Sequence record: OR805293.1
Strand: one strand, 5' to 3'
Length of the DNA: 64,000 nt
Shown in pieces: positions 1 to 64,000 of the stretch. The translations under genes and the position numbers were made by a program. How positions within the stretch are numbered: position 1 is the stretch's first letter; the number at the start of each line of letters is the position of its first letter. The notes beneath the pieces are model-generated. The model saw nothing but the letters and a program-made list of their open reading frames with translations. It was not told the origin of the DNA and searched no databases.

Positions 1-311
1 ATCATTCTAGCTAAACGTATAATGCTATCCCTACGCTCAGCAGTATCCATAAAGTTTTCTCTAGAATTTAAATCCATTCTGAATGCAAGGCTAGTTCCTA
101 GATATGCAAGCAATTCAATAATAGCAATAAATTCAGAGCTTTCTATGTAATCATTAAAATCTTCAGGATAATGAATTTGAACATAATTAACTAACGCAGT
201 CTTTAAGGAATCAAAATCATATGCTTTGAAATCGACGTCCTTGAAACTTTTATATATTTTTCTATAATCTTCCGCTGCGAACAGATTAGATTGTCTTACG
301 TCTTGTGACAT
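1..311 (-). CDS. gp6: Baseplate wedge protein (T4 gp6-like), N-terminal part, runs off window
   Basis: Manual translation from ATG at 311: MSQDVRQSNLFAAEDYRKIYKSFKDVDFKAYDFDSLKTALVNY...ENFMDTAERRDSIIRLARM, a typical gp6 N-terminus; follows gp25. Confidence 0.85.
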   Translation of the reverse strand, partial: MSQDVRQSNLFAAEDYRKIYKSFKDVDFKAYDFDSLKTALVNYVQIHYPEDFNDYIESSEFIAIIELLAYLGTSLAFRMDLNSRENFMDTAERRDSIIRLARM

Positions 312-325
312 GAATTAATTCCTAC

Positions 326-718
326 TTATAATCTATCTATGTTAGAACTATTTTCTTGAGTAAAAATAGCAATAAGCCTTTCTGGGGTTTGGTATGGCAA
401 AAATGTAAGTAATACCTCTATTCTTATTCCGTTGTGAAGTTGTATTACTTTTATATCGTCATCGCTATTTAATTGAACTCTCGGGTCAGAACCAATTACG
501 TCCTTGACATCATCTACAACTATTCCTACTGTATATTCGTCTAGGGGATCCATTACATAGTCGTGTATGATACTTCCGAATTCGGGTAACATAACTCGTT
601 CGCCCTTTCTTGTATAGAAATGATTCATTAAATCTACTTTAACTAAATCTATGTCATTTACTTGATACGGTGGCCTAACTTTACCTACCGTAGAAAATCC
701 AATAAACACTTTTGCCAC
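326..718 (-). CDS. gp25: Baseplate wedge subunit gp25-like
   Basis: TRKGERVMLPEFGS and DPRV motifs of the gp25/GPW family; directly upstream of gp6. Confidence 0.9.
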   Translation of the reverse strand: MAKVFIGFSTVGKVRPPYQVNDIDLVKVDLMNHFYTRKGERVMLPEFGSIIHDYVMDPLDEYTVGIVVDDVKDVIGSDPRVQLNSDDDIKVIQLHNGIRIEVLLTFLPYQTPERLIAIFTQENSSNIDRL

Positions 719-773
719 TTTATTATTCCTGTTTATTTCAATATTTATCTGGATATTTTTCTACATACTTAAC

Positions 774-802
774 TTGACGGATAACAGTAAAATTAGTATA
801 CT
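774..802 (+). promoter_or_regulatory. sigma70-type early promoter
   Basis: TTGACG-17 nt-TATACT upstream of ORF 855. Confidence 0.75.
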
Positions 803-854
803 GTATGCATGTTAAGTAATTCCGCTTAACAGTAACTAAGCAAAGAAAAAGAAA

Positions 855-1097
855 ATGGCAAAAGAAAAAGTAACTTTCCCTATCTATAAATTCAACCGCA
901 TTGCAGAAATGGCTGACAAATATAATTCTAAAACTAAGACACAACGGTTTCAAGTTATGTCTAAGTTTAAAGGAACTCAGCTCATAGAAGTTGGACTGTA
1001 CGATACTAAAGATAAGAAATATGTACTAGTAGATACACGCCATTATACAATGGATGATTGTATAAAAGAAATGGAATCTATGATTTCAGGAAAGTAA
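855..1097 (+). CDS. Hypothetical protein (80 aa)
   Basis: ATG start, own promoter and downstream terminator. Confidence 0.7.
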   Translation: MAKEKVTFPIYKFNRIAEMADKYNSKTKTQRFQVMSKFKGTQLIEVGLYDTKDKKYVLVDTRHYTMDDCIKEMESMISGK

Positions 1098-1111
1098 CTT
1101 AAACAGAAGGG

Positions 1112-1141
1112 AGGGGGTTAAGTAACTAACCCCCTATTTTT
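1112..1141 (+). terminator. Intrinsic terminator
   Basis: AGGGGGTTA/TAACCCCCT stem followed by a T-run. Confidence 0.75.
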
Positions 1142-1426
1142 ATGCCCGGAAAATTAAAGTATCATAATAGCTATGACTTTATATACGGCGTCTATGTTAT
1201 CGCAAAAGATTCCCACAAAGGACAATATGTATGCATAGCTTTATCCGAAGACTTAGACGAAGAATATATATTTAATGAAATCAATTTTTATAGTGTACGC
1301 TATATAAAAGATAATTTCTACGATGTATATTGCAAATTCGATTTATTTACTTTTGCTAGAATGTTGGCAACACATTTAGAATTATTGTACGACAGAAGAT
1401 ACAATTATTTTAATGACGATTTATAA
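1142..1426 (+). CDS. Hypothetical protein (94 aa)
   Basis: ORF fills the gap up to the convergent gp5 gene; no clear RBS. Confidence 0.55.
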   Translation: MPGKLKYHNSYDFIYGVYVIAKDSHKGQYVCIALSEDLDEEYIFNEINFYSVRYIKDNFYDVYCKFDLFTFARMLATHLELLYDRRYNYFNDDL

Positions 1427-1433
1427 AGGAGCA

Positions 1434-2867
1434 TTATGCTCCTTTATTTTTGTGCTCAGGGCACGGTTCGAATGTATTAAATCTAGATACTATAGTAGTT
1501 ACTCCTGGCTGAGACATTCTATTATATCTATTTGCATCACTAAACTCAGGCAATATATTAGTTTTGCCATTAGTAGTAGGTGTACTTGCTTCAGTAGGAG
1601 AATCAGGCGCCGGCGGCTGCGGACCGTTCATATGTATATTAGCACCTAACTCGATAATATCCCCACCTGCACTTAACCCATATGTTCCGTTAGTAGCAGT
1701 TGCTATCTGTCCTGCAGCTTGTAAATTATAATTAGAACCTGCTTTTAAAGATATATCAACTCCGGCAGTGTTATGCAAACTGCCTCCTAATTGATTTAGT
1801 AATGTATCTTTTTGTGATTGAATATTTAAATTATTATTAGCTTGTATAAATATATCTCCGCCTTGACCTGTTAGTTCCGGGGCTATGCCTCCGGTAGAAA
1901 CAGTAGTATAGTCTTTAGATGCTTTAATGTTTATATTTCTTCCTGCCTCTATATTAATATCTCTATCTGCTCGTATATTGAAATCTTCCATAAAACGTAA
2001 AGATCCGGATTTTGCACCAAATACATCTACGTTACCTGAGTTATCTAATTCTATCCAAGCAGTGCCCAATTTATTAATTATATAAATTATTCCATTAGTT
2101 TCATCTAATCTTATTTGAGCACCAGATCTAGTTCTTAATGTGATATGTTCGGATGTGGGTGCATCATCCATAACGAACTGATGACCGCCATGCCTTCTTG
2201 CATTTGCACCGTCTATTACTGGTCCTGGGGTAAGAATACCGAATACCTGACTAGGTGCTTCCCTGCGTGCAGATGATGAAGATACACCCCGTATATTATC
2301 GTTAATAAGCCCTTGCGTTTTTAATCCTTGGGCAAGACTAGCAACAGGTTTATTAATAGTTTGTGCATTTACTTTTTCTAGTGTGTTTTTATTATATTCG
2401 CCTACAGGTAGAGATTTGCCTGCTGTCTCATAATTATTAACACTGCCGGCAACTGCAGGAATCATATGATTCATCTGTTGTTGCCATATGCATCCAAACC
2501 AAAATCCCTTTGCAGGGTCGCCATTAGCAAACATTACAGCTACTTGATTTTCAAGATCCGGCGGAACTGCCCACATACCGTAAGATGTTTGTGTTTCGTG
2601 GAATGCAGATACATCTTGTGAGCCGCCGATTGTCATAGGATTAGTTGCGCCAGCAAATGGCGAACAGTATCCAACTAACAACCAACCAGATTCATCGCTC
2701 GGATCAGTACCGAATTCCGGGACCCAAACCCTAAGTCTTCCCATTCTGTTGCTATCGACATTATCTTTGACAAACCCAATATACATTCCGTAATATTTTT
2801 GTGCTCTGCCGGTTGGTGTTTTGCTAGCAGACGGATTTACACCTACTGTTCTAGAATATGTACTCAT
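1434..2867 (-). CDS. gp5: Baseplate central spike/hub protein (gp5/VgrG-like OB fold)
   Basis: YIGFVKDNVDSNRMGRLRVWVP...GMWAVPPDLENQVAVMFANGD OB-fold; GHQFVMDD...LRTRSGAQI beta-helix repeats. Confidence 0.85.
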   Translation of the reverse strand: MSTYSRTVGVNPSASKTPTGRAQKYYGMYIGFVKDNVDSNRMGRLRVWVPEFGTDPSDESGWLLVGYCSPFAGATNPMTIGGSQDVSAFHETQTSYGMWAVPPDLENQVAVMFANGDPAKGFWFGCIWQQQMNHMIPAVAGSVNNYETAGKSLPVGEYNKNTLEKVNAQTINKPVASLAQGLKTQGLINDNIRGVSSSSARREAPSQVFGILTPGPVIDGANARRHGGHQFVMDDAPTSEHITLRTRSGAQIRLDETNGIIYIINKLGTAWIELDNSGNVDVFGAKSGSLRFMEDFNIRADRDINIEAGRNINIKASKDYTTVSTGGIAPELTGQGGDIFIQANNNLNIQSQKDTLLNQLGGSLHNTAGVDISLKAGSNYNLQAAGQIATATNGTYGLSAGGDIIELGANIHMNGPQPPAPDSPTEASTPTTNGKTNILPEFSDANRYNRMSQPGVTTIVSRFNTFEPCPEHKNKGA

Positions 2868-4891
2868 TATTGATTAAACCTTTGGATGTCTATGTCTGTT
2901 ATATCAGTTAATTTATCTCTTACTGCTTGCAATTCTTGACGGAATATGCCTTTGGAAAAAACATGCTTCACTACTATAACTTGATATATGCCATTTATAA
3001 TAGTATTTTGTTTCATGGAAGATGTTACTGTTCCTTCTATATAATTTAAATTAGGAGTCTGACTAGTAAACAAAAAGAATACTTGAGACGAAGTAGGATT
3101 AACATAAGATGTATTTGTACTGTTTATCCTATCCTCTACTGTACTTATTTTATTAGTTGTAGGCGGACCTAGCCAATAAGGATCTCCTTTTATAGATAAA
3201 TCTATTTTAAGCAATTCGGCGTTATCATCATACATTATTTGAGAAAATAATGAAGATAAAAAAGATTTACCTGCATGATAGTTATCTTCTACACCTATAT
3301 CATCATTTGAAGTATCTGGAGTTTCTATAGTTGTAATAGGAAGTTTACTTAATGAATCTGCAGTAGCATCTTCTATAAATTGTATGGCATTTTGCCTTAC
3401 TTCAGTTTCTTGATCTGTGTCGGGATCTGCATTTGTATTTTCTCTAATCCTTGCCTGCCTTCCTTTTGACACCAGAGACGATTGTTCTGTATTTGTATCT
3501 ACAGTAGATACATTTCTAGGATCCTGGCGATCTGTACCAGGAGTAACAGTTGAATTAAATTTGCTTTTCACAGATGCACTAGTTGACATCTTCTGTTTTA
3601 ATAATAACTGATCAGGTGACATTCTTCTACCTGGATCAACAGATGTATAGGTATCTACTGTTCCTGTTTGCCTAGGTAGCGTAGCATACCACATGAAATT
3701 AAATTTCAAATTAAAATCTAATATTTGATCATTTAATCCAGTAAATAGATAATTATAATGCTTTCTTAGAACACTTCTACCTAAATATTCATTAAATCTG
3801 TTTTCTGAAGACTCGGGTGTAACTCTAGATTCATCCTTCGATGCAACTATTGTCATTGTATCGTACGGTACGATAACATACCTAAAATTCCTAGCATAAT
3901 CCCCTCTTCCTGGGTCATATTCTAGCGTGTCTACTTGAGACAAAACCCTATATAATTTTTTAACCATAGACCTATTTGGATCTGGATTAAATTGGGGGTG
4001 AGCCGGAACATCCGAACCTGCAATTTCCTTTTCAATAACTTCTGTAGAATTTATTATAGTTTCAATTATATACTGAATACTAGTATTATCATAAAATTGA
4101 ACAGTAGTTACTGAGTTATCATCCACTACATAGTCAGATAATCTGTCAATTGTTTGGTCGGAATTAGATATTTTTAACGGAGCATTTATTAATCTCTCAT
4201 CCGAAATTATTATTTCGTACTTATCTGGCTTCAATTGTTTATTAGATGCTCGCTGTGGCTGTCTATCATTGAGTGATTGTTTTAATTTTTCTAACATTTC
4301 GCCTACAGTTTTGCCAGAAAGAGATATACCTTGTTGCATATCGCCGTATTGGTTTGTATATCCTAGTTCACTGTATACTGCTCCTACAAAATCATAAGTT
4401 GTACCCGATCCTGTAACAACCATATCCATTTTAGTTATAGTAATAGGAAATACCCATTTTGCCTTCATAACAGACGGCAACGAAGAAGTTGTTGTTCTAC
4501 CTTTAAAAGTCAATTCCATAAAATATGGTGCTTTTAAGTAATTATCTATACCTAAACTAACAGCAGATGCATATAACTGATCTAACATACTACTGCCATG
4601 AGGTTCTTGAATTTTAAAAGATAATGTTGTAGACTCACCCGTGCCAGTTTCTACTGTCATTCCGGGAACAGTTGTTAATATGAAGTCATCTATACCTAAT
4701 CCAGTAACACCCGATTCTGCAATTGTTATTTGCCTGGACCTGTCTAATACATTATTGTTTACTATATCTTCTATAGAGCACATATATAGTCGCAAATGAT
4801 AAGTAGTGCTAGTTATAGAATCTAATGGATTAGGTAAAAACGGATACATATTTGTATCCGTATTAGTAGGAGTAGGTTTGTTTAATGACAT
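2867..4891 (-). CDS. Baseplate hub protein (gp27/gp44-like)
   Basis: C-terminal LSIKGDPYWLG and INGIYQVIVVKHVFSKGIFRQEL motifs; between gp53 and gp5. Confidence 0.7.
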   Translation of the reverse strand: MSLNKPTPTNTDTNMYPFLPNPLDSITSTTYHLRLYMCSIEDIVNNNVLDRSRQITIAESGVTGLGIDDFILTTVPGMTVETGTGESTTLSFKIQEPHGSSMLDQLYASAVSLGIDNYLKAPYFMELTFKGRTTTSSLPSVMKAKWVFPITITKMDMVVTGSGTTYDFVGAVYSELGYTNQYGDMQQGISLSGKTVGEMLEKLKQSLNDRQPQRASNKQLKPDKYEIIISDERLINAPLKISNSDQTIDRLSDYVVDDNSVTTVQFYDNTSIQYIIETIINSTEVIEKEIAGSDVPAHPQFNPDPNRSMVKKLYRVLSQVDTLEYDPGRGDYARNFRYVIVPYDTMTIVASKDESRVTPESSENRFNEYLGRSVLRKHYNYLFTGLNDQILDFNLKFNFMWYATLPRQTGTVDTYTSVDPGRRMSPDQLLLKQKMSTSASVKSKFNSTVTPGTDRQDPRNVSTVDTNTEQSSLVSKGRQARIRENTNADPDTDQETEVRQNAIQFIEDATADSLSKLPITTIETPDTSNDDIGVEDNYHAGKSFLSSLFSQIMYDDNAELLKIDLSIKGDPYWLGPPTTNKISTVEDRINSTNTSYVNPTSSQVFFLFTSQTPNLNYIEGTVTSSMKQNTIINGIYQVIVVKHVFSKGIFRQELQAVRDKLTDITDIDIQRFNQ

Positions 4892-5190
4892 TAAATTATA
4901 CCTTCTAACGATTCTATAGTGGGTGCATATATAGATTTTCCTGCAGTAAAATCGTATATAGGATCGATTAATTCATCCATATTTCTTACCGCAAATACCC
5001 ACCAAAGTTCTTCTGTTCCGTATAAATCATACGAAAGCAAATCAGGTCTTTGATCATATTTAGGTGCAATAACAATTAATTCATCAGTTATATTAGGTAA
5101 TATTTTCCTAGGAACCCATAAATCTAAATAAAAATCTTTTATAGGTGTATCATAATATCGGCTTTTCGTAGAAGAAATGTTATTTGCCAT
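4891..5190 (-). CDS. gp53: Baseplate wedge gp53-like / LysM protein
   Basis: RPDLLSYDLYGTEELWWVFAVRN motif. Confidence 0.85.
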   Translation of the reverse strand: MANNISSTKSRYYDTPIKDFYLDLWVPRKILPNITDELIVIAPKYDQRPDLLSYDLYGTEELWWVFAVRNMDELIDPIYDFTAGKSIYAPTIESLEGII

Positions 5191-5825
5191 TATATAAATC
5201 CTTTATTATTCTTCAGTAACTCACCTGTCCTAAATTTACTTAGATCAAATGTCTGCCTAACCTCTTGTGGATTATATTGAGGTTCTAACGTTATCGTCAT
5301 AGTTAATTGAGTAGGAACATCTGTATTTTCACTTATATTGTTAAATCTTACAGGGACATAATCTACTTTGTTGTCTAAAATAATACTGAAATTTTTAACA
5401 ACTACTGGCACATTTTTGAACATGTATGTTCCTAAGTAATTAAATGATAAAATAGGCGGTGGCGTGCCTGCTCTTACTAAATCTGTTTGTCCGAAGTAAT
5501 TTTTTGTTACTGTTCGCATAAAATGCATTGCTGCTAATGTATATCTTGCCTCTACATCTGTTTGTGATGTAAATATTGCCTCTACTGATATGGGCTGAGG
5601 TGCAGATTTAACATATGCAAGGTATTTGTAGTTAGTATGAGTAAAATGAAAGGATTCATCGTATTCTGCATCTGCTGCTAATGTAACTATCGGTCTGAAC
5701 GGAAATATCAAACCGCCTGTCTTTTTTAGAGGTGCAAGAATGTTAACAAGCTGGTCATTACTTTCTCCAAATAAATCATTTGCAGCTAACGCATTCTTTG
5801 GTTTTAAAATTGCTCTACTATCCAC
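5190..5825 (-). CDS. Baseplate tail-tube initiator/cap (gp48/gp54-like)
   Basis: GTPPPILSFNYLGTYMFKNVPVVVKNFSI motif; head of baseplate operon. Confidence 0.7.
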   Translation of the reverse strand: MDSRAILKPKNALAANDLFGESNDQLVNILAPLKKTGGLIFPFRPIVTLAADAEYDESFHFTHTNYKYLAYVKSAPQPISVEAIFTSQTDVEARYTLAAMHFMRTVTKNYFGQTDLVRAGTPPPILSFNYLGTYMFKNVPVVVKNFSIILDNKVDYVPVRFNNISENTDVPTQLTMTITLEPQYNPQEVRQTFDLSKFRTGELLKNNKGFI

Positions 5826-5845
5826 GATATATAATCTCTTTTATA

Positions 5846-5853
5846 TATTTATC
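5846..5853 (-). promoter_or_regulatory. Putative late promoter GATAAATA
   Basis: T4 TATAAATA-like octamer 20 nt upstream of the baseplate operon; recurs before most structural operons. Confidence 0.7.
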
Positions 5854-5874
5854 AGTAGGTTTATATGCTAATAT

Positions 5875-5903
5875 TTGACTTTGAAAATATTTTGTTGTAA
5901 AAT
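5875..5903 (+). promoter_or_regulatory. sigma70-type promoter
   Basis: TTGACT-17 nt-TAAAAT upstream of gp55. Confidence 0.65.
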
Positions 5904-5927
5904 AATAATAAAAAGCATGGATGCACA

Positions 5928-6770
5928 ATGAATACAAAAATTGTAGTTAATTATATTAATAATAAAGAAATGTTAAAGGAAATACATCGTAGTAAAAATT
6001 CATTCTGCGAATATATTTCCCCAAAGTATAAAGATTACGATATTATCTTTACTTCAAAAGAAGACTGTCTGAAACAAGAAAATATAAACGCAGCAATACT
6101 TAAACGAGCAGAGCGTTTAACTCAAGTACAGATAGATGAATATGCATTAAGAACAAATACTAGTTCTAAAAAAGCAAAAGCATCTATAACCCAAGTAGAT
6201 CCTGCAACAATAAATAAACATGATGTTGTTTTTCGTGTTATCACATACGAACATATTCCAGAAGATCATGATAGGAAAAAGACAAAAAAATCAATTAAAG
6301 ACTATCATGTTAAGTTAAATTTTACTCCTTTTAAGCATTTTATTATAGACGAAAATAATAACTTAGTAGAAGTAGGCAGAAGTCACAGCAAAAAAGGAGA
6401 GTTTTGCTTAACTGGAGGATCTATATCAGATAGATTAGCAAAAATGTTTATGTTGTTAATTGACAAATTCGGTCAAAAAAGCAACTGGCGTGGATATTCA
6501 TATCTAGATGAAATGAAGGGACAAGCTTTACTTCAGTTAGCGTCTATGGGGTTGCAATTCGACGAACATTTAAGCGATAATCCCTTTGCATATTACACTT
6601 CGTCTATAAACAATTCTTTTACTAGGGTATTCAACATAGAAAAACGTAATCAAATAATCAGGGACGATTTATTACAAAATATGGGACAAAATCCTAGCCT
6701 TACTAGACAATTAGAACACGATGAGCAAATTCGGTTGCTCAGAGAATTAAATGATTCTAAAGATGATTAA
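5928..6770 (+). CDS. gp55: Late transcription sigma factor (gp55-like), long N-terminal extension
   Basis: YINNKEML at N-terminus; NWRGYSYLDEMKGQALLQL...NPFAYYTSSINNSF motif; adjacent to gp47/gp46 as in T4-like phages. Confidence 0.85.
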   Translation: MNTKIVVNYINNKEMLKEIHRSKNSFCEYISPKYKDYDIIFTSKEDCLKQENINAAILKRAERLTQVQIDEYALRTNTSSKKAKASITQVDPATINKHDVVFRVITYEHIPEDHDRKKTKKSIKDYHVKLNFTPFKHFIIDENNNLVEVGRSHSKKGEFCLTGGSISDRLAKMFMLLIDKFGQKSNWRGYSYLDEMKGQALLQLASMGLQFDEHLSDNPFAYYTSSINNSFTRVFNIEKRNQIIRDDLLQNMGQNPSLTRQLEHDEQIRLLRELNDSKDD

Positions 6771-6781
6771 AAGGATTTAAA

Positions 6782-7795
6782 GTGGGTAATTTATTTAAGA
6801 AAGTTGCATGTTTTAGTGATATTCACTTCGGATTGCATCATAACTCTAAAATTCACAATCAAGACTGTGAAGATTTCATTAAGTGGTTTTGTAAAACTGC
6901 TAAAGAAAAAAATGCAGAAACATGTATATTTTTAGGCGATTGGCATCATACAAGAAACACCATTAATGTATCTACACTAAACTACACTATGTCTAGTTTA
7001 GAACTACTAAACGATACGTTCGAAAAAGTATATTTTATCACTGGCAATCATGACCTTATGTATAGAGAAAAAAGAGAAGTACATTCTATTCCGATGGGTC
7101 ACAAATATCCTAATATAGTTATGATAGAAGATCCGTTCGAACAAGGTGATGTATCTATTCTACCGTGGTTAGTAGGAGATGAATGGAAAGACGTTCCTAA
7201 AATAAAAGCAAAATATTTGTTTGGGCATTTAGAAATTCCAGGATTTAAACTAAATGCAATGGTAGAAATGCCCGATGTAGGAGAAATAAAATCCGAACAT
7301 TTTGTTAATCAAACATATGTATTTTCTGGACATTTTCATAAGAGACAAGTAAATGGAAAAATTAATTATATCGGCAATCCATTTGGTCACAACTATTCTG
7401 ATGTATGGGATTTTGATAGGGGTGCAATGTTTTTAGAATGGGGAGGGGAACCTGAATATGTTAATTACGAAGACGGACCTAGATTCATATCCACTACATT
7501 GAAACAAATACTAGAAAATCCAGATTATTATCTTAAGCCAAAAACTCACGTAAAAGCAACTATAGATGTAGATATAACATACGAAGAAGCCAATTTCTTA
7601 CGTGAAACATTCTTGTCTTCATATAAAGTTAGAGAATTTAAATTATTACAGTCTAAATATAGCGAACACGAAATAGAAAGTGATACTGAAACTGAATTCG
7701 AAACTGTAGATGAAATTGTTATTTCCGAACTAACTAATATTCAAAGTGATAACTTTGATAAAAACATACTTATAAGCATTTACACAAACCTATAA
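6782..7795 (+). CDS. gp47: Recombination endonuclease (gp47/SbcD/Mre11)
   Basis: Metallophosphoesterase motifs DIHFG, GDWHH, GNHD, GHFH. Confidence 0.95.
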   Translation: MGNLFKKVACFSDIHFGLHHNSKIHNQDCEDFIKWFCKTAKEKNAETCIFLGDWHHTRNTINVSTLNYTMSSLELLNDTFEKVYFITGNHDLMYREKREVHSIPMGHKYPNIVMIEDPFEQGDVSILPWLVGDEWKDVPKIKAKYLFGHLEIPGFKLNAMVEMPDVGEIKSEHFVNQTYVFSGHFHKRQVNGKINYIGNPFGHNYSDVWDFDRGAMFLEWGGEPEYVNYEDGPRFISTTLKQILENPDYYLKPKTHVKATIDVDITYEEANFLRETFLSSYKVREFKLLQSKYSEHEIESDTETEFETVDEIVISELTNIQSDNFDKNILISIYTNL

Positions 7796-9549
7796 TGTTA
7801 AAATTTAAATCTATATCAATGCGAAATTTTATGTCTGTCGGTAATAATACACAGACTATATTGCTAGACGAAAACGATCTAACATTAGTTTTAGGAGAAA
7901 ATTTAGATCTCGGTGGCAATGACAGTAAAAACGGAACCGGTAAGACTGCAAAATTAAATGCACTTTCATACGCACTCTTTGGTACAGCATTAACTAATAT
8001 AAGAAAAGAAAATCTAATTAATAAAACAAATGAAAAAAATATGTATGTTAAATTAGAATTTTCGTTGAATAATAAAGAGTACAAAATAGAAAGGGGAAGA
8101 AAACCCAATATATTTAAAGTTATAATCAACAACAAAGAATTAGAAACAGACGAAACTGACGAAGCGCAAGGCGACAGCAGACAAACACAACTTGCATTAG
8201 AAAAGGAATTAGGTTTTAGTCATAATATGTTTAAAAACATAATTGCACTAAACACTTATTCCACTCCTTTTCTCTCTATGAAAACTACCGAACAAAGAGA
8301 ATTAATAGAACAACTGCTAGGCATAACTAAACTAAGTGAAAAAGCAGATATTCTAAAAAATTTAGTTAAAGATACTAAAGATAGAATTAAAGAAGAAGAA
8401 TTTAGAATTAAAGCAATCCAAGAAGCAAATAAAAGCATAGAACAAAACATTGCTTCTATGGAACTTAGAAGCAAAGCCTGGGATAAAAGACATTTAGATA
8501 CTTTACAAGAATACAGAGAATCGCTAGAGCATCTAAATAAAATAGATATAGATACTGAAATAGAAATGCATAAAATTTTAAAAGAGATTTCTATTAAAGA
8601 AAGAGAAAAAAATGATATTTTAAAAGAATATAATATTGTAGAACGAGAAATACAATCATTATCTACAACAGTATCTCACCTTTCGTCACAATTACTAAAA
8701 ACTACAGAACACAACGAATGTCCTACATGCGGGCAAGAATTAAATGATAGTCATACTTCATTAACTGAATCTTTAAAATTAAAGTTAGAATCTGCAACTA
8801 ATTCACTTAAAGAAAAAGAAAATGAAAAAGAATTAATTTTAAATACATTGAATTCTATTTTTATACCGGAAAAACCATCTACGTTTTATTCGTCTTTAGA
8901 TGATGTTTATAATCATAAAACTATGATTAATACACTAGAGCATTCTATAGAAAAAGAAGAAATGCTAACTAACCCTCACGTAGAAAATGTTTCTATTTTA
9001 CGGGATAGTATAAAACAAGTCGATTTCGAAACTATTAATACGTTAGTTTCGCTGCGAGATCATCAAGAATTTTTATTAAAACTGCTAACCTCAAAAGATA
9101 GTTTTATAAGAAAAAAGATTATAGATCAAAATTTATCGTATCTAAATACAAGACTTGCACACTACTTAATAAAAATAGGATTGCCACACGAAGTAAAATT
9201 TATGTCTGACCTAGAAGTTCAGATTACAGAACACGGCAGAGAATTAGATTTTGATAATTTAAGTAGAGGTGAACGCACCCGTTTAATTCTTTCACTAAGT
9301 TGGGCATTTAGAGATGTATTTGAAAGTCTTAACTATAAAATAAATCTGCTGTATATAGACGAATTAATAGACAATGGATTAGATACTAGAGGTGTAGAAT
9401 CTGCTCTAAGCATTCTAAAACAAATGTCAAGGGATTCTAGCAGAAAAGTATTTTTAGTGTCACACAGAGAAGAATTAATTGGACGAGTTGATGTTCAACT
9501 AAAAGCAGTAAAAGAAGGTGGATTTACTTCTTATACAATCGAAGGATAA
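7795..9549 (+). CDS. gp46: Recombination ATPase (gp46/SbcC/Rad50)
   Basis: Walker A NGTGKT, zinc hook CPTCG, signature LSRGE, Walker B LLYIDE. Confidence 0.95.
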   Translation: MLKFKSISMRNFMSVGNNTQTILLDENDLTLVLGENLDLGGNDSKNGTGKTAKLNALSYALFGTALTNIRKENLINKTNEKNMYVKLEFSLNNKEYKIERGRKPNIFKVIINNKELETDETDEAQGDSRQTQLALEKELGFSHNMFKNIIALNTYSTPFLSMKTTEQRELIEQLLGITKLSEKADILKNLVKDTKDRIKEEEFRIKAIQEANKSIEQNIASMELRSKAWDKRHLDTLQEYRESLEHLNKIDIDTEIEMHKILKEISIKEREKNDILKEYNIVEREIQSLSTTVSHLSSQLLKTTEHNECPTCGQELNDSHTSLTESLKLKLESATNSLKEKENEKELILNTLNSIFIPEKPSTFYSSLDDVYNHKTMINTLEHSIEKEEMLTNPHVENVSILRDSIKQVDFETINTLVSLRDHQEFLLKLLTSKDSFIRKKIIDQNLSYLNTRLAHYLIKIGLPHEVKFMSDLEVQITEHGRELDFDNLSRGERTRLILSLSWAFRDVFESLNYKINLLYIDELIDNGLDTRGVESALSILKQMSRDSSRKVFLVSHREELIGRVDVQLKAVKEGGFTSYTIEG

Positions 9550-9550
9550 T

Positions 9551-9576
9551 AAAAAAGAGGCTTAAGCCTCTTTTTT
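9551..9576. terminator. Bidirectional intrinsic terminator
   Basis: AAAAAAGAGGC-TTAA-GCCTCTTTTTT between convergent genes. Confidence 0.85.
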
Positions 9577-10311
9577 ATTAGTTTCTATTTTTGCTTTATC
9601 TAGTTGCTGTTTACTAATATATTTCACATTAATTGTTATATTTTTGTTATCTTTTGCTTTAGTTAACCTATGAGCACCGTCTATTACATATAGTTTACCG
9701 TTGTCTTTATACACTATTATAGGGATGCTCACATCGGCAGCTTTTACTCTCGACGGCGCTAATTTGGTATATCGTAATATCCATGTTAAGTCTTTTATTT
9801 TAACACTTTCTACAGGAGCATGCTCTGTACTTCTAAAAATATCATCTAATCTATATTCATTACCATTATGCGTTAATGTACTATGTTTACCTTCTGTATA
9901 AGATTCAGAAATAGTATTAATGTTGTTGCCTATGTTAGATATTCTTGTTAAACTAGATTCAGTATCAGAAGCTATTATGTCTCTACTATCTCCTGATCCT
10001 TTAAAATCGTAAACAATTATTCTTACTACATTAGGGAATATAGAAGATTTATTTACTTTAAGTCTTTTTATACGGTTACCCTGGTTGTCGTATAATGTTT
10101 CGTCAATTATATTAATATTAAAAGATTTTGCTAAATCCTTTGCAGTAATACCTACCTCTGCGGGTGATTCTCTAGAATATCTAGCCCTATTATCTATTAC
10201 TAACTCAGTATTGTTAAAAAATGGATATTTATTCAATACATTGTTTAGTATTTTTTTAAATTTTGTATCTATAGGCTTAAACGGTAAAATCTCGCCTTCT
10301 ATAAATCTCAT
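9562..10311 (-). CDS. ParB/Srx-like domain protein
   Basis: C-terminal PIIVYKDNGKLYVIDGAHRL motif. Confidence 0.7.
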   Translation of the reverse strand: MRFIEGEILPFKPIDTKFKKILNNVLNKYPFFNNTELVIDNRARYSRESPAEVGITAKDLAKSFNINIIDETLYDNQGNRIKRLKVNKSSIFPNVVRIIVYDFKGSGDSRDIIASDTESSLTRISNIGNNINTISESYTEGKHSTLTHNGNEYRLDDIFRSTEHAPVESVKIKDLTWILRYTKLAPSRVKAADVSIPIIVYKDNGKLYVIDGAHRLTKAKDNKNITINVKYISKQQLDKAKIETNKKEA

Positions 10312-10313
10312 TA

Positions 10314-10811
10314 TTATTTACTCAGCTGTTTTACTTTCTCTTTATTCTCTTCTGTCCAGAAATTATTCCAGCTACAGAATACCCAACCCTTGTAATCTAT
10401 ACTATTATTTACTTTAATCCCGGTTTTTTCTTCAAATACTACCCATTTGCCTTGCCGCGTTATTTTTATAAAAATAATATTAAAATCACCTTCGCTAGCA
10501 GTATCACGTACCTGTGATATCCATGTATCTAATTGTTTGCACTCCCCCTCGAACAACGAAGTAAATGAAAATTTTGCATACGATTTACATTCAGAATTAA
10601 AATGTTCCCATGTATCTGGAGGGAAAATATCACCTTTATAGGATTTGATTTGATTATTGCCTAGTGATGTTTTTCTGACAGAATTTTGTCCTCCTATAAA
10701 GGCACCTGAATGTGCTGTTCTAGTAAAGGGTTCGTTGTAAAATGAGGTAAGATCTTTTGCTACATCTCGTTCCCAGCTACTACCTTTAATTTTACTTTTC
10801 GATCCAGACAT
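10314..10811 (-). CDS. Holliday junction resolvase-like PD-(D/E)XK nuclease
   Basis: SKIKGSSWERDVAKDL...GDIF...ECKSY pattern of Hjc-like phage resolvases. Confidence 0.8.
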   Translation of the reverse strand: MSGSKSKIKGSSWERDVAKDLTSFYNEPFTRTAHSGAFIGGQNSVRKTSLGNNQIKSYKGDIFPPDTWEHFNSECKSYAKFSFTSLFEGECKQLDTWISQVRDTASEGDFNIIFIKITRQGKWVVFEEKTGIKVNNSIDYKGWVFCSWNNFWTEENKEKVKQLSK

Positions 10812-10885
10812 GTTTTGTTAACCTTTTATATACCTGTTAAATTTTACATTATTTAGTTAATTTTATACCCATATAATACTGTCGA

Positions 10886-10893
10886 GATAAATA
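10886..10893 (+). promoter_or_regulatory. Putative late promoter GATAAATA
   Basis: Octamer points into the ORF-free structured region. Confidence 0.55.
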
Positions 10894-10942
10894 TGTGTGT
10901 AGATAACTTATAGCATTATTTTTAACGATTTTAGTACAATGG

Positions 10943-10971
10943 TTGACAGTATTAATATCGTATGCTATAAT
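10943..10971 (+). promoter_or_regulatory. Consensus sigma70 promoter with extended -10
   Basis: TTGACA-17 nt-TATAAT with TG at -15/-14; no ORF downstream for 1.35 kb. Confidence 0.9.
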
Positions 10972-10977
10972 CCGCAA

Positions 10978-11883
10978 CATAATAAAACTAAAGGGCGTAT
11001 GTAACAAAACAGACGTTCTCCTAAGTGTTTTAAAGTTTTTGCTTAGGAAGACCCAGTTGTATGTTTAAAGGGTGAACGGTAACGGGCATTCTTGTTTAAG
11101 ACTAGTTCTTATGAAGACATTGGCAACTAACATAGCAGCTTTGTTCCATCATTGGATATTGGTAGTAGAAACTATCCCCATCGTGCCTTTACTGTAGTAC
11201 CGTTAGAGACGGAGATAACGCAGGAAAAAAGGTTATTTAAATTATGATTTTGGGTGCTGCAGAACACTTTCGTAAACAAAAGGAATATAGTTTACGTATA
11301 CACAACGGGAACGGGAAAAAGCTTTTTAAGCAAAAACGAGTCCCTGGTAATTGGTGTTTAACGGGAGTGACGTCCCAAATGTTATTCATTGATTAACACT
11401 GTAAGAAGGTTGTAAGGGTTATTGTGTTCGAAGTGGTTTACACAACTGTTCTTCCTACATTTATGTACAGAAGTGTAAACGAAAGGATGTTGCTCTGGTA
11501 GAAAAAGATCAACGTACTTTATGACACTATCCTTGTGACATATGTACTTGTACCAACAACAGCCGCAGGTTACGGATATGGTATTACAAACTGTACTGCG
11601 GTTCCGGGAGTTGAAAGTGGATGTTAGCTTAGGTGGCTGTTTGCTTAATTATAATGTTTAATTTAGGCAATATAAGCGTCGGGTGAGGCTTTCGTAGGTT
11701 GCGTGTTTATGCTACGGTGTAAATGGGCTAGACTACTGGCGCATACATGAGTATTGTAGGATTGGCGCTTTAATAAAGAAATTTGTTAAAGTTTGAGTTT
11801 AGCTCCCCGCTCATTAGCAATAAACGTTGCTAGTCGATAGTATACCCACGCCTAAATAATGCCGTCATTGTTTAGTTTTTTTT
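10978..11883 (+). ncRNA. Candidate large (~900 nt) structured non-coding RNA
   Basis: Promoter and terminator bound an ORF-free, GC-elevated region with many helices, G-U pairs favouring the + strand and a terminal helix 10993-10998/11848-11853. Confidence 0.7.
11855..11883 (+). terminator. Putative terminator of the ncRNA
   Basis: AAATAATG-CCGT-CATTGTTT stem then AG and T8. Confidence 0.5.
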
Positions 11884-11888
11884 AAAAA

Positions 11889-12173
11889 ATATAATTGTCA
11901 ATTATATGTCGTACGCATCTACCCCGAAAAGGGGTAGATGTTTATGACTTTCGTTTACACTCATGTCATAATCAGTACACGCCATTTTAGGCCATTCTAC
12001 ATCAATACACTGCTTCTAGCAGTGTATTGGACATACAAAATAATCTTAAATTATATCAAATTTGTTTAATTACTTTAATTTTGTTACTTTAGTAACTTGT
12101 ATTTTGTTTATATGAGTTGTAGTTTACGAAAACGAATATAAACAAAATACATATGTGAACTGTAGTTCACATA
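11889..12173. repeat. Cluster of perfect inverted repeats
   Basis: Stems 11889-96/11900-07 (8 bp), 11916-25/11931-40 (10), 12003-13/12019-29 (11), 12098-113/12136-151 (16), 12152-60/12165-73 (9). Confidence 0.85.
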
Positions 12174-12285
12174 CTTACTAACGTTGTATATTACGGTAAT
12201 TCTATAAAATATCTCTATATAATTATAAACGTTTTATGGCATACTACGACTGAACGAAATTGAAAATTAACTAGAGATTTAATTA

Positions 12286-12293
12286 GATAAATA
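12286..12293 (+). promoter_or_regulatory. Putative late promoter GATAAATA
   Basis: Octamer 33 nt upstream of ORF 12326. Confidence 0.6.
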
Positions 12294-12325
12294 ATATTGT
12301 AAAAATTGTATAGAGGTATACATCA

Positions 12326-12778
12326 ATGAACGATTACACACATTACACAGAGGAAGATTTCATATTTTTAGCATATGATTTAAATACTCAGCTTATAAAT
12401 GATGGATATCCTGACGCTGCTGTAAAATTTATTACTAATCAGTTTATTTTAGAGCATAGACATCCTGACGAAATAAAACGTTGTATAGGATGTAATTCTA
12501 AAATGTACGAAGATGTTATTGCTACTAAGAGAAATTTATCTGGTAAATCGCATTGCAGACATTGCGAATCGAAACTTAGTATGTATAAGGAAGTTGTTAA
12601 GGAAGTAGCAAATACAACACAAATACTTCGCATACCAGAAAAACATTTAAATTCAGTTAAACGATTAATTAGAATATATAATGAGCAAAACAAAACTAGT
12701 GCATATCAGAGTATATTAGTTAAAACAAAGAAACTTAACACAGGAGTTTCTAAAAAGTCAAAAAGAAAGGGACGTTAA
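12326..12778 (+). CDS. Hypothetical protein with CxxC...CxxC zinc ribbon and basic tail
   Basis: RBS GAGGT; CIGC and CRHC pairs; K/R-rich C-terminus. Confidence 0.75.
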   Translation: MNDYTHYTEEDFIFLAYDLNTQLINDGYPDAAVKFITNQFILEHRHPDEIKRCIGCNSKMYEDVIATKRNLSGKSHCRHCESKLSMYKEVVKEVANTTQILRIPEKHLNSVKRLIRIYNEQNKTSAYQSILVKTKKLNTGVSKKSKRKGR

Positions 12779-12794
12779 TTGTCCCTTTCTTTTT
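12761..12794. terminator. Bidirectional terminator
   Basis: AAAAGAAAGGGAC/GTCCCTTTCTTTT 13-bp stem between convergent genes. Confidence 0.85.
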
Positions 12795-13014
12795 ATAGGA
12801 AGCTTCTACCTGTTTCTGCTTCGATTTTTTGTTTAATAAATTCTCCTAACCGTACCCGCTCTTGATATGATAAAGACCAAGCAGTGTGCCAGTCAAATCC
12901 ATTAATTTTATCACATATTTGGACTATTTCGCCTTCTAATCCCAGTGATTCTTGTTCATATTCTTGTATAACGTTCCTAATATCATCTGGGGTTCCCGAT
13001 ACTAGGATTCTCTG
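12793..13014 (-). CDS. gp51/gpT-like tail-assembly chaperone segment, probably expressed by -1 frameshift from the upstream ORF
   Basis: 73-codon frame QRILVSG...FDWHTAWSLSYQERVRLGEFIKQKIEAETGRSFL* with no ATG/GTG/TTG start; overlaps end of gp26-like ORF in the -1 frame. Confidence 0.75.
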   Translation of the reverse strand, partial: QRILVSGTPDDIRNVIQEYEQESLGLEGEIVQICDKINGFDWHTAWSLSYQERVRLGEFIKQKIEAETGRSFL

Positions 13015-13020
13015 AAAAAA
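12975..13020 (-). promoter_or_regulatory. Programmed -1 ribosomal frameshift signal
   Basis: U UUU UUC heptamer (13020-13014), 6-nt spacer, 10-bp stem UCCUAGUAUC/GAUAUUAGGA (13007-12975). Confidence 0.75.
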
Positions 13021-13856
13021 CTTACTGGGTTAAAATCTACAGGTACTACAAAACTTTTATTACAGTTGTCGCATACTGCATCAAAGTCGCCATTAACTCC
13101 TACTTGATTTATTTCTTTTAAAAGACTATCTATTTTATTAACATCTGCTCTATCTATATTTGCTATAAATTCTTTTATATCAGCCAGTGTCTGAGGAGTA
13201 TTATTAACTATATCTATACCGTTAGTTTCATCTACAATACGAACTATTGTTTTTGCAATTAATTCGAAATTTAATGATGACAGTTCATTTATTGTGTTAG
13301 AAAATGCAGAAAGTTTTTCTTCATCTGAATACATATCGCTTTGCATTATTCTAATAAATTTTGCTTGTTCTAATGCAGTTTTTGCAACTGTCATATTATC
13401 TGAAAAATCATATGGTCTAATAAATATAGATAGACCGTTATCGAGGTTCACGACGTATTGATCTTCTAAATAAGTGGACGTATTAATAACATTTAATAAG
13501 TCTATTCCATATAAATTTTTATGATTACAATGCGGGCACGTAGAAGAAATATCTATTGTGTTACCGTATGATGCTGCTTTTATAGCAACACATATCATAT
13601 GAATGTCATTAATTAAGAGTTTATTTACATCTTTAATTCCCGGTACACAACTCTTAATTACTTCTTTTAAGCCTTCACCGTTCACTAATGCATCAGGATT
13701 TTTTATTAATACTTCATCTTTTCCTGTCATAGCATATACCCCTAGTTCTCCGGAATCGGTGTATTCTACAACATTTGATGGATAAAATGAATTTCCGCTG
13801 GGCAAACGAATATAAGATTTGAATGTTCTGTAATATTGATGTAATTTGTTGCTCAT
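13002..13856 (-). CDS. gp26: Baseplate hub / tail assembly chaperone (T4 gp26-like)
   Basis: IRLPSG..FY, MTGKDEVLIK, STCPHCNH and AVCDNCNK zinc motifs, terminal FF; divergent from tape measure. Confidence 0.75.
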   Translation of the reverse strand: MSNKLHQYYRTFKSYIRLPSGNSFYPSNVVEYTDSGELGVYAMTGKDEVLIKNPDALVNGEGLKEVIKSCVPGIKDVNKLLINDIHMICVAIKAASYGNTIDISSTCPHCNHKNLYGIDLLNVINTSTYLEDQYVVNLDNGLSIFIRPYDFSDNMTVAKTALEQAKFIRIMQSDMYSDEEKLSAFSNTINELSSLNFELIAKTIVRIVDETNGIDIVNNTPQTLADIKEFIANIDRADVNKIDSLLKEINQVGVNGDFDAVCDNCNKSFVVPVDFNPVSFFRES

Positions 13857-13875
13857 AATGTGTATATGCTCTTTT

Positions 13876-13903
13876 GATAAATATGCTATATACCGTATTT
13901 ATC
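13876..13903. promoter_or_regulatory. Face-to-face pair of late promoters
   Basis: GATAAATA on + (13876-83) and on - (13896-903), 12 nt apart. Confidence 0.7.
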
Positions 13904-13925
13904 ATAGCATTTTATAGAGGTTCTT

Positions 13926-16322
13926 GTGGCAGAAGATATTAGAATTGTTGGCGTTGATCCTAGTGTCCCTGGCTGGGCTCGAGAAGAAACTCTTAATAAA
14001 ATAGTATCTGAGTTAAAAAAACTCAATGGATCTAATACAAGAGAAAACGACGAACTAAAAGATGCAGTAGATGAACTAGTTAGGGTAACCCGTAGATCTA
14101 ACGAAGATACATCTAGAACAGATAATAACACTGAAATAAAAGAAGCATTAAATAGATTATCTTCTTCGTTAAAACAACAGAAAAAATCTGATAATTCTTT
14201 ATCTGCAAAGCAAGGGGGAAACAAACCTCCCGTATTGCCGCCTGACAATAAGAAATCTAAATTAGATACAGATACTATAGGCGCATTTATTACTGCCGTC
14301 GGTACTGCTTCAAAGGCAGTAGCAAAATTTACTTTAAGTATGGCATCTTTTGCAGTTGGCGGAAGTATATATGCTGCATTAAAGCAAGCTGCATCGTCGC
14401 AACTTACTTTATCTAGAGATTTATATAAATCAGGTTGGAACTTCGGAACGGTATTAGACGATGCATCTGGTATTATTAAATCTACCAACTTAGACGGTAT
14501 TTCGTATGCCATAAAAGGTTTAGGTATAAATTCATCTGCACTATCTGAAGTATTAAAAGGCAATGAATTAGCAATACAAAAATACGGAATAAAATCGTTT
14601 GTAGATTTGTCTTCTAGCTTAAAAAGACAAGGCAATAGCTTAGGTATGTCTTTAAAAGAAACAGCAGATTATGTAGGAGAATATTTAGAATCTCAACGTT
14701 TAATGGGTACATTTGATAAAATGCGCCAAGTAAACATGACTGCCCTTGCATCTAAAGCACTTAAAGATACCCAAGCATTTGCTACTGCGTTAAGAATGTC
14801 TACAGAAGACCTACAGGCAAAAATGAATGAAAGTTTAAAAGATGTAGACTTTCGTGTAGCAATAGAATCAGTTAACGCAAATTCTAAAGAAGCCGCTGCC
14901 CAAATTTATGCTGCTTTGCCAGAACAATTGCAAACTATGTTTAAGGTAGCTCTTAAAGATACTCCGTCTTTTATGGCATCTAAAGAATACGCTGATTTGA
15001 TAAAATCCGGGCAAGGAGAATTAGCTAGACAAATAATTGCAGTATCATCTGGACTGAAATCTGGTAATATAACTAACGGTCAGGCAGATGATGCAATGAA
15101 ACGACTTATAAAATCTACTAGTTTTGCAGAAAGTACAATGCGTAGACTTGCTATGCTAGATGCTCGTGGACTAATAGATAGTAATGTTGCTGCTGCTGCG
15201 TATGGATTAAAAGACCTTAGAGATAAAATGGATGGTCATTATGAAGGAATCCAAAATACAGAAGCTACAAATTTAGCAAAAGTCGAAGATGTAAGAAATA
15301 GAGCATTAGCTGTATTAGATACGTTTGTATCATCTATAATGAGAGCAGGATTCGAATCTGATGAATTTGCTAAATTATTAGATAATGCAAATGAAATGTT
15401 AAAAACAATTCATAATACAGCAGAAGACTTAGGTAAACAACTAGGTCCGGAATTATTTAAATTTGTTAACAATGCTATGGAATATCTAAATGGTTTATTT
15501 AGTAAAGATGTAGCAGGAAATATAAATGTAAATTATTCTAAAATAATAGGAGATATTTTAACAAGTTCCGGTGCTGCTATAGTAGTTGGCGTTCTTGCTA
15601 TTATGACTACATTTAAAGGTGTTGTTATTTCTTCGTTATCGTCGTGGCTTAAAGGTGCATCAGGACCTATGTCATCATTGGGCGGCACAGTAAAAACTAT
15701 AGCAGGAAGATTAGGGGCATTTGCAGCACTAGCAGTATCGTTTACGAATGGAATAGGTAGATTAAGTCAATCAATTTCGGAAGGCGGCGATGCAATAGAA
15801 TCTGCATTGAATTTTTTATCGGGCGCAGGCGAAGGTATAATAGATCCCGTGTTTAAATCCCTTACATGGGCAGCTAACAAATTAGGTATAGTATCTGATG
15901 AAGCAGCAGATGGATTTAGTAAATACATCAGTGATACTAATTTGCAACAGTTCTTGGGTCTACAAGATATACCTATAAAAGTAGAAACTACTAATAAACC
16001 TGCATATACACCACCTGGACCTACTGCTACTAAAACATCTGCATACGGTAAAATAGAAACTCCGAAAGCTCCTGCTATAATCCCTACAGCTCAGCCAGAT
16101 GTAGCAGACGCAGCAAAACAAAGTCCTACTCCTGTAGATCCTACTAGCAATATAAAGCCTATAGAAAATACAGGAATGAGTTCTCAAGACATGCTAAATA
16201 GAAGTACAGATAAACTTATACGTTTACAAGAAGAACAAATACGACAGTTACAAGAGCTTGTAGATATTCAGCGCAGAGCATTAGCTGCTACTAGAGAAAC
16301 TGGATTTACAAGAACTAGGTAA
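13926..16322 (+). CDS. Tape measure protein-like
   Basis: Long Ala/Gly-rich helical protein with hydrophobic segments, next to tail chaperone gene. Confidence 0.65.
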   Translation: MAEDIRIVGVDPSVPGWAREETLNKIVSELKKLNGSNTRENDELKDAVDELVRVTRRSNEDTSRTDNNTEIKEALNRLSSSLKQQKKSDNSLSAKQGGNKPPVLPPDNKKSKLDTDTIGAFITAVGTASKAVAKFTLSMASFAVGGSIYAALKQAASSQLTLSRDLYKSGWNFGTVLDDASGIIKSTNLDGISYAIKGLGINSSALSEVLKGNELAIQKYGIKSFVDLSSSLKRQGNSLGMSLKETADYVGEYLESQRLMGTFDKMRQVNMTALASKALKDTQAFATALRMSTEDLQAKMNESLKDVDFRVAIESVNANSKEAAAQIYAALPEQLQTMFKVALKDTPSFMASKEYADLIKSGQGELARQIIAVSSGLKSGNITNGQADDAMKRLIKSTSFAESTMRRLAMLDARGLIDSNVAAAAYGLKDLRDKMDGHYEGIQNTEATNLAKVEDVRNRALAVLDTFVSSIMRAGFESDEFAKLLDNANEMLKTIHNTAEDLGKQLGPELFKFVNNAMEYLNGLFSKDVAGNINVNYSKIIGDILTSSGAAIVVGVLAIMTTFKGVVISSLSSWLKGASGPMSSLGGTVKTIAGRLGAFAALAVSFTNGIGRLSQSISEGGDAIESALNFLSGAGEGIIDPVFKSLTWAANKLGIVSDEAADGFSKYISDTNLQQFLGLQDIPIKVETTNKPAYTPPGPTATKTSAYGKIETPKAPAIIPTAQPDVADAAKQSPTPVDPTSNIKPIENTGMSSQDMLNRSTDKLIRLQEEQIRQLQELVDIQRRALAATRETGFTRTR

Positions 16323-16351
16323 TAAACACAATATATATTGAGATAGAGTAC

Positions 16352-18067
16352 ATGTCTAGTTGGAAAAAACATTTTAAGCCTGCATCAAATTCAGCGCTGC
16401 CTATACAAACTAAAAATACATCTGGTTATGCTTCTGCTGTTTCAAAATATAACACATGGCTTCCTGAAGTTTATATGGGTCCGCCTAATAGATTGGAGCG
16501 GTACATTCAATATGAACAAATGGATCTAGATCACGAAGTAAACACTGCATTAGATACTATAGCAGAGTTTTCCACACAACCAGACGGTGTAACCGGGTTG
16601 CCATTAAATATAAAATTTACAGAAGAACCTACTGAAACAGAATTAAAAATTTTAACAAAAAGCTTAAAAAGATGGATACATCTTAATAAGTTTGAAGATA
16701 GGCTTTTCGGTATTTTTAGATCTACAATAATGTATGGAGATCAATTCTTTATAAGAGATCCGGAAACTTACGAATTATATTGGGTAGACCCGCACAAAGT
16801 AGAAAAAATAATTGTTAACGAAAGTAAAGGAAAAGAAATAGAGACCTATTTCATTAAAGATGTCGATTTAAATACTGCAGAGTTAGTAGGATCTAATGTA
16901 ACTAATAAAATACAAATAGGATACGGAAACACAGCATCTGCTTTCCCCCAAGCAACTATGGGAATAAATCCTGCAGGACCATACGCATCTGCAAATAATC
17001 CTAGTCAGAATGGCTCGTTAGCTAACAGCGAAGCTATGCCGATAAATGCAAAGCATATAGTTCATTTTTCTATGACGGAAGGTATGAATTCTGCGTGGCC
17101 ATTTGGTACTAGTGAATTAGAAACTATATTTAAAGTATATAAGCAAAAAGAAATGCTTGAAGATGCAATGCTTATATATAGAATTCATCGCGCACCAGAA
17201 AGACGTGTGTTCATTATTGACACAGGTAACTTACCTCCTAACAAAGCTCAGCAAGTGTTAGAGCGCGTTAAATATGAAGTACAACAAAAAAGGATTCCTA
17301 ATAAAACTGGCGGCGGAAGTAATATTCTAGACTCGTCATATAACCCTCTTTCTACTCTTGAAGATTATTATTTTGCTCAGTCAGCAGACGGCAGAGGATC
17401 GAAAGTAGATGTTTTACCGGGAGGTTCTAATCTAGGCGAAATAGATGATATGCGTTATTTTAATAATAAAATGATGCGTGCGTTAGGAGTTCCTAGTTCG
17501 TATCTGCCTACAGGACCTGATGATGGTACAGCAGGGTATAATGACGGAAGAGTAGGAACTGCATATATACAAGAATTTAGATTTAGTGAAAGATGCAAAA
17601 GACATCAACGTCAAATAGTAAAAACATTAGATAAAGAATTTAAACTATATCTTAAGTTTAGTGGTATTACTATAGACAATAGTATATTCAATATAACATT
17701 TGTAGAGCCACAAAATTTTGCTAAATATCGACAAATAGATATGGATTCTGCTCAAGTTGCAGTTTTCAATGGGATTGCTGATGTCCCCTACATAAGTAAG
17801 CGGTTTGCATTAAAACGTTATTTAGGTTGGGGAGAAGCTGAAATTCTAGAAAACGAAAAGATGTATGCAGAAGAACAGAGTCTTAAAAACAAACGTGGTA
17901 AAAAAGCTGATGCTGGTATGAGGCAAGTGGGTATTTCGCCAGCAGCGCTAGCTGGTGTCGGGGAGTTTGATACTAGTGCAGTTAGTGATAGTTCTGACTT
18001 CGGTGATGACGATATAGTCGATGATATCGATTTAGATCAAACAGTAGAAGACTTTGGGAAAGAATAA
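16352..18067 (+). CDS. gp20: Portal protein
   Basis: EDAMLIYRIHRAPERRVFIIDTGNLPPNKA; EDYYFAQ...RGSKVDVLPGG; IDDMRYFNNK. Confidence 0.97.
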   Translation: MSSWKKHFKPASNSALPIQTKNTSGYASAVSKYNTWLPEVYMGPPNRLERYIQYEQMDLDHEVNTALDTIAEFSTQPDGVTGLPLNIKFTEEPTETELKILTKSLKRWIHLNKFEDRLFGIFRSTIMYGDQFFIRDPETYELYWVDPHKVEKIIVNESKGKEIETYFIKDVDLNTAELVGSNVTNKIQIGYGNTASAFPQATMGINPAGPYASANNPSQNGSLANSEAMPINAKHIVHFSMTEGMNSAWPFGTSELETIFKVYKQKEMLEDAMLIYRIHRAPERRVFIIDTGNLPPNKAQQVLERVKYEVQQKRIPNKTGGGSNILDSSYNPLSTLEDYYFAQSADGRGSKVDVLPGGSNLGEIDDMRYFNNKMMRALGVPSSYLPTGPDDGTAGYNDGRVGTAYIQEFRFSERCKRHQRQIVKTLDKEFKLYLKFSGITIDNSIFNITFVEPQNFAKYRQIDMDSAQVAVFNGIADVPYISKRFALKRYLGWGEAEILENEKMYAEEQSLKNKRGKKADAGMRQVGISPAALAGVGEFDTSAVSDSSDFGDDDIVDDIDLDQTVEDFGKE

Positions 18068-18288
18068 TGAAAATAAACGATATTATAACAGAAGGTTATT
18101 ATAATCCTGCAGACGATTCTAGTGCAATTGCACATAAGTCAGACACACGTAGACCTAGACTAACATTTTCTCATTTAAATAAGCTTAGAAAAATGAGAGA
18201 ATTGCGTAAAGTAGAAACAGAAGAACATTTAGTGTTAGTTAGACAAATGTATAGCCAACCGATACAATCGGACGATGCATTTGGATAA
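18067..18288 (+). CDS. Small prohead-associated protein
   Basis: Coupled to portal; RRPRLTFSHLNKLRKMRE; position of T4 gp67/68. Confidence 0.65.
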   Translation: MKINDIITEGYYNPADDSSAIAHKSDTRRPRLTFSHLNKLRKMRELRKVETEEHLVLVRQMYSQPIQSDDAFG

Positions 18289-18311
18289 AATTTCTAAAAA
18301 TGTTAGTTTTT

Positions 18312-18333
18312 GGGGCATAAATGCCCCTTTTTT
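18312..18333 (+). terminator. Intrinsic terminator
   Basis: GGGGCAT/ATGCCCC followed by T6. Confidence 0.75.
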
Positions 18334-18354
18334 AATATTAAGTGTAAATACCGA

Positions 18355-18362
18355 TATAAATA
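18355..18362 (+). promoter_or_regulatory. Late promoter TATAAATA
   Basis: Exact T4 late consensus upstream of prohead operon. Confidence 0.75.
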
Positions 18363-18393
18363 ATATACAACGTTTTCCTAAAGGAGTAAAAAC

Positions 18394-19206
18394 ATGTCTC
18401 ATCGTAAGGAACTAGAAAAAGTTCTAGATCTTCTACTAAATGAAAATGCAGAACAAGCTTCGGCTTTATTACATCAAATTGTTGTAGCTAAAGCTCGTGA
18501 TATTTACGAACAAGAATCTGCAGATTTTGAAGAAGATTTTGTAAATGAAGAAGTAGGTGGCGACAGCCGCGAATCGTTTATTGACGACATTAAATCTGAC
18601 GAAGAAGAAATTGATGCAGATGAAATGTTTGATGATCAGTCTAGCGAATTAAATTCTGAAGATGAAGAAGAAGCTGATGCTGATCAAGATATAGAAGATA
18701 AAGTAGAAGATCTAGAAGCTCAATTAGCTGCATTAAAAGCAGAATTTGAAACTCTAGTAAGTCAAGAGGAAGATGAACCGTATCATCCTAATTTAGAACA
18801 AGATTTAGATGATGCTGCTGCTGATGCCTTAGAAAAATTTGAAAGTTTAGAAGAAGCAACTAAGTTTAGTGATTCTGTAAACGTAGATATGAAACAAGAA
18901 GGTAAATTAGCAGGAACAGGTAATAAAAGTAAAACTGGTTCTGTAGATAAAGAATCACCTTTTAGTAAACCTACTCAAAAGAAAAATTACGGAGTAGATC
19001 CTGTCAAATTTGCTAAATCTACTAATCAAGGCGCTGAAGCTTCAAAAAAAGCAGACGAATCGTGTGATTTGAATACAGAAGCTACTCCTGAAAAAGTTAG
19101 CGATCCTGCAATGAAACAAGAAGGTAAATTAGCAGGAACAGGTAATAAAAGTAAAACTGGTTCTGTAGATAAAGAATCACCCCTATCTAAAGCACCTAAG
19201 AAGTAA
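18394..19206 (+). CDS. Acidic prohead core/scaffold-like protein
   Basis: Very acidic; RBS AGGAG; directly upstream of prohead protease. Confidence 0.7.
   Translation: MSHRKELEKVLDLLLNENAEQASALLHQIVVAKARDIYEQESADFEEDFVNEEVGGDSRESFIDDIKSDEEEIDADEMFDDQSSELNSEDEEEADADQDIEDKVEDLEAQLAALKAEFETLVSQEEDEPYHPNLEQDLDDAAADALEKFESLEEATKFSDSVNVDMKQEGKLAGTGNKSKTGSVDKESPFSKPTQKKNYGVDPVKFAKSTNQGAEASKKADESCDLNTEATPEKVSDPAMKQEGKLAGTGNKSKTGSVDKESPLSKAPKK
18889..19181 (+). repeat. Perfect 71-bp direct repeat, two copies (18889-18959, 19111-19181)
   Basis: Both encode MKQEGKLAGTGNKSKTGSVDKES(P) with identical codons. Confidence 0.9.
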
Positions 19207-19224
19207 TTTAGGATAAGTATAAGT

Positions 19225-19857
19225 ATGGCTAGACAGCTTTACGAATATATGTCCCAATCTAAGGGATCGATAATAATAGAACACGGCACCGGACCTGACG
19301 GTGCCCGTGATCTATTTATGCGCGGAATATTTATTCAAGGTGATGTAAAAAATCATAATCAGCGCATCTATCCCCTACATGAAATATCTCATGCAGTTGA
19401 ATCAGTAAAAGCAAAAATACAGGAAGGGTTTTCTGTTTTAGGAGAACTCGATCATCCAGAAGAATTAACTATTAATTTAGACAGAGTGTCTCATATAATC
19501 ACAGAAATGTGGATGGAAGGCAACTGCGGCTACGGCAAATTAAAATTATTAGATACTCCTACTGGAATTATTGCTAAAAGCTTATTAACTGCCGGAGCCA
19601 AATTGGGCGTAAGTTCTCGCGGCTCAGGTAATGTAGGTTATGACGGTGTAGTGAGCGACTTTGATATTGTAACAGTTGACATTGTTGCACAACCGAGCGC
19701 GCCTAATGCATATCCTAAACCTATATATGAAAGTTTATACAACATGAAAGGCGGCGAAATCATTATGGATTTAGCCCGTAACACACCACAGGATCCTAGT
19801 GCAGATAAATATCTCAGTAGGGAAATAATAAAACTTATATCCGAATTGAAAAAATAG
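19225..19857 (+). CDS. gp21: Prohead core protease
   Basis: KNHNQRIYP, LGELDHPE, LGVSSRGSG, DIVAQPSAPNA motifs. Confidence 0.95.
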   Translation: MARQLYEYMSQSKGSIIIEHGTGPDGARDLFMRGIFIQGDVKNHNQRIYPLHEISHAVESVKAKIQEGFSVLGELDHPEELTINLDRVSHIITEMWMEGNCGYGKLKLLDTPTGIIAKSLLTAGAKLGVSSRGSGNVGYDGVVSDFDIVTVDIVAQPSAPNAYPKPIYESLYNMKGGEIIMDLARNTPQDPSADKYLSREIIKLISELKK

Positions 19858-19869
19858 TAGGAGATTTAA

Positions 19870-20976
19870 ATGACAGTGAAGTTCGAACATATCCTAAACG
19901 AACAAACTTCTTTAAGTGCAGAAGTAAAATCTGCTATTACAGAAGCATGGGAAGCTCGTATAGGACAAGTAAAAGAAGAACTCACTGCTGAGCTTCGTGA
20001 AGAATTTGCTCGTAAGTTTGCACACGACAAAGAACAACTTGTCGAAGCAATGGACAAATTCTTAGAAGAAAAAATCCGCAGTGAAATCGAAGAATTTGCT
20101 CAAGACAAACGAGAACTAGCTGCCGAACGAGTTCAAGCTAAAATGCAAGTAAAAGAACATATCGAAATGCTCGATAAGTTCTTAATAGATGCAGTTTCTA
20201 AAGAAGTCAAAGAACTTCGTGAAGATCGCCGTGCAATTAAAGGCAATCTAGAGAAACTAGAAGAGTTTGCACTCACTAATCTTGCAACCGAAGTTAAAGA
20301 GCTTCGGGAAGAAAAGCAAGCATTAGTTCGTCAGAAAGTTAAATTAATTAGTGAAGCAAAAAAACAACTAGCAGAAACTAAAAAGCAGTTCATAAAGAAA
20401 GCGTCGCAAATAGTAGACACAAACATTAATAGCGTATTGCAAGAAGAAATAAAGCAATATAAAGAAGATATTGATGCTGCTCGTCGAAATGACTTTGGAC
20501 GTCGTTTATTTGAAGCTTTTGCTGCAGAGTACATGACTTCGCATCTAAACGAAGGTAGTGAACTTAAGAAACTCAAAAATATTCTTATACAAAAAGAAGA
20601 AGCCCTTAATGAAGCTTTATCTCATGTAGAAGAACGTGAAGCACTTGCAGAAAATCTACGCACTCGCATTTCTGTATTAGAAGAGCGTGTTAAACGTAGC
20701 TCTGTAATGTCTGAATTGTTAGCTCCGCTAAATAAAGAAAAGCGTAGTGTAATGCAAGATCTTTTAGAGTCTGTAAAAACAGAACATTTAAAAGTTGCAT
20801 ATAACAAATATTTGCCAGCAGTGCTAGATTGTAGTGCAGCACCGGCAAGTAAAAAAGAAGCTCTAACTGAGTCAGCAAGAGCTGTAAAAACTGGTAACAG
20901 GGCGTCTAGCGTTGCCCAGCAAGATGACTCATCTGTAGGCGTTGAAGAATTAAGACGCCTAGCAGGCATTAAGTAA
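19870..20976 (+). CDS. gp22: Prohead scaffolding protein
   Basis: Coiled-coil Glu/Lys-rich protein between gp21 and gp23. Confidence 0.85.
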   Translation: MTVKFEHILNEQTSLSAEVKSAITEAWEARIGQVKEELTAELREEFARKFAHDKEQLVEAMDKFLEEKIRSEIEEFAQDKRELAAERVQAKMQVKEHIEMLDKFLIDAVSKEVKELREDRRAIKGNLEKLEEFALTNLATEVKELREEKQALVRQKVKLISEAKKQLAETKKQFIKKASQIVDTNINSVLQEEIKQYKEDIDAARRNDFGRRLFEAFAAEYMTSHLNEGSELKKLKNILIQKEEALNEALSHVEEREALAENLRTRISVLEERVKRSSVMSELLAPLNKEKRSVMQDLLESVKTEHLKVAYNKYLPAVLDCSAAPASKKEALTESARAVKTGNRASSVAQQDDSSVGVEELRRLAGIK

Positions 20977-20995
20977 TTAGGAGAATAACTTAAAA

Positions 20996-22183
20996 ATGTC
21001 TAATCGTCTATTTGAAAGCAACTGGGCTGCTACTAAAAGCGCCCTCACTGAAGGTCTAAAAGGTCAACGTAAGTCGACCATGGACGCAGTAATGGAAAAC
21101 ACTAAGCGTTTCTTAGTTGAAAATGCTTCCGCCGGTGCTACCCAAGCCGGTAACATAGCTACTATCAACAAAGTGATGCTACCCCTAATCCGTCGTGTTA
21201 TGCCTTCCGTTATTGCTAACGAAATTATGGGTGTACAGCCTATGACTGGTCCCGTAGGTCAGATACATACCCTACGTGTTCGTTATGCTGATACTGCATC
21301 TGGTGTTCAAGCTGGTACTGAAGCACTAAGCCCGTTCGATATTGCAAAAGCATATTCCGGTAACGAAGCTTTAAACAACAGCACTAACCCAGTTCCAGGC
21401 GCTGCCAACACTTCTCGTATGGAAGGTTTTGCTGGTAATCGCATGAACATTCAAATTCTAAAAGAAACCGTAGAAGCACGTACTCGTCGTCTAAGCGCTC
21501 GCTGGACCTTCGAATCTGCACAGGATGCTAACGCTCTTCACGGTATAGATATAGAAGCTGAAATCATGCAAGCTTTAGCTCAAGAAATTACCGTCGAAAT
21601 CGACCAAGAAATGCTAAATCGTCTACGTATTTTAGCTGGTCCGGCTCCTGTAACTTATAACCAAGCTGCTGTATCTGGTACTGCTACTTATGTTGGTGAT
21701 GAACATGCTGCATTAGCTGTAATGATCAACCAACAGGCTAACTTAGTTGCTGCTCGTACTCGTCGCGGCGCTGCTAACTGGGCTGTTATTTCGCCTAACG
21801 CACTAACTGTTCTACAGTCTGCAACTACTTCGACTTTTGCTCGTACTACTGAAGGTGTATTTGAAGCGCCTACTAACGTTAAATTCGCAGGTACCTTAAA
21901 CGGAACTATGCGCATTTATGTAGATACTTATGCTGCTGAAGATGAAAAAGTTTTAATCGGTTATAAAGGTTCGACCGAAACTGATGCTGCTGCATTCTTC
22001 TGCCCGTATATTCCGTTAATGAGCACTGGTCCGGTAATTGATCCTACTACTTTCGAGCCTGTAGTATCATTTATGTCTAGATACGGTTACTTAGAACTCA
22101 CCAATACTGCTAACTCGCTAGGTAACGGTGCTGACTATCTAAGTTCGATTGCTATAGATGCATCCACTCTTAAATTCTTCTAA
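20996..22183 (+). CDS. gp23: Major capsid protein
   Basis: LIRRVMPSVIANEIMGVQPMTGPVGQI; TRRLSARWTFESAQD; TRRGAANW; AFFCPYIPL. Confidence 0.97.
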   Translation: MSNRLFESNWAATKSALTEGLKGQRKSTMDAVMENTKRFLVENASAGATQAGNIATINKVMLPLIRRVMPSVIANEIMGVQPMTGPVGQIHTLRVRYADTASGVQAGTEALSPFDIAKAYSGNEALNNSTNPVPGAANTSRMEGFAGNRMNIQILKETVEARTRRLSARWTFESAQDANALHGIDIEAEIMQALAQEITVEIDQEMLNRLRILAGPAPVTYNQAAVSGTATYVGDEHAALAVMINQQANLVAARTRRGAANWAVISPNALTVLQSATTSTFARTTEGVFEAPTNVKFAGTLNGTMRIYVDTYAAEDEKVLIGYKGSTETDAAAFFCPYIPLMSTGPVIDPTTFEPVVSFMSRYGYLELTNTANSLGNGADYLSSIAIDASTLKFF

Positions 22184-22219
22184 TAATAACAAGTATAACT
22201 TGTTATTCGAAGAATACCA

Positions 22220-22251
22220 AAAAAAGTGTAGTAGAAATACTACACTTTTTT
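22220..22251 (+). terminator. Intrinsic terminator after gp23
   Basis: AAAAAAGTGTAGTA-GAAA-TACTACACTTTTTT. Confidence 0.9.
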
Positions 22252-22252
22252 A

Positions 22253-22281
22253 TTGACTAGAAAAAAATAATTTGTTAGTAT
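22253..22281 (+). promoter_or_regulatory. sigma70-type promoter of homing endonuclease 1
   Basis: TTGACT-17 nt-TAGTAT with extended TG. Confidence 0.65.
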
Positions 22282-22301
22282 TATAAAAAACTATTTTATA
22301 T

Positions 22302-23879
22302 ATGTCAGACTTAATAATACAAATAAAAGAATTGATAAAAAGTAAACCAAAACATTTCAGTGTTTTGATTAAAAAAGATTTAAAATTAGCAGAGTTTGTA
22401 GAGCAACACTGCACTAATCCCTCTAATACTGTGTATGCTGCTAAAGTGTATACTGCTATAACCGGCGAAAAAGAAGAATGCAAATACGGAAACACAAAAA
22501 AATTTAATTCAATAAATGATGGGTTTAGATTTTGTGGTACTGCATCCTCGTGCAAGTGTTGTAAAGAAAGTGTATCTAATAACTTAGTGCAATCAAAAAA
22601 GATAGAAAATAAAGAAATATCAAAGAAAAAGCGTGAAAAAACTAATCTAAAAAAATACGGAGTATCAAATACTGGGCAATCTGCTATTGCTCTACAAAAT
22701 CATGCAAAATTTTACGAAAATAAACAAAATGTAGACAAAGTAACGTCTAAGATAAAGCACACTAAGTCAATAAAATACGGTAACAAAAATTTTAATGGTA
22801 ATAAATGGTATTCTAAAATATCGGAAAAACTAAAAGAAAATAACTTATCTTTTACTATACAAGAACATGAATATAAGGGTATGGCAGAAACATATTGCAT
22901 AAAATGTGGAACCTGTAATACCACTTTTATGTCTAAGGTTAGATATAGTAGTATACCGACTTGTGCAATATGTATGCCAGAATTGACAGTATGTAATTCA
23001 ACACAAGAACAAGAATTATTTAATTTTATAAGACAACATTATTCTGGCGAAATAATAACTGGATCTAGAAAAATATTAGATTCTGGAAAAAGTTTAGATA
23101 TATACCTTCCTGAAAAAAATCTTGCGATAGAATATAATGGTCTTTATTGGCATGTAATAGATAACGATCGTTTACCGCACATAACCAAAACGTATCATTA
23201 TGACAAATATATAGGTTGTAAAGAAAAGGGAATATCGTTAATTACTATATATGGACATTTGTATAACTCTAAAAAAACTATAATAGAAAGCAGATTACTT
23301 CATAAATTAGGCTATACACAAGAAACAGTATATGCTAGAAAATGTATTATTAAAGATGTGCCTTCTGCAGAAGAAAAAGAATTTTTGAATAAAACGCATA
23401 TACAAGGTTATGTTCCGTCATCTATAAAATACGGATTGTATTTTAATGATGTACTAGTTGCATTAATGAGTTTTATAAAGTCATCTAACAGAAACATTTC
23501 GGGAAATAACAGATACGACTACGAATTGCTTAGATATGCAACATCTTGTTCTGTACTAGGCGGCGCATCTAAATTGTTTTCTCATTTTGTAAAGAATAAT
23601 ATTCCTAATTCTATAGTTTCATATTCACAAAATGAATGGAATACAGGCAATGTTTACCGTATATTAGGATTCAAACAAGAACCTAAAATAAACATAGGTT
23701 ATTGGTATGTAAGTCCGGATTTTTGTAAAGTATATCATAGGACTAATTATACTAAAAAGAAATTAATAGAACACGGTTTTAATTCAAATAAGTCAGAACA
23801 CCAGATAATGGAAGAGCGTGGATTTAGACGACTATATGATTGTGGTAATACCAAATGGGTGTGGGAAAACAAAATATAA
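22302..23879 (+). mobile_element. Free-standing Hef-like homing endonuclease gene
   Basis: Zinc ribbons; SLDIYLPEKNLAIEYNGLYWH nuclease motif; VYARKC...FLNKTHIQG and YDCGNTKWVW C-terminal domain. Confidence 0.75.
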
Positions 23880-23930
23880 GTTTTTAAAATACAGAGCTGT
23901 GTTATACTTTAAAAATAAAAGGGGTTTTTA

Positions 23931-24395
23931 GTGTCAGACATAGTTGATATACGTTTTGAGTTTGTAGGATACGATTCAGACATAAAATACATAAATAATT
24001 GCGAAAATAGTGGATGTTATGATGAAGGTATATGTCGTTGCGGACATTTTGAAGATACAGATCTAAATGGTATACCAGATAATCCCGAATATATTTTTCC
24101 AACTAAAATGTCTGTATGGAGACGAGTAGGATATAATGGAAAATATGATGATTACAAACATAGTTACTATGAAATTACTGAATCCGATAGAAAATATTTT
24201 GCAAAAATAATGCATTTTATCGGTTATACACTAGATTCTTTTTATTTTGATATCGAATCGGGGTACTATGGCGAAGAAGGCGGAGATCTAGTACACGATA
24301 AACAGGGCTTGTTAAAATCTGCCATGATTGACATTTTAAACAGACCCGACGAAGAAGACAGATTGGTGTATTTATTATCTAAAACTTGGGAATAA
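23931..24395 (+). CDS. Hypothetical Cys-motif protein (paralog A)
   Basis: CENSGCYDEGICRC and GYYGEE motifs shared with the next ORF. Confidence 0.75.
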   Translation: MSDIVDIRFEFVGYDSDIKYINNCENSGCYDEGICRCGHFEDTDLNGIPDNPEYIFPTKMSVWRRVGYNGKYDDYKHSYYEITESDRKYFAKIMHFIGYTLDSFYFDIESGYYGEEGGDLVHDKQGLLKSAMIDILNRPDEEDRLVYLLSKTWE

Positions 24396-24396
24396 T

Positions 24397-25095
24397 ATGG
24401 ATACATTCATTACATTTTATGGCAGATACTATGCAACTTTAGATTACGAACTGCAACATAATTGTAATAACGATTGTATAGAAAGCGGCATATGCAGATG
24501 TTCTGTAATAACATCCCCTGTAGTGGTATCTATCAATAACTATAAAGTGTATGATATGGTCGAGGTGTTAGTAAATAAACCCGATTTAAACGGAACACCT
24601 AGATGTGTTAGATATATGTATAGTCAAATAGAGCAATATTGTGTAGAAAGAATCATAACAAAACATAAAATTTTAGACGGTTCACTATATTATGTAACTG
24701 TCGAACGTGGTTATTACGGTGATGAAATAGGTGACATAATCCATGAAAATGAACAAAATGCAATGGATGATATATTAACAATGATTTCATTAAAAACCGA
24801 TATAGAAAAACTACATTATGTTTTAATGTTAGAATACGGGTATATTGCTCCTATAATTTCTGAGTGTAAAAACTTGGCTATTAAAAAAGTATGTATAACC
24901 GATATAGTTCCTACTATTGCATATAAAAGTATGGAACCTCAGCATACCTATCATTTAGATGTATATGATGATATGATAATGGGTGTGCTAAAGGGAAATA
25001 AATTGATAGATGGTAATCATAGATATTCATTTTATATGAATAAAATGAAAGATAAAAACAAAGATAACTTTGTATATTATATAGAATTATCTTAA
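24397..25095 (+). CDS. Cys-motif protein (paralog B) with C-terminal ParB-like domain
   Basis: CNNDCIESGICRC, GYYGDE, plus LIDGNHR. Confidence 0.7.
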   Translation: MDTFITFYGRYYATLDYELQHNCNNDCIESGICRCSVITSPVVVSINNYKVYDMVEVLVNKPDLNGTPRCVRYMYSQIEQYCVERIITKHKILDGSLYYVTVERGYYGDEIGDIIHENEQNAMDDILTMISLKTDIEKLHYVLMLEYGYIAPIISECKNLAIKKVCITDIVPTIAYKSMEPQHTYHLDVYDDMIMGVLKGNKLIDGNHRYSFYMNKMKDKNKDNFVYYIELS

Positions 25096-25103
25096 AGGTA
25101 TAT

Positions 25104-25409
25104 ATGAAAACAATAGGCGTTGATTATGATGACACTATATCACAAGATGATAACGGATGGTTATCTGTATTACTTGCACTTGAGCATATTGGATACAGGG
25201 TTGTTATTGTTACTTACCGTAATCCTACCTGCTATCCAGAAGATCTTCAATTTTTAATAGATAAAGGATATAAGGTATACTTTACAAGTCAACATGCTAA
25301 AAGAACGTATATGGAAAATCTTGGCATAGATATAGATATTTGGATAGACGATAGTCCCGAATCTATATTATATAATTATGATTCATATTTAGGTAAGTAT
25401 ATAAAATAA
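25104..25409 (+). CDS. Small HAD-superfamily phosphatase
   Basis: GVDYDDT motif I, VTYR motif II, WIDDSP motif IV. Confidence 0.75.
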   Translation: MKTIGVDYDDTISQDDNGWLSVLLALEHIGYRVVIVTYRNPTCYPEDLQFLIDKGYKVYFTSQHAKRTYMENLGIDIDIWIDDSPESILYNYDSYLGKYIK

Positions 25410-25445
25410 AAAAGGAGCATTATGCTCCTTTTTTATTGATAAATA
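25407..25445 (+). promoter_or_regulatory. Terminator followed by late promoter GATAAATA (25438-25445)
   Basis: AAAAAAGGAGC/GCTCCTTTTTT stem, then octamer 25 nt before the fibre gene. Confidence 0.7.
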
Positions 25446-25469
25446 TATGCATCTTAAGGAATAAGGTGT

Positions 25470-28400
25470 ATGTCGAGTAAAATTAAATTCACGGATCAAT
25501 ATATCCTATCTAGTGTTGGGCAAACTTCTAATAATATAGTATATTTGCAAGTAAATGATGATCAGCAATTAGTTGTTACTCATCCTATGTATGCAACTGA
25601 ATGGTCTACATTAGGTGGGCTTAGAGTAACAGGTGATCAGTCTAAATTTGATGGATCATTAGAAGTTGGATATGAATTGCTAGTAGGACAAACATCTACC
25701 TTTAACAACGACATGGTAGTAAACGGTTTAGTTACAGTAAACAGAGATTCTCTAGATGCAATGCTCATTCACGGGAATGTTACATTACATGGCAACTTAA
25801 CTGTAGTAGGTAGCAGCTCAGGGACTACACCCGGGCAAGTAACTATTTCCGACAACATTATGGTCGTGAATACAGATGACGTAGGTCCAGGCGTCACTGC
25901 AACATATTCTGGTTTTGAAGTCCAGCGTGGAATTCCCGTAGGCGAAACTAATAGTCACGGTGAACCTGGCCAAGGTAAATTGCCTTCTGCTGGATTAGTT
26001 TGGAATGAAGTGCAAAAATCCTGGGATCTTAATTATAACCCTATTCTTTCTGAAAAATTACCACAAAATCCTAGAATAATTAACTTAGGGCAGCCAGTTG
26101 CTGACAACGATGCTTCTACAAAAAAATATGTGAATGATAGCATAACTGCTGCACTTGACGATGATATTTATTTAGATAGACTTACTGATGTAACAATTTC
26201 TTCTCCGGCTAATAAAAATATACTACAGTACGATTCTTCTACATCGCAATGGAGAAATTTACCATATTCGTTTATACGATTAACGGATGTAACTGGTGTA
26301 TCTGTCCCGAGAGGATATGTAAGATGGAATGCAGCAGGAACACAGTTAGTATATGAAACCACTATAGATTATGCACAATTAACTGGATTGTCTGATGTAG
26401 CTAAAGCAGGACAAGGGGCTCTAAGTTTTCTTAGTGATGTAACATTATCATCGTTGTCTAATACACAGGCATTATTTTATAATGGAACCTCTTGGGTTAA
26501 CAGACTAATTAATTACTCTGACATTCAAAATACTCCTACTAACAATTCGTATAGTTTTATTGGATTAAATGATACTAATGATACAGTTGTTAATAACGGA
26601 TATGTGAGATGGAATGCAGCAGGAACACAGTTAGTATATGAAACCACTATAGATTATGCACAATTAACTGGATTGTCTGATGTAGCTAAAGCAGGTCAAG
26701 GATCGTTAGATTATTTAACAGATGTTAGTATAGGAACTGCTAGCTCCGGTAATGTACTAAGATATAACGGAACTGATTGGGTAAACCAAGTATTATCATA
26801 TACTGATCTTTCTAATACCCCTACTAACAATTCGTATAGTTTTATTGGGTTAAATGATACTAATGATACTGCACTTTCGGGTGGTTATTTACGATGGAAT
26901 CCCACCGGAACACAGATAGTATATCAATCCACTATAGATTATGCACAGTTAACTGGGTTATCTTCTGTTGCTAAAGCAGGTCAAGGGGCTCTAAGTTTTC
27001 TTAGTGATGTAACTATATCGTCACCTGGCGCTAGTAATACATTGCGATACGATACTACTTCATCTAAATGGGTAAACACTAGACTTGCTTATTCCGATTT
27101 AACAGGTCAACCAACCTCTGCTAATTATCAACTAGTTGGGTTAAGCGATACTGCAAGCACATCTGTACCATTGGGATATCTTAGATGGAACGCCGCTGGA
27201 ACTCAAGTAACATATGCTACTACGATAGATATATCAGTTATATCTGGTAAATCTACTGTAGCTTCTGCTGGTTCAGCAACACTATCTAATCTAGAAGATG
27301 CTGCTGTTACAACGCCTGCTGCTGGGAATACTTTAATATGGAATGCGTCTACAAATAAATGGACAAACGGCATATTGGATGTATCTAATATTACTAATGC
27401 TGTACCTGTTAGTAGAACAGTATCTGCAGGAACTGGTCTATCTGGCGGAGGAAATTTATCTAGTAATATTACGTTGTCGGTTAATAGAACATTAACTGAT
27501 ACATGGTATGCTGCTGCATCACATACACATGATGCATCTAATATTACGTCTGGTGTTATTGCGAATGCTAGACTGCCAGTTGGAAGCACAACAGCACAAG
27601 GTATTTTACAGTTAACAGATGGTGTTGCTAGCACATCTACAACTACTGCCGCTACACCTAATTCGGTAAAAACTGCATATGACTTAGCAACGACAAAAGC
27701 TAATATATCACATACTCATGATGCATCTAATATTACTACTGGTACTATTGCTGTAGCCAGACTTCCAGTTTCGTCTACTACTGCACAAGGTATAGTTCAG
27801 CTTACTGACGGTGTTGCTAGTACATCTACAACTACTGCTGCTACACCTAATTCAGTAAAAACTGCATATGATTTAGCAACGACAAAAGCTAATGCTTCTC
27901 ACACCCACGATGCATCTAATATTACGTCTGGTGTTATTGCGAATGCTAGATTACCGTTTGCCTCAACTACTGTATATGGTATAGTAACTCTGTTAGATTC
28001 AGTTGCCAGTACATCTATATCTACTGCTGCTACACCGAATTCGGTGAAAACTGCATATGACTTAGCAACGACAAAAGCTAATATATCACATACACATACT
28101 CCTGCTCAAGTAGGTTTATCGAATATTTCTAATAACGGAAATACTATAACGGGAAATACAACTATATCCGGTGCATTGTCAGTAACAGGAAATGCTGTTT
28201 TTAATACATCTGATATAAAATTAAAAGATAATATACAGCCCATTAAAAATCCAGTAGAACTTCTTAGCAAAATTTCAGGATATACCTATACTAGAAATGA
28301 TTGTAATAACGAAAAACAAACCGGTATTATTGCGCAGGAAGTTGAAACGATACAACCTGAAAGTGTAAGAGAAGTAGACGGTATAAAAACTGTAAACCAT

Positions 28401-28496
28401 AATGGAATAATTGCACTGTTAGTTAGTGCAGTTAATGAACTTTCTAAAGAAATAGAAGAATTAAAACAACAACTTTCTTACAAAAAAAGGGACTAA
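25470..28496 (+). CDS. Long tail fibre with repeats and C-terminal intramolecular chaperone (peptidase S74-like)
   Basis: 95-aa and 63-aa repeats; STTAQGIVQL...AATPNSVKTAYDLA fibre repeat; SDIKLKDNI...GIIAQEVE chaperone. Confidence 0.85.
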   Translation: MSSKIKFTDQYILSSVGQTSNNIVYLQVNDDQQLVVTHPMYATEWSTLGGLRVTGDQSKFDGSLEVGYELLVGQTSTFNNDMVVNGLVTVNRDSLDAMLIHGNVTLHGNLTVVGSSSGTTPGQVTISDNIMVVNTDDVGPGVTATYSGFEVQRGIPVGETNSHGEPGQGKLPSAGLVWNEVQKSWDLNYNPILSEKLPQNPRIINLGQPVADNDASTKKYVNDSITAALDDDIYLDRLTDVTISSPANKNILQYDSSTSQWRNLPYSFIRLTDVTGVSVPRGYVRWNAAGTQLVYETTIDYAQLTGLSDVAKAGQGALSFLSDVTLSSLSNTQALFYNGTSWVNRLINYSDIQNTPTNNSYSFIGLNDTNDTVVNNGYVRWNAAGTQLVYETTIDYAQLTGLSDVAKAGQGSLDYLTDVSIGTASSGNVLRYNGTDWVNQVLSYTDLSNTPTNNSYSFIGLNDTNDTALSGGYLRWNPTGTQIVYQSTIDYAQLTGLSSVAKAGQGALSFLSDVTISSPGASNTLRYDTTSSKWVNTRLAYSDLTGQPTSANYQLVGLSDTASTSVPLGYLRWNAAGTQVTYATTIDISVISGKSTVASAGSATLSNLEDAAVTTPAAGNTLIWNASTNKWTNGILDVSNITNAVPVSRTVSAGTGLSGGGNLSSNITLSVNRTLTDTWYAAASHTHDASNITSGVIANARLPVGSTTAQGILQLTDGVASTSTTTAATPNSVKTAYDLATTKANISHTHDASNITTGTIAVARLPVSSTTAQGIVQLTDGVASTSTTTAATPNSVKTAYDLATTKANASHTHDASNITSGVIANARLPFASTTVYGIVTLLDSVASTSISTAATPNSVKTAYDLATTKANISHTHTPAQVGLSNISNNGNTITGNTTISGALSVTGNAVFNTSDIKLKDNIQPIKNPVELLSKISGYTYTRNDCNNEKQTGIIAQEVETIQPESVREVDGIKTVNHNGIIALLVSAVNELSKEIEELKQQLSYKKRD
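26313..27260 (+). repeat. ~285-bp tandem repeat in fibre gene, about 4 units
   Basis: (A/C)GATGGAA anchor at 26322, 26607, 26892, 27183. Confidence 0.85.
27525..28095 (+). repeat. 189-bp tandem repeat in fibre gene, 3 units
   Basis: GATGCATCTAATATTAC at 27531, 27720, 27909. Confidence 0.9.
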
Positions 28497-28512
28497 CCTA
28501 AGTCCCTTTTTT
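28483..28512. terminator. Bidirectional terminator
   Basis: AAAAAAGGGACT/AGTCCCTTTTTT. Confidence 0.85.
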
Positions 28513-29101
28513 CTGAAATTCCTAATAGCATTAAACTAAAATCATTTAAGCAGTATTCTAGTTTATCTCTTATTTTATTTAATTCTTTTATATTTTTATT
28601 AAAATATTTGTAATCTTTATTATATTTTGATTTAAAAACACATATTTTGTTTAAATCGCAGTTTATATCTGAAATTACAGATAATAAAAAATATTCTGTA
28701 TAGAATGTAGATATAATCCATGATGTTTTTAGAGTAACTAAATCAGATAACAATGCTGCCTGTAACTCTTGATGTATACTATAAACGGGATTTATATTCT
28801 TTTTATAATTAGCAAGTATGGCAGGGTATTTATATTTAGATGTTTCTGTTTCTAGCGTGTTATATAATGTACATAATTCTGAATCGAATTTTATAGTTTC
28901 GTTATAATAATTTAACGCAATTTTAGTTGCTATATCTAATTCTAATTTTTTATATAATTCTTTTGTGCAAAGATTTTTTATATTAGAATTAATACCTTTA
29001 TTATTATATAATTCTTTGTTTATTATACCGGTTTTATTATATATGTTTAAATATTTTTTATATTTAAATTCAATTAAATTAGTTACTTCATTGTGTACCA
29101 T
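28493..29101 (-). CDS. Hypothetical protein
   Basis: 202-aa ORF at the end of the gp14/gp15 operon. Confidence 0.65.
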   Translation of the reverse strand: MVHNEVTNLIEFKYKKYLNIYNKTGIINKELYNNKGINSNIKNLCTKELYKKLELDIATKIALNYYNETIKFDSELCTLYNTLETETSKYKYPAILANYKKNINPVYSIHQELQAALLSDLVTLKTSWIISTFYTEYFLLSVISDINCDLNKICVFKSKYNKDYKYFNKNIKELNKIRDKLEYCLNDFSLMLLGISEKRDLG

Positions 29102-29103
29102 TT

Positions 29104-29595
29104 TTATACTTCTTTATGGTTTGACAATATTAATTTAAGTTTATCGATACTTTTAGCAGATTTAAAACTTTGCTTTGCACCATAGTGCATAGGATTCGGC
29201 CAAGTACCTAATGAAACCCAAGCATATCCTGACGATTCCGAATTAAGTATAGGAATGAATTCGTCTTCTACAACACAAACAAAACTGTAATATCTAAAAT
29301 TTTTATCTTTACTTTCGTAAATATCAAACGGATAAATTTTATCTATATTGGGTACAAAACCCATTTCTTCTTGAAGTTCTCTTAGAAGTCCATCCTTTGG
29401 TAATTCGTTATTTTCTAACATACCTCCCCATAAACTCCATGTAAGACTGTATGTCTTGTGTTCTGCACGCAAATTATATAGAATTCTATTAGTTTTGCAT
29501 GAAATAAAAAGAGTCCCTACAGCTATCTTTTTAGCTAATTGAGCAGATGTTATCGACGCGCCAATATCCTGCTTTATAATCCCCTGCGTATCCAT
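29104..29595 (-). CDS. NUDIX hydrolase
   Basis: Nudix box GGMLENNELPKDGLLRELQEEMG; start uncertain (ATG 29595 chosen; ORF open to 29652). Confidence 0.85.
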   Translation of the reverse strand: MDTQGIIKQDIGASITSAQLAKKIAVGTLFISCKTNRILYNLRAEHKTYSLTWSLWGGMLENNELPKDGLLRELQEEMGFVPNIDKIYPFDIYESKDKNFRYYSFVCVVEDEFIPILNSESSGYAWVSLGTWPNPMHYGAKQSFKSAKSIDKLKLILSNHKEV

Positions 29596-30901
29596 ATTGC
29601 CATTCTCTATCTTTAAATTTGTATAATTCTTTATCGTATAAATTTCTAACATACACAGGACTATTATTTGTTACTCTTGCATTAAATGTAACTACCCATT
29701 GTGTTCCTGTATATTCTATTATATCAGAATCGTATGCAACAAAACTATTACCCCATGGATATGAATTTTTTATTGCAGGTTCTTCTCCTTTAGTTAACGA
29801 ATTTAGTACCATATATCTTTGGCCTATTTGTGCTTCCGGTAATTTATTTCCAGGAAACATTTTAGATGGATCTATAATTCTATTTATAGGCGGAATAGTA
29901 GCAGAAGGCAAAGTTTCGTCTATTGGGGTAAATGTAGTTGTATTTGTAGACGAAGGTTCTATATATCCTATTATTTCTATATCGGGATTATCTATATTTC
30001 CTTGAATGAGTTTAACTGTAGTAACATTTTGTTCAACTGAACCGTATATATTAAGTAATTTGTCCCATGAATCTGATGATACATCTCCGTATGTATTAAG
30101 TAATGTTAGTTTGTTATCAATTACTCTTAGACCATAGTTTCCGGGTGTTACACATAACTGTTCTTTAACTGTACCGGGGGTTATATTAAAGAAATCGGTC
30201 GTACTTTTTATATCAGAAAAACTATCTGTATAAATGTTACTTATGATTGTATTGATTATCTTTTGTTTTTTAACTTTAGCCGGCGGATTTATATATACAA
30301 TCATTTGAAATATAAGAGACGATATATCGTAGTCAGTAGATGTTCCTACTGGTATAGTCCTGTTAGACCATTGTGTTTCTTTTAATTCTAATTCAAATAT
30401 TCTAGACCAATCTAAGGGGTTTTGATTTTGTTCTAGCTGTATACTAGGGTTAAATAATACTAATATTTGTTCTAAAATTTGTAATTTATTATCTGTATTA
30501 GAAGTTAATATATCTAATCGTGTTGTTAGTTTATAAGGCACAGGCATATATGCTTCAACTGTGTATCTATTTCCAGGTTTGTTAATATAACTACCATTTG
30601 CATCTGTAGCCAATTCTGTAACATTAGATACTTTTACCCCTTGTGTATCAACCCGATAATCTGGTGCTAAATCTAAACCAGTGATATAACCTGCCATAAT
30701 AGGCACAGGTATTACTGTATTTTGATTATTTCCGTTAATAATAGATGCAACTTGTCTAGACATATCTCCGTATATAACTGGGACTCTTTTTTGAATAGAT
30801 ACGCCGTTATCGTCAGGTGCAGTTCTTATGTTTATATCTGAAAAAACTCGTAGAAACTGTAAAAGATATCGTCTTAACTGCTCGTCGTAAAAATAGTTCA
30901 T
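29531..30901 (-). CDS. gp15: Tail terminator / sheath stabiliser with C-terminal extension
   Basis: YFYDEQLRRYLLQF, VPVIYGD, QILEQILVLFNP motifs. Confidence 0.85.
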   Translation of the reverse strand: MNYFYDEQLRRYLLQFLRVFSDINIRTAPDDNGVSIQKRVPVIYGDMSRQVASIINGNNQNTVIPVPIMAGYITGLDLAPDYRVDTQGVKVSNVTELATDANGSYINKPGNRYTVEAYMPVPYKLTTRLDILTSNTDNKLQILEQILVLFNPSIQLEQNQNPLDWSRIFELELKETQWSNRTIPVGTSTDYDISSLIFQMIVYINPPAKVKKQKIINTIISNIYTDSFSDIKSTTDFFNITPGTVKEQLCVTPGNYGLRVIDNKLTLLNTYGDVSSDSWDKLLNIYGSVEQNVTTVKLIQGNIDNPDIEIIGYIEPSSTNTTTFTPIDETLPSATIPPINRIIDPSKMFPGNKLPEAQIGQRYMVLNSLTKGEEPAIKNSYPWGNSFVAYDSDIIEYTGTQWVVTFNARVTNNSPVYVRNLYDKELYKFKDREWQYGYAGDYKAGYWRVDNICSIS

Positions 30902-31992
30902 TATTTTTTACCGTATATTTCGTTGAGTTTATCTTCGTTTAGATTTACTCTGGCTTTTACCGCTTTAGATAATGCTTGTTTTTCTGGTGCTGTAGTACAA
31001 TCATTATTTGTAACAATGTTTGTGTTATCAATGAATGTGTCTAATAGCATATTTACAGGAGTCCATTTTCTCCTAGCATCATCTTCTATTTTTATATAGC
31101 GATTTCCTACTTTTCTAAATAATCTGTCTGGCTTGAAGTCTGTTCTTAAAAAGAATTCTCCCTCTTGCATATCATCTGGAAATTCTGTACCAGACCCTTT
31201 TAGTTTGTATGCATTTGGCGGCACACCAGTTCCAGTCCATAGTAATAATTCGAACGAACCGTTTTCTTTTTCTGCCATCCAGAGATGTGCAGCATCCGAC
31301 CACGTGGGATCGAACATAACATTTTTTCTTGCTTCTTCTATTATACCATCTGTTATGTCCTGATATTTGTCGTCGTTTGTTATAGGGCATTTATTATCAT
31401 CATAACATCCGGCAGGACCTATTTCTTCTCCGTTGGGACCTATTGCTGTTCCGTCTGTTCCTATAATATCTTCGTATTCTTGACCGCCTTTTAGTTGTTG
31501 AGCTTTTACTCTCCATAAATGAGACCACCAGCCCGGACCATATCCTTCTGCAGAATGAGTAGCATCTTGAATTACATAATATCTATTTAATATAGGATCG
31601 TTAATATCTAGTGTATCGGGATCTCTTAAATGCGGTAATTCTAAGACATCGCCGGACATTAATTTTCTACCTATTTGATTTAGCATAGAATTATAATGAA
31701 ATGTTATGAAAATGGTATCGTTTGTTAAAAATATACCGAACTGTGATAAATCGAATTCAGAATTTTGCGGCTGATAACACCCCCTTAAGTCAAACAAACT
31801 ACTATCATATTTTCTATTTCTATTTTCTAAAAATAAAATATCTTCTATTGTAGTTTCGTCGCCTTTACCTGTCCCTACATATTTGTGAACTATAATTCCA
31901 GTACCGCCCATTTCGACAAAATCTTTTACAGTTCTGTCTACGAAACTATAGTCTTTTCCTTTGTTAGGATTCCAAAGTGATAACCGTGCCAT
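30901..31992 (-). CDS. gp14: Neck / head-completion protein
   Basis: LFLENRNRKYD, FDLSQFGIF, RKLMSGDVLELPH. Confidence 0.8.
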   Translation of the reverse strand: MARLSLWNPNKGKDYSFVDRTVKDFVEMGGTGIIVHKYVGTGKGDETTIEDILFLENRNRKYDSSLFDLRGCYQPQNSEFDLSQFGIFLTNDTIFITFHYNSMLNQIGRKLMSGDVLELPHLRDPDTLDINDPILNRYYVIQDATHSAEGYGPGWWSHLWRVKAQQLKGGQEYEDIIGTDGTAIGPNGEEIGPAGCYDDNKCPITNDDKYQDITDGIIEEARKNVMFDPTWSDAAHLWMAEKENGSFELLLWTGTGVPPNAYKLKGSGTEFPDDMQEGEFFLRTDFKPDRLFRKVGNRYIKIEDDARRKWTPVNMLLDTFIDNTNIVTNNDCTTAPEKQALSKAVKARVNLNEDKLNEIYGKK

Positions 31993-32011
31993 ATAAACTC
32001 CTAGTTATAGG

Positions 32012-32019
32012 TATTTATC
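32012..32019 (-). promoter_or_regulatory. Putative late promoter GATAAATA
   Basis: 20 nt upstream of gp14. Confidence 0.7.
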
Positions 32020-32046
32020 TGATAAAATAAACAAAAATATCTCAAT

Positions 32047-32075
32047 AAAAAAGCAACCTTAGGTTGCTTTTTTTT
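32047..32075. terminator. Intrinsic terminator
   Basis: AAAAAAGCAACC-TTA-GGTTGCTTTTTT. Confidence 0.8.
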
Positions 32076-32556
32076 CTCTTTGCTTTTTTCTTAAATCGTT
32101 GTATTTTTTTTCATAATTAACCGATAGTTCGGGGAATTCTATTTTTAATAAATCTTGTGCTTTTTTTATTTTAGAAAAATCTATTTTTTCTGGTAAGTCT
32201 CGTAAAATATCTTTATCTTTTTCTATAATAGATAATATATCGGGGTTAGTTATGTACTTAACTGCTTCTCTGTCGAGGGAAGCCAAAACCATATTTCTTT
32301 CAGTTCTTATATTTTTTAATGTTTTATTTGCAGCAGAATCTAAATCTATTACTACTTTAGTTGGATTTTGTATTTTATCAAATTTTAATGAATCGAAAAA
32401 TTGTTGTTCTAAAGTGTCGGGAATTTTATCGTATATAACATATTGGGTATTTTCGTTAAATATACCTAGCGTATATAATTCTTCTGTAGATTTGTCTGTT
32501 ATTAATTTAGCAACCCTTGTTTCGTCGATAGGGTTTGTATAAAAGATGGTTTTCAT
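32059..32556 (-). CDS. Putative tail fibre assembly chaperone
   Basis: IRTERNMVLASLD...KDILRDLP pattern of fibre chaperones; follows fibre genes. Confidence 0.5.
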   Translation of the reverse strand: MKTIFYTNPIDETRVAKLITDKSTEELYTLGIFNENTQYVIYDKIPDTLEQQFFDSLKFDKIQNPTKVVIDLDSAANKTLKNIRTERNMVLASLDREAVKYITNPDILSIIEKDKDILRDLPEKIDFSKIKKAQDLLKIEFPELSVNYEKKYNDLRKKQREKKAT

Positions 32557-32569
32557 GTGTATCTATCCT

Positions 32570-34105
32570 TTAGTAGTATATTACAAGTGAGAAGAACGGT
32601 GCATCGAAATAATCTTCGCCGAATCTGTTAGTCCAACCCGATGGATTGTAATTTATTATGTGATCTGCTTTTGTTATTTTACAGTTAACATCAAAATATG
32701 TGGTAGTTTTTGTTGTTACCCATTGTTCAGTTATATTTAGTTGATTATTCCATACCATTGCATCAGCGTTTCCTAATACAACTACATAATTTGTATCTGG
32801 CGCAGGCACAGATAGATATACTCTATAGCGACCCGATGCTAATTTACTAACTGTTAAATTCCAGGAATCTAGTCTACTGCCAGTAGGACCGGACCAAGAT
32901 ATCCATCCTTTTGATTTTTTTATTAAAGTGTTATATCCGGCCCATTCATTTAATGCTTGCGCCGGAGTAAATCTCATAGTATTGTTTGAATTACTTCTTA
33001 CAAAACCTATTTTGCTATTTCTAGTAAATTGATCACTAGTATTGTTGCCCGTAGATCTTAACAATCTACCAGTGATGGCACCCGAGGAATCTCGCTCTAC
33101 TACAGTGCCCGGAGTAGCAAGTGTAGAGTTTATTCTACCGTCTAATGCAGCAGAATCTGATGCTTTACCGTTAACAGGTAGAGCCCCTATTTGTGCAGGC
33201 GTCGGTCTATATCCCAAATGAAATACTTGATTATTGCCAATGTATAGTTGATTTGGAGATAATCTATATTGTAATGCCAGAACAGGAGCTGTATTAAGTG
33301 AGCCTCTATTATACAGTTTAATAAAAACAGATGACGTACTAAGAGTAGTATTATTTAATTCTAATATAGTAGCTGATGAATTGTTAGTAGCTATTGTATT
33401 ATTAATAGATAGACCGTTAGAAATACCCCTAGATTCTAAGTATGATTTTCCTGATCTAAACGACATTAATCCGTCAGATGGTGTTACATTAATGGCTGCA
33501 TTTGCTACAGGAGCAGCAACCTTCATAAATTTTGCAGCAGGTATTCCGTTTAAATTATTCGAGTTTGCTGCTTTATCTGTTTTCTTTAGAAATAAAGCAT
33601 CTGCTTCTGCTTTAGTGTAAGTAACATCCTTACCGAAAACACCTAAATTTGTTCTAGCAGAACTTGCGTTTAATACGTCTGCAAAATTTTTAGATTTATC
33701 GAATATAGGGTAATTTTCTAATTTATCTAGTTTTACTGAATATTTGTCTACTAAGTGAGGGTTATTATAGTTAGTAATATGAGCCCATACTGCATCTTCT
33801 TCGAATTTAGTAATAGGAACCCAGTTATTTATATTTGTACTATCTAATCCATTTGGTCCAGGGAATATGTACATTTGCCTTGTATTTTCTTTCCACCATA
33901 ACTGCCCTGTTACGGCAGATACTGGTGGAAGATGATATGAGAAATTATTTAGTATATTAATTAAATTCTCACCAACATCTTGTACATATGATTTTACATA
34001 AGTTCCTGTAAATACTAATGAAGTTTCTGTATTTTTTTTTAAATCTCTGACTAAATAACCGCCGTCGATTAATCTATATCGATAATGTTTTACTCTGTAA
34101 TTCAT
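32570..34105 (-). CDS. Tail fibre/receptor-binding protein, paralog 3
   Basis: Shared ENL..ILNNFS..PP....GQLW, NPH.V and ADVLNA..ARTNL modules. Confidence 0.7.
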   Translation of the reverse strand: MNYRVKHYRYRLIDGGYLVRDLKKNTETSLVFTGTYVKSYVQDVGENLINILNNFSYHLPPVSAVTGQLWWKENTRQMYIFPGPNGLDSTNINNWVPITKFEEDAVWAHITNYNNPHLVDKYSVKLDKLENYPIFDKSKNFADVLNASSARTNLGVFGKDVTYTKAEADALFLKKTDKAANSNNLNGIPAAKFMKVAAPVANAAINVTPSDGLMSFRSGKSYLESRGISNGLSINNTIATNNSSATILELNNTTLSTSSVFIKLYNRGSLNTAPVLALQYRLSPNQLYIGNNQVFHLGYRPTPAQIGALPVNGKASDSAALDGRINSTLATPGTVVERDSSGAITGRLLRSTGNNTSDQFTRNSKIGFVRSNSNNTMRFTPAQALNEWAGYNTLIKKSKGWISWSGPTGSRLDSWNLTVSKLASGRYRVYLSVPAPDTNYVVVLGNADAMVWNNQLNITEQWVTTKTTTYFDVNCKITKADHIINYNPSGWTNRFGEDYFDAPFFSLVIYY

Positions 34106-34106
34106 A

Positions 34107-35705
34107 TTAGAAGAACCATGTAAATGTTATGTTGTTAGCATCTGCGTATACATTAGTAAACGAATCTAAAGAATAGTTATTATAATTAATATTGTATGTT
34201 CTGAAGAATTCTAAATCTGTATAAGTAGTGCTTCTTAAATATACCAATGATGAATTGTAGCTAAGTCTCCCAGTGCCAGCAGCCATACCGGTAGATATTT
34301 GACCGTCACTAGTAACTCCTACAAACGGAACAACAGAACCCGCAGCCGGCGTAGAAAATGAATTGTAATATATTCTATACTTCCCTGTACCTAGTTTAGT
34401 TAGTGTACAGTTGTGTGACTTATAAGTAGAACCTGTTATTCCGTTAAATTGTATCCAAGCTTTAACTACACCTTTCGGTTCGTTAGCCCTAAACCATGAC
34501 TGGAATGAAGAGACATTTGCTCGTCTAACATAGTTATCGCTTGTATTTGAATTTCTAAATAGAATTAAATTTCCTGTTTCTATATTTTCGTCTGGATTAG
34601 AAACTTGAATGTGCCTAACATGTACATCTCCTGCACCATCTCTTAATACAACTGCATTGTCATTTGGACTGCTAGATTGATACATGCCATTTAATAATAA
34701 TGTATTGACAGCCTTTCCGTTTAGTGGAAGTGAACCGACAGCAGCGTTAGACGGTATTCTTCCTGTATGATACATTTCACTAGGATTAGTATCGTAGTCT
34801 ATTATTAAATTAGTTTTTGTAAATCTATATGATTTTACTGGTTGTGCTGTTTGATTGTTTGCAGTAGCACGATTAAATACAACCATGGTAACCATAGGAT
34901 CACTATTATCGTTAATAAACGATAACATAGCACCAGTATCGTTTGCAGATGCAATTCTTCCGTCTGATCTTATTCCGGACAACAACTCTATATTTCCTGC
35001 ACCTGTGTTAACTACTATAGAACCTTTAGAGTTATTATACGTTAACGCAGTATTAGTGATTATACTGGTTGTATCAAATGTTCTATAAACAACAGGGTTG
35101 TCTACAAGGACAAAATCAGCACTAGTTAAGCCATCTAATCTGTCAGTATTATTTACTGTACCACCTTTTGTCATAAAAAGATTGTTTACAGTAGTTTTAT
35201 TGTAAGTTTCTGAAGTCCCGTATACTTCTAAATTAGATCGGCATATAGATGCATCTAATACATCTGCAAGATTTAATGTTTTATTAAATGTGTAAACATT
35301 AGGAACATTTCCCAATCCCACTTGTTCTTTTGTTGTCTCGTGGGGATCGTTAATACCTGTTCTTGATTCGTGATCTGTTAGCTCATTTAAAATAGTAGAT
35401 CCTAGATTTTTCCAATCGGAAGAAACAGACGTAGGTTTATCATTACTTATGTAAACTTTAACACTTTTTTCATCTGGATTAAACCATAATTGACCTTCTA
35501 TCGGATTTAACGGAGCAATAGTATGACTAAAATTTTCCATCTTCCATAGCATATTTTGGAAGAACTGACTTTTGTAAGATTCATTATACGATCCTATTAG
35601 TCCAATAGAAGAGTACGTATTGTCTATTTGTATATCGTTAACGGTTTTATTTGGTTTAGAAGAGCCGCCGTTGACAGATGAATAACGTTTAATAGTGTAA
35701 GGCAT
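34107..35705 (-). CDS. Tail fibre/receptor-binding protein, paralog 2
   Basis: Same modules; C-terminal KAWIQFNG...KLGTGKYR domain. Confidence 0.7.
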   Translation of the reverse strand: MPYTIKRYSSVNGGSSKPNKTVNDIQIDNTYSSIGLIGSYNESYKSQFFQNMLWKMENFSHTIAPLNPIEGQLWFNPDEKSVKVYISNDKPTSVSSDWKNLGSTILNELTDHESRTGINDPHETTKEQVGLGNVPNVYTFNKTLNLADVLDASICRSNLEVYGTSETYNKTTVNNLFMTKGGTVNNTDRLDGLTSADFVLVDNPVVYRTFDTTSIITNTALTYNNSKGSIVVNTGAGNIELLSGIRSDGRIASANDTGAMLSFINDNSDPMVTMVVFNRATANNQTAQPVKSYRFTKTNLIIDYDTNPSEMYHTGRIPSNAAVGSLPLNGKAVNTLLLNGMYQSSSPNDNAVVLRDGAGDVHVRHIQVSNPDENIETGNLILFRNSNTSDNYVRRANVSSFQSWFRANEPKGVVKAWIQFNGITGSTYKSHNCTLTKLGTGKYRIYYNSFSTPAAGSVVPFVGVTSDGQISTGMAAGTGRLSYNSSLVYLRSTTYTDLEFFRTYNINYNNYSLDSFTNVYADANNITFTWFF

Positions 35706-38068
35706 TATAGATTTACCCAGGATGAAAAATATACTTGTAATGATGCTAATCCCGGATCGTCATATTCCCTCGAATAATCTTGATAACCGGTTCCGTCGTT
35801 GTTATTAAAATTACTGTTTAATGTACTAGCAACGTCAAAGTATGATAATGTTTTGTTATAGCAATATATAGACACTGCTCTAAATGCTTTAGAATAGTTA
35901 ACAACATCTCCCTCTATGGCACCTACGTGCCCCTCTGACATACATTGTGTCATAACAACATAATTTGTATTTGTTGGACGCAAAGTAGTAAAATAGAATC
36001 TATATAATCCTGTTCCTAATTTTGTTATAGATAAGTTTAAAGTGTTTATTACAAAGAAGGAACCGCCCGTAAGGTTTGTGTCTGAGAATGATGCCAGACC
36101 TTTTGGCATATCTATTTCTACTTTCCAGTCATATCCTAAATAAGTTACTAATTGGTCCCTGCTAGCAAAACGAACATAATTGTCATTGGTATTATTGTTT
36201 CTAAATGTTACTTGGGCATTTATTGACATAGGGTCTGCATTAGTGTATGTCATACTAAATGAAGATGCAGATAGATACCCGCCGTTTGCATCAGGAAGAT
36301 TAGAAGGTGTATATCTTACTGCTATTGTGTTGGCACCCGGACTAGTTGAATTTATTTTACCGTTAAGTAAATATGAATCTACGGCAGTACCGTTCCACGC
36401 CAATGCTCCTACTTCGGCAGCGGTCGGCGGCCGTCTGTCGTGGAATGCTAAATTACCAGAACCTATATATAGATTGTCTGCTTTAAATGATATGATACTA
36501 TTTGCTACTAATGGTGTATTTATTGCACCAGTATTATAGAAGACAAACTGTATTCCGTTATCTAATGTATTGTTAGTAACCATATTCATACTAACAGCAG
36601 TAGTATTATTTTGAGAATGAATATCTGTAACAGTACCGCCTAGTATTAGACTAGTTCCATAATTGGGTTTATATGCTAATCTGAAACTATTATCATTCAT
36701 TACTATTACATCTCCTGATGTAACAGATGAAGTTATAGACGAAGTAACAAACGGTGTTTGTTTTTTAACGTAAGCTGTGCTATCTAACCCGCCTAGTAAT
36801 TCTGAATCTGGAGAAGAACTATTTGATTTATCTACGAATAGATTATTATATTCTTGGGAATTGTATGTTTCGTTTTTACCATATATAGATAAATTATTTC
36901 TAGCGGCTGCCTTATTTAAAACATCTGCTAGGTTCAGTGTTTTATCGAATGTATTTACGTTATCTACTAATCCCAGACCTATCTGTTCTTTTGTAACTTG
37001 ATGAGGGTCGTTTTTATCATTAATGTGAGCACTAAGTAAATCTAATGTGCCCTGAGTTAATGGATGCCATTTTGCTAGATTTGTAAATTCACCGGGTTCT
37101 CCTACATATACATAAAATGATCCTTGTGTCCCGGGTCCCTCTGTTTTATACCATAGTTGTCCTTTTATAGCATTTTGGGGAGGAGAAGAACTAGCAAAGT
37201 TTTCTACCATCCATATCATGGATTCACTAAATGCTTTTTCGTAACCTGCCGAATTATATCCTGGCATAGATATAGAAAGTAAGTTAGAAGAAATATAGTT
37301 ATCAGGTACATTTAATCCTGGAATCTTGTTATAGCACTTTGCAGAAAAAGATAATACCTCGAAAGTACATAAATCCTGATTACCTGATACAAATCCAAAT
37401 AATGCAGATGTTTTAAAATCAGTTAGTGTATCATCGTTTAGATCTATAGTAAACACCGAGTTATCTATTATTACGTTAGAATTCCAGTCGGAACACTTAG
37501 CTGTTATTTTATTATTTTCTCTAATTACATTAATAATTGTATATCTATTTGACCAACCGAGATACCCTGTAGATGATGTAGAAGTAGCCCCAGCAGGACT
37601 ATTAATTCCTATTGTTTTACTAGAAAGAATCGTTCTAGTTTTATTGTTATCTAAAATTAGTTCCCAATTCCTTCCGGATCCGCTGCTAGATGTGTTACCT
37701 AATGACCGGACAGCAGATATATATTTTCCTTTTTGTCCAGCAACACACAAACCTAACCTGTTATTTCTTATAGAATTGCTAGATATTTTTATTGTAATAT
37801 TAAAATCACTAACTTGATCCATGTATAACGCATAGCTATATAACGATGCTGCATTAGTTGATATAGGATCGGGAGTTCTTGTGTAAGAAAGAATAGAAGT
37901 AGCTGACCATCCTGCAGTGACGCCGCCTATTGCTTTTCCTTCCCATGCATCATACAAGTTAACTGATGTAGCTTTTGACCAATCGGAAACAACTTCTTGG
38001 TAACTAGGAAAAGAAGTTAGTTCTCTATTTTGGTAATAATTATTTGATAAACGTAATTCGTAACCCAT
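35705..38068 (-). CDS. Tail fibre/receptor-binding protein, paralog 1, with extra N-terminal beta-rich domain
   Basis: Same modules after ~270 extra residues; ATG 38068 preferred over TTG 38080. Confidence 0.7.
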   Translation of the reverse strand: MGYELRLSNNYYQNRELTSFPSYQEVVSDWSKATSVNLYDAWEGKAIGGVTAGWSATSILSYTRTPDPISTNAASLYSYALYMDQVSDFNITIKISSNSIRNNRLGLCVAGQKGKYISAVRSLGNTSSSGSGRNWELILDNNKTRTILSSKTIGINSPAGATSTSSTGYLGWSNRYTIINVIRENNKITAKCSDWNSNVIIDNSVFTIDLNDDTLTDFKTSALFGFVSGNQDLCTFEVLSFSAKCYNKIPGLNVPDNYISSNLLSISMPGYNSAGYEKAFSESMIWMVENFASSSPPQNAIKGQLWYKTEGPGTQGSFYVYVGEPGEFTNLAKWHPLTQGTLDLLSAHINDKNDPHQVTKEQIGLGLVDNVNTFDKTLNLADVLNKAAARNNLSIYGKNETYNSQEYNNLFVDKSNSSSPDSELLGGLDSTAYVKKQTPFVTSSITSSVTSGDVIVMNDNSFRLAYKPNYGTSLILGGTVTDIHSQNNTTAVSMNMVTNNTLDNGIQFVFYNTGAINTPLVANSIISFKADNLYIGSGNLAFHDRRPPTAAEVGALAWNGTAVDSYLLNGKINSTSPGANTIAVRYTPSNLPDANGGYLSASSFSMTYTNADPMSINAQVTFRNNNTNDNYVRFASRDQLVTYLGYDWKVEIDMPKGLASFSDTNLTGGSFFVINTLNLSITKLGTGLYRFYFTTLRPTNTNYVVMTQCMSEGHVGAIEGDVVNYSKAFRAVSIYCYNKTLSYFDVASTLNSNFNNNDGTGYQDYSREYDDPGLASLQVYFSSWVNL

Positions 38069-38092
38069 GACAATGCTCAATATTCTTTATGA

Positions 38093-38100
38093 TATTTATC
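38093..38100 (-). promoter_or_regulatory. Putative late promoter GATAAATA
   Basis: 25 nt upstream of the fibre operon. Confidence 0.7.
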
Positions 38101-38175
38101 ATAGTAATTTTAGGTAAATTTATGAAATTATATTTATTTTCTTTTATAAAACATAAAATATAGTTGTTTAATTTA

Positions 38176-38459
38176 ACTGGGTGTAATATAATTTGTAGTG
38201 TATGCAATACATTTGCATATATACCAAGCACTGTATGGTGAGTTGCATACAGCGATGGGCAATCGTAGTGCCGACATTGATCTAGTATGATCTGAAATAG
38301 GTCCCTTACGCCGAGGTAAGGCTATCTGGCACGGATAGTAGTGGATGTGTATGTTCGAAATAACGATATCATATTTTAGACATACGCCGCCGTCAGCATT
38401 TTTAGTTTGCAACTGCTGATATCTTTAAGTTTTGTTGATGGCCGGGGGTGGTGCCCAGT
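38176..38459 (+). ncRNA. Candidate ~285-nt multi-hairpin non-coding RNA
   Basis: GC-elevated island with six hairpins closed by ACUGGGUGU/GUGCCCAGU; wobble pairs favour + strand. Confidence 0.6.
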
Positions 38460-38663
38460 GCATTTTTATTATAGAGTTATTGTGTAAAAGAAATAAATGT
38501 GATTAAAGACGAGGTTCTTTTCTAAAACTGTTTCTAAAAATAATTGCGTTAAAACCTTGGGTTTAGTTAATGCATTATATATGCTATATAATTATCCCTA
38601 CATAAACATGTATGTTTAACTTGTTTAGTTAACAACAAAATATGCAAATTAAGGAATTAACTG

Positions 38664-38831
38664 ATGACTAAATTTAATAAAAAATCGTTAGATACGTATG
38701 AAGATAGAGAAGATTATAGAGATGAAGAAACCGGTGACAGGTTAAATAATAAGAAATCTGAACCTAAAAAAAATAATACTGATTATAAGCCGTTTGGTAA
38801 AATTACCAACCGCTATAATAATGATAATTAA
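38664..38831 (+). CDS. Small charged hypothetical protein (55 aa), not in ORF track
   Basis: AAGGAA RBS; MTKFNKKSLDTYEDREDY...NRYNNDN*. Confidence 0.6.
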   Translation: MTKFNKKSLDTYEDREDYRDEETGDRLNNKKSEPKKNNTDYKPFGKITNRYNNDN

Positions 38832-38859
38832 ATAGTAAATATTATTATCATTTACTACG

Positions 38860-39279
38860 GTGATAATAATGATAGAAACTATTTTAACTTCGAGAGTATT
38901 TGCTTATGTAGTTTGCATAGGTATAATATCGTTAGCAATAACGCTCTCATATCAAAAATATCAAAAGCTTATTAGTGTAAATAAATCTCTTGAACAATCT
39001 ATAGAAACGTTAACTAATGATAATAATTCATTGCAGTTAACTATTTCTGAACAAAATAAAAAGATTGAAACATATATTCAACTTAGATTATATGAAGAAT
39101 CTATAGCCAAACAAAAAGCAGAATCACATGCTGCTTTAGAAAAACAATTACAAGATACTAAATCTCAGTTAAATGAATTAATAGAACGTAGAAAGAATGA
39201 GGCACCAAATGATCAAAGTGTGTTATGCTCTACTGTCAGGATTGATCCTGCTTTACGCAACTGGATGCTCGCAAACTAA
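38860..39279 (+). CDS. Inner-membrane spanin (Rz-like)
   Basis: N-terminal TM helix then coiled coil; overlaps downstream lipoprotein gene. Confidence 0.75.
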   Translation: MIIMIETILTSRVFAYVVCIGIISLAITLSYQKYQKLISVNKSLEQSIETLTNDNNSLQLTISEQNKKIETYIQLRLYEESIAKQKAESHAALEKQLQDTKSQLNELIERRKNEAPNDQSVLCSTVRIDPALRNWMLAN

Positions 39280-39526
39280 ACCAGTTAAATCTGTAGTGAT
39301 AGAAAAGGAAATAGTTCCTGTTCTTCCGCCAGATTCTCTTATAGTATATTGTTACGAAAATGAAAATCCCGATACGTATGGCGAAACGGTAGGTTCGGTT
39401 AAAAAACTAAAATCTATAATTAAAAATTCTTGTAATAAAAATATGAAAGATATAGAACTTTGGAAATCTGAAGTTAAAAAACTATATCCTACTGCGAATG
39501 ACTTAGAAATAAAAAAGCAGCCTTAA
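39209..39526 (+). CDS. Outer-membrane spanin lipoprotein (Rz1-like)
   Basis: Signal MIKVCYALLSGLILLYATG-C; VLPPDSLIVYC; overlaps i-spanin 3' end. Confidence 0.75.
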   Translation: MIKVCYALLSGLILLYATGCSQTKPVKSVVIEKEIVPVLPPDSLIVYCYENENPDTYGETVGSVKKLKSIIKNSCNKNMKDIELWKSEVKKLYPTANDLEIKKQP

Positions 39527-39537
39527 GCTGCTTTTTT
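39511..39537. terminator. Bidirectional terminator
   Basis: AAAAAAGCAGC/GCTGCTTTTTT between spanin and holin. Confidence 0.85.
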
Positions 39538-39786
39538 ATTGTCCGAGTCGCATGGGTTTATTTTATCTTTTATATTCTGTTTTATATAACTTCCTGCAAT
39601 ACCTAGTATACTAAACAAACATACTAATCCTATAAATACGTGAGTTTCTATCAAAGAACTAAATCCAATAATTGCCGGAACACCGTATTGTGCAATAGCC
39701 ATTAATAAATTCACTACATGGAAAATATAAGAATATCTTTTATATATTTTAGTCCAATTATCTGTTAATTTAAGTTTCCTAAACAT
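39523..39786 (-). CDS. Putative holin (2 TM helices)
   Basis: 87 aa, two hydrophobic helices, charged tail; overlaps endolysin stop. Confidence 0.65.
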   Translation of the reverse strand: MFRKLKLTDNWTKIYKRYSYIFHVVNLLMAIAQYGVPAIIGFSSLIETHVFIGLVCLFSILGIAGSYIKQNIKDKINPCDSDNKKAA

Positions 39787-40280
39787 ACATTCCTCTCTTC
39801 AGTTCTTCGTTTTACTAATCCTTTTAAAACAACTCCTCCTGCTTTAGTCCATTTTAGCAATTCGTTGCATGCTCCTACTTTATCGCCTGCATTTAATTTT
39901 CTAAGCATTGTGGATTGATTTCCATTTTTTAATGTGACAAATCCGTCTTTAACCCCTTTTTTCCCCGGTCCTACGTTATATAAGAACGAAAGAAATGCAG
40001 CATGTTCGTATGGCGTTAATTCTACCTTTACTACATTTGTTAAGATTTTATTATGTTCTAAAAGATCTTTTGCTAATTGATCCAAACATTGGTCGTCTGT
40101 AAATTGTTGTCCTTTTTTTAGCTCAGGTCCGGTGTGACCGTAGCAAGATGTTAAAATTCCTACCGGATCTACATATACCTTGTTTACTTTACCTTCAAAC
40201 GGAGCTAATAGTGCTCCTCCTAGTGCAATTGCACCGGATAATCCCATTGCAATTAATTTTTTTCTAATATTATTATCCAT
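39765..40280 (-). CDS. SAR-type endolysin (GH24 lysozyme)
   Basis: E-8aa-D-5aa-T triad (FEG...DPVGILT); Gly/Ala-rich N-terminal anchor; GLVKRRTEER. Confidence 0.9.
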   Translation of the reverse strand: MDNNIRKKLIAMGLSGAIALGGALLAPFEGKVNKVYVDPVGILTSCYGHTGPELKKGQQFTDDQCLDQLAKDLLEHNKILTNVVKVELTPYEHAAFLSFLYNVGPGKKGVKDGFVTLKNGNQSTMLRKLNAGDKVGACNELLKWTKAGGVVLKGLVKRRTEERNVCLGNLN

Positions 40281-40401
40281 ACTAATCCTTTATAAAATAA
40301 AACGTGTTAACATATATGTCAACTATATGTATAACGGCAGCTTTGCAATAGTAGCATTATGCTATATACTGTTTTTTATAACATAAACCGTTGGAGTATA
40401 T

Positions 40402-40833
40402 ATGACACTTATTTCGCAAATAAAAGCAGATCAACTTTCTGCTCGTAAATGTAAAAATAAAATAGCTACATCTCTCCTTACTACACTACTTTCAGAAGCA
40501 TCTCAACCCGGCATAAATGACGGAAAGAGAGAATCTACAGATAACGAAGTAATAAGTGTAATTAATTCGTTTATCAAGAATAACAAAATAGCACAAGAAA
40601 ATGCTAGCAAAGATATTCTTTGCGTATTACAAGAAGAATTAGCTATCTTAGTTTCTTATCTACCCGAACAATATACAAAAGATAAATTAACTGAGATTAT
40701 ATCTAAATATATAAATAATAATCCTGATTTTACTATTTCGTCTGTTATGCAGTATTTACGACAAAATCATTCAGGAAAATATGAAGGTAGAATGGCAAAA
40801 GAAATAATTGATACTTGTATGCAGGGAGTTTAG
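40402..40833 (+). CDS. YqeY/GatB-domain protein
   Basis: IKADQLSARK...LLTTLL...EELAILVSYLPEQ pattern. Confidence 0.8.
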   Translation: MTLISQIKADQLSARKCKNKIATSLLTTLLSEASQPGINDGKRESTDNEVISVINSFIKNNKIAQENASKDILCVLQEELAILVSYLPEQYTKDKLTEIISKYINNNPDFTISSVMQYLRQNHSGKYEGRMAKEIIDTCMQGV

Positions 40834-41047
40834 TGTGAAAATTTTAGAAATGGCAGAATCTAGTTGGATAGAATTTGTAGAAAGAAAAGACAATGATGTT
40901 ATATTGCAGACAAAGTCTGGATATACATATCTTATAAAACGAGTTCCAGATGACGTGTGGCTTGAATGGAATATAGCTCCTTCTGCAGGGGCGTATTTTG
41001 TTGCAAATATAAGAAACAAATACCAAATTAATAAAGTTGTAGGATAA
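40808..41047 (+). CDS. KTSC-domain protein
   Basis: YTYLIKRVPDDVW...APSAGAYFVANIRNKY; true start probably downstream of 40808. Confidence 0.7.
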   Translation: MILVCREFSVKILEMAESSWIEFVERKDNDVILQTKSGYTYLIKRVPDDVWLEWNIAPSAGAYFVANIRNKYQINKVVG

Positions 41048-41517
41048 TGATAGAAATAATAGCAGCAATTGGACCTAAATTAGAAATAGGACTCAATGGA
41101 CGATTGCCATGGAATTACATATCGGAGGATATGGCTCATTTTAAAAAACACACAATAGGGAAATGTGTTATAATGGGTAAGACGACGTTCGAGAGTTTAA
41201 ATAAAATACCTCTGTCTGGTCGTACTAACATTGTGATGTCTACTAATGAAATTTACACAGGCGTATGCAACGTAAGATCGGTCAAAGATGCGTTAGATAC
41301 AGCAATGATAAAAGACAAAGGAATTGCAGTGATAGGCGGCGCCAGCATCTATAAACAATTTGAAGGTATAGCAACTAAACTTGTAATAACACATATACCG
41401 GATAAGTATATATCGTCTGCAGATACTTATTTTCCAATAGATCTAAATAATTGGAATGTTTTTAACGAATATAATATAACATCTGATATAATTGTTAAGG
41501 AATATGTTAAAAAATGA
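41047..41517 (+). CDS. folA: Dihydrofolate reductase
   Basis: IGLNGRLPW, FKKHT, IMGKTTFESL, LSGRTNIV, IGGASIY, ADTYFP. Confidence 0.95.
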   Translation: MIEIIAAIGPKLEIGLNGRLPWNYISEDMAHFKKHTIGKCVIMGKTTFESLNKIPLSGRTNIVMSTNEIYTGVCNVRSVKDALDTAMIKDKGIAVIGGASIYKQFEGIATKLVITHIPDKYISSADTYFPIDLNNWNVFNEYNITSDIIVKEYVKK

Positions 41518-41759
41518 TATTTTTTCATATTTTAGGGGTTGTAGGTACAGTATGTGTATTATTCTGTTATTGGATGATAGCAGAAGGTAAATGGACAAAT
41601 AAAACTAAAAAATATTATTTAATTAATGGAATCGGCGCGTTATTTTTGTTAGCTAGTTTAGTTGTTAATTTTAATTTAGGATCTGTAATTCTAGAGATAT
41701 TCTTTTTGATTATTACTGTTCGTGGATATTTAAAGGCAATAAAAGAAAACGATGTATAA
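41514..41759 (+). CDS. Small membrane protein (3 TM)
   Basis: Hydrophobic 81-aa ORF, coupled overlaps. Confidence 0.7.
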   Translation: MIFFHILGVVGTVCVLFCYWMIAEGKWTNKTKKYYLINGIGALFLLASLVVNFNLGSVILEIFFLIITVRGYLKAIKENDV

Positions 41760-42021
41760 CGAAATAATAAACCGTATAAATTCTGAACAAGAATTTAAGA
41801 GATTATTAAAGGCGTCTGATACTAATTTTCCTGTAAAAATATCTAAACATTTTATATTTGATAAATCTTCTAATGTTTCTCTAAATATGAAAGATATAAT
41901 TTATCCTGTTGTATGTATAACTGTGTTTTCATTTGTGCAAAATACAGATATAGGTGTATGCAATCACCATGTATATCCATTAGAGTGCATTAAAGCTAAA
42001 TTGTTTACTGAGGAAAATTAA
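41752..42021 (+). CDS. Hypothetical protein
   Basis: Operon-coupled ORF. Confidence 0.6.
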   Translation: MYNEIINRINSEQEFKRLLKASDTNFPVKISKHFIFDKSSNVSLNMKDIIYPVVCITVFSFVQNTDIGVCNHHVYPLECIKAKLFTEEN

Positions 42022-42576
42022 ATGGGATCTCATTTAATAAAAACTGGTGTAAAAAATATAAAAAATAATTCTCAACAGATGGAATTTGACGATATAGTTA
42101 AGTTAGTATCTGATTCGTATAACAGATGTGTAAATGAAATAAACAAATCAAAAATAGAATCCGATCTGTTATTAGAAACAACGTACTCTGAAGAAATAGA
42201 ATACGTCGAACGGATAATTAATTTTTATAGGAAAAAAAATACAAAATTATTGTTAAATGCAATGAAAATTACTAAAACAAAACATTTACTTTTTTCTATT
42301 AAGTCTGCAACTGCTCGCCCTGCTCACGGCGAAGTGCTATGTATTGGTAGATATAAAGGTTGGCCATCTGCTTGGGCTATACTTGAAAATGTAATAGGTA
42401 TACACACATCTTGTGGTAATTCTAATCAACAACAATTTCAACTATTAAATATAAACTTAATAGACAAAAAATTTATTAATAACGTAGTGGATGAAAATGG
42501 AAATATAGTTATTGATTCCGAAATTCGTAAGGAATTAGAAAAATACGCTGTAGTAACTAGGAAAAGTTGGTATTAA
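42022..42576 (+). CDS. Hypothetical protein
   Basis: RBS GAGG, operon-coupled. Confidence 0.65.
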   Translation: MGSHLIKTGVKNIKNNSQQMEFDDIVKLVSDSYNRCVNEINKSKIESDLLLETTYSEEIEYVERIINFYRKKNTKLLLNAMKITKTKHLLFSIKSATARPAHGEVLCIGRYKGWPSAWAILENVIGIHTSCGNSNQQQFQLLNINLIDKKFINNVVDENGNIVIDSEIRKELEKYAVVTRKSWY

Positions 42577-42591
42577 TAATAGGGGTAAAAC

Positions 42592-43155
42592 ATGAATATT
42601 TCCTTGCGCCGCGCCAGAAAATTAGAAATTAAATTAAAGAATTTTTTAAATGAATCTGCAAATTATAAAGCACAGATTAGGGTAAATTCTAATAGTGAAC
42701 AAATCATAGAAACACTACATGTATCTAGGGTAAAATTTGAAACTGAATTAGAAAATAAAAGAAAACTAATATCTGCTAGATTTAAAATAAGAGAACTAAT
42801 TGGTAAAAATAATCACAACGTAGGCATCGATAATCTTATTACCCAAAGAGAGCACATAAAAGAACAAATAGTTCTTCTGCAAACTATGTTACTTAATGAT
42901 ACTGTAGAAGATTGTATTGCATGTGATATAATAGAAGCAGAACGAAAACTCAATGAATCTATGGGTAAGAAAACTACTGTAGTTCCTGTTTCTATTATAA
43001 ATTCTAATTTAAAATCAAAATACTTATTAGAAAAAAATTCATTAAAAGCACGTTTAGACGAAATTGATGAAAAGATTTTATCGTTAAACAATTCTACTAC
43101 TATAACAATTGATGACGATATAAAAGAATTATTGTTAGATAATAGACTTATTTAA
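42592..43155 (+). CDS. Hypothetical coiled-coil protein
   Basis: RBS GGGG; helical composition. Confidence 0.65.
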   Translation: MNISLRRARKLEIKLKNFLNESANYKAQIRVNSNSEQIIETLHVSRVKFETELENKRKLISARFKIRELIGKNNHNVGIDNLITQREHIKEQIVLLQTMLLNDTVEDCIACDIIEAERKLNESMGKKTTVVPVSIINSNLKSKYLLEKNSLKARLDEIDEKILSLNNSTTITIDDDIKELLLDNRLI

Positions 43156-43226
43156 TAATCATATATAACTATTGACGTTATATTTTAATTGTGTTTTACT
43201 ATGTAAAAATTTTAAGGAATAAAAAT

Positions 43227-43478
43227 ATGAAAGTAGAAATTTACGGTAAAGAAAATTGTCCGCATTGTAAAAATGCAGTTCAGTTATGTGAAATGAGGGG
43301 ATTAGAATACTATTATTATGATGTTAGTGATCAAGAAACCGGAATGGAATTAATAACAGAATTAACTAATCGTATAGGAACTAGGCCGAAATCTGTTCCT
43401 CAAATTTTTATCGATAATCAACATGTGGGAGGATATACTCAGTTTCATTGTGCATTAGATGCAGCAAGGAATATGTAA
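43227..43478 (+). CDS. Glutaredoxin
   Basis: CPHC active site, SVPQIFID..HVGGY; start at ATG 43227 after AAGGA RBS. Confidence 0.9.
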   Translation: MKVEIYGKENCPHCKNAVQLCEMRGLEYYYYDVSDQETGMELITELTNRIGTRPKSVPQIFIDNQHVGGYTQFHCALDAARNM

Positions 43479-43628
43479 ATAAAACTATTGTATGTTTTTG
43501 TGTAAAGATGTAATACTTCGTTTTATCGGTTAAATTTTAAAAATTTTCTAATTCAGTAAACAAAAAGGTCGTGTTAGAAACATTTTGTAAAAATTTCTTT
43601 AAAACTTATATAGATATTTGGTTATTAC

Positions 43629-44159
43629 ATGTCTAGCATATATAGTAAGTTAAAAGATATAATAATTATCGATGTGGAAGCTAGTGGATCGTATCCTATT
43701 GAGATTGGATTTATAACTAGTTCGGGCAAAATAGAATCTAATTTAATAAGAAGACACCATTCTTGGTTATCTTGGGACTATAGAGCAGAAAGAAAAGTCC
43801 ATAAAATTTCTAAGAGTATGCTTAGCTCGCACGGAATAAGTGTTAGGAATGCTTGCACATGGTTAAATGAGTCATTATGCGGAAAGACTGTATATTCTGA
43901 TTGCGCACAAAATGATAATAAGTGGTTACGTGCATTATTTTCTGCAGGAAACTGCGGGCAGAATTTTAGAGTATTAGATACTAACAATCTAATGCCGCAG
44001 TATCCGAAACGGTTTTATAATGAAAAATTTTTAGAATTTAAGAGAAAGAATTATAAATTAACTCAACAACACAGAGTAGATTCAGATGTTTTAGTAATTA
44101 AAGATTCTTTATTGGAACTAGCAGAATTGGAAGAGTTTATTAATGAGCAGTTTAACTGA
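43629..44159 (+). CDS. DEDD-family 3'-5' exonuclease-like protein
   Basis: IIDVEASG..PIEIG; HRVDSD. Confidence 0.75.
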   Translation: MSSIYSKLKDIIIIDVEASGSYPIEIGFITSSGKIESNLIRRHHSWLSWDYRAERKVHKISKSMLSSHGISVRNACTWLNESLCGKTVYSDCAQNDNKWLRALFSAGNCGQNFRVLDTNNLMPQYPKRFYNEKFLEFKRKNYKLTQQHRVDSDVLVIKDSLLELAELEEFINEQFN

Positions 44160-44322
44160 TATAAAAGAATTGATAGAAAAGAAGAGCATTAATATAGCCA
44201 TACTAGAATTTTCTGGCTGGTACTTAAAGACTAATATTGGTATTTTTACATTAATAGGAGACCAGTATTATAAAGATGGAACACCTATTTCTAAAAAAGA
44301 AATTGAGGAACTTCTAAAATGA
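44143..44322 (+). CDS. Small hypothetical protein (59 aa), not in ORF track
   Basis: MSSLTDIKELIEKK...EELLK*; overlaps neighbours at both ends. Confidence 0.6.
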   Translation: MSSLTDIKELIEKKSINIAILEFSGWYLKTNIGIFTLIGDQYYKDGTPISKKEIEELLK

Positions 44323-44606
44323 AACGAGTTGCATTATTGATACCATTGTGTGTTTTATATGGTTGCAGTTCTAATCCATATGAAAACAATATAGTCAATA
44401 ATGCAACTCGTTATGTAACAGTAGAAACACCAGAAACAATAAGCAGAAACATTGCAAACCGATATGTATTAAATACCGATGAATTTCCTGCAAAACCCCA
44501 CGACACATATAAAATGTATGGCGAACAAATTAAATCTACCTTTAGGGGAAATGCAAGAAGATTAATAGAATCTACTATTATTTCTATATTTAGAAATAAT
44601 AGATAA
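44319..44606 (+). CDS. Putative lipoprotein
   Basis: Signal peptide with lipobox LYG-C. Confidence 0.7.
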   Translation: MKRVALLIPLCVLYGCSSNPYENNIVNNATRYVTVETPETISRNIANRYVLNTDEFPAKPHDTYKMYGEQIKSTFRGNARRLIESTIISIFRNNR

Positions 44607-44608
44607 TA

Positions 44609-45037
44609 TTATTTCTTTCTTTTCTTAGATGCTACAGGTTTTATTTCGTCTGCTGCATGTTCTGTTTTAGATTCGTTATTAACTGTAGTTTCATTAGAAA
44701 CAATTGCTTTATTTGTCGGTTTCTCTTCTATTTTAGAAAAATCCTTACATGCATCCCATTCAAACTCTTTAAAATGTGCAGGACCATCGTATACAACTAC
44801 TCTTACTTCTTCGATTTTTAAAGTAGGATATACTACACCATCTATTTCTACTAAGCCGCAAATTTCAAACTCCTTTAAGAGCGAAGGATCGGTTTGATTA
44901 GTTAACACACATCTTCCGGTGCATTTACCTACCTCTACATTAAATTTTCTATTGCTTATTTGGGATAATATTGTTGCTTTTCCTGCAGGTTCATAAGGAA
45001 CTTTGGCAAAAAATTTTACTTTATTAAGAAATATCAT
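44609..45037 (-). CDS. Hypothetical late protein
   Basis: AGGAG RBS; GATAAATA at 45061-45068 on - strand. Confidence 0.7.
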   Translation of the reverse strand: MIFLNKVKFFAKVPYEPAGKATILSQISNRKFNVEVGKCTGRCVLTNQTDPSLLKEFEICGLVEIDGVVYPTLKIEEVRVVVYDGPAHFKEFEWDACKDFSKIEEKPTNKAIVSNETTVNNESKTEHAADEIKPVASKKRKK

Positions 45038-45079
45038 AATCTTCTCCTAAGTTTATTTAATATTTATCTGCTAATACAT

Positions 45080-45108
45080 TTGACGAAATACATTGAATAT
45101 TTTAAAAT
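45080..45108 (+). promoter_or_regulatory. sigma70-type promoter
   Basis: TTGACG-17 nt-TAAAAT upstream of rIIA. Confidence 0.65.
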
Positions 45109-45148
45109 ATTGCAAATAAACACGTATAATTCAGTTTGGGAGTGTAGC

Positions 45149-47332
45149 GTGAAATTAGAATCGGATAATTCTGTAACAATAGAATCTACAAACATGGTAG
45201 GTGGAAAATCTTTCACTATTAAAAATAGTCCGAAAGCCTTTTCTATTCTATCTAACGGGTTATATAAAGATAAAATTCGTGCAATTGTAAGAGAAATTGG
45301 GTGTAATGCACGAGATAGTCATGTTGCAGCAAATAAATGTGATGTTCCTTTTGAATATCATGTTCCTACTGATTTAGAGCCGTTTTTTAGCATAAAAGAC
45401 TTCGGTGTAGGTTTAGATTACAACGAAGTAATGAATATTTATACTACTTATTTTGATTCTACAAAAACACAATCAAATGATTTTATTGGTGCTTTTGGGC
45501 TCGGATCAAAGTCACCGTTTTCCTATGTAGATAATTTTTCTATAATTTCTACAAAAGATGGAATAACAAGAACTTTCGCTGCATTTATAAGTGAATCTGG
45601 TGTTCCGGATATGCTTATGCTAAGCGAAATGAAAACAAATGAGCCCAACGGAGTTGAAGTAAAGATTCCTGTATCAAATCGGGCTGATTACAAAATTTTT
45701 GATAAAAACTGTGTAGATGTATATTCGTGGATGAATGTGTTGCCAGTAGAAGTAAATGGCCACCATGTATTAAAAACCCCAGAAGTTTTTCTATCTGTAA
45801 CAAACAGAGCTACAATATATAAAGGCACTAATGAATCACATAAACTATACGCAAGACAGGGCGGAGTATTATATCCAATTGATATAGAATCTATATCCGA
45901 AGAATATCTTGATGATAGCTATGTCCGTAAATTAGATAATAGAAACTTTTATTCATATTTTGTTGTAATAGATTTTAGTATAGGAGAATTAGATGTATCT
46001 GCATCTAGAGAAGAATTATCTTATATTCCGTTAACTCAGAAAAATTTATCTACTGCATTAATTGATTTCGTATGTTCCTTTACTAAAGCTATCACAGATG
46101 ATATAAATTCTAATATAGACGCAGTAACGAAAACAAAAGTGTTATATGAATATAAACAGAAATCATTTAATATATTTGTTCCTGATATAAAAACATTAAC
46201 CAATATCATATATGCCAATATTTCGGATTCTGTAGAGATAGGTCAAGTATATATACCGATATCTGAAGTAAAAGCATTGTTTACCAATGTTAACTATTAT
46301 ACACTGGATTATGGTATTTTTAGGAAGGCAAGATTTTTAGTTACATACTATAAACATCTAAGTACAGGTGAAATAAAAAGATATAGAAATTATACTTCCA
46401 GTGCCTCATACGAAGGTATAACATATATTTCTGATAATATAGCAATTGACGATAGTAATACTGTAAAATATTTTATAATAGATGATAATACATCGACAAG
46501 AGCAATAAGAGACTATATATCGAATATTTACAGAGCACGGTGTAAAGTTATAATTTGTAAAAATAAAAATGGAAAAATAAAAAGAAACGATATATATAAT
46601 TTCGCAAGAAAATATTATATTTCTAAATCGCAAATTATATTTTCGTCTGATCTAAATATTCCTGTTATTCCTAAGCAAAATAACAGAATCAAAAAAGAAG
46701 ATGAAGAATGTATTTTGTTATGCAGAAGTTTTAATATATGGAAAGAATCGATAGTAAAGCTGTCTGATATAAAGGATGATTGCTATTATGTAGAATTTTC
46801 TGGATGGAATATGACTACTGATTTGTCTGATTCGGATATTACTGCACTTACATTATATCATTCTAAACCGATATACGGGGTAAGAAAGATAACCTTAGAA
46901 CAAGTCAAGAAAAATAAACATTTTATTCCTATTACTGATCATGTAATAGATGAAATGTATAATAATGTTAAGGATGTTATAAAACAGTGTAGACCGGATT
47001 CTACTTATTCCGATGTAGACAAATTGCTTTATTATATAAATTCTGCAAACTTAAAGGACTCATTAACAAATACTGAAATAAAAGAATATGAAAAATACAA
47101 AAATACTTATAAACCGATTAGTGAGTCGTCGATTAAAAATATCATACGACATTTAGATACAGAAAAACTAGCTAATCAATTAAAAATAATACATAAACGC
47201 GCCAGCCGGTATGAAAATATTCTATCTAAGTATCCGCTTATTGAACACATCAATTTAAGTAAAGTAGGTATAGTACACGTAGTGAATTATATGAATATGA
47301 TAGATAACAACGGAGAATCTAAAAATGACTAA
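45149..47332 (+). CDS. rIIA: rIIA-like protein
   Basis: LYKDKIRAIVREIGCNARDSH, IKDFGVGL, GAFGLGSKSPFSY GHKL motifs; followed by rIIB; GTG 45149 after GGAG. Confidence 0.9.
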   Translation: MKLESDNSVTIESTNMVGGKSFTIKNSPKAFSILSNGLYKDKIRAIVREIGCNARDSHVAANKCDVPFEYHVPTDLEPFFSIKDFGVGLDYNEVMNIYTTYFDSTKTQSNDFIGAFGLGSKSPFSYVDNFSIISTKDGITRTFAAFISESGVPDMLMLSEMKTNEPNGVEVKIPVSNRADYKIFDKNCVDVYSWMNVLPVEVNGHHVLKTPEVFLSVTNRATIYKGTNESHKLYARQGGVLYPIDIESISEEYLDDSYVRKLDNRNFYSYFVVIDFSIGELDVSASREELSYIPLTQKNLSTALIDFVCSFTKAITDDINSNIDAVTKTKVLYEYKQKSFNIFVPDIKTLTNIIYANISDSVEIGQVYIPISEVKALFTNVNYYTLDYGIFRKARFLVTYYKHLSTGEIKRYRNYTSSASYEGITYISDNIAIDDSNTVKYFIIDDNTSTRAIRDYISNIYRARCKVIICKNKNGKIKRNDIYNFARKYYISKSQIIFSSDLNIPVIPKQNNRIKKEDEECILLCRSFNIWKESIVKLSDIKDDCYYVEFSGWNMTTDLSDSDITALTLYHSKPIYGVRKITLEQVKKNKHFIPITDHVIDEMYNNVKDVIKQCRPDSTYSDVDKLLYYINSANLKDSLTNTEIKEYEKYKNTYKPISESSIKNIIRHLDTEKLANQLKIIHKRASRYENILSKYPLIEHINLSKVGIVHVVNYMNMIDNNGESKND

Positions 47333-48068
47333 TGCAATTCCATATATTATTAGAAAAGATAGTGTAACGGTGGTATTAACTGATACTCCGTATATCATAA
47401 GGGAATCTGATAAAAAATATAAAAAAGCAATTAAATTTATAAAAGCCGAACAGTGGGATGAATTAAAGAAACTAATTGATGTTAAAAATCATATTTCTGA
47501 ATTCCTGAATGGTAAAATTAAAGTAGTCCGGGGTCGGTTTGAGTATAATGGTCAGGTAATTCATAATTCCTTAACTAAACGGATTATGCAAATGCATTCT
47601 GACGGTTTTCCAGTAGACCCGATGATTAATTTCCTTGTAAATTTAATGGAAAATCCTAGTTTTACTGCGGTTAATGGTTTGTATGATTTCTTAGAAACAA
47701 ATAATCTTCCTATTACTACTGACGGATTCTTTTTAGCATACAAACGAATTCGTGAAGATTATACTGATGTAAGAACTGGCACAATAGATAACAGCGTAGG
47801 TAAAGTTGTTTCTATGCCAAGAAATGAAGTACAAGATAACAGCAATATTACTTGCGCTCCTGGATTGCATGTATGTTCGCGCGAATATCTACAACATTTT
47901 GGTGGTGAAAAGGTAATATTAGTAAAAGTAAATCCTAAAGATGTAGTGTCTGTTCCTAAGGATTATAATTTTTCTAAAATGCGTACTTGTAAATACGAAG
48001 TAATATCCGAGCTGTCGTTAGAAGATGCGTTTGAAGATATTGCATCTAACAAGCCAGTTCACAGTTAA
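47325..48068 (+). CDS. rIIB: rIIB-like protein
   Basis: LYDFL...PITTDGFFLAYK, CAPGLHV, VKVNPKDVVSVPKDY...KMRTCKYEV. Confidence 0.9.
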   Translation: MTNAIPYIIRKDSVTVVLTDTPYIIRESDKKYKKAIKFIKAEQWDELKKLIDVKNHISEFLNGKIKVVRGRFEYNGQVIHNSLTKRIMQMHSDGFPVDPMINFLVNLMENPSFTAVNGLYDFLETNNLPITTDGFFLAYKRIREDYTDVRTGTIDNSVGKVVSMPRNEVQDNSNITCAPGLHVCSREYLQHFGGEKVILVKVNPKDVVSVPKDYNFSKMRTCKYEVISELSLEDAFEDIASNKPVHS

Positions 48069-48081
48069 TAAAACTGTACAT

Positions 48082-48108
48082 AAAAAGGGATGCAATGCAT
48101 CCCTTTTT
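48082..48108 (+). terminator. Intrinsic terminator
   Basis: AAAAAGGGATGC-AAT-GCATCCCTTTTT. Confidence 0.85.
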
Positions 48109-48151
48109 ATTTTATTATAAAATATGTTACTATCCTTTAATGGTATAAAAT

Positions 48152-50173
48152 ATGAAAAATTATTTGTTAACTGTACCTGTCAATTCTAATGTAGATTATA
48201 CTAAACTAGATATACACGATTTTGTTCCTGCAATAAAAGAATTAACAACTAGATTATTTTATAACACAGGTGTAACACTTCAAAAAGAAACTATTTTGTT
48301 TAATGATTTGGTAGTATCCGAAGATGCTAGTCGATTAGCATTTATTAATAGCATTTTGCATAATCTATTGAATACTTGCTCTACTACTGAGTTAGAAAAT
48401 ATTGCAGATGAGTGTGATACTATTTGCACAGAATACTATAATAATTCTAGAATCGCATATTCTGAAAGAGAATACAATGCATATAAAAATATAAAAAATA
48501 ATGAATCGTATTTTTCAAGTCTAAAATATTATGAACAAAAATATGTAATTGATGCTATAGAATATTACGAAGAAGAATCTGATATTAATTTCTCGCATGA
48601 TACAAAAATATACCTATCATCTTTATATTCGAAACTTAATAAAGCACAGCAGAATTTTTCTAATAATATAATAAAACATACTGCAAAAAACAGGTATTAT
48701 TTTGAACACGATTTCCAAGTTGAAGGTATACCAGATAACATAAAAGATATAATGCGGGAGAATGCAAGGGCAGACGGTCATGAATCCGGATATGTAGCTA
48801 CAACTGAACACTACATCTACACAGCTATAATGCAATATTGTTCGTACGAGTATACTAGAAAAACAATGTTAGAAGCTTTTTATGTAGCTAGTAACGGCGA
48901 ATATAGCAATACAACTAATATAACAGATATTGTATCTATTAAATCTGAAATAGCAAAATTGTTTGGGTTTAGTACGTTTGCAGAAAAATCATTAAAGCAT
49001 AAAATGGCAAAAACACCCAATAATGTATTTTCTGTATTAAATAAATTGAAAGACTTAGTAGTAGATAAAGCATTAGAAGAAGAAAAAGAACTTTTAACTT
49101 TCGCTAAATCTAAAGGATACCAACGACCTTCTGTCCGCGCCGCTGACAGAAATTATTATTCTACTATGAGATTAAAAGAAGAATATAATTTAGACAAAAA
49201 AGTTATAGAAGAGTATTATACATATGCCGGTGTTCTTCCTTGTATATATGGTGTTATAAAAAAACTTTTTGATGTTACATTTGTAGAAGACCCCGATGCA
49301 TCTGTGTGGCATGAAGATGTTAAATGCTATAAGGTATTCGAAGATAGCAAGCATATTGCATATATTTTTATAGATCCGTTTTCTAGGAACGGAAAACAAT
49401 CCGGGGCATGGATGAATGGTATTATTAAAAGGGATTTTGCTTATAATACTACTCTACCGGTTGCAGTAATAGTGACTAATCTGTCAAAAACATCTATTAC
49501 GTTAGATGATGTACGTACACTCTTGCATGAATTTGGTCATGCATTACACCATGTACTTACTAAAGTAGAATTTCCTAATTATAATGGAATTTCTGTAGAA
49601 TGGGATGCAGTAGAATTGCCGAGCCAATTATTGGAAAATTGGATTAATGATAAAGAGCTTTTAATTGAAATGTCGTCTCATTATTCTACAAAAGAAAAAA
49701 TTCCAGAATATATAATTGATAACTGGTTGGCTATAGATAATTATATGGCTGCGTCTTCGTTAAGAACACAGTTATTATATTCATTAGTAGATATGAAAAT
49801 TTTTAATAGCAATGCAAAGACAGATAAAGATTGTATAGAAATTTTTAATGAAGTAGCAAAAGATTTAAAATTAAACACAGAAGATAATCCGTTTATGCAT
49901 TTGTTTTTATATTCGTTTTCTCATATATTTTCCGGAGGATATACAGCAGGTTATTATAGCTATTTGTGGGCAGAAATTATGTCAAGTGATGTTTATTTAG
50001 AATTTAAAAATAAAGGAATGTATAATATAGAATTTGCTAATAAAATTAAAAAAGATATTCTATATGCAGGTTCTATTAATGACTTTGATGTAATGTATAG
50101 AACATTAATGGGTAGAGATCCTGACCCAGAATCTCTGCTAATAGTTAGGGGATTGCAGAATAGCAAAAAATAA
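48152..50173 (+). CDS. prlC: Oligopeptidase A-like M3 metallopeptidase
   Basis: KQSGAWM, LLHEFGHALHH zinc motif, WDAVELPSQLLENW, FSHIFSGGYTAGYYSYLWAE. Confidence 0.9.
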   Translation: MKNYLLTVPVNSNVDYTKLDIHDFVPAIKELTTRLFYNTGVTLQKETILFNDLVVSEDASRLAFINSILHNLLNTCSTTELENIADECDTICTEYYNNSRIAYSEREYNAYKNIKNNESYFSSLKYYEQKYVIDAIEYYEEESDINFSHDTKIYLSSLYSKLNKAQQNFSNNIIKHTAKNRYYFEHDFQVEGIPDNIKDIMRENARADGHESGYVATTEHYIYTAIMQYCSYEYTRKTMLEAFYVASNGEYSNTTNITDIVSIKSEIAKLFGFSTFAEKSLKHKMAKTPNNVFSVLNKLKDLVVDKALEEEKELLTFAKSKGYQRPSVRAADRNYYSTMRLKEEYNLDKKVIEEYYTYAGVLPCIYGVIKKLFDVTFVEDPDASVWHEDVKCYKVFEDSKHIAYIFIDPFSRNGKQSGAWMNGIIKRDFAYNTTLPVAVIVTNLSKTSITLDDVRTLLHEFGHALHHVLTKVEFPNYNGISVEWDAVELPSQLLENWINDKELLIEMSSHYSTKEKIPEYIIDNWLAIDNYMAASSLRTQLLYSLVDMKIFNSNAKTDKDCIEIFNEVAKDLKLNTEDNPFMHLFLYSFSHIFSGGYTAGYYSYLWAEIMSSDVYLEFKNKGMYNIEFANKIKKDILYAGSINDFDVMYRTLMGRDPDPESLLIVRGLQNSKK

Positions 50174-50264
50174 TAAATTTTGCTACATATATAAAAAGCT
50201 ATGTAACGCTATGCTATTTGGCTTTTGTTGCATTTTATAGCACAAAAACACCATAAAAATAGCC

Positions 50265-50293
50265 TAGACAAGCAACTGTAAACACTGTATAAT
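50265..50293 (+). promoter_or_regulatory. sigma70-type promoter
   Basis: TAGACA-17 nt-TATAAT. Confidence 0.7.
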
Positions 50294-50320
50294 TGCTTTA
50301 TTATAGTAAGGGATAAAATA

Positions 50321-50617
50321 ATGAACATTCATTTATCTTTTAAGGAACAACTTTCTAAGCTAATTGATGAAAACATAAATAAATACCCCGATGCTATAGA
50401 TTGGATAGTATCTCAAATGGCTTTAATAGATATTGAATCTAAAAAGACAAAAGCAGAATCTATTATGGAAGCTCTTATAGGTGATACTGAATTTTTTAAT
50501 AACCCTATAGAACAGGGTGGAAGTAATAAAGATTTTATAGTGTGGTATGTAACTAAATATAATTGTACTACTAAATACGCTATAGAACGGTTACTTCATT
50601 ATTGTAAACAGAATTAG
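50321..50617 (+). CDS. Hypothetical protein
   Basis: AAGGGA RBS, own promoter. Confidence 0.7.
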   Translation: MNIHLSFKEQLSKLIDENINKYPDAIDWIVSQMALIDIESKKTKAESIMEALIGDTEFFNNPIEQGGSNKDFIVWYVTKYNCTTKYAIERLLHYCKQN

Positions 50618-50704
50618 CCCTTAGGACCGCCAAATGTTTTGGCTTAAGGCGCACCGGTGCTGTATCGGAGCTTAGTGATTCGCTACCACAAAAGCATAAG
50701 CAGC

Positions 50705-50731
50705 TAGGAGACTTAAAACGTCTCCTATTTT
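50705..50731 (+). terminator. Intrinsic terminator
   Basis: TAGGAGAC/GTCTCCTA followed by T-run. Confidence 0.8.
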
Positions 50732-50755
50732 TATATATATACAGGAGTAAAGTAT

Positions 50756-50947
50756 ATGAATAGCGATTATGCCTCTATGTTTATAGTAATATTTGCTATA
50801 TTAGTTGTGTTTATTTGTAGACCGACAACATTTAATGAGCCTAAAAACACTATCGATACAAACAAAAGCAATGTAGCGAACGACAGTATTCCACTTACAG
50901 GAAACATTTCTAGAACACCGGGTATAGGTACAGGTATAGGATTATGA
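50756..50947 (+). CDS. Small membrane-anchored protein
   Basis: AGGAG RBS; N-terminal TM helix. Confidence 0.7.
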   Translation: MNSDYASMFIVIFAILVVFICRPTTFNEPKNTIDTNKSNVANDSIPLTGNISRTPGIGTGIGL

Positions 50948-51096
50948 AAAAGAAAAACCCAATCGAACGCAATCCAGTTGCACATCATGTAAACACATTT
51001 AACAAACCTAAAGTAGAAAAAGACAAGACAAAATACTCTAGGAAACAAAAACACAGGACTAGGAATAGTCCTGATTTTTTATGTATAATATATTGA
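50944..51096 (+). CDS. ArfA-like alternative ribosome-rescue factor (50 codons), not in ORF track
   Basis: MKKKNPIERNPVAHHVNTFNKPKVEKDKTKYSRKQKHRTRNSPDFLCIIY*; KVEKDK and YSRKQKH resemble ArfA RVEKNK and YMRKGKH; ATGA overlap with upstream stop. Confidence 0.6.
   Translation: MKKKNPIERNPVAHHVNTFNKPKVEKDKTKYSRKQKHRTRNSPDFLCIIY
51054..51080 (+). terminator. Intrinsic terminator inside the ArfA-like CDS
   Basis: CAGGACTA-GGAA-TAGTCCTG then ATTTTTT, ending 13 nt before the stop codon. Confidence 0.8.
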
Positions 51097-51122
51097 CAGA
51101 TATTGTATTTGGAATATACAAT
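51093..51122 (+). promoter_or_regulatory. sigma70-type promoter
   Basis: TTGACA-18 nt-TACAAT. Confidence 0.65.
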
Positions 51123-51144
51123 ATGCATAACAAGGAGTGTTATT

Positions 51145-52263
51145 GTGGCAAAAACGAAACATATTTTTAAAGTTCCAGATTATTCTCTTTTAAAATTAGA
51201 TTCTAAGACATATACTAAGGATTATAGGAATGCAATTTGGTATTTGCATTACGAAGCATCTGCTGCTACTCTTAAATCTGCAACACTAAAATGGATTAAA
51301 AATAATACATCTTATGATGTAAAAGATTTATCTTCGTTGAGTGATTCTGATTTTTCTATTATCGGAAAATATTGTACTATACTAAATGCCGGCGGACAAC
51401 TTCCTAGTCATGCTAATTTCGTCGAATCACACATAGACAAGATATTTCAATCTATCAAAAAAGAAGAAATTACAGAAATTGTCGAAGAACCAGAACCTAA
51501 AATAGAGCATGATAGTTGCAAAGTTAAAAAAATAAGTATACAGGATAGAATTAAGAGCCAGGCATATAAAGCTTGCGGAGAAATTGAAGGATTAATAGAT
51601 CAATTTTATAGTAATCCTAGTGAGTTTGTAGTATCCCAACAAGAAATAGAATCCTTATTTAAAAAATCAGAAATAAAATCCCATCATGTAAAATATATTA
51701 CCGAAATATATAGCACTAATAAAAAAGAATTAGAGGAGCTTTCGGCAGGAAAATCCGAACAGTTAAACGAAGGTTATAATTTTTTAACTAAACGGGATAT
51801 AAACAAAGCCATAAAGCTATTTAATTTAATTATAGAAACTGCGTCTAGTAGTAAAATAGTTACTGTTAAAAAACGAGCTAAAAAACAAAAGCCATTGGAT
51901 ATTTCTAAATTAGTTAAATCGTTTAAATATTTAGAAAAAAGCACAGATCTTAACTTAGAAAGTATTAATCCTGTCCATATTGTTGGTGCAAAAGAAGTAT
52001 GGGTGTTTAATACAAAAAGTAGAAAGTTAGGAAAATATATTGCTTTAGACACTACAGGTCTATCAATAAAAGGAACTACTATAACTAATTTTTCCGAAAA
52101 AAGCATAGAAAAAACTATTCGTAAACCGGAAGAATATTTTAAAAATATTAAGAAAATTTCTAAAAAGGCAAAAGAAAAATTATTTGTAGATACTAAATCT
52201 GTCGAAACTAAACTAAAAGGAAGAACAAACGAGCATTGTATCATTCTTGAGGTTATAAAATAA
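51145..52263 (+). CDS. Hypothetical protein of a type seen in T4-like phages
   Basis: GTG 51145 after AAGGAG; C-terminal IVGAKEVWVFNTKSRKLG...KTIRKPE domain. Confidence 0.75.
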   Translation: MAKTKHIFKVPDYSLLKLDSKTYTKDYRNAIWYLHYEASAATLKSATLKWIKNNTSYDVKDLSSLSDSDFSIIGKYCTILNAGGQLPSHANFVESHIDKIFQSIKKEEITEIVEEPEPKIEHDSCKVKKISIQDRIKSQAYKACGEIEGLIDQFYSNPSEFVVSQQEIESLFKKSEIKSHHVKYITEIYSTNKKELEELSAGKSEQLNEGYNFLTKRDINKAIKLFNLIIETASSSKIVTVKKRAKKQKPLDISKLVKSFKYLEKSTDLNLESINPVHIVGAKEVWVFNTKSRKLGKYIALDTTGLSIKGTTITNFSEKSIEKTIRKPEEYFKNIKKISKKAKEKLFVDTKSVETKLKGRTNEHCIILEVIK

Positions 52264-52298
52264 ATAGTGTTATCTATATACAGAGGCACTTTATAAAA

Positions 52299-53051
52299 AT
52301 GGCTACAAGTACAGCAAGAACAGAAATAAAGAAACAAATAATGCGAAGACTGGGAAATAGTATGACTGATGTAGAACTAGACCCAGAAGATTTAGATTTA
52401 GCAATAGATTTTGCAATAGATAGATACCGCCAGCGCGCCGAAAATGCTTGCATGGAAAGTATGCTGTTTATAACTCTGCAAAGAGATGAAACTGAATACA
52501 CTTTACCTACTGAAGTTCAAGAAGTAAGACGACTATATCGTAGATCTGTTGGATCAGGAACATCTGGCGGCACTAACTTTGATCCGTTTGAATCTGCATT
52601 TTCGAATATATTCTTTTTACAAGCAGGGCGAACTGGCGGTCTAGCAACATGGCATCTATTTTCCGAATACCAAGAAACTTTAGGAAGAATATTTGGATCT
52701 GAAATAAACTTTACATGGAACTATGCAGATAGAAAACTTACTATCATGCGAAAATTCCAAGGTGCCGAAACAGTATTAGTAGTTGTGTGGGTAGCAAAAT
52801 CTGAAGATGTGCTTTTGACTGATGTATATAGTAGACCGTGGTTAAGAGATTATGCCATTGCCCAGTCTAAATATATGTTAGGTGAAGCACGTAGTAAATT
52901 TACTAATGGCTTACCAGGACCGAACGGTAGTGTTACTTTAAACGGCGATCAGTTAAAACAAGAAGCATTTGCTGAAATGGAACGTTTAGAAAACGAAATT
53001 ATAAATTATACAACCGGAACATCGTTTGGTATGCCATTCATTATTGGATAA
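52299..53051 (+). CDS. gp13: Neck protein
   Basis: RRLG...VELDPEDL; WLRDYAIAQSKYMLGEARSKF...LPGPNGSVTLNG. Confidence 0.9.
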   Translation: MATSTARTEIKKQIMRRLGNSMTDVELDPEDLDLAIDFAIDRYRQRAENACMESMLFITLQRDETEYTLPTEVQEVRRLYRRSVGSGTSGGTNFDPFESAFSNIFFLQAGRTGGLATWHLFSEYQETLGRIFGSEINFTWNYADRKLTIMRKFQGAETVLVVVWVAKSEDVLLTDVYSRPWLRDYAIAQSKYMLGEARSKFTNGLPGPNGSVTLNGDQLKQEAFAEMERLENEIINYTTGTSFGMPFIIG

Positions 53052-53052
53052 A

Positions 53053-53697
53053 TGGATGATTATAGGGACGTTAGGATTTATTGGGTCAGGAAAAAATACT
53101 GTAGCAAAATATTTAGTTGAAAATCATAATTTTATACAGGATAGTTTTGCGGCAGCGTTAAAGGATTTACTGTCATCTACTTTTAGTTGGGATAGAACGT
53201 TATTAGAAGGTACTACACCGGAATCTAGGCGTTGGAGAGAAACTACAGATACATGGTGGGCGACAAAGTTAGGTATACCTAATTTTACTCCTAGGTATGC
53301 AATGCAATATATAGGAACCGATGTATTACGGATGCATTTTAATGATAATTTATGGATATTAACATTAGAAAAGCGATTAGAATCATTTATACAAAATAAT
53401 AAGAATGTAGTAGTATCTGATGTAAGATTTAAAAATGAATATAATATGCTAAAGCAATATGGTACAAAGTTCATATATGTAGAAAACGTTATCCCAGAAT
53501 GGTATAATATTGCATTAGATTTAAATACATCAGATTATACTGATAAAGAAAAACAAAATATTATCGAGAATTCGTCATTAAAAGGTGTCCATATATCTGA
53601 ATGGGACTGGGTAGGATTGGGTTACGATGAGAAAATTATTAATAATAGTACACTGGAAGAACTGTTTCTAACTGTAGATAGTATTATTAATAAATAA
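53053..53697 (+). CDS. gp1: Deoxynucleoside monophosphate kinase
   Basis: MIIGTLGFIGSGKNT P-loop, FAAALKD, TPRYAMQYIGTD, VVSDVRF; start at ATG of MIIG. Confidence 0.9.
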   Translation, partial: WMIIGTLGFIGSGKNTVAKYLVENHNFIQDSFAAALKDLLSSTFSWDRTLLEGTTPESRRWRETTDTWWATKLGIPNFTPRYAMQYIGTDVLRMHFNDNLWILTLEKRLESFIQNNKNVVVSDVRFKNEYNMLKQYGTKFIYVENVIPEWYNIALDLNTSDYTDKEKQNIIENSSLKGVHISEWDWVGLGYDEKIINNSTLEELFLTVDSIINK

Positions 53698-53700
53698 TAT

Positions 53701-53724
53701 AAATAGGGGCAATGCCCCTATTTT
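53701..53724 (+). terminator. Intrinsic terminator
   Basis: AAATAGGGGC-AAT-GCCCCTATTT. Confidence 0.8.
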
Positions 53725-53760
53725 ATTGAGTGTTATATCTGCAATGATTATTAAGTATGC

Positions 53761-53768
53761 GATAAATA
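53761..53768 (+). promoter_or_regulatory. Putative late promoter GATAAATA
   Basis: Upstream of tail sheath. Confidence 0.7.
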
Positions 53769-53814
53769 CTGATATCGTAATACTGTATAATTCATAAAGG
53801 GAGATTATAACACA

Positions 53815-56454
53815 ATGGCAACTCTCATTTCTCCGGGTGTAAGTGTAACTATAACAGACGAATCTTTTTATGCATCGTCTGGTCCGGGAACTGTACCGCT
53901 TATAATCATAGCAACTGCTCAAGATAAAACTGATAGTGCCGGTACTGGAATTGCACCGGGAACCACTAGACAAAATGCAGGTAGACTATGGCTAATTAGT
54001 TCTCAAAGAGAACTACTACAAACGTTTGGTGTTCCGACTTTTAAAACAGTTGGAGGAACTGCATTACACGGATATGAACTAAATGAATATGGATTGTTAG
54101 CAGCACATTCGTATTTAGGAATATCTAATAGAGCCTATGTTGTGCGGGCAGACGTAGATACATCTCAGTTAGAACCTTCTGACACCGAGCCCACTGCTAA
54201 TCCTGCAGACAACACCTATTGGTTAAACCCTACAAAAGTTGTGTCGGGATTATATGAGTCTAACGGCACTGACTGGGTAAAAGCAAATGTATTTTATGCA
54301 ACTGAATTTGACGCAGCTGGTCGCCCAGCAAATGTTCCGTCTAGTTACAAATATGCAATGTCAGTAGGACAAGCTGCTCCTAACGTAGAAAATGCAATAT
54401 ATAGACGCAATATATCCGGCGCCTGGGTTTTAATTACTGCTAACGATAATACAGTTGTATATAATAAGGTATATCCTGTAGTGGGTGCTGTAGGGAATCT
54501 ATGGGTAAACCTAAGGGAAACTTCATATGCATTGTCTAGATTCGATGCAAATGTAGGAAGTTTTGTATCCGTATCTACTCCTTTGTACAAAACGAGCGAT
54601 GATGCTACCGACGGCTTTGGAACTACACTACGCCAGGGCTCAGTGTTTGTGCAATATAATGCAAAAGGAACATTATCTAGTGCAGTTAATCCTGCAGTAA
54701 CTGAACTACAACATAAGGTAAAAATACACAACGGTAATACTTTCACTGCTGTTTCTGTAACCTTAGCAGCAACTGGTCCTTATAGCGATACATTAGTATT
54801 AGGACGCTATAACGGAACATCAGTGACAGTTAACGCATCTGGTTCTAGCGTAGAGACATTTGCTCAATCGTTAGGACAAGCTTTAGTTTCTAACGGTGTT
54901 ACTGATATTTCAGTTAATTATAATACTGCCACTAGAATGGTAGCGTTAGTTAACGATAGTGGAAAAGATATAATAGTTACATCATCTACTATGTTTAGTG
55001 CCGGCATATATTCTAATTGGGTTCCACTAGAATATAGTTCTGCTGTAAAACAACCGTCCGGTCAATTAGATAACGGTACATTGTGGTACAGCACAGATTA
55101 TAAAGTTGACATTCTAGTTAATGATGGCGTAGGAGCATGGACTGATTTAGCTGGCAGTTTATTTGTACAAAGTGCTGAACCTACTGCTAACGTAGCTGAC
55201 GGCGATGTATGGGTAAGCACTTCGTCTGCAGGCAATTATCCGGTTATATATCGTAGGGTAAATAACCAGTGGAGATTAGTAGATAATACTGATCAAACAA
55301 CACCTAACGGTGTAATATTTGCCGATGCAAGACCTGTAAATTCCGGAGCATTAGATGCAGACGCACCGGACGCACTTGCATATCCGCAGGGAATCTTGCT
55401 ATTTAATACTCGCTATTCCACACGTAACGTTAAACAATGGCAAAATAATTATACCTTTGAAGGTAACGTTATAGGAGATAGATGGGTATCTGTTAGCGGT
55501 TTAAGATCGGATGGTTCTTTATACACCGGGGGTGAAGCAGTTAAACAAGTGGTCGTTCGTTCTATTGCTAGCACAATACAGGCTAATGAAGATATTCGTT
55601 CTGAAAACGTGTTTTATAACCTAATTGCTGCGCCAGGCTATCCTGAACTAATAGACGAGTTAGTAGCATTAAACGTTGATAGAAAACAAACTGCATTTGT
55701 TATAGGCGATTCGCCATTTACTTTGAGTGCAACTGGTACTAATTTACAAGAATGGTCTTCTAATTCTAAATTAGCAACAGAAAACGGTTCAGATGGATTA
55801 GTTACTGCTGATCCGTATTTAGGTGTATATTATCCGTCCGGTCTAAGTACAGATCTAAATGGTAACAATGTAGTTGTTCCTCCTAGTCATATGTTACTTC
55901 GTACTATTGCGTATAATGACCAGGTTGCATATCCGTGGTTCGCTCCGGCAGGATATCAACGCGGTATAGTGTCTAACGCAACTTCGGTAGGTTATATAAA
56001 CAGCGAAGGTGAATTCGTTGCAGTTTCGTTAAATGAAGGACAGCGGGATACTCTGTATACCAATAATGTTAACCCAATATCGCAAGTGCCTAATAGAGGT
56101 ATAGTAGTATGGGGTCAAAAATCTAGAAATCCAGTTACTTCGTCATTGGATAGAGTTAACGTAGCAAGATTGGTAAACTATGTTAGATATCAATTAGATT
56201 TGTTGCTAAAACCGTTTGTATTCGAGCCAAACGATTCACGTACTCGTCAAGCAGTGCAGGTAGCAGTAGAGGCTTTCTTAAGCGAAATAGTAACATTACG
56301 CGGTATCACTGATTTCGTTGTAGACTGTTCTGATTCTAATAATACTCCGGATCGTATAGATAGAAACGAATTGTGGGTTGACGTTGCAATAGTGCCCACC
56401 CGTGCAGTTGAATTTATTTATGTTCCGATTCGTTTGCAAAATACTGGATCTTAA
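53815..56454 (+). CDS. gp18: Tail sheath protein
   Basis: MATLISPGVSVTITDES; PWFAPAGYQRG; WGQKS...LDRVNVARL; FVFEPND; EFIYVPIR. Confidence 0.97.
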   Translation: MATLISPGVSVTITDESFYASSGPGTVPLIIIATAQDKTDSAGTGIAPGTTRQNAGRLWLISSQRELLQTFGVPTFKTVGGTALHGYELNEYGLLAAHSYLGISNRAYVVRADVDTSQLEPSDTEPTANPADNTYWLNPTKVVSGLYESNGTDWVKANVFYATEFDAAGRPANVPSSYKYAMSVGQAAPNVENAIYRRNISGAWVLITANDNTVVYNKVYPVVGAVGNLWVNLRETSYALSRFDANVGSFVSVSTPLYKTSDDATDGFGTTLRQGSVFVQYNAKGTLSSAVNPAVTELQHKVKIHNGNTFTAVSVTLAATGPYSDTLVLGRYNGTSVTVNASGSSVETFAQSLGQALVSNGVTDISVNYNTATRMVALVNDSGKDIIVTSSTMFSAGIYSNWVPLEYSSAVKQPSGQLDNGTLWYSTDYKVDILVNDGVGAWTDLAGSLFVQSAEPTANVADGDVWVSTSSAGNYPVIYRRVNNQWRLVDNTDQTTPNGVIFADARPVNSGALDADAPDALAYPQGILLFNTRYSTRNVKQWQNNYTFEGNVIGDRWVSVSGLRSDGSLYTGGEAVKQVVVRSIASTIQANEDIRSENVFYNLIAAPGYPELIDELVALNVDRKQTAFVIGDSPFTLSATGTNLQEWSSNSKLATENGSDGLVTADPYLGVYYPSGLSTDLNGNNVVVPPSHMLLRTIAYNDQVAYPWFAPAGYQRGIVSNATSVGYINSEGEFVAVSLNEGQRDTLYTNNVNPISQVPNRGIVVWGQKSRNPVTSSLDRVNVARLVNYVRYQLDLLLKPFVFEPNDSRTRQAVQVAVEAFLSEIVTLRGITDFVVDCSDSNNTPDRIDRNELWVDVAIVPTRAVEFIYVPIRLQNTGS

Positions 56455-56473
56455 CATAAATTAGTAATGCAAA

Positions 56474-56500
56474 ATAAAAAGGCACTAAGTGCCTTTTTAT
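56474..56500 (+). terminator. Intrinsic terminator after gp18
   Basis: ATAAAAAGGCAC-TAA-GTGCCTTTTTAT. Confidence 0.85.
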
Positions 56501-56529
56501 TTGACTATAAATTATATCTATAGTATACT
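56501..56529 (+). promoter_or_regulatory. sigma70-type promoter of homing endonuclease 2
   Basis: TTGACT-17 nt-TATACT. Confidence 0.75.
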
Positions 56530-56555
56530 ATTGTTTAAAACTAAGGATTGCTTTT

Positions 56556-58172
56556 ATGTCTATTGTATGTAAAATTTGTAATAAATCATTTCCTAGTATG
56601 ATTACAAGCACACATCTAAAAACACATAACATCACTACTGCAGAATACAAAGATCTTTATGGAAAATATTCTCTTGTATCAGATGAATATAGATCAAAGC
56701 GGTCAGAACAGTCATCTGGCATTAATAATCCTAATTATGGAAATAAATGGTCAGACAGCATGAAAGAATCTATGTCTAATAAAAAATCCGGAACTATTCC
56801 GTGGAATAAAGGCATAGAGTTACACGATACTACTATGTACGTGAAATCTGCAGAACAGAGAGAACTAAAGTACAAAGAAGGGATACTAACTAGGAAATCA
56901 TATGTTAGAACTGTAGAAATAAATAAAAAAATTTCTGATAGTGTGAAGAAGTATGCTGCAGAAAATAAAGAAGAAATAAAACAGAGAAGTGCCAAAGCAA
57001 AATATACATATAGTACAAAGAAAACGTTAGGGTTAGTGCAAATACGAAAAGGATATAAGTTAACAAAATCACACAAAGAAATAGCTATACAAACATTAAA
57101 CAATTATAGGGCTTCTAAAATAGCTGAATCTAATAAACAAATAGAAAGTAATATATCTCTTGCAAATCTAACACTATTAAATGACATAAATGAAAACAGC
57201 TTAGTGTTAAGGTGTAATATATGTAATAATGAATGTTCTTTTACAAAACAATATTTTAGAGCTAGTAAATTTAAAATAGAATTATGTCCTGTATGTTATC
57301 CTAGAAATAGTAATAGATCTGAAAAAGAAAAAGAATTAGAATATTTTATAACAAGTTTAGGTATTTCGTGTATAAATTCTGCACGTATAAACAATAAAGA
57401 AATAGATATATTTTGTAAAGAATTAAATATTGGATTTGAATTTAACGGATTATACTGGCATAGTGAGGATGTTTTAGAGTATTCTGGGTATAGTAAAACA
57501 AAAGATTACGAAAAGAAAATATTTTTTAGAGATAAAGGAATTAGATTAATTCAAATATTTGAAGATGAGTGGGACTTAAAGCAAGATATAGTAAAGAGTA
57601 GAATAAGAGCTATATTAGGAAAAACAGAACACAAAATATATGCAAGGAAATGTGCTGTTAAAGAAATAAATTCTAAAGTTGCAAATGATTTTGTAGAAAA
57701 AACACATTTACAAGGTAAAGGTAGAGCAAATGTAAGATTAGGGTTGTATTATAACAATGAACTAGTTTCTGTAATGACATTTTTAAATAAAGATATTACT
57801 AATAAAACATCGAGCTGTCAGATAAATCGTTTTAGTGTAAAACATAATACATCTATCCCCGGCGCCGCTGGAAAATTATTTGCTTACTATATAAACAATT
57901 ATAATCCGTCTAGTGTTATTTCGTATGCAGATTCTCGCTGGTCTGATGGTAATTTGTATGAACAGCTAGGATTTAAATTAGATAAACAGACACTCCCTAA
58001 TTACTGGTATATAAAAGATAATGATCTTAAAAGATATCATAGATACAATTTTAGAAAAGATAAGTTGCCTGAAACTTTACTAACAGAAAAAGAATATATG
58101 GATAGTTTGGGATGGAATAGAATATGGGATTCGGGATCTACTAAATGGGTTTGGACAAATAAAGGGGCATAA
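56556..58172 (+). mobile_element. Free-standing Hef-like homing endonuclease gene (paralog of 22302)
   Basis: Zinc finger CKIC..HLKTH; NUMOD-like IPWNKG; EIDIFCKELNIGFEFNGLYWHS; IYARKC; WDSGSTKWVW. Confidence 0.75.
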
Positions 58173-58186
58173 TGCCCCTTTATTTG
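58156..58186 (+). terminator. Intrinsic terminator
   Basis: CAAATAAAGGGGCAT/ATGCCCCTTTATTTG. Confidence 0.8.
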
Positions 58187-58215
58187 TATCCTATAATGAA
58201 AAATTGTTAGTTACT

Positions 58216-58223
58216 GATAAATA
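58216..58223 (+). promoter_or_regulatory. Putative late promoter GATAAATA
   Basis: Upstream of tail tube gene. Confidence 0.7.
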
Positions 58224-58260
58224 TGTTTATCGTAATAACGAGACATTAATAGGAGAATGT

Positions 58261-58881
58261 ATGGCAACATTAGACAAATTTGGGGTACCAAGTTCGGCAG
58301 GTTCAGAACGCGGTATTTTGCAACCCAAGCTCCAGTACAAGTTTCGCGTGAGTTTTGATGGTTTTGGCGATGGATCTAATTCTCGCCAGTTAACCCAGAG
58401 CGTAGTTTCTGTCGAAAGACCGAAAATAAACCATGCGTCGACTGCTGTTCATTCGTATAACTCTGTAGCATATGCTATGGGCAAACACGAATGGCAAACT
58501 ATCGAAATTGTATTGCGTGACGATATTCAAAACTCAGTTGTTAATGTAGTTGGTAAACAATTGCAGAAACAAATGAACCATTTTGAACAATCTAGCCCAG
58601 TAGCTGGTAGAAACTATAAATTTACTATGAGAATAGAATCTCTAGACGGAAACAACAATACTGCACCATTAGAATACTGGGATGCAGAAGGTTGTTTTTT
58701 ACTTGATGTAAACTATGGTTCTCGTGCATATGATAGCTCTGAACTTACCTTAATAACCCTTACTGTTCGTGCAGATAACTATACTCATCATGCAGGCGGC
58801 AACGAAGTTGCACTCGGCGGCGATCCGTTTACTGACGACGATGCCGGATTACGCGGTGCACCTGGTGCTCGTGTAAACTAA
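58261..58881 (+). CDS. gp19: Tail tube protein
   Basis: LQPKLQYKFRVSF...GKHEWQTIEIVLRDD; ATG 58261 after AGGAG; follows sheath. Confidence 0.85.
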   Translation: MATLDKFGVPSSAGSERGILQPKLQYKFRVSFDGFGDGSNSRQLTQSVVSVERPKINHASTAVHSYNSVAYAMGKHEWQTIEIVLRDDIQNSVVNVVGKQLQKQMNHFEQSSPVAGRNYKFTMRIESLDGNNNTAPLEYWDAEGCFLLDVNYGSRAYDSSELTLITLTVRADNYTHHAGGNEVALGGDPFTDDDAGLRGAPGARVN

Positions 58882-58889
58882 TAAGAAAT

Positions 58890-58916
58890 CTGCAAGCTAT
58901 TTTACTTAGCTTGCAG
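58890..58916 (+). terminator. Hairpin/terminator after tail tube
   Basis: CTGCAAGCTA/TAGCTTGCAG 10-bp stem. Confidence 0.6.
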
Positions 58917-58940
58917 TTATTCTTTTTATTGGATTTATAT

Positions 58941-60419
58941 ATGGCATTTGATGATATATTCGGTACAATAGCCGGCGCTGCTGGTGATATATTTGGGGCA
59001 ACAGTGGGAGAAGCAGGAAATATTTTGTCTTCTGTTGCTACCCGGTCTGCTAAGAAATTTTTAGGCGGTTTAATTGGCGACGGGCATGGCGCATATCTAA
59101 GAGATAGTAGACATGCAACATATAATTTTGGTCTTAGGGGTTCGTATATACAACAGAACTATCCTAGGTCTAAGTTTCAATATCTTGTAAAAATAAACTA
59201 TAATACTATAGATCCGGTAAAATCGTTTGTTGATACTTATTTAAATAGAGATGAACAAGATATGATAGTTCCTCTAATAAAACGTATCGATATGCCATCT
59301 ATGCAAATAGATACAGAAAAATTAAATCAATATAATAAATGGCGTATTTCTCAAACAAAGATAAAATTCCAGCCTATTACAATGGTGTTACACGATGTAG
59401 TAGATGGAAAAACATTACGTTTTTGGGAAATGTATTATGAATATTATTTTAATGATGGTGTTTACGCCAAGAAAACATCAGATTCTATAAGTAATTTTGA
59501 TCCCATTAGAAATACATTAAGAAGGGGCGAGTTAAACGTATCTGAGTTTTATAATGATATTATCTCTAAAGAAGGTGTTTTTAAACGAGATTTTGGATTT
59601 AGGTTAGATACTCAAGTGTTTAATACAACTTCGTTTATAGGAAAATATAGTAGATATTTGTTTGACTCTATTGATATATATCAGGTTCACGGACAATCAT
59701 ATTCTAGAGCAAGATTAGTAAATCCCAGAATAACAGATTTTAGACATGATGCATTAGCATATGACAATTCTAGCGATTTAATGGAATTAACATTTACATT
59801 TGAATACGAAGATGTAGTGTATGATAACTTTGTTAGGCCATTGGCTGAAACTGAACTTGAATTTTATGATAATGCTAATAATTTAGAATTAGATTATCAA
59901 CCTGCCCGTCCGCCAGTTAGTGTTAGGGTAAGAAACGACAGTACTGAGGGTGGTTTCGGCAGATCTTCGTCTGGATTAGGTAATGTATTGGGTGATATTA
60001 CGGGGGATATATTCGGCGGAATTCGGTCTGGTGTATCTACAGTTTTAGATGCAACTGGTGTAAATGGTGTGTTAGATAATATAGGAGTAGGCGCAGTATT
60101 AGGAAGCGCTGCTAATAGCGTATTAGGAAATATTGAGCGAAATGTAACAGACTATGTTACTACTTTTCCTGAAAATGCAGCCAGGGCAGTAGGTGAAAGT
60201 ATATTTACAGGAGAAGTAGAATTCCCGGTAGATCCGAAAGGTTCTATGAGAAAAATATTAGATCAAGCAAAATCAGAAACTACTGGAACTATACGAAGAA
60301 CATTTGAAACTGGTGTAAATACTGCTATAACTGGTGTTTTAAATGGCGCAGGAAAAATTATAGATAATCCCAGGGGATCTAGAAATACAAACGTATCTAA
60401 CAGGAGTGTTGGATTATAA
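58941..60419 (+). CDS. Tail-tube-fold protein (gp19/gp54-like) with Gly-rich C-terminus
   Basis: IDMPSMQIDTEKLNQYN...FQPITMVLHD...FWEMYYEYYF tube-like core. Confidence 0.65.
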   Translation: MAFDDIFGTIAGAAGDIFGATVGEAGNILSSVATRSAKKFLGGLIGDGHGAYLRDSRHATYNFGLRGSYIQQNYPRSKFQYLVKINYNTIDPVKSFVDTYLNRDEQDMIVPLIKRIDMPSMQIDTEKLNQYNKWRISQTKIKFQPITMVLHDVVDGKTLRFWEMYYEYYFNDGVYAKKTSDSISNFDPIRNTLRRGELNVSEFYNDIISKEGVFKRDFGFRLDTQVFNTTSFIGKYSRYLFDSIDIYQVHGQSYSRARLVNPRITDFRHDALAYDNSSDLMELTFTFEYEDVVYDNFVRPLAETELEFYDNANNLELDYQPARPPVSVRVRNDSTEGGFGRSSSGLGNVLGDITGDIFGGIRSGVSTVLDATGVNGVLDNIGVGAVLGSAANSVLGNIERNVTDYVTTFPENAARAVGESIFTGEVEFPVDPKGSMRKILDQAKSETTGTIRRTFETGVNTAITGVLNGAGKIIDNPRGSRNTNVSNRSVGL

Positions 60420-60874
60420 TGGCACTTGATAGATTTAGTATAGACATGTTGAAGCGTAGAGGAGCTTCTAAGAAAGTAATACAAACGGGTTCGTCTTTAG
60501 TTAACACATTTGAAAATGGATCTGGTTTTGATAATGCTTTGGATGCTACTAGTCTTATTCTAGACAATTATGGAAATTCTTCAGTCGGCGCCGTTAATTC
60601 GAATATGTTTTTTGCTCTACGATCATTTTTTGTAAGTAAACATACTTCTTTACCTAACGCAGAAACACTAGCATTGATGATGTTAGATGCAGCTAAGCTA
60701 CTAAATAAACCACCGATGACATTAGCAGAAGAAGTGGCAAGTACGGGACAATTAATGTTAGGAAATGACACATATACTGTATTAAATTTTTTAAGACCTG
60801 CCGGAGAAAAGCAAAATCTATTAATAATAAACGATAATTCTGGGAAATTCAGAGGAAGGAACGTCAAATTATAA
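60419..60874 (+). CDS. Hypothetical virion-associated protein
   Basis: Coupled in late operon. Confidence 0.65.
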   Translation: MALDRFSIDMLKRRGASKKVIQTGSSLVNTFENGSGFDNALDATSLILDNYGNSSVGAVNSNMFFALRSFFVSKHTSLPNAETLALMMLDAAKLLNKPPMTLAEEVASTGQLMLGNDTYTVLNFLRPAGEKQNLLIINDNSGKFRGRNVKL

Positions 60875-61302
60875 TGGGTAGTTACAAGCAAGGAACGTAT
60901 ATTCCGAAGAATCCTGGAAAATATATAGGAAAAAAATTACCATACTATAGATCTGCATGGGAATATAAATTTATGCAGACAGTTGACGAAAATGTGGCTG
61001 TGATTGAATGGGCCAGCGAACCCATTTCTATTCCTTATTTTAATCCAGTTACAAACAAACAATCGTTATATGTGCCAGATTTTTTAATGGTATACGTTGA
61101 TAGTAAGGGCAACAAACACACCGAAATAGTCGAAATAAAACCGAGAAAAGAAACATTTTTAGAACATGCTAAAACTAAACAAGATAAATATCGGTTAGCA
61201 ATGAATGCAGCAAAATGGCAAGCAGCCGCTAATTTTTGCTCTGCACGGGGTATAAGATTTAGAGTAATTAACGAAGACCATATTTACAGGAATCCTAAAT
61301 AA
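60874..61302 (+). CDS. gp4: Head completion nuclease
   Basis: PKNPGKYIG...YRSAWE...WASE...YVPDF...EIKP. Confidence 0.9.
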   Translation: MGSYKQGTYIPKNPGKYIGKKLPYYRSAWEYKFMQTVDENVAVIEWASEPISIPYFNPVTNKQSLYVPDFLMVYVDSKGNKHTEIVEIKPRKETFLEHAKTKQDKYRLAMNAAKWQAAANFCSARGIRFRVINEDHIYRNPK

Positions 61303-61303
61303 C

Positions 61304-61810
61304 ATGACTAAAAGATTAGAAGAAGTATTTGATTTTGCTTCGTTTGACGAAGAAGCGCCGGCAGAAATTATAGAAACTGCTAACGAAGAGGATGTTTCTG
61401 GCCAAATAGTAGACATAAATTCTCAATCGGATAAAATTGATGCAGCATTAGTTGGTGTAACTCAATTAGATAGTCATGACAGAGATATGGATGAAATTGC
61501 AAAAACTGCAATGGATGCATACCGCGATTTGTGGGATATAAGTCAAAACATACATGATGCCCAAGTAAGTAAAGTGTTAGAAGTGGCACATAATATGCTT
61601 AAAACTGCCCAGGACGCCAAGGAAGCAAAAAATTATAGAAAATTAAAAATGGTAGAGTTACAAATTAAAAAAGCAAGATTGGATTGGGAAATGACTCATA
61701 AAAAAACGTCCACAGATGCCCCTGCCGGATCTAATGGTGTATATTTTGATAGAAATGAGCTAATCGGTCTTCTTTTAAATAAGGATAATGATAACTCTGC
61801 AGATAAATAA
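61304..61810 (+). CDS. Hypothetical protein (possibly small terminase-like)
   Basis: Helical 168-aa ORF after gp4; function not assignable from sequence. Confidence 0.6.
   Translation: MTKRLEEVFDFASFDEEAPAEIIETANEEDVSGQIVDINSQSDKIDAALVGVTQLDSHDRDMDEIAKTAMDAYRDLWDISQNIHDAQVSKVLEVAHNMLKTAQDAKEAKNYRKLKMVELQIKKARLDWEMTHKKTSTDAPAGSNGVYFDRNELIGLLLNKDNDNSADK
61802..61809 (+). promoter_or_regulatory. Putative late promoter GATAAATA
   Basis: 26 nt upstream of ORF 61835. Confidence 0.65.
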
Positions 61811-61834
61811 AATAAATTATAAAGGAAGATATAA

Positions 61835-62437
61835 ATGAAATCTTTCAGAGATTATTACGATGCGTCAAAACGCAAATATTCGTTTGTAATTAAAATAGCT
61901 ACAGACGAAATAAATTCTGAACAAAAATCTGTATTAGAATCTAGTTTAGTAAAATATGATATACTTTCATTTTCTAATTTTAAAGAAACTCCTTATCAAT
62001 TAAATCCGTTAGATTTTCCTAATATACCTTGTTCTAAAGTATTCATAGCAGAAATAGAGATGGTATATCCGGCTACACCGGATTTATTAAGAAATTATAT
62101 ATCTAAAGCACTCTGTATAAAAGAAAGCAATGTTCTGGTATTTACGTCTGAAGATCCTAGATTAGAAGACGCAAAAGAATTCGTGTACAGACAAAGTAAA
62201 GAATACAAAGATAATTATAAACCAGTATTAGGTTCGGAAGAAATATGGAAAACTGAAGCACCATATGGCGACGAATCAGTTAAAGAAGCACTAGCGGCAG
62301 CTCCTGCAAAAGAAGATAGTTATGTAACTAACAATCTAATTCCGGCGCAAAAACTAGATAAAATAAACAATAAAGAAGTTGTAGTTCCTAATAACAATGC
62401 TGTTATAGGTACTAATGATTATAGAAATAAAAGATAA
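61835..62437 (+). CDS. Hypothetical late protein
   Basis: AAGGA RBS, late promoter. Confidence 0.7.
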   Translation: MKSFRDYYDASKRKYSFVIKIATDEINSEQKSVLESSLVKYDILSFSNFKETPYQLNPLDFPNIPCSKVFIAEIEMVYPATPDLLRNYISKALCIKESNVLVFTSEDPRLEDAKEFVYRQSKEYKDNYKPVLGSEEIWKTEAPYGDESVKEALAAAPAKEDSYVTNNLIPAQKLDKINNKEVVVPNNNAVIGTNDYRNKR

Positions 62438-62466
62438 AGGGCCCAGGGTCCTAGATAGGAGAAATC

Positions 62467-63972
62467 ATGTTTAATATTAATGACATTCTGCGTCTAGCAG
62501 GAGTTCAGGCAGTTAAAGAATCAGAAATATGCGATGATAAAGACTGCACTGATGCCGAATGCCCTGTGCATGGCAAAGACAAAGTAGAAGAAACTGCATC
62601 TGCAGGAGCATCATCAGCAGGCGGAATAGCTTCTGTTGCAAAACCATTTACCGAAGATGACGACGATAATTATGATTGGTTGGCAGCCCAACAACGTCGT
62701 TCTCGCCAATATCGCCCAGGCGAATTTGAATTCGATGAGGTTAGTAAATTAGATGAAGAAAAGGATGAAGATGGAAATAGAATTTTCCACACATTTAAAT
62801 CTTGGGTCCGCGCATGTAAAGCATTAAAACCTGGTGTTAGATTTGAGGGTGACGAAGACATATGCCAGGCATTCGGCTGCGGCGAATGGGATGGAGAAAC
62901 CGGATATATTTCTAAAGATGCTCCGTACCCTACTAAATGGGATAATTCAGTTAATGAAGATTCTGCGTTTGATGAATTGGCAGGAACTGCAGATGATTAT
63001 TCTGATGATATTTCGTTTGGCATAGATGATAGCGATGACGTTACACATTACAGAAATAACTTTGAAGTAACTGATGTCGATGATATGATACAAGATATAC
63101 TTGCATATAGTGATATATATAAGGATCAGGCAAAACTAGAAACTTTACCATATGCAGTTATAAAGCGAATTCACGATAAAGTTATGGGTGAAACATTTGA
63201 ATCTACTTTAGATGAAATATCTAAATTGGCTGGAATATCTAATGTAGAAGAAAGTGTGCATGATATGGATATTCCTAAGACCGGATATGCATTTAATGAT
63301 CCTAAAAAAGACCCTACATTAGATGATGATTACAAAGCTGTTTCTTTAGAAGAATTAGAGAATGCATATAGAATTCTTAAAAACGCAGGTCTTAATGTAT
63401 CTGCAGAAGAAATAAAAGCAGTAATAGATAGAAGAAAAAATGTGTCAGAAGCATCGCCTAATTTAGATAAAGCAGCTAGTGATTATACTTTAAAAAATTT
63501 CGGTGACTTCGATAACGACGACGAAGACGACGAAGACGACGAAGATCTAAATGATTTAGAAAATTCGGAAGATTTTGAAGATATACCTGTAGATTTCGAT
63601 ATAGATCTTGGACCTGGAACAGTCGGAAGCGAAGTTGCTAATTCAGTAGATGATATTGCAGAAATTATAGCAGATATATTGATGACTAGTAACAAGTATA
63701 ATAGCGAGCAAGAATTAGTCAATATGCCAGTTCAGAGACTCCGTGCTATACATAAATCATTAATGGACGAAGGCGCAGTCACTTCAATAAATACTAATAC
63801 AGTAGATGCTAACGACTATTTCCCTAACGGATATGATGGAAATGTAGTAGGCGCTGCAGGCCCGTCTAGTGCAAAATCTGGCGATAATGCTTTACAAAAA
63901 GCATTTGCATCCGAGAGTATAGATGATATAAGAGCGTCGTTGCATGAAGCCCTTAATAAATTTAAAGGTTAA
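62467..63972 (+). CDS. Highly acidic putative internal head protein
   Basis: Asp/Glu-rich; ILRLAG and ISKLAG motifs like the gp22 C-terminus; AGGAG RBS. Confidence 0.65.
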   Translation: MFNINDILRLAGVQAVKESEICDDKDCTDAECPVHGKDKVEETASAGASSAGGIASVAKPFTEDDDDNYDWLAAQQRRSRQYRPGEFEFDEVSKLDEEKDEDGNRIFHTFKSWVRACKALKPGVRFEGDEDICQAFGCGEWDGETGYISKDAPYPTKWDNSVNEDSAFDELAGTADDYSDDISFGIDDSDDVTHYRNNFEVTDVDDMIQDILAYSDIYKDQAKLETLPYAVIKRIHDKVMGETFESTLDEISKLAGISNVEESVHDMDIPKTGYAFNDPKKDPTLDDDYKAVSLEELENAYRILKNAGLNVSAEEIKAVIDRRKNVSEASPNLDKAASDYTLKNFGDFDNDDEDDEDDEDLNDLENSEDFEDIPVDFDIDLGPGTVGSEVANSVDDIAEIIADILMTSNKYNSEQELVNMPVQRLRAIHKSLMDEGAVTSINTNTVDANDYFPNGYDGNVVGAAGPSSAKSGDNALQKAFASESIDDIRASLHEALNKFKG

Positions 63973-64000
63973 TATTATGTTAAGGAAATAAAAGGGTGTT

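Follow-up and report, generated by a model that had tools for sequence, protein, structure and literature searches.

The locus and its transcription signals

The window, that is, the whole stretch of DNA analysed here, comprises the final 64 kb of the genome of Pseudomonas phage Deifobo, a PA5oct-like member of Wroclawvirus (OR805293.1). A gap of ~1.5 kb within it adjoins the baseplate-hub gene. The original prediction had placed in this gap a giant structured non-coding RNA, perhaps of no known class, on the grounds that the gap lacked any ORF of 60 aa or more, was richer in GC than its surroundings and was framed by a consensus promoter, a late promoter octamer and a closing hairpin with a T8 run. 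All of these elements were recovered. The longest ORF in any frame of positions 10812–12325 is 52 aa, and GC content is 38.5% in the RNA compared with 26.7% in the spacer that follows and 32.8% in the whole window, with a G>C skew of +0.19 in the RNA. The signals of the transcription unit are as follows:

10886–10893, + strand: T4-late-type promoter octamer GATAAATA, ~50 nt 5' of the -35 box; promoter function inferred
10943–10971, + strand: sigma-70 consensus promoter TTGACA-17-TG-n-TATAAT, score 12/12, extended -10
10978–11883, + strand: primary transcript of the structured non-coding RNA, ~906 nt to the first terminator; predicted from sequence
11852–11883, + strand: intrinsic terminator T1, stem 11852–61/11866–75 (10 bp, A/U-rich, one G-U), loop CCGU, U8 at 11876–83
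11910–11946, + strand: second, GC-rich tetraloop hairpin CAUCUACCCC-GAAAA-GGGGUAGAUG, -22.5 kcal/mol, z = -6.0
12098–12151, + strand: downstream stem-loop, 16-bp A/T stem, conserved loop GAGUUGUAGUUUACGAAAACGA, -18.5 kcal/mol, z = -5.7

The RNA belongs to a family common to five diverged metagenomic homologues (L046-48, nhmmer E = 2e-22; L049/50; L051; L054) and one paralogue in PA5oct (ncRNA004), and both its promoter and its terminator are conserved in homologues. The promoter at 10943–10971 is the sole perfect site within 2.5 kb, and equivalents precede the RNAs of L046 (TTGACA-17-TATACT), L049 (TTGACA-17-TATAGT), L054 (TTGATA-17-TATAAT) and the bridging locus L083 (TTGACA-17-TATAAT). The octamer is kept 5' of the RNA in L046, L049 and L051 and recurs 27–54 nt 5' of many gene starts in the window, which also encodes a gp55-type late sigma factor (5928–6770; phrog_12791, E = 7.6e-82). 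T1 folds better on the + strand (-7.6 kcal/mol) than on the - strand (-4.7 kcal/mol), its U-run is 7 or 8 residues long in sister genomes, and the homologous RNAs also close with hairpin-plus-U-run terminators. The GC-rich hairpin after T1 occupies the same position in L046, L049, L051, L054 and L083. With a promoter and an intrinsic terminator on the same strand, the locus qualifies, at the sequence level only, as an independent bacterial-type transcription unit.

The original prediction had further inferred that the RNA is abundant and expressed throughout infection. This remains an inference, without direct transcript evidence at the locus. The RNA-seq study of PA5oct reported four ncRNAs, all of them elsewhere in the genome and none at the present locus (PMC7318152), where GenBank annotates four tiny CDSs in that phage. 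The absence from this list sits oddly with a very abundant RNA made from a perfect promoter.

Absence of a conserved reading frame

Searches of the relatives by tblastx and by comparison of ORFs across homologues found no conserved reading frame. All ten small ORFs are broken in L046 by stops or by indels that are not multiples of three, and the six frames score alike in tblastx, with none favoured; on these grounds, the protein-coding reading was rejected. The mini-ORF that starts at AUG 11244 runs for 50, 25, 7, 14 and 12 codons across five homologues, and its AUG is replaced by UUG in L054.

Conserved fold and covariation

The structural elements recognized within the transcript are the following:

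10992–11047, + strand: 5' hairpins P1 (10992–98/11013–19) and P2 (11020–27/11040–47); double changes in L046 preserve pairing
11135–11260, + strand: conserved core junction with helices H0 (11135–39/11256–60), H1 (11161–66/11171–76) and H2 (11177–80/11251–54)
11436–11480, + strand: hairpin GUUUACAC...GUGUAAAC directly 5' of block B, with counterparts of different stem sequence in L046 and L049
11482–11508, + strand: block B, AAAGGAUGUUGCUCUGGUAGAAAAAGA, the most widely conserved block, present in L046, L049, L051, L054 and ncRNA004
11553–11602, + strand: CCAACAACAG followed by hairpin 11562–68/11596–602 with a conserved 27-nt loop; compensatory changes relative to L046

The minimum free energy of the RNA is -245 kcal/mol on the + strand and -185 kcal/mol on the - strand. 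Single-sequence folding gave only a weak z-score of -1.9, so the fold of the window sequence taken alone is no evidence, and the case for structure rests on comparison. The consensus fold of the window and L046 reached an alifold z-score of -7.6 and contains 35 compensatory pairs, where shuffles contain 14.2 ± 4.0.

Support is strongest in the core, a five-way junction in which H0 encloses a variable hairpin (11145–56), H1, H2, a second variable hairpin (H3) and the invariant strand UUAAAUUAUGAUUUUGGGUG, so that H0, H1, H2 and the two variable hairpins are arranged around invariant single strands. In a structure-blind MAFFT alignment of five sequences, 96% of the core cells pair, compared with 27–52% after sliding of the partners; pairing is complete (100%) in H0 and H2, where five of the nine pairs differ on both sides. 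Addition of ncRNA004 as a sixth sequence gave 96.7%, and a covariance model of the core (R1), in whose training ncRNA004 had no part, detected that paralogue with 94.2 bits (E = 1.6e-22). The core nonetheless rests on only six independent sequences, which limits formal covariation statistics, and the global E-INS-i alignment of the five full-length RNAs was usable only within the core. Covariation among homologues, which had been named as a check on the original prediction, was found both in the core (96–97% paired, against 27–53% with slid partners) and in the comparison with L046, and the RNA fits the description of a large ornate phage RNA of the GOLLD/ROOL kind, being longer than 500 nt with many helices backed by covariation.

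The individual helices proposed earlier fared unevenly. Helices 11020–27/11040–47, 11271–77/11290–96, 11436–43/11473–80 and 11563–68/11596–601 keep their pairing in relatives by compensatory change, the last of them within a stem in which both partners of three of the seven pairs differ between the window and L046. In contrast, helix 11483–88/11529–34 has no counterpart in L046. The 3' third (~11620–11850) fails to align with relatives, and comparative support excludes it together with its proposed helices at 11769–90 and 11815–32. A helix joining the two ends of the RNA (10993–98/11848–53) had also been proposed and is contradicted by natural variation: position 10995, G in the window, is A in six of seven PA5oct-type genomes, and position 10994 is A in three of seven. 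Such changes would break the end-joining helix, which was rejected; in P1, which folds as a local hairpin, G10994A and G10995A turn G-U into A-U pairs. P1 still pairs in L046, where both partners have changed in four of five pairs.

Outside the core, block B matches L083 at 25 of 27 positions, and the arrangement of CAACAG plus hairpin recurs in L051, L054 and L083. The downstream stem-loop is likewise shared, in that 32 nt of it are identical 3' of ncRNA004 and its loop GAGUUGUAGUUUACGAAAACGA lies, on different stems, 3' of the RNA in L083, L076, L078 and L080.

A paralogue and the distribution of the family

The PA5oct paralogue is a "putative lncRNA" that had been detected as a discrete non-coding RNA-seq transcript (MK797984, 246116–246734; Lood et al. 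2020, PMC7318152). It is related to the window RNA by nhmmer (E = 3e-21), with 84% identity over only 120 nt, and the homology of core sequence and structure places both in one family. The two share the core junction, whose H0 and H3 stems differ by compensatory changes, as well as block B and the downstream stem-loop; however, ncRNA004 is shorter (619 nt as annotated), lacks the ~150-nt 5' domain and a consensus sigma-70 promoter, and lies at a different locus. Its expression is low, at 0.02–0.08% of phage reads (PMC7318152). The PA5oct paper assigned it no structure, conservation or family, and the copy next to the hub gene is not annotated there as an RNA (PMC7318152). The other PA5oct transcripts, ncRNA001, 002 and 003, show no similarity to the window RNA family.

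A direct DNA similarity search of the phage collection returned only sister genomes of at least 99% identity. Within the PA5oct species group, the RNA carries 0.88 variable sites per 100 nt, compared with 2.2–4.7 in most flanking genes; judged by these counts, it is under purifying selection and evolves more slowly than most of its neighbours. Of the pattern searches, that for block B had no match in viral contigs, that for the core had 20 matches in JGI metagenomes, all of them chance hits to unrelated, mostly GC-rich sequence, and a stricter pattern matched L054 alone among viral contigs and none of 185,579 species genomes of bacteria and archaea.

Comparison with known RNA classes

That the RNA may belong to no known family had been raised in the original prediction, and nothing in Rfam 15 speaks against it. 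With membership defined as a score at the family's gathering threshold, and with GOLLD, ROOL, OLE, HEARO, raiA, RNase P, tmRNA, 6S and group I/II introns among the models, there were no matches in the window (best sub-threshold score 22.9 bits against a cut-off of 55) and none across 24 related loci at either gathering or permissive thresholds. ARAGORN found no tRNA or tmRNA in the 64 kb, which, like the Rfam result for RNase P, agrees with the earlier statement that no tmRNA or RNase P signature is present. Since no catalogued family matches, we regard the RNA as a new class of large phage RNA.

The closest analogues are GOLLD and ROOL, which are also phage-borne RNAs of 0.5–0.9 kb with many covarying helices, their own transcription units and no known function. 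Their covariance models, however, gave no match in the window even at E up to 10, and they usually adjoin tRNA genes, whereas the window contains none. The present RNA further differs in occurring in jumbo phages of Gram-negative hosts and in its synteny with baseplate and recombination genes. The pRNA of phi29, which is needed for virion morphogenesis, is likewise a structured RNA encoded by a phage near structural genes and read from a host-type early promoter; yet it is 174 nt long rather than ~900 nt and has no sequence or structure similarity to the window RNA, so the comparison is one of analogy only. T4-type packaging motors are not known to use RNA.

Structured RNAs at the same position in other jumbo phages

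In three more groups of phages, the interval between the hub gene and the resolvase also holds RNA elements that are structured and free of ORFs. One of these is a group of cultured phages comprising GAP32, CBB, Serratia BF, 121Q-like phages, Munch and XaC1, with 3–5 matching places per genome. RNAs in the same interval of other groups have fold z-scores of -12.3 and -10.9, the latter set with 35 covarying pairs against 7.5 ± 3.6. The cultured phages also have a counterpart of the second GC-rich hairpin (UCAUUCCCC-UGC-GGGGGGAUGA). The XaC1 paralogues are ~65–70% identical to one another, and one of them, alone in the cultured-phage group, lies 2.2 kb from a tRNA gene (tRNA-Ser).

The first relatives, found through the resolvase in IMG/VR, had no nhmmer similarity to the window RNA; their interval between hub and resolvase holds a structured RNA of another kind. 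With core model R1 there was no match to L083, to the L003 and L076 groups or to the cultured phages, and R2, a model of the 3' domain of the cultured-phage RNAs, did not detect the window RNA. The link between the window family and the cultured phages thus depends on one bridging locus and synteny, without a direct match. Across the groups as a whole, the connection is made by synteny and by the bridging loci L083 and L005, which suggest a single mosaic superfamily. The feature is not unique to this locus: it belongs to a family with at least two copies in this phage and, probably, to a superfamily that spans a jumbo-phage lineage. A bolder version would unite all hub-adjacent RNAs (the window family, L076-82, L003 and those of GAP32, CBB, Serratia BF, 121Q/PBECO4-like phages, Munch and XaC1) as an ancient superfamily of 0.5–1 kb, universal in the RaK2/121Q/GAP32/PA5oct lineage and acting as a functional core component, whether catalytic, architectural (cage or scaffold) or as an RNP RNA for genome processing or virion assembly. 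We offer this only tentatively and do not consider it the likelier outcome.

Alternative explanations

The main rival to a folded RNA acting in trans is a replication-origin transcript. The strongly promoted, G-rich RNA would then prime replication as a structured RNA or form an R-loop, on the model of ColE1 RNA II or T4 oriF(uvsY)/oriG, and the spacer with the stem-loop at 12098–12151 would be the site of unwinding and initiation. Such transcripts resemble the window RNA as promoter-driven non-coding RNAs beside an A/T-rich region, and ColE1 RNA II is also structured, with a length of ~550 nt and a fold that matters. The promoter could be used by host polymerase at time zero, the G-skewed RNA is followed by a hairpin-rich spacer of low GC content, and the locus lies beside the recombination genes gp46/47 and the resolvase; in T4, oriF lies within ~1–2 kb of gene 26. 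The module of RNA and downstream stem-loop is duplicated in PA5oct and related RNAs match several places per genome in the cultured relatives, which may be counted in favour of an origin, as T4 has several. Nevertheless, this explanation appears improbable to us for the following reasons: (i) two tandem terminators stand between the RNA and the spacer; (ii) cumulative GC skew has no extremum or switch at the locus, and the G-skew is not conserved, being 0.02–0.10 in the cultured phages; (iii) the arrangement is not conserved either, as ORFs or converging genes directly follow the RNA in L046, L054, L083 and other groups, and the second copies in 121Q and Serratia BF sit inside co-directional gene arrays; (iv) no hybrid-forming G/C tract was identified; and (v) known R-loop origins need no 600–900 nt of covarying structure.

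The RNA could alternatively be an ancient selfish or mobile element (a degenerate intron-like or transposon-associated guide-like RNA) that multiplied in jumbo phages without a function for the phage. Its multiple copies within genomes, its constant occurrence in ORF-free gaps and the conserved terminal stem-loop that goes with the copies would all suit such an origin, although we think it quite unlikely, given that no intron, ribozyme or transposon-RNA family matches, that the element is not accompanied by an adjacent gene for an endonuclease, transposase or reverse transcriptase, and that there are no matches in the bacterial and archaeal species genomes. The hub-adjacent copy is, moreover, syntenic across genera and groups, the paralogues are old, as the identities within XaC1 and PA5oct given above indicate, and variation inside the species group is low.

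Very little remains to recommend a cis-acting leader or attenuator of the zinc-ribbon gene at 12326–12778. That gene is co-oriented and downstream, and a homologue (43% identity) also follows the RNA in L046, but two terminators and 440 nt separate it from the RNA, a GATAAATA motif of its own precedes it by 40 nt, the genes that come next in L054, L083 and other groups run towards the RNA, and ncRNA004 has no such gene directly downstream; a leader or riboswitch was rejected on the strength of the terminators, the gene's own promoter motif and the converging genes. Least credible of all is the set of micro-proteins implied by GenBank for PA5oct, Deifobo, Cassandra and PAC2, where some records annotate 4–8 CDSs of 31–52 aa and a start of seven codons (M-I-L-G-A/V) is conserved together with an AGG upstream of it, whereas other annotators call no CDS at the locus, the ORFs are interrupted in L046 and cut short in the homologues as described above, and base-pairing, not codons, is what conservation tracks.

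Proposed role and significance

Taken together, the covarying helices, the lack of a conserved ORF and of any Rfam 15 match, and the status of ncRNA004 as a lncRNA bear out the central reading of the original prediction, a large structured non-coding RNA of no known class with early-type and late-type promoters. The RNA is neither a messenger RNA nor a leader or antisense RNA. That the locus is a gene for a structured non-coding RNA is, in our view, very likely, and the overall reading as an independent gene for a ~0.9-kb structured RNA that acts as a folded RNA in trans is likely; action in trans specifically as an RNP or architectural RNA is about an even matter.

Under this folded-RNA reading, host RNA polymerase with sigma-70 would transcribe the RNA from the first minutes of infection, and the gp55-type late sigma factor would add late transcription. 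The invariant unpaired strands (UUAAAAUAUGAUCUUGGGUG, block B and the CAACAG region) may serve as working surfaces, and the most likely mechanism is that these would either recruit a protein or create an RNA architecture of tertiary or quaternary order, as in GOLLD and ROOL, which form RNA-only homo-oligomeric assemblies, seen as cages by cryo-EM (bioRxiv 10.1101/2024.12.08.627333). The conserved position, with the recombination genes (gp46/47, resolvase) on one side and the baseplate-hub/portal block on the other, suggests an involvement in late DNA processing or in virion morphogenesis. Any such specific role is inferred, with no partner, target or activity identified, and is put forward as a doubtful possibility.

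Few large RNAs of phages or bacteria have an elaborate fold that is conserved (rRNA, RNase P, group I/II introns, OLE, GOLLD, ROOL and raiA), and the discovery of each opened new biochemistry. The present analysis corrects the annotation of at least 11 PA5oct-type genomes and links a "lncRNA" known from published RNA-seq to a conserved structure. The RNA or its probable relatives occur in dozens of cultured, tractable jumbo phages, including phages of E. coli K-12, in whose genomes the region either carries no annotation or is occupied by mini-ORFs of doubtful status, so that what this new class of large RNA does can be tested directly. If the superfamily reading is true, these phages would depend on an RNA role without counterpart in T4-type phage biology.

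Locus and transcription signals

In a DNA similarity search, the 1.5-kb target region matched Pseudomonas phage Deifobo at 100% identity and ten further PA5oct-type records, jumbo phages of 285-288 kb in the genus Wroclawvirus, at 99.2-99.9%. GenBank annotates four tiny CDSs here instead of an RNA, and none of the four "putative lncRNAs" derived from RNA-seq in the PA5oct paper lies at this locus (PMC7318152).

Local gene order
gp47/SbcD, + strand, first
gp46/SbcC, + strand, after gp47/SbcD
virion protein, - strand, between gp46/SbcC and the resolvase
10314-10811, - strand, PDDEXK-type Holliday-junction resolvase
1.5-kb gap between resolvase and zinc-ribbon gene, target RNA region
12326-12778, + strand, 150-aa zinc-ribbon protein
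13002-13856, - strand, gp26-type baseplate hub
798-aa structural protein, + strand, after the hub gene

The transcription signals and composition of the original prediction held up. The gap was claimed to be ORF-free, and the longest ORF in 10812-12325 is 52 aa; the RNA interval is GC-richer than its surroundings (38.5%, vs 26.7% in the spacer and 32.8% in the window), with G exceeding C. The consensus sigma-70 promoter at 10943-10971 scores 12/12 with an extended -10. The proposed closing hairpin is a 10-bp stem with U8 (11852-11883, the predicted transcript end), more stable on the + strand (-7.6 kcal/mol) than on the - strand (-4.7), and a strong GC hairpin (11910-11946, -22.5 kcal/mol) follows it. 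The octamer at 10886, taken to be a late signal, is GATAAATA, which recurs 27-54 nt upstream of many window genes, and a gp55-type late sigma factor gene (5928-6770; phrog_12791, E = 7.6e-82) adjoins gp47. Because the octamer precedes many genes and the window encodes this sigma factor, a T4-style late promoter at 10886 is plausible. More generally, GATAAATA is likely the late promoter of Deifobo; the promoters described for PA5oct are sigma-70-like only (PMC7318152).

Examples of GATAAATA sites
12286, 13876, 25438, 53761, 58216
13903, 32019, 38100, 45068, - strand

The RNA folds 60 kcal/mol better on the + strand than on the - strand. Its z-score against shuffles is only -1.9, so the fold of this one sequence, taken by itself, carries no weight. 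Searches of Rfam 15 gave no matching family, whether curated or permissive thresholds were used, consistent with the proposal that it belongs to no known class.

Homologues and conserved structure

Direct DNA searches found no relatives beyond the sister genomes, which are too similar for comparative analysis. Relatives were reached through resolvase protein homologues (53-70% identity, from a large protein collection) and their Logan and ENA contigs. The neighbouring ORF-free regions matched the RNA by nhmmer in contigs L046/47/48 (E = 2e-22 over 740 nt), L049/50 (E = 7e-4), and L051 (E = 0.02), and L054 (IMG/VR) was added by a motif scan. Every homologue has a sigma-70-like promoter, then 700-1000 nt without conserved ORFs, and at its 3' end a hairpin-plus-U-run terminator followed by a GC-rich tetraloop hairpin. 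The hub gene lies within ~2 kb in four of the five; L051 is located elsewhere.

The core (window 11125-11275) was aligned with four homologues by plain MAFFT, and pairing was scored for three helices. H0 (11135-39/11256-60) reads GCAGC/GCUGC in the window and GCUGC/GCAGC, GUAGC/GCUAC, GUGAC/GUCAC, and GCGAC/GUCGC in the homologues, that is, 100% paired with both sides changed in three of five pairs, while H2 (11177-80/11251-54) reads CCCA/UGGG in the window vs CACG/CGUG in L046. Across the alignment, 96% of cells are paired, vs 27-52% after shifting the partners by 1-3 columns, and none of 500 shuffles reached the observed covariation score. In the window-L046 pairwise alignment (660 columns), the consensus fold is -74 kcal/mol vs -33 ± 5 for column shuffles (z = -7.6), with 35 compensatory pairs vs 14 ± 4 (shuffle maximum 25). 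Covariation among homologs, the absence of which would have counted against the original prediction, is thus present.

Compensatory changes also support four individually proposed helices (11020-27/11040-47, 11271-77/11290-96, 11436-43/11473-80, and 11563-68/11596-601). A fifth, 11483-88/11529-34, lacks a counterpart in L046, and the helix proposed to join the ends (10993-98/11848-53) is contradicted by sister-genome variants: an A at 10995 in 6/7 genomes and at 10994 in 3/7 abolishes pairing. The same variants strengthen a local hairpin (10992-98/11013-19), which is still paired in L046 with both sides changed in 4/5 pairs.

Coding was weighed with the same homologues. All six frames score alike in tblastx, in five homologues the ORF from a conserved AUG (11244) is 50, 25, 7, 14, and 12 codons long, and all ten of the window's small ORFs carry stops or non-3n indels in L046. 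A micro-protein is unlikely, and what is conserved at the locus, as these alignments indicate, is RNA structure, not protein. Variable sites among seven PA5oct-type genomes number 0.88 per 100 nt in the RNA vs mostly 2.2-4.7 in flanking genes; the small zinc-ribbon gene, at 0.44, is the neighbourhood's least variable. Its product, encoded downstream of the RNA, carries a CxxC...CxxC motif, and a homologue (43% identity) is also downstream of the RNA in L046. This protein is a candidate partner.

A paralogue and a downstream stem-loop

Of the four PA5oct lncRNAs, ncRNA004 (246116-246734) is a paralogue: it matches the window RNA with nhmmer E = 3e-21 and 84% identity over the core. A covariance model of the core junction (R1), built without ncRNA004, scores it at 94 bits (E = 1.6e-22), with the match beginning 26 nt past the RNA-seq-defined 5' end. 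It adds a sixth compensatory form of H0 (GUGGC/GCCAC), the stems of its variable hairpin H3 are compensated too, and core pairing over all six sequences is 96.7%. Unlike the window RNA, ncRNA004 has neither the 5' domain nor a consensus promoter; its expression is weak (PMC7318152).

Both RNAs share an unusual downstream stem-loop, in which 32 nt (window 12109-12140) are identical. The loop, GAG(Y)GNAGTTTACGAARCGA, recurs on different stems downstream of the RNA in loci L083, L076, L078, and L080. In the window it lies past the terminators and its stems covary; it could be a protein-binding site, a processing site, or a DNA element.

Conserved downstream stem-loop
window 12098-12151
L102 ~975-1030
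L083 ~7215-7165, - strand
L076 ~8200-8150, - strand

Nearby, 12003-12029 is a perfect 12-bp hairpin whose loop triplet (12015-12017) is TCT, or AGA in two sister genomes, in effect an inversion, as recombination inside an inverted repeat would produce. Elsewhere, window 38076-38876 is 98.8% identical to PA5oct ncRNA003 plus flanks, a "putative lncRNA" from RNA-seq (MK797984 103065-103668; PMC7318152); it is the window's second locus with an annotated non-coding RNA, and its sequence shows no relationship to that of the target RNA.

Structured elements in other phage groups

In three further groups, the interval from the hub to resolvase/gp46 contains a conserved and structured element without ORFs. 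In uncultivated relatives (L003, L006, L007, and L044), the element has a consensus-fold z of -12.3 and 22 covarying pairs vs 5.9 ± 2.9; at the nucleotide level it is better conserved than the genes on either side, and it matches no Rfam family. The second group comprises L076-L082. The third comprises cultured jumbo phages (GAP32, CBB, Serratia BF, Erwinia pEa_SNUABM_47, Salmonella Munch, E. coli Turkey5 [121Q-like], and Xanthomonas XaC1), in which the 680-810 nt from hub to endonuclease VII carry no annotation or are filled with mini-ORFs. Identity of these gaps is 67-77% between genera and 92.6% for the two Mimasvirus species, GAP32 and CBB, with fold z = -10.9 and 35 covarying pairs vs 7.5 ± 3.6. 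Their layout is that of the window family, here as an extended -10 promoter, a U-run terminator, and then a CAUxCCCC...GGGGxAUG hairpin.

Elements in the other groups
L003 6555-7277, L006 5670-6426, L007/L044 6530-7260, ~530-nt element between resolvase and hub
L091 6044-6847 (GAP32), L093 4544-5329 (CBB), L094 4544-5346 (Serratia BF), cultured-phage RNA
L096 4541-5223 (Munch), L097 4538-5351 (Turkey5), cultured-phage RNA
L098 5469-6260 and L099 2380-2942 (XaC1), L104 2402-3013 (121Q), L105 2446-3089 (BF), cultured-phage RNA

BLAST places the cultured-phage RNA in 62-70 phage records at 3-5 places per genome, most of them unannotated or with hypothetical mini-ORFs only; RaK2-type Klebsiella phages have a single short match. 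XaC1, 121Q, and BF carry second copies in other ORF-free gaps, that of XaC1 2.2 kb from a tRNA-Ser. Cultured RaK2/121Q/GAP32-type phages possess an unannotated structured RNA of ~0.6-0.8 kb, with one copy always between hub and endonuclease VII.

No direct similarity was found between the window family and these three groups. Two loci bridge them by shared motifs: L083 combines the window family's block B (11482-11508; 25/27 nt) with the 5' motif of the L076 group (E = 2e-8), and L005 combines the window-family core H1-CCCCAUUG...GAUCUUGGG (14 nt identical to L049, H1 stem compensated) with the 3' domain of the cultured-phage group (covariance model R2, 26.6 bits, E = 2e-3 over 369 kb). A single mosaic superfamily is probable but not proven.

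In several relatives, gp46 (SbcC-like) matches the window protein in two pieces with ~80 residues missing between (L007 3187-5238, L044 3055-5103, L017 6862-9141), which suggests an insertion (intein, mobile element) or a split gene. The L082 portal protein contains an intein domain.

Possible function and novelty

At the sequence level, the window RNA is an autonomous transcription unit that has a conserved multi-helix fold, lacks coding capacity, and is under purifying selection; its paralogue, ncRNA004, supplies the transcript evidence in this family. We infer that host sigma-70 holoenzyme would transcribe it early and the gp55-type sigma late, and that it would act in trans as a folded RNA whose invariant unpaired strands may contact a partner or form a higher-order RNA architecture. 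Its position between recombination genes and the hub/portal block weakly suggests a role in late DNA processing or morphogenesis.

The main alternative is an origin-type module that provides a primer or R-loop. The time-zero promoter, G-rich RNA, A/T-rich hairpin spacer, and duplication of the entire module would fit; however, there are two terminators, the skew has no extremum, the G-skew is not conserved, and the downstream context varies, with second copies even inside co-directional gene arrays. A leader of a downstream gene and a selfish element are both unlikely.

The window RNA resembles GOLLD and ROOL in being large, ornate, phage-borne, and without a known function, but it fails membership in either: their models do not match it, and it has no tRNA beside it. 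Its sole documented relative, ncRNA004, is left unexplained in the PA5oct paper, which gives this RNA-seq feature no structure, conservation, or family (PMC7318152), and we found no literature report of a conserved RNA in the hub interval of PA5oct, GAP32, 121Q, or RaK2-type phages. The window RNA is a new large structured phage RNA family with a well-supported fold, which appears widespread in cultivable phages and whose function is testable.

Follow-up and report, generated by a model that had tools for sequence, protein, structure and literature searches.

The gene described here lies in a window of 64,000 nt, the whole stretch of DNA that was analysed (OR805293.1), which originates from a PA5oct-group Pseudomonas jumbo phage. 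The features of the locus are collected in Table 1. The 0 frame of the gp26-like gene encodes a protein of 31.7 kDa with the C-terminus ..NPVSFFRES, which matches PF12322 T4_baseplate (E 3.2e-25, 89.5 bits with a cut-off of 24.5, residues 38-282) and phrog_150 'baseplate hub' (E 3.9e-23); it is the single PF12322 locus in the window. The protein contains two cysteine pairs, CPHC (107-110) and CDNC (262-265). Its AF2 model has a pLDDT of 89.3 and a pTM of 0.83, and no solved structure related to it by sequence was found.

At the 3′ end of the gene a second frame, -1 relative to the first, is limited upstream by TAA (13032-13030), merely 3 codons ahead of two Phe codons that form a slippery heptamer, and ends with TAA (12795-12793) 73 codons after the slip. 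Not one of its 78 codons is a canonical start (ATG, GTG or TTG). Translation across the junction would read ..VSFF/QRILV.. and give a product of 281+73 = 354 amino acids, about 40 kDa. The predicted tryptic peptide spanning the junction is SFVVPVDFNPVSFFQR and the predicted C-terminal tryptic peptide of the 0-frame product is SFVVPVDFNPVSFFR. An intrinsic terminator starts with the -1 extension's stop codon rather than behind the 0-frame stop. The original prediction had described the end of the gp26-like ORF, the start-less -1 frame of 73 codons with products of 284 and about 354 amino acids, the heptamer, the 6-nt spacer and the 10-bp stem; all of these were recomputed from the sequence and were correct.

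Table 1 Features of the gp26-like locus and its neighbourhood (positions in the window)
Feature	Position	Strand	Remarks
gp26-like gene, 0 frame	13856-13002	minus	284 aa, baseplate-hub assembly protein family; ORF list
Slippery heptamer U_UUU_UUC	13020-13014	minus	X_XXY_YYZ phase (AGT TTT TTC); tRNA-Phe in P and A sites
Spacer AGAGAA, 6 nt	13013-13008	minus	between heptamer and stem; from sequence and fold
Stem-loop, stimulatory (proposed)	13007-12998 / 12984-12975	minus	10-bp stem, one G-U pair; spans the 0-frame stop
0-frame stop TAG	13004-13002	minus	3 codons past the heptamer
-1 frame extension	12793..13014	minus	73 codons + TAA, no canonical start, Gp51_C-like helical domain (predicted)
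Intrinsic terminator hairpin and U-tract	12759..12795	minus	terminator scan: 15-pair stem + T-run
Tail tape measure protein (probable), 798 aa	13926..16322	plus	divergent neighbour; putative client
T4-type portal gp20	16352..18067	plus	PF07230 Portal_T4, E 1.7e-102

The divergent 798-aa neighbour is a probable tail tape measure protein. Its orthologue in PA5oct is a virion protein by MS, that of RaK2 has been annotated as tape-measure-like, and among its language-model neighbours are the families TMP_3 and PhageMin_Tail (0.94); searches of Pfam and PHROG gave no match. The gene order with the portal is common to two relatives, L092 and L096. On its 3′ side the gp26-like gene is met by a converging gene for a hypothetical protein of 150 amino acids, and no tube gene adjoins. 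In PA5oct gp336 carries no virion-MS tag while both neighbouring genes are tagged, negative evidence that fits with absence of the protein from the virion.

Conservation of the slippery site and the downstream structure

The original prediction had proposed a programmed -1 frameshift at this site and named the conservation of the heptamer and of the -1 overlap in related phages as a check. We ran this comparison and found the heptamer, in phase and 1-6 codons ahead of the stop, in 77 of the 77 scorable IMG/VR relatives (28-41% identity), with the same layout in eight cultured RaK2-like jumbo phages (Atu_ph07, CBB, 121Q, RaK2, Xoo-sp13, SCTP-2, Phosso and Munch). The -1 frame of the IMG/VR relatives is open for 68-76 codons, except for three shorter ORFs and a longer one; in the +1 frame a stop usually follows within a few codons. 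Behind the heptamer the 0 frame of the relatives continues for 1-11 codons without conservation. This recurrence confirmed that the arrangement lies far beyond chance. Overall the layout has survived in over 80 loci with protein identities of 28-45%, and a single PF12322 locus per genome was present in the cultured frameshift-type records (n=97).

Conservation extends to the synonymous positions. Among 72 distinct related loci the codon before the Phe pair always ends in T, the first Phe codon is always TTT, and the second is TTC in all but one. Fixation of the synonymous positions of the heptamer in 71 of the 72 loci contrasts with an expectation of about 0.12 based on the codon usage of these genes, so that constraint on the protein is insufficient as its cause. 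In a small branch of the family, in which the run has only five T, U_UUU_UUC is replaced by A_AAU_UUU. The frameshift had also been put forward as the explanation of the terminal FF of the short protein. It accounts for the codon choice of both residues but not for the residues as such, since Phe is kept at the corresponding point without a frameshift, both in gp26 of T4 (..EFFELL, encoded by TTC TTT) and in long forms of the protein encoded in one frame (..FRxK..).

The stem-loop downstream of the heptamer has a 13-nt loop that holds an additional 3-bp GGG/CCC stem. Its MFE of -13.8 kcal/mol compares with a mean of -6.75 for dinucleotide shuffles (z = -3.47; none of 200 shuffles was as stable), and no other 45-nt window of the whole gp26-like gene is as stable. 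In the relatives the 45 nt past the site fold at -9.2 kcal/mol, as compared with -5.3 for other windows of the same genes, and belong to the top 5% of stability in 44% of loci; about a third of the related loci have no unusual structure there. Within a subfamily of 24 sequences the stem covaries: 89.6% of cells pair, versus 35-52% when the partner arm is slid, 26 cells have changed on both sides, and none of 500 shuffles matched the score. RNAalifold returned no pairs for 79 aligned sites, there being no single stem-loop register throughout the family; the 5′ arm occupies columns 14-23 in the window and columns 11-20 in the L015 group. An Rfam search of the region gave nothing relevant. Support for a conserved structure thus appears only within subfamilies, through covariation, and in the statistics of stability, rather than as one family-wide stem.

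The -1 extension and its relationship to T4 gp26 and gp51

The extension is conserved across an alignment of 76 sequences, and an exhaustive search yielded 720 homologues at E <= 1e-3. Its amino acid sequence is identical in all 11 PA5oct-group genomes, and the three substitutions that separate the window from PA5oct in this segment all fall at third codon positions of the -1 frame, as would be expected of a sequence under purifying selection, which we conclude acts on the extension. AF2, run on an alignment without the rows from GenBank records, modelled it with a pLDDT of 89.7, predicting a helical domain that folds confidently. The extension has no match in the Pfam (in a copy without PF28602), PHROG and NCBIfam libraries. 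Matches of tblastn among cultured phages were limited to the PA5oct group, with the addition of Phosso when a consensus-like query was used. One candidate for a natural fusion, P0095 (361 amino acids), was rejected because an unrelated hydrophobic tail forms its C-terminus.

Fusions in a single frame do exist: about 25 of the best 150 matches in the exhaustive search consist of PF12322 and the extension in frame (319-351 amino acids). Their C-termini align with the extension in hhalign at E 2.5e-38. Their genes stand second in tandem pairs of a short and a long gene, with the synteny preserved, and have neither the heptamer nor the hairpin (MFE 0 to -1.5 kcal/mol). The uncultured T4-superfamily loci L096 and L098 resemble the window in that the portal and an 829-aa tape-measure-like gene are followed by PF12322 genes, and differ from it in carrying the extension in frame in the second gene, the short copy having none. 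The short copy of L098 ends with an in-phase T_TTT_TTC, but the -1 frame behind it closes immediately. Some uncultured lineages, to judge from these loci, encode the short/long pair as two paralogous genes instead of by a frameshift.

The hub assembly chaperones of T4 have been listed as including gp26 and gp51, and gp51 is absent from the particle (PMC3004832). Both proteins match PF12322 and phrog_150, and the statement of the original prediction that they are separate genes in T4 was confirmed, the two being PF12322 paralogues. The end of gp26 coincides exactly with the point where gp51 continues (..FFELL and ..VFKLL, respectively); gp26 (208 amino acids) and gp51 (249 amino acids) are paralogous and represent the short/long pair of one fold. 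They share with the window the PF12322 family, the short/long logic and the neighbourhood of hub and tape measure genes. In contrast to the window, the T4 pair is encoded by separate, divergently transcribed genes (gene order 26 / 51-27-28-29) without a heptamer, the extension exceeds the tail of gp51 by about 25 residues, and the body common to gp26 and gp51 is about 70 residues shorter than that of the window protein.

A plain HMM of the extension gave an insignificant result against the T4 ORFs (E 0.4), and it is the profile-profile comparison, together with the intermediate in-frame forms, that connects the extension with T4. In hhalign the extension aligned with the tail of gp51 at E 1.9e-5 and 1.1e-5 with probabilities of 78-82%; across comparisons the probability ranged from 47 to 82%, which is of moderate significance. 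Homologues of gp51 carry PF28602 (Gp51_C in Pfam 38.1), and in a language-model protein atlas Gp51_C ranks first among the named neighbours of the extension (score 0.92, 178 shared features). The label 'gp51-like', given to the extension in the original prediction, is upheld by the PF12322 membership of both T4 proteins, the alignment with the gp51 tail and the atlas neighbour.

Proposed mechanism and alternatives

We consider the segment 13856-12793 (minus strand) to be, with high probability, a single gene that gives two products through a -1 frameshift, the counterparts of T4 gp26 and gp51. The comparative evidence strongly supports the programmed frameshift proposed originally, because the heptamer is fixed at synonymous sites, the domain encoded in the -1 frame is conserved, the same fusion occurs naturally in frame, and the in-frame versions lack both heptamer and hairpin. 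The majority of ribosomes would remain in the 0 frame and terminate at the TAG to release the 284-aa protein. A fraction would be stalled by the hairpin 6 nt downstream of the heptamer and slip back one base on U_UUU_UUC, with re-pairing of both tRNA-Phe, and would then read 73 more codons to make a 354-aa form, in which the first 281 residues are common and a small helical C-terminal domain is added. We infer both the slippage itself and its occurrence at a fixed sub-stoichiometric ratio. The short form would correspond to gp26 of T4 and the long form, with PF12322 and Gp51_C, to gp51; it is very likely that the frameshift yields a gp26-like and a gp51-like form in this way. The pair would be made by frameshifting in PA5oct- and RaK2-like jumbo phages and in a large clade of uncultured phages, whereas T4 and some uncultured lineages encode it as two paralogous genes. 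The common body may hold a tape measure or hub precursor while the extra domain of the long form recruits or positions a second partner, and both forms would leave before the virion is completed.

The strongest alternative, although an improbable one, is that the -1 ORF is translated alone, from a non-canonical start or by reinitiation coupled to the gp26-like stop, to give a protein of about 70 amino acids, the heptamer being a by-product of two conserved Phe residues. In 121Q, Phosso and Atu_ph07 the fourth or fifth codon of the extension is indeed an ATG, which overlaps the 0-frame stop (TAATG or ATGA), and coupled re-initiation could contribute there. Small stand-alone ORFs have also been listed at the extension by gene callers and in several GenBank records; they form phrog_18291 and account for most matches in the exhaustive search. 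The starts called for them, however, fall at inconsistent internal points, and conservation already sets in at FFR, ahead of every candidate start. The window frame has no canonical start at all, and in many relatives the first 30-50 codons of the extension are free of them. Independent translation also leaves the fixed wobble bases unexplained, and the same domain is covalently attached to the C-terminus of PF12322 in the in-frame lineages and in gp51 of T4.

Somewhat less probable still is transcriptional slippage, in which RNA polymerase would stutter on T6 and add one U to some mRNAs, from which the long form would be translated. The homopolymer run does lie exactly at the frame junction, but in the window it comprises only six T. 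Productive transcriptional slippage usually needs a homopolymer of 8-9 or more (A or T), and the phase of the reading frame is irrelevant to it. Further against this rival, the branch with only five T retains a classical A_AAU_UUU in phase, the run is followed by a fixed C, and the hairpin, which polymerase slippage does not need, is found at a spacing typical of programmed frameshifting and with covariation in one subfamily. The contigs from four RNA libraries are continuous and contain no indel, although the RNA evidence consists of assembled contigs (2020 runs, four RNA libraries), in which rare indel variants and the strand are invisible.

That there is no second product at all, the -1 ORF being a decaying remnant, a chance open frame or a homopolymer error of sequencing or assembly, is the least credible reading: the 11 GenBank records of the PA5oct group all leave the ORF unannotated and the extension is missing from the domain libraries, but T6C is identical and free of indels in 11 independent genomes of the group and in the RNA-library contigs, the layout has persisted over the >80 divergent loci, the extension has hundreds of homologues, is under purifying selection and folds confidently in AF2, and the terminator is placed behind it.

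Comparison with known frameshifted tail genes and implications

The frameshifted gene pair was originally equated with G/GT of phage lambda. In lambda gpG and gpGT are produced by a -1 frameshift at G_GGA_AAG, and this 'G-T' frameshift is conserved in long-tailed phages (Xu, Hendrix & Duda 2004; PMC5009743). The likeness is evident in the logic of expression: the slip site lies a few codons ahead of the stop that ends the short ORF, the products have a common N-terminal body and the longer one an extra C-terminal domain, and the frameshift is conserved far past the conservation of sequence. In both systems the gene adjoins a tape-measure or tape-measure-like gene, and the window products, like gpG and gpGT, would be assembly factors that the virion probably lacks. 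Unlike G/GT, the window family belongs to PF12322, with a body of 281 amino acids that often has a four-cysteine site, and its extension is short (73 amino acids). The lambda pair sits between the tube and tape measure genes, on the same strand and directly upstream of the latter, whereas the window gene is on the opposite strand, divergent from the tape-measure-like gene and away from the tube gene.

No TAC family was found among the Pfam, PHROG and NCBIfam matches of the gp26-like protein. Foldseek of the 284-aa model against the PDB gave no hit at E <= 0.001; 2ob9, the HK97 chaperone with the spiral fold of the TAC superfamily, ranked 45th (E 5.7, TM 0.18/0.40), a weak match that is no proof of a differing fold. 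A VIA-align wide search with the same model retrieved generic helical hairpins only (Z <= 7.5). Of the proposed equivalence with G/GT, then, the short/long frameshift logic stands, while a sequence or fold match to gpG/TAC is lacking and the gene is placed divergently. In pairs of the lambda type the common body binds the tape measure protein and the extra domain the tube protein. It is plausible, by analogy, that the pair of the window acts on the tape measure as G/GT does in lambda.

P2 offers a second comparison, as its gpE/gpE+E′ pair, made by a -1 frameshift at T_TTT_TTG, combines a contractile tail and a near-identical U-rich heptamer in the same phase with short/long tail assembly proteins. 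Unlike the window gene, that of gpE encodes 91 amino acids and lies directly upstream of the tape-measure gene T. Kinship of the extension with the GpE family (PF06528), at which a weak language-model result had hinted, was rejected when hhalign of the extension profile versus P2 gpE gave E 0.53 and a probability of 0.1%.

We found no report of this frameshift in the annotations or in the literature searched, which lay outside subscription journals. A wider proposal, to which we give an even chance, is that a frameshifted short/long chaperone pair is universal in long-tailed phages, that the T4 superfamily has an unrelated, PF12322 version of it, and that T4 and at least one further lineage have swapped the frameshift for duplication and subfunctionalisation. 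Most of the T4 superfamily, with the RaK2/PA5oct-like jumbo phages and a very large clade of uncultured phages among them, would then slip at U_UUU_UUC; where the gene was duplicated, the copy that dropped the extension would have become gp26, and the copy that took it into its own frame gp51. On this view the tape-measure chaperones long sought in T4 would be these two proteins. That T4 encodes the pair in two genes may explain why it has appeared as the lone long-tailed phage without such a frameshift. A frameshift, tandem genes and divergent genes serving one need would amount to a natural experiment on why a fixed ratio matters.

The annotation of about 95 genomes of cultured jumbo phages, and of hundreds of contigs from metagenomes, is affected: the extension is at present left out, cut down to a 'hypothetical protein' (phrog_18291) or hidden under a spurious ORF on the opposite strand. 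PA5oct-group phages are therapy candidates, and their recoding or engineering must retain the seven bases of the heptamer and the hairpin.

Probable frameshift site of the gp26-like gene

The gp26-like gene encodes a protein of 284 amino acids (C-terminal end ..NPVSFFRES), the predicted short form, and carries a slippery heptamer close to its stop codon. A -1 slip there would yield a long form of 354 amino acids with a C-terminal extension. No ATG, GTG or TTG occurs among the 78 codons of the -1 frame. Six bases 3′ of the heptamer starts a 10-bp stem with three inner pairs (-13.8 kcal/mol, z -3.47), which none of 200 shuffles equaled in stability and which forms the most stable 45-nt window in the gene. 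Translation of the window and comparison of the fold with shuffles thus confirmed the heptamer, the stem and the start-less 73-codon frame of the original prediction. An intrinsic terminator starts exactly at the -1 ORF stop codon, which indicates that the transcription unit is built around the extension and not around the annotated stop.

Coordinates of the predicted frameshift site and of extension fragments annotated in relatives
Locus	Feature	Position	Strand	Remarks
Window	gp26-like ORF	13856-13002	-	284 aa
Window	slippery heptamer T_TTT_TTC	13020-13014	-	codons AGT TTT TTC, X_XXY_YYZ phase
Window	0-frame stop	three codons past heptamer	-	
Window	-1 frame upstream stop TAA	13032-13030	-	frame opens three codons ahead of the two Phe codons
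Window	-1 frame end TAA	12795-12793	-	73 codons beyond slip point
L085	N-terminally truncated extension ORF	2367-2543		phrog_18291
L086	N-terminally truncated extension ORF	2220-2429		phrog_18291
L088	N-terminally truncated extension ORF	2358-2540		phrog_18291
L089	N-terminally truncated extension ORF	2439-2633		phrog_18291
L090	N-terminally truncated extension ORF	2325-2555		phrog_18291
L091	N-terminally truncated extension ORF	2382-2540		phrog_18291

Over the 1.2 kb around the site, identity is 100% with Pseudomonas phage Deifobo and 98.4-99.7% with ten further PA5oct-group records (Wroclawvirus, jumbo myophages of 284-288 kb). Homopolymer sequencing error is excluded, since eleven PA5oct-group genomes agree on the sequence at the site and the contigs crossing it in four RNA libraries from a PA5oct-like infection have no indel.

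Conservation of the heptamer, and RNA structure downstream of it

The family of the 284-aa protein is PF12322 (T4_baseplate; E 3e-25). With a profile built from 26 diverse homologues, 80 loci of 28-41% identity were collected from IMG/VR. In all 77 scorable loci a slippery heptamer lies in phase, 1-6 codons ahead of the stop; the -1 frame stays open for 68-76 more codons in all but four (one longer, three shorter), and the +1 frame is usually shut within a few codons. Most loci use T_TTT_TTC, often within AAATTTTTTC, which holds two overlapping heptamers; in one branch it is replaced by A_AAT_TTT and the 0-frame product ends ..NFS. The same layout was found in eight cultured RaK2-like jumbo phages, Atu_ph07, CBB, 121Q, RaK2, Xoo-sp13 (heptamer T_TTT_TTT), SCTP-2, Phosso and Munch. 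The check proposed originally, conservation of TTTTTTC and of the -1 overlap in related phages, was thus borne out, with an in-phase heptamer, mostly T_TTT_TTC, in all scorable loci and in these phages.

All 72 distinct loci have T at the end of the codon before the Phe pair and TTT for the first Phe; 71 of the 72 have TTC for the second. Over the same genes TTT makes up 73% of Phe codons and T ends 58-67% of the relevant two-fold codons, so that their own codon usage would give the heptamer with a frequency of ~0.12. Judged from these counts, the heptamer is evidently constrained at the nucleotide level, beyond the two Phe residues. Initiation of the extension independently of the gp26-like ORF is possible in a few lineages, where an ATG overlaps the 0-frame stop; it is inapplicable to the start-less frame of the window, and it explains neither the fixed wobble bases of the heptamer nor the existence of proteins in which PF12322 and the extension are covalently joined.

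No stem register common to all 79 sequences was found. The 45 nt past the site fold at -9.2 kcal/mol versus -5.3 kcal/mol in other windows of the same genes, and lie within the top 5% of stability in 44% of 78 distinct loci. A subfamily of 24 sequences has kept a 10-bp stem with compensatory changes: 89.6% of cells pair versus 35-52% with the partner slid, a comparison somewhat inflated because the stem was derived from the same 24 sequences; 26 cells are altered on both sides, and the covariation score was matched by 0 shuffles. Transcriptional slippage on the T run, for which a hairpin is unnecessary, is an unlikely source of the long form with a run of only T6 or T5, even if rare U7 mRNA would escape notice in RNA data consisting of assembled contigs. 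Conservation of the layout rules out that the -1 ORF is a remnant or artefact.

The extension as a domain and its probable counterpart in T4 gp51

The extension proves to be a genuine protein domain. Within the PA5oct group it has three substitutions, all of them at the third base of a -1 frame codon, and its amino acids are identical in 11/11 genomes. Across the family 68 non-identical extensions can be aligned without large gaps on a common pattern (FFRxxLLxLxxxEI ... CWYMRGGxSYxEAxxLSxxER ... NLETTKKxGLPFF), and AlphaFold2, given this alignment, modelled four helices with confidence (pLDDT 89.7). A profile run exhaustively against 1.84 billion proteins found 720 relatives of the extension at E <= 1e-3, mostly stand-alone gene calls of 55-100 aa with varied internal starts.

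About 25 of the best 150 matches are proteins of 319-351 aa in which PF12322 is followed C-terminally by the extension in frame (junction ..LDxSxxFRxKLIxxxxEEI..); profile-profile comparison of these C-termini with the frameshift extensions gave E 2.5e-38 over 78 columns. Neither heptamer nor hairpin was found at the junction of the in-frame genes (MFE 0 to -1.5 kcal/mol), which serve as a natural negative control. Tandem PF12322 genes occur in the loci L096 and L098 and in a 60-kb NCBI contig, the first short (287 or 294 aa) and devoid of the extension, the second long (331 or 346 aa). An 829-aa tape-measure-like gene adjoins the pair in L096 and the NCBI contig, the latter also carrying a T4-type portal, and the synteny of both matches that of the window. 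The L098 short copy (820-1704) ends TCT TTT TTC AAT GAC TAA, with an in-phase T_TTT_TTC behind which only two codons of the -1 frame stay open; this heptamer is perhaps left over from an earlier frameshift site.

T4 gp26 (208 aa, E 9e-64) and gp51 (249 aa, E 4e-52) both match the full PF12322 profile, and the end of gp26 (..EFFELL) aligns with the point where gp51 (..DVFKLL) continues for 46 more residues. In hhalign this tail and the extension share an alignment of 60-61 columns (E 1.9e-5, probability 78%; E 1.1e-5, 82% with in-frame forms added), and whole-protein comparison placed the match at the expected C-terminal position (E 1.9e-4). The second Pfam family of gp51 homologues, PF28602 (Gp51_C in Pfam 38.1), ranks first among the named neighbours of the window extension in a protein-language-model search (score 0.92, 178 shared features). 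Tail alignment and Gp51_C together uphold the description "gp51-like". A heptamer is absent from T4 gp26, where TTC TTT encodes the two Phe residues. The predicted short/long pair would explain the two genes of T4, a phage named in a major review as the exception to a G-T frameshift conserved among long-tailed phages (PMC5009743). Only one PF12322 locus occurs per frameshift-type genome. In a quick ML tree, unrooted and with long branches, T4 gp26 and gp51 group together (SH-aLRT 99) and the tandem short copies fall inside the frameshift clade, a tentative sign that two genes have taken the place of the frameshift on more than one occasion.

Probable role and annotation of the locus

T4 gp26 and gp51 are counted among hub assembly chaperones; gp51 is described as a protein that assembly needs, that is missing from the particle and whose function is not known (PMC3004832). 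The divergent neighbour in the window encodes a 798-aa virion protein (detected by mass spectrometry in PA5oct), whose RaK2 orthologue is annotated tape-measure-like and whose language-model neighbours include tape-measure families. In T4 the hub includes the tape measure, gp29, which is encoded three genes downstream of gene 51; gene 26 diverges from gene 51. PA5oct gp336, the counterpart of the gp26-like protein, was not tagged by virion mass spectrometry. Taking together the T4 roles, the tape-measure-like neighbour and the missing gp336 tag, the best reading is that the two forms would act as a short/long chaperone pair on the hub and tape-measure precursor.

The proposed equivalence with lambda G/GT held for the logic of the pair and failed for family membership: the gene order differs, no tail assembly chaperone family or fold was found in Pfam, PHROG, NCBIfam or fold searches with the predicted model, and the pair is not a member of the G/GT family. 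P2 has nearly the same heptamer (T_TTT_TTG); kinship of the extension with P2 gpE was rejected, as profile comparison shows them to be unrelated. The known trick of a -1 programmed frameshift giving a longer tail-assembly chaperone would thus recur here in an unrelated protein family. Full-text literature, with most subscription journals outside the scope, contained no mention of a frameshift in the PF12322 gene family, and neither slippage nor a tape measure comes up in the PA5oct omics paper; an earlier description may exist. Two CxxC pairs (residues 107-110 and 262-265; window 13005-13856, minus strand) resemble a zinc site; the cysteines are replaced in the PF12322 proteins P0047, P0083-P0086 and P0091 and in the tandem short copies, and their loss in several branches implies that metal binding is not essential to the role of the fold.

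Slippage is annotated in none of the GenBank records examined, the PA5oct group and the eight cultured jumbo phages included. PA5oct-group records leave 223 bases unannotated from the 'baseplate hub' gene to the gene that follows, except in PAC2, where a 43-aa GTG-started ORF, XAI94002.1 (window 12884-13015, plus strand), lies opposite the extension; since the minus strand carries the conserved -1 domain, this call is almost certainly spurious. Several cultured-phage records carry an extension fragment as a hypothetical protein, and these fragments form phrog_18291; the records of L085, L086 and L088-L091 need a ribosomal-slippage CDS in place of the separate hypothetical proteins.

On the contig of NCBI assembly GCA_015689235.1 the portal gene adjoining the tape-measure-like gene encodes 1015 aa and is interrupted by an intein (PF14890 between two Portal_T4 matches), with a SegE-type GIY-YIG homing endonuclease gene a few genes away. 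Summed contig depth in RNA library X2 reached 6,000-19,600 at 12367-12634, within a convergent 150-aa ORF (12326-12778, plus strand), and ~630 over the gp26-like gene; the former may reflect a short or early transcript of great abundance, though depth in contigs is strandless and measures expression poorly. The ~1.5 kb at 10850-12320, in which no tRNA or Rfam family was found, holds only tiny ORFs (41-52 aa) annotated inconsistently between records. Annotation also conflicts for the 249-aa gene at 9562-10311 (minus strand), which PAC2 lists as 'putative RNA polymerase beta prime subunit' and PA5oct as 'structural protein (ESI-MS/MS)'.

Follow-up and report, generated by a model that had tools for sequence, protein, structure and literature searches.

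A GC-rich island lies in a gene-free gap of 583 nt (38081-38663) in the last 64 kb of the record OR805293 of the Pseudomonas jumbo phage Deifobo, and the question raised by this locus is whether the island is the gene of a folded RNA, a small protein gene, the leader of its neighbours, a DNA element or a relic. Deifobo is a PA5oct-type phage of the genus Wroclawvirus, and these 64 kb constitute the window analysed here, to which positions refer unless another record is named. PA5oct-type phages are considered for therapy and serve as models of jumbo-phage biology, and one of them, Paride, kills dormant P. aeruginosa. Their ncRNAs are few. A first-pass annotation of the window had proposed a stable small RNA of unknown class at 38176-38459.

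The locus and its counterpart in PA5oct

The gap ranks second in size among the gene-free stretches of the densely packed 64 kb, in which the other divergent gaps measure 100-136 nt. As had been noticed in the first-pass annotation, the island is elevated in GC (0.41-0.44 versus 0.21-0.31 in the flanks) and is situated between fibre and lysis genes, with a fibre-like gene on its left and the spanin genes on its right. The GC skew over the island is positive, as in the + strand units, and its + strand is G-rich. The coordinates of the features are collected in Table 1. The AT-rich tract between the fibre-like gene and the island probably holds the promoter and leader of that gene, and promoter-like sites were found on the - strand at 38126-38098 and 38118-38089.

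The spanin pair was recognised by matches to PHROG 739/89 (E 1e-4), PHROG 456 (E 6e-11) and Pfam PF23793 LysC (E 9e-13), and downstream of it a holin-like gene and an endolysin gene follow on the - strand. These spanin genes are labelled 'structural protein' in PA5oct and 'hypothetical' in Deifobo and look like an overlapping Rz/Rz1 pair, and a weak resemblance to holins (PHROG 1356, E 7.5e-4) was seen in the ORF next after them (39523-39786, - strand). Annotation of the lysis cassette seems to be incomplete in the genus Wroclawvirus. An AU-rich hairpin on the + strand at 38841-38871 (-8.5 kcal/mol, z -2.8) covers both the start of the Rz-like gene and its ribosome-binding region and may give translational coupling or occlusion of this gene.

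A blastn search with the 583-nt gap showed 100% identity to Deifobo OR805293 and 97.6-99.3% identity to ten other Wroclawvirus records (PA5oct, MIJ3, Paride and others). The match in PA5oct covers 582 of the 583 nt with 98.5% identity, the flanking genes and the strand are the same, and an ncRNA feature overlaps the matched stretch. This feature is listed in the PA5oct GenBank record MK797984 as EST35_0168, 103065..103668 (+), "putative lncRNA; ncRNA003; annotation based on RNA-Seq data". In the study of Lood et al. 2020 (PMC7318152), ncRNA003 is one of four published PA5oct ncRNAs, appears in Table 1 at 103065...103368 (+), is described as an actively transcribed region without a putative ORF or known promoter, and accounted, in strand-specific RNA-seq (5, 15 and 25 min), for 0.01, 0.05 and 0.03% of the reads from the phage in the early, middle and late samples, respectively. 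Its abundance is several-fold under that of the average gene per kb. Judged from this match, the island is the Deifobo orthologue of PA5oct ncRNA003, that is, the same and already known element.

The locus is consequently no new element, being among the four published ncRNAs, and strand, ends and expression are for the Deifobo island taken from the published annotation of its relative. Whereas the PA5oct publication gave coordinates and read share only, the analyses of fold, promoter and selection are added here for Deifobo. They amount to a testable gene model (promoter and start at ~38199, a six-hairpin core at 38198-38445, no terminator) and to the finding of purifying selection on the core. 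The published RNA bears out one part of the first-pass reading, a non-coding + strand transcript of unclassified type, given the orthology with ncRNA003 and the lack of Rfam and tRNA matches described below. The word stable is not borne out, in view of the low share of reads and the lack of a bounding terminator.

The annotated start of ncRNA003 (103065) corresponds to 38211 in the Deifobo window, inside hairpin H1, and the annotated 3' end corresponds to 38514 according to the paper (103368) or to 38815 according to GenBank (103668). The two 3' coordinates differ by exactly 300 nt. Since GenBank and Table 1 agree in the coordinates of ncRNA001 and ncRNA002, one of the two 3' ends of ncRNA003 is apparently a one-digit typing error; only with the GenBank end does the annotated RNA reach into the 55-aa ORF.

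Table 1. Position and strand of the features at and around the island in the 64-kb window of Deifobo.
Feature	Position	Strand	Basis or remark
Divergent tail-fibre-like / YomR-like virion protein gene, 787 aa	35705..38068	-	left neighbour
AT-rich, nearly invariant divergent control region	38069..38163	.	1 variable site in 107 nt (38069-38175)
Candidate sigma70-type promoter: -35 TTGTTT 38164-69, 17-nt spacer, perfect -10 TATAAT 38187-92	38164..38192	+	sequence
ORF79, 79 aa, TTG start	38173..38412	-	'hypothetical protein' in some automatic annotations
5' arm of the closing helix of the first-pass annotation (partner 38451-38459)	38176..38184	+	in promoter spacer
Structured RNA core, six hairpin arms	38198..38445	+	MFE, pair probabilities, strand asymmetry, conservation
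Arm H1	38198..38222	+	MFE fold
Arm H2	38231..38252	+	MFE fold
Arm H3	38253..38279	+	MFE fold
Arm H4	38280..38346	+	MFE fold
Arm H5	38347..38387	+	MFE fold
Arm H6	38389..38442	+	MFE fold
Fast-evolving 3' tail and spacer, including U-run 38463-38467	38427..38573	+	variation at or above neutral rate
55-aa ORF (PA5oct gp169), first gene of + strand unit	38664..38831	+	variable sites all at third codon positions
Overlapping spanin pair: Rz-like i-spanin 38869-39279, Rz1/LysC o-spanin 39197-39526	38869..39526	+	PHROG, Pfam

Fold and conservation of the island

The + strand of the interval 38176-38459 folds with -93.6 kcal/mol (z -3.27), and none of 200 shuffles was as good; the first-pass annotation had named a fold no better than dinucleotide-shuffled controls as a refutation. 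The - strand of the same interval reached -67.2 kcal/mol (z -1.99). The core, folded on the + strand without the closing helix proposed earlier, had an MFE of -80.7 kcal/mol and a z-score of -3.67, again with 0 of 200 shuffles as good, and the pair probabilities of its helices were mostly at least 0.9.

Every helix of the first-pass annotation was found in the sequence and the helix list at the coordinates that had been given for it. The helices 38201-07/38213-19, 38231-37/38246-52, 38304-09/38316-21 and 38347-54/38380-87 are present, helix 38322-27/38333-38 occurs as an alternative to the MFE pairing, and helix 38392-98/38414-20 occurs as an alternative to the long MFE stem 38389-98/38433-42. 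The 9-bp helix 38176-84/38451-59, including 3 G.U pairs, exists as sequence too, but that it closes the array could not be upheld: its 5' arm is located in the spacer of a candidate promoter, upstream of the predicted start, and the array folds without it. With a start at ~38199 this arm would not be transcribed, and it is therefore probably outside the transcript. A G>A change at 38179 in phage PAC2 gives an A.C mismatch and breaks the closing helix. The structure first proposed is thus largely right, the closing helix excepted.

The gain of G-U pairs on the + strand relative to mismatches on the - strand, also remarked on earlier, was confirmed, as G.U pairs make up 17 of the 91 on the + strand and H4-H6 are structured only on this strand. 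With arm boundaries chosen from the fold itself, the z-scores of H4, H5 and H6 were -2.4, -4.3 and -3.0 on the + strand versus +0.2, -0.95 and -0.25 on the - strand. The raw difference in folding between the strands is mostly compositional, whereas the arm-by-arm asymmetry is not. Together with the G.U pairs, the strand asymmetry of H4-H6 argues for an RNA of the + strand and against a DNA cruciform or a structure in a - strand mRNA.

The palindrome GAUAUC is found both in the apical loop of H5 and in an unpaired part of H6 (38361-38371 and 38417-38427). The two stretches can pair over 7-10 nt (-7.3 kcal/mol) and are invariant in all isolates except for the last base, and a kissing contact between the loops or a dimerisation site is possible according to this folding model. 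When the whole window was scanned with adjustment for composition, the island ranked only 44th of 1796 windows (z -2.26; top 2.5%). Other windows of 284 nt, 11716-12283 (+), 44305-44588 (-), 853-1136 (-), 20094-20377 (+), 58150-58433 (+) and 58789-59072 (+), had z-scores of -3.3 to -4.4, beyond that of the island, or equalled it in raw MFE (-93.3 at 58789), and the first of these overlaps or adjoins a candidate large RNA.

Conservation, likewise named in the first-pass annotation, was assessed in an alignment of 3.58 kb around the locus from ten distinct Wroclawvirus genomes. In the flanking genes 6.8% of the third codon positions and 0.9% of positions 1+2 are variable. The stretch 38180-38426 contained only 3 variable sites in 247 (1.2%; p=3e-5 versus the third-position rate), and 38210-38391 a single one in 182. 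Purifying selection on the core matches in strength that on the non-synonymous positions of coding sequence. The number of variable sites rises to 5 of 33 in 38427-38459 and to 13 of 114 in 38460-38573 (17 of 204 in 38460-38663), so that 8-11% of the sites vary in the spacer adjoining the core, and the conserved block ends at ~38426 and not at 38459 where the interval had first been closed. The island is without indels across the 10 isolates, which come from Europe and Asia.

The variable sites in the body of the RNA are all in loops or change a G.U pair to A-U or G-C. In the covariation test, which comprised only 5 distinct sequences, 74 of 75 pairs never vary. The single varying pair, 38392:38439, changes one side at a time, its G.U being replaced by A-U in PAC2 and by G-C in MIJ3. 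Four substitutions (T>C, C>T, G>C, T>C) are crowded into 11 nt of the G-rich tail (38439-38449) in MIJ3 and in no other phage, and may reflect either recombination over a short patch or clustered mutation immediately beyond the conserved core.

No relative of the island was found beyond the genus. In the Rfam 15 families there were no matches at the gathering threshold in the whole window and none at E<=10 in 38000-38700, where rRNA models did not match at E<=10 either, and ARAGORN detected no tRNA or tmRNA gene in the window and only noise in the gap at the 80% threshold. These searches agree with the unknown class stated in the first-pass annotation. A 'distant' blastn search of 50,697 phage records returned only the 11 Wroclawvirus records, and no homologue of the island was found in a plasmid collection or by exact-pattern scans of IMG/VR and metagenome contigs. 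A 19-nt match in an Acidobacteriaceae MAG, from a scan of prokaryote genome contigs, was discarded, as its flanks are unalignable and about 4 such matches are expected by chance. The phage family comprises a single genus, and for the fibre-like protein, the 55-aa ORF and Rz no relatives were found outside it, so that synteny offers no route to distant relatives. Within the 288-kb genome, blastn, nhmmer --max and a covariance model recovered the island itself and no paralogue.

Transcript ends and rival explanations

Taken together, we put the probability at roughly 0.6 that the island is genuinely a gene, confined to the genus, whose + strand transcript is a folded non-coding RNA orthologous to PA5oct ncRNA003, with a start at ~38199, an array of six arms and a ragged 3' end. 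The first-pass annotation had seen no strong + strand promoter, and this view has to be revised: a candidate TTGTTT-N17-TATAAT is present at 38164-38192, one of only 7 TTGNNN-N16-18-TATAAT sites on the + strand of the 64-kb window (4 on the - strand). Its -35 hexamer has just 3 of the 6 consensus bases. Neither hexamer varies among the 10 genomes, and the sole variable sites nearby, 38176 and 38179, are both in the spacer. The predicted start at ~38199 would be the first base of H1, 12 nt upstream of the start annotated in PA5oct by RNA-seq. The role of 38164-38192 as the promoter and the start at ~38199 are, like the 3' behaviour of the RNA, inferred from the sequence.

Of the promoter and terminator pair that marks a free-standing sRNA gene, a candidate promoter is present and a terminator-like hairpin with a U-run was not found in 37900-38900. 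The local folds ahead of the U-run 38463-38467 are no better than shuffles, and where terminators do occur in the window they consist of a tight GC hairpin with a T-run behind it. Because no intrinsic terminator was seen, some read-through in the direction of the 55-aa ORF is likely, and it fits the GenBank coordinates of ncRNA003. According to the model, the host RNA polymerase would initiate at ~38199 from a promoter of moderate strength within the divergent control region common to the fibre gene, and the G.U-rich RNA would fold during synthesis into its six arms with the first hairpin at the very 5' end. Lacking an intrinsic terminator, the transcripts would have a ragged 3' end (~38445-38514), and some would probably continue downstream through the 55-aa ORF and the spanin genes Rz/Rz1.

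The same observations bear on the possibility that the island is purely a cis-acting 5' leader, the structured front of a ~600-nt mRNA for the 55-aa ORF that possibly continues into the spanin genes, and that it controls stability, read-through or timing of the operon. The island is directly upstream of the 55-aa ORF on the same strand, no terminator-like site is found between 38445 and 38664, the PA5oct GenBank feature 103065..103668 covers most of the ORF, and the abundance of ncRNA003 is low and mRNA-like with its highest value in mid infection (PMC7318152). The table of the paper, however, ends the RNA at 103368 (38514 in the window) and lists loci without plausible ORFs (PMC7318152). Moreover, ~115 nt of neutral spacer precede the conserved region adjoining the ORF, which has a separate perfect TATAAT of its own at 38587-92, and the sole 10-nt complementarity between the island and the region upstream of the ORF (38211-20 with 38640-49) is broken in MIJ3 by 38644 G>A. 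A pure leader is therefore considered unlikely.

We regard it as very unlikely that the conserved block codes for a small protein on the - strand, ORF79, and that the fold of the + strand is incidental. That the ORF exists and is probably spurious agrees with the first-pass annotation, to which it looked spurious; the pattern of synonymous sites, on the other hand, speaks in its favour. Of its five variable sites, four are third positions with synonymous changes and one gives an N>D replacement (Fisher p=0.044, position 3 versus positions 1+2), the frame is intact in 10 of 10 genomes, the right edge of the conserved block (38426) is near the start of the ORF, and some automatic annotations call it. 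The variation at the island's ten variable sites is accounted for just as well by the promoter-plus-hairpin model. The codon score of ORF79, 0.07, is not decisive, because curated early PA5oct genes also score low, and since codon usage differs in the early-gene region of Deifobo the argument from codon usage against ORF79 is weakened.

Against ORF79 stands its TTG start without a Shine-Dalgarno sequence, where 31 of 31 curated comparison CDS start with ATG, and its atypical composition, with GC2 above GC1 and G at only 19% of first codon positions. It had no Pfam or PHROG match and no relative among 5.8 billion protein clusters, and it is unannotated in five records. The AlphaFold2 model has a mean pLDDT of 44.8, a low confidence which is uninformative rather than decisive. 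The conservation reaches ~90 nt past the stop codon, the positive GC skew of the island is like that of + strand units, and the published transcription is on the opposite strand, where the PA5oct authors saw no plausible ORF (PMC7318152). Several public annotations thus probably mis-call a protein on the strand opposite to the RNA.

A non-functional relic or transcriptional noise, i.e. a decayed gene or a mobile-element remnant that folds by chance, would be consistent with the low expression in PA5oct and with the lack of homologues, paralogues and covariation. This explanation is highly improbable in view of a core as constrained as non-synonymous positions between DNA that evolves at the neutral rate on both sides, and kept free of indels in the isolates of both continents. 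Very unlikely, finally, is an element acting as DNA and not as functional RNA (a replication origin, a cluster of protein-binding palindromes or an R-loop primer site), for although an invariant AT-rich tract adjoins the inverted-repeat block in this divergent intergenic region, the + strand is G-rich and a TGTATG/CATACA stem motif is common to three hairpins, the half-site spacing differs among these three, H4-H6 fold only on the + strand via G.U pairs which cruciforms and symmetric protein sites do not need, and the cumulative GC skew tracks gene orientation with no origin signature.

Possible function and relation to known elements

As the gene of a folded RNA, the island would give rise to a weakly expressed middle to late transcript whose array acts on, or leads, the adjacent spanin unit. 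That its function is to regulate this neighbouring late lysis unit, as an upstream leader or as a small regulator beside it, is a guess to which we would give somewhat less than even odds, and a trans-acting role in protein binding or as a decoy is about as likely. It is a more speculative proposal, and one that we consider rather improbable, that the six-arm RNA founds a new class of regulatory RNA in phages, so far limited to one genus, and that, made from the control region between fibre and lysis genes, it would set timing or level of the spanin operon, either in cis by acting on RNA polymerase in a read-through or antitermination-like mode or via binding of a phage or host protein.

The lambda pR' '6S' RNA is a short leader transcript upstream of a phage lysis cassette, and put of HK022 is a cis-acting antiterminator RNA. 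The Deifobo RNA resembles them as a non-coding transcript just upstream of lysis genes on the same strand, from which read-through is plausible without a terminator. It differs in that the island has no Rfam similarity, that no terminator, Q-like factor or evidence of antitermination was found, and that a 200-nt spacer with its own -10 element separates the island from the first ORF. By analogy, the comparison offers a lead on a possible mode of action and does not imply membership.

An msr-msd ncRNA of a retron was suggested by the likeness of a folded RNA of ~250 nt with ends able to pair, as in the closing helix proposed earlier. A retron or DGR element was rejected, however, as the PF00078 reverse transcriptase is absent from the whole 288-kb OR805293 record while the control genomes match, and as the closing helix is probably outside the transcript. 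Comparable to the island are ncRNA001, ncRNA002 and ncRNA004 of PA5oct-type phages, which are likewise GC-enriched, folded and ORF-free islands in AT-rich jumbo-phage genomes. While ncRNA001 and ncRNA002 are abundant in PA5oct (PMC7318152), the orthologue of the Deifobo island makes up only 0.01-0.05% of the reads, and the island has no paralogue.

Two further observations were made on the genome. The T4-late-promoter-like octamer TATAAATA is depleted in the whole window, with 9 matches versus 23.5 +/- 4.7 expected and at least 9 in 100 of 100 shuffles, and the depletion may hint at a functional signal that is avoided elsewhere. Outside the window, three stretches of Deifobo OR805293 at ~173.7-177.2, 185.2-190.2 and 195.5-199.2 kb have a GC content of 0.53-0.75 in a genome of 33% GC. 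Nothing in these stretches was accepted by a codon model built from long phage ORFs, and they look like foreign, host-like GC-rich genes in the early region.

Follow-up and report, generated by a model that had tools for sequence, protein, structure and literature searches.

A DUF7230 gene of Pseudomonas phage Deifobo with a terminator-like hairpin ahead of its stop codon: a candidate ribosome rescue factor resembling ArfA and BrfA

A 50-codon gene of the jumbo phage Deifobo probably encodes an alternative ribosome rescue factor, a small basic DUF7230 protein that acts like ArfA or BrfA and whose own mRNA lacks a stop codon. We propose this function because of the design of the gene and the tail of the protein. 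DUF7230 (Pfam PF23876) has no function assigned, and the wider result is an uncharacterized Pfam family with a predicted non-stop signature of the arfA/brfA kind, found across a bacterial order and in phages. Few alternative rescue factors are known (ArfA, ArfB, ArfT, and BrfA), and many Gammaproteobacteria have been scored ArfA negative in surveys. The DNA analyzed (64,000 nucleotides, hereafter the window) is identical in sequence to positions 224358 to 288357 of OR805293.1, the final 64 kb of the genome of Pseudomonas phage Deifobo. This jumbo phage resembles PA5oct and Paride, belongs to the genus Wroclawvirus, and has P. aeruginosa PAO1 as its host.

The open reading frame (ORF; positions 50944 to 51096, plus strand; 50 codons and a TGA) was taken from the ORF list and is matched by PF23876 and PHROG 6310; its product is MKKKNPIERNPVAHHVNTFNKPKVEKDKTKYSRKQKHRTRNSPDFLCIIY. 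An earlier note on this DNA had called the ORF unannotated, but public records carry it as Deiofobo_0500, Paride_0503, and PA5oct EST35_0191, each named "hypothetical protein." The ATGA junction described in that note was borne out: the upstream ORF (50756 to 50947, plus strand) overlaps the DUF7230 ORF, whose ATG start shares bases with the upstream TGA to form ATGA. This upstream gene (Deiofobo_0499, 63 codons) appears to encode a small single-pass membrane protein, judging from the hydrophobic segment MFIVIFAILVVFIC in its translation, and its product matched no family in Pfam, NCBIfam, and PHROG searches.

Within the DUF7230 ORF, the terminator scan and folding located an intrinsic-terminator-like element (51054 to 51080, plus strand) composed of an 8-bp stem, a GGAA loop, and an A followed by U6. 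The hairpin itself (51054 to 51073) reads CAGGACTA-GGAA-TAGTCCTG, contains 4 G-C pairs and a GNRA loop, and is the centroid structure at about -12 kcal/mol. An A-rich tract contributed by the KQKH codons precedes it, and an A and then T6 (51075 to 51080) follow it directly. The stem opens with the final base of codon 37 (His37), and the U-tract finishes in codon 46; the element is therefore placed as the earlier note had described, after the conserved KH and before the stop. The first in-frame stop, a TGA at 51094 to 51096 (plus strand), lies 13 nt past the U-tract and within the -35 hexamer TTGACA (51093 to 51098) of the next gene's promoter, a sigma-70-like element detected by promoter scan (51093 to 51122, plus strand; TTGACA-18-TACAAT, 11 of 12 matches). 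Being part of that -35 box, the stop codon looks incidental. The downstream gene (51145 to 52263, plus strand; GTG start, 372 amino acids, PHROG 11903, function unknown) opens a new transcription unit. From the terminator position and by analogy with brfA (PMC6881298), the coding part of a terminated, non-stop transcript would span 50944 to 51081 (plus strand), about 45 to 46 codons ending in ...RTRNSPDF(L).

The other genes of the window served as a control for this arrangement. Five coding-strand terminator-like sites come after a same-strand stop, and the DUF7230 ORF alone has a convincing terminator (8 bp, T6) at most 60 nt upstream of its own stop. The window's single other terminator-like site ahead of a stop is a weak 6-bp candidate at 40976 to 40992. 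At the sequence level, then, the non-stop layout of the ORF is confirmed as real and nontrivial. One could nevertheless read the gene as encoding an ordinary small basic phage protein whose operon terminator overlaps its last 14 codons by an accident of compaction, with read-through sufficing to make all 50 residues and the layout having no regulatory meaning here. The phage hairpin is just 8 bp with 4 G-C pairs, a rough estimate makes 14 stop-free codons in A+T-rich DNA not improbable, and most phage homologues end in ordinary stops. However, the window's other clear terminators come after their stops, the stop of this ORF is the -35 box of the next promoter, the frame of the tail is shifted in a related viable phage, and diverged family members have independently arrived at the same placement, which is under strong selection in bacteria (see below). 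An accidental overlap is, on this evidence, improbable.

Six Wroclawvirus genomes were compared across the locus. Inside the ORF they differ by two substitutions in total, both synonymous, and the hairpin and U-tract are invariant except in phage sp. 30-3, where T6 has become T7. There the tail frame is shifted and the annotated stop falls 75 nt further downstream, giving an annotated ORF of 75 codons that extends into the next gene, while the sequence before the U-tract is unchanged. The shift is consistent with dispensability of the codons past the U-tract, although a homopolymer sequencing error could also produce it. If the ORF were untranslated and the conserved element purely RNA, neither the exclusively synonymous substitutions among close relatives nor a strong match to a protein family whose members differ widely in nucleotide sequence and G+C content would be expected, and we give this explanation almost no credence.

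By its profile matches, the phage protein is a clear DUF7230 member. Residues 8 to 41 match PF23876 at 59.7 bits (E = 3e-16; cutoff, 27), and other DUF7230 homologues score 51 to 70 bits against the same profile. The protein also matches PHROG 6310 (E = 7e-12) and three related PHROGs (2701, 1359, and 4586), all of unknown function. The conserved core, as delimited by the Pfam match and alignments (residues 8 to 41; 50965 to 51066, plus strand; ERNPVAHHVNTFNKPKVEKDKTKYSRKQKHRTRN), includes a basic tail, K-Y-x-R-K-x-K-H, that resembles the tail of ArfA. In an unbiased alignment (A1), V12 never varies and N10, D27, K30, Y31, R33, and K36 hardly do; in a pattern-selected alignment (A4), the selection itself makes all of these residues, and K34 and H37 as well, invariant.

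When 1.84 billion representative proteins were searched exhaustively with HMMER, they yielded 25 relatives at E values up to 0.001, with the consensus ..NPVAKH...FNKP.V..DKTKY.RK.KHK. At a permissive E limit of 10, tblastn matched 556 phage records, the weakest of which are probably spurious; the phages include PAK_P1-like Pseudomonas phages, many Vibrio phages, and phages of Acinetobacter, Salmonella, Yersinia, and Erwinia. No NCBIfam model matched the phage protein, phmmer found nothing among PDB sequences, and a word-indexed protein search returned the phage protein itself as its sole match. DUF7230 proteins are named just "DUF7230 family protein" or "hypothetical protein" in public databases, a non-stop gene design is absent from all DUF7230 annotations that we found, and DUF7230 is not mentioned in the literature searched. 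An AlphaFold2 model built with 54 sequences contains two short helices (pLDDT 73.5; pTM 0.26). Because a Foldseek search of this model against the PDB returned zero matches, we consider the prediction uninformative about a peptide that would acquire its fold only when bound to a ribosome.

To collect family members with their DNA context, a degenerate DNA pattern, N.V-(14 aa)-D[KR].KY.RK.KH, was scanned over viral contigs and over bacteria represented by one genome per species, yielding 102 bacterial loci and 60 viral contigs. The pattern fixes N..V and D[KR].KY.RK.KH, which accounts in part for the invariance of these residues among the loci collected; it does not affect the statistics on hairpins and stops. 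Judging from record titles, the bacterial loci belong mostly to Methylococcales or methanotrophic symbionts, with many generic metagenome-assembled genomes and two Lysobacterales. The taxa named are Methylobacter, Methylomonas, Methyloprofundus, Methyloglobulus, Methylomarinum, and methanotroph symbionts of mussels. In Methylobacter and Methyloprofundus, the gene adjoins mnmG-rsmG-parA, a location in the core chromosome and not in a prophage, and the bacterial DUF7230 genes look like core genes.

Almost all of the 102 bacterial loci carry a hairpin of 46 to 58 nt (dG, -20 to -47 kcal/mol) that begins 2 to 8 nt past the KH codon, with the in-frame stop located beyond the hairpin or, in six cases, within its loop. 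RNAalifold analysis of 93 distinct bacterial sequences gave a 23-bp helix with compensatory double changes in 23 of 23 pairs. In this helix, 92.1% of cells are paired, compared to 66.4% in shuffled controls and 38 to 50% when pairing partners are slid, and the covariation score is 0.705 versus 0.23. The reading frame is likewise kept open: of 97 loci, 90% have their in-frame stop 54 nt or more past KH, compared to 21% and 43% for the two alternative frames, and a stop within 30 nt of KH occurs in frame in 3% of them (34 to 37% in the other frames). While the stem covaries, the tails encoded across it vary in sequence and length from locus to locus, and many DUF7230 relatives have, like ArfA, long, nonconserved, and often hydrophobic tails past KH. 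Given the covariation of the stem and the frame kept open through it, the sequence statistics indicate that both the RNA structure and the absence of an earlier stop are selected in bacterial DUF7230 genes. In addition, DNA was retrieved for such long-tailed members via protein look-ups, and in every one of them a strong hairpin, in most cases followed by a T-run, directly succeeds KH and precedes the stop. These members comprise the bacterial loci L008 (P0015, on a bacterial chromosome) and L182 (P0017), as well as L006 (P0008) and L007 (P0014), both with a GAAA loop, L179 (P0012, on a phage-like contig), L180 (P0026, on a 101-kb phage-like contig), and L181 (P0003).

Among phage-like and metagenomic members, a hairpin and T-run ahead of the stop are present in L006, L007, L050, L179, L180, and L181, and among the IMG/VR loci, a terminator before the stop occurs in L050 only. 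Most viral members instead lie within operons, lack a hairpin, and end in an ordinary stop 1 to 10 codons past KH. The PAK_P1-like phages of P. aeruginosa follow this pattern, with a normal stop soon after KH and no hairpin, and PAK_P1 gp50 overlaps the next gene. Two long-tailed viral lineages (L036 and L045/L047/L054) are also hairpin free. Since most viral members have normal stops and no hairpin, non-stop control, as read from gene layout, is the rule in bacteria and the exception in phages, with Wroclawvirus among the exceptions; ordinary stops in most phage members also mean that the protein does not require non-stop expression for its role in phages. The earlier note had suggested checking whether homologues keep the terminator ahead of the stop, and had named homologues that stop before the hairpin as evidence against its reading. 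A hairpin or terminator is kept ahead of the stop in nearly all bacterial members and several phage or metagenomic ones, but not in most phage members, whose normal stops and lack of a hairpin amount to part of that contrary evidence.

Other variation in the viral members was also seen. Some are fused to a zinc ribbon or lie in frame behind a membrane segment, neither of which occurs in the ArfAs examined. Vibrio T5-like phages retain just the N-terminal half of DUF7230. The homologue in Erwinia phage Hallingskeid has a 10-bp hairpin right after KH with a TAA abutting the stem, an ambiguous arrangement.

How far the resemblance to ArfA extends was assessed with profiles. The earlier note had quoted the E. 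coli ArfA sequence correctly and had aligned the phage protein with it by eye; of that resemblance, the basic tail survives as a weak similarity, and membership in the ArfA family (PF03889) does not, there being no Pfam match. The phage protein and six other DUF7230 members failed to match PF03889 (gathering threshold, 25.5 bits) at E values up to 10. In the Pfam scan, ArfA proteins match PF03889 alone and DUF7230 proteins match PF23876 alone; the single cross-signal, E. coli ArfA against DUF7230, lies over the tail and is far below threshold (E = 0.11). The DUF7230 profile also recovered zero ArfA chains from PDB sequences, although the PDB set contains them. As there is no significant profile match in either direction, the phage protein is not detectably an ArfA family member.

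Pairwise comparison did recover the tail. BLASTP aligned 22 residues of the phage protein with ArfA, 9 of them identical, and hhalign of DUF7230 against three ArfA alignments gave P values of 4e-3, 6e-4, and 1e-4 (probability, 9 to 55%), with the alignment limited to the lysine-rich tail, K..Y.RK.KH and the residues that follow. In a column-shuffle control for lysine richness, 0 to 1 of 200 shuffled ArfA profiles reached the observed local or global score. When a global alignment was forced, N-x-V, F, V, and K..Y-x-R-K-x-K-H came out collinear, and the mostly conserved F19 fell opposite F25 of ArfA, both without confidence. Residues 15 to 31 of ArfA bind RF2, and F25 enters a hydrophobic pocket of RF2 (PMC6299226); hhalign found no significant local similarity between this RF2-binding part and the N-terminal half of DUF7230. 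"ArfA-like" should therefore be understood, for the phage protein, as an analogy of gene design together with a weak similarity of the tail and not as family membership.

These comparisons bear on two other accounts of the family. DUF7230 could be a true, highly diverged ArfA orthologue, in which case the split between PF03889 and PF23876 would be artificial and the protein would act exactly as ArfA does, via RF2 only. In its favor, a forced global alignment keeps the motifs in one order, the hairpins occupy an identical position (Vibrio ArfA ...FQRKAKHRGKEP- and Methylomonas DUF7230 ...YQRKAKHSGLEP-, each followed by the hairpin), and the DUF7230-carrying genomes that were checked have been scored arfA negative (PMC11633108). 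Against orthology, HMM cross-detection is never significant, the KGKGS loop is missing, and ArfT (PMC6299226) and BrfA (PMC6881298) are documented cases of convergence toward tails rich in K and R; we consider it unlikely, if a serious contender. The lack of significant similarity between NPVAKH..FNKP and the RF2-binding part of ArfA would also suit a phage modulator that sits in the vacant mRNA channel to block tmRNA-SmpB or ArfB or that otherwise redirects host translation, its bacterial homologues having a different ribosome-associated role. Fusions to a zinc ribbon and in-frame membrane segments, which were not seen in the ArfAs examined, and the N-terminal half retained alone by Vibrio T5-like phages would fit such a modulator as well. 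However, one would hardly expect an inhibitor to be encoded by a syntenic chromosomal gene of Methylococcales with hairpin control of the arfA type, and the two published cases of a hairpin before the stop that were retrieved (PMC6881298 and PMC10107115) are both backup rescue factors. A modulator of this kind is quite improbable.

We return to the preferred reading, that of a rescue factor acting like ArfA or BrfA. Transcription in PA5oct depends on host RNA polymerase and uses sigma-70-like promoters (TTGAC / TATAATA), with 36 factor-independent terminators predicted (PMC7318152). A T4-type late promoter, TATAAATA, occurs in the window less often than expected by chance, with no occurrence upstream of the two-gene operon. 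ARAGORN identified no tRNA or tmRNA genes in the window, and an Rfam scan of it gave nothing at gathering thresholds and chance-level matches alone at E values up to 10. In the proposed mechanism, host RNA polymerase would transcribe the unit of membrane protein and DUF7230 genes and mostly terminate at the hairpin and U6, at about 51079 to 51081. The end point would fall inside codon 45 to 46, 13 nt before the TGA, leaving a non-stop mRNA on which ribosomes would reach the 3' end and stall with a peptide of about 45 residues. With tmRNA-SmpB capacity to spare, this peptide would be tagged and degraded. If trans-translation were saturated or disabled, possibly by mass mRNA decay at phage take-over or by RNA- or tRNA-cleaving defenses, the peptide would be released, with host ArfB or previously synthesized factor as possible agents, and would accumulate. 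The K/R-rich tail of the free peptide (KTKYSRKQKH) could then insert into the mRNA channel left empty in other stalled ribosomes, while its N-terminal part would recruit a release factor, leading to hydrolysis of peptidyl-tRNA and recycling of the freed ribosomes for phage protein synthesis. Read-through transcripts would yield a protein of 50 residues that finishes with the short hydrophobic stretch LCIIY and is comparable to full-length ArfA.

For the family as a whole, a broader proposal seems to us about evenly balanced: that DUF7230 is a previously unrecognized, widespread family of rescue factors, whether a deep ArfA branch or of independent origin, which serves as a tmRNA-gated chromosomal backup in Methylococcales and some arfA-negative Gammaproteobacteria and has been captured by many phages, mostly in constitutive form. 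Wroclawvirus would have kept the tmRNA-sensing non-stop switch and would supply an ArfA-type pathway that P. aeruginosa lacks. A survey of >15,000 genomes scored PAO1, Methylococcus capsulatus Bath, and Methylobacter tundripaludum SV96 as positive for ssrA, smpB, and arfB and negative for arfA (PMC11633108 Table S1). M. tundripaludum SV96 has a DUF7230 gene with the hairpin (L152), a distribution that fits DUF7230 occupying the niche of ArfA. If the proposal is true, maps of ribosome rescue need revision, with Methylococcales and others possessing a tmRNA-gated backup, and phages would commonly bring a rescue factor of their own. It would also bear on how ribosomes are kept cycling when host mRNA is destroyed or when RNA- or tRNA-cleaving defenses act. 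During PA5oct infection, the phage share of transcriptome reads rises from 21% to 93% (PMC7318152), and Paride, another member of the Wroclawvirus group, is known for its ability to kill dormant P. aeruginosa (PMC10761892); a device that frees stalled ribosomes is a candidate contributor to this killing. The signature of a hairpin before the stop could, in addition, serve as a search key for further unrecognized rescue factors.

Among known systems, ArfA offers the most extensive comparison. ArfA and DUF7230 are both small, and the conserved part of each ends in a basic ...Y-x-R-K-x-K-H. Their hairpin designs are also alike, with a hairpin inside the ORF right past the basic tail and the stop beyond it, at the end of a nonconserved extension that is often hydrophobic. 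The arfA hairpin is a substrate of RNase III. The hairpins of bacterial DUF7230 genes are long (23 bp), as is that of arfA. Two features of the protein differ: DUF7230 lacks the KGKGS loop of the ArfA tail (KGKGS-Y-x-R-K), the part of ArfA that fills the empty mRNA channel, and its N-terminal half, NPVAKH..FNKP, is unlike the RF2-binding DNA[IL]KAL..LFR of ArfA. The phage gene differs further in belonging to a phage and in having a short intrinsic terminator where arfA has a long hairpin.

The expression of arfA and brfA from non-stop mRNAs, invoked in the earlier note, is published (PMC6881298 and PMC10107115, the latter of which describes arfA mRNA as lacking a stop codon and being repressed by trans-translation), and we located the hairpins in these genes. 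Reference arfA and brfA sequences were from PMC11633108 Table S2, with arfA of E. coli K-12 added, and the same hairpin finder was used throughout. The arfA hairpin begins directly past RKAKH in Vibrio vulnificus and three codons past KH in E. coli; in Neisseria and Shewanella, its start overlaps the point where the basic tail ends or precedes that point by a few codons. Mature ArfA has 52 to 55 residues (PMC6299226) and the E. coli hairpin spans codons 49 to 69, so the mRNA end lies within the 5' arm of the hairpin. By analogy, an mRNA end in the 5' arm would precede even the stops that six bacterial DUF7230 genes have within the hairpin loop, and these genes fit the design as well.

ArfT of Francisella tularensis (40 amino acids, with a basic C-terminal tail) was found by genetics, homology searches having failed (PMC6299226). 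It resembles the DUF7230 phage protein in its very small size and basic C-terminal tail and is without the ArfA-type control by termination or RNase III (PMC6299226). Membership of ArfT in DUF7230 was considered and rejected on comparison of motifs, the published tail motif, KKGGSTNKK, lacking KY.RK.KH (PMC6299226).

The closest match to the expression mechanism of the phage gene is BrfA. The brfA gene (B. subtilis YqkK) has a plain intrinsic terminator inside its coding region (PMC6881298), which the hairpin finder placed just past ...KRKHKNPYD. BrfA matched no Pfam family, PF23876 included, at E values up to 10, and, unlike the phage gene, brfA is chromosomal and belongs to a Gram-positive lineage. 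By hairpin length, the bacterial DUF7230 genes are thus arfA-like in design, and the phage gene, with its short terminator, is brfA-like.

The DUF7230 ORF of Deifobo (50944-51096) is translationally coupled to the gene upstream of it, which encodes a small single-pass membrane protein (50756-50947). In one clade of viral contigs from IMG/VR (loci L009, L017, L020, L022, L023, L043 and relatives), the DUF7230 core is preceded in frame by a membrane segment, and a GTG or ATG stands directly ahead of the core; this arrangement may represent either a fusion or an internal start. Another viral clade (L021, L024, L044, L048, L057 and L058) carries a zinc-ribbon-like CxxC...CxxxC segment fused to the N terminus of the core.

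The two-gene unit in Deifobo is preceded by a G+C-rich, structured 138-nt spacer (50618-50740), which is closed by a terminator at 50705-50727 followed by T5. The fold z-score of the spacer was only -1.64 and Rfam returned no match for it; it may encode a small RNA or act as a leader. For the two-gene unit downstream of the spacer, no promoter was identified. Shortly upstream of this region lies a gene for a full-length M3 oligopeptidase A-like peptidase (48152-50173; Peptidase_M3, E = 4e-105).

Alignment to the window showed that the relative Pseudomonas phage sp. 30-3 has a U-tract of T7 in the DUF7230 ORF, compared to T6 in Deifobo (51075-51080); with T7 the tail frame is shifted, and the annotated ORF, at 75 codons, extends into the following gene. 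Three Vibrio T5-like phages (L172 to L174) form a divergent branch that retains the N-terminal half, RN[FP]VA[KR]H..FN[KR]A.V..D[RK]TKY.R, with an acidic tail in place of RK.KH; in one of this branch, JSF10, a 17-bp hairpin lies 7 codons ahead of the stop. Elsewhere in Deifobo, a strong terminator (GGGGCATAAATGCCCC + T6, 18312-18327) located 3' of CDS 18067-18288 falls within a small annotated overlapping CDS (18275-18415); possible readings are that this ORF is mis-called or that the site is a second example of a terminator within an ORF.

On bacterial chromosomes, mnmG-rsmG-parA adjoins the DUF7230 gene, divergently oriented, in Methylobacter and Methyloprofundus (L135, L108 and L095). Methylobacter tundripaludum SV96 was scored arfA-negative in a survey of rescue factors (PMC11633108, Table S1); despite this score, it carries a DUF7230 gene (L152) with a hairpin ahead of the stop.
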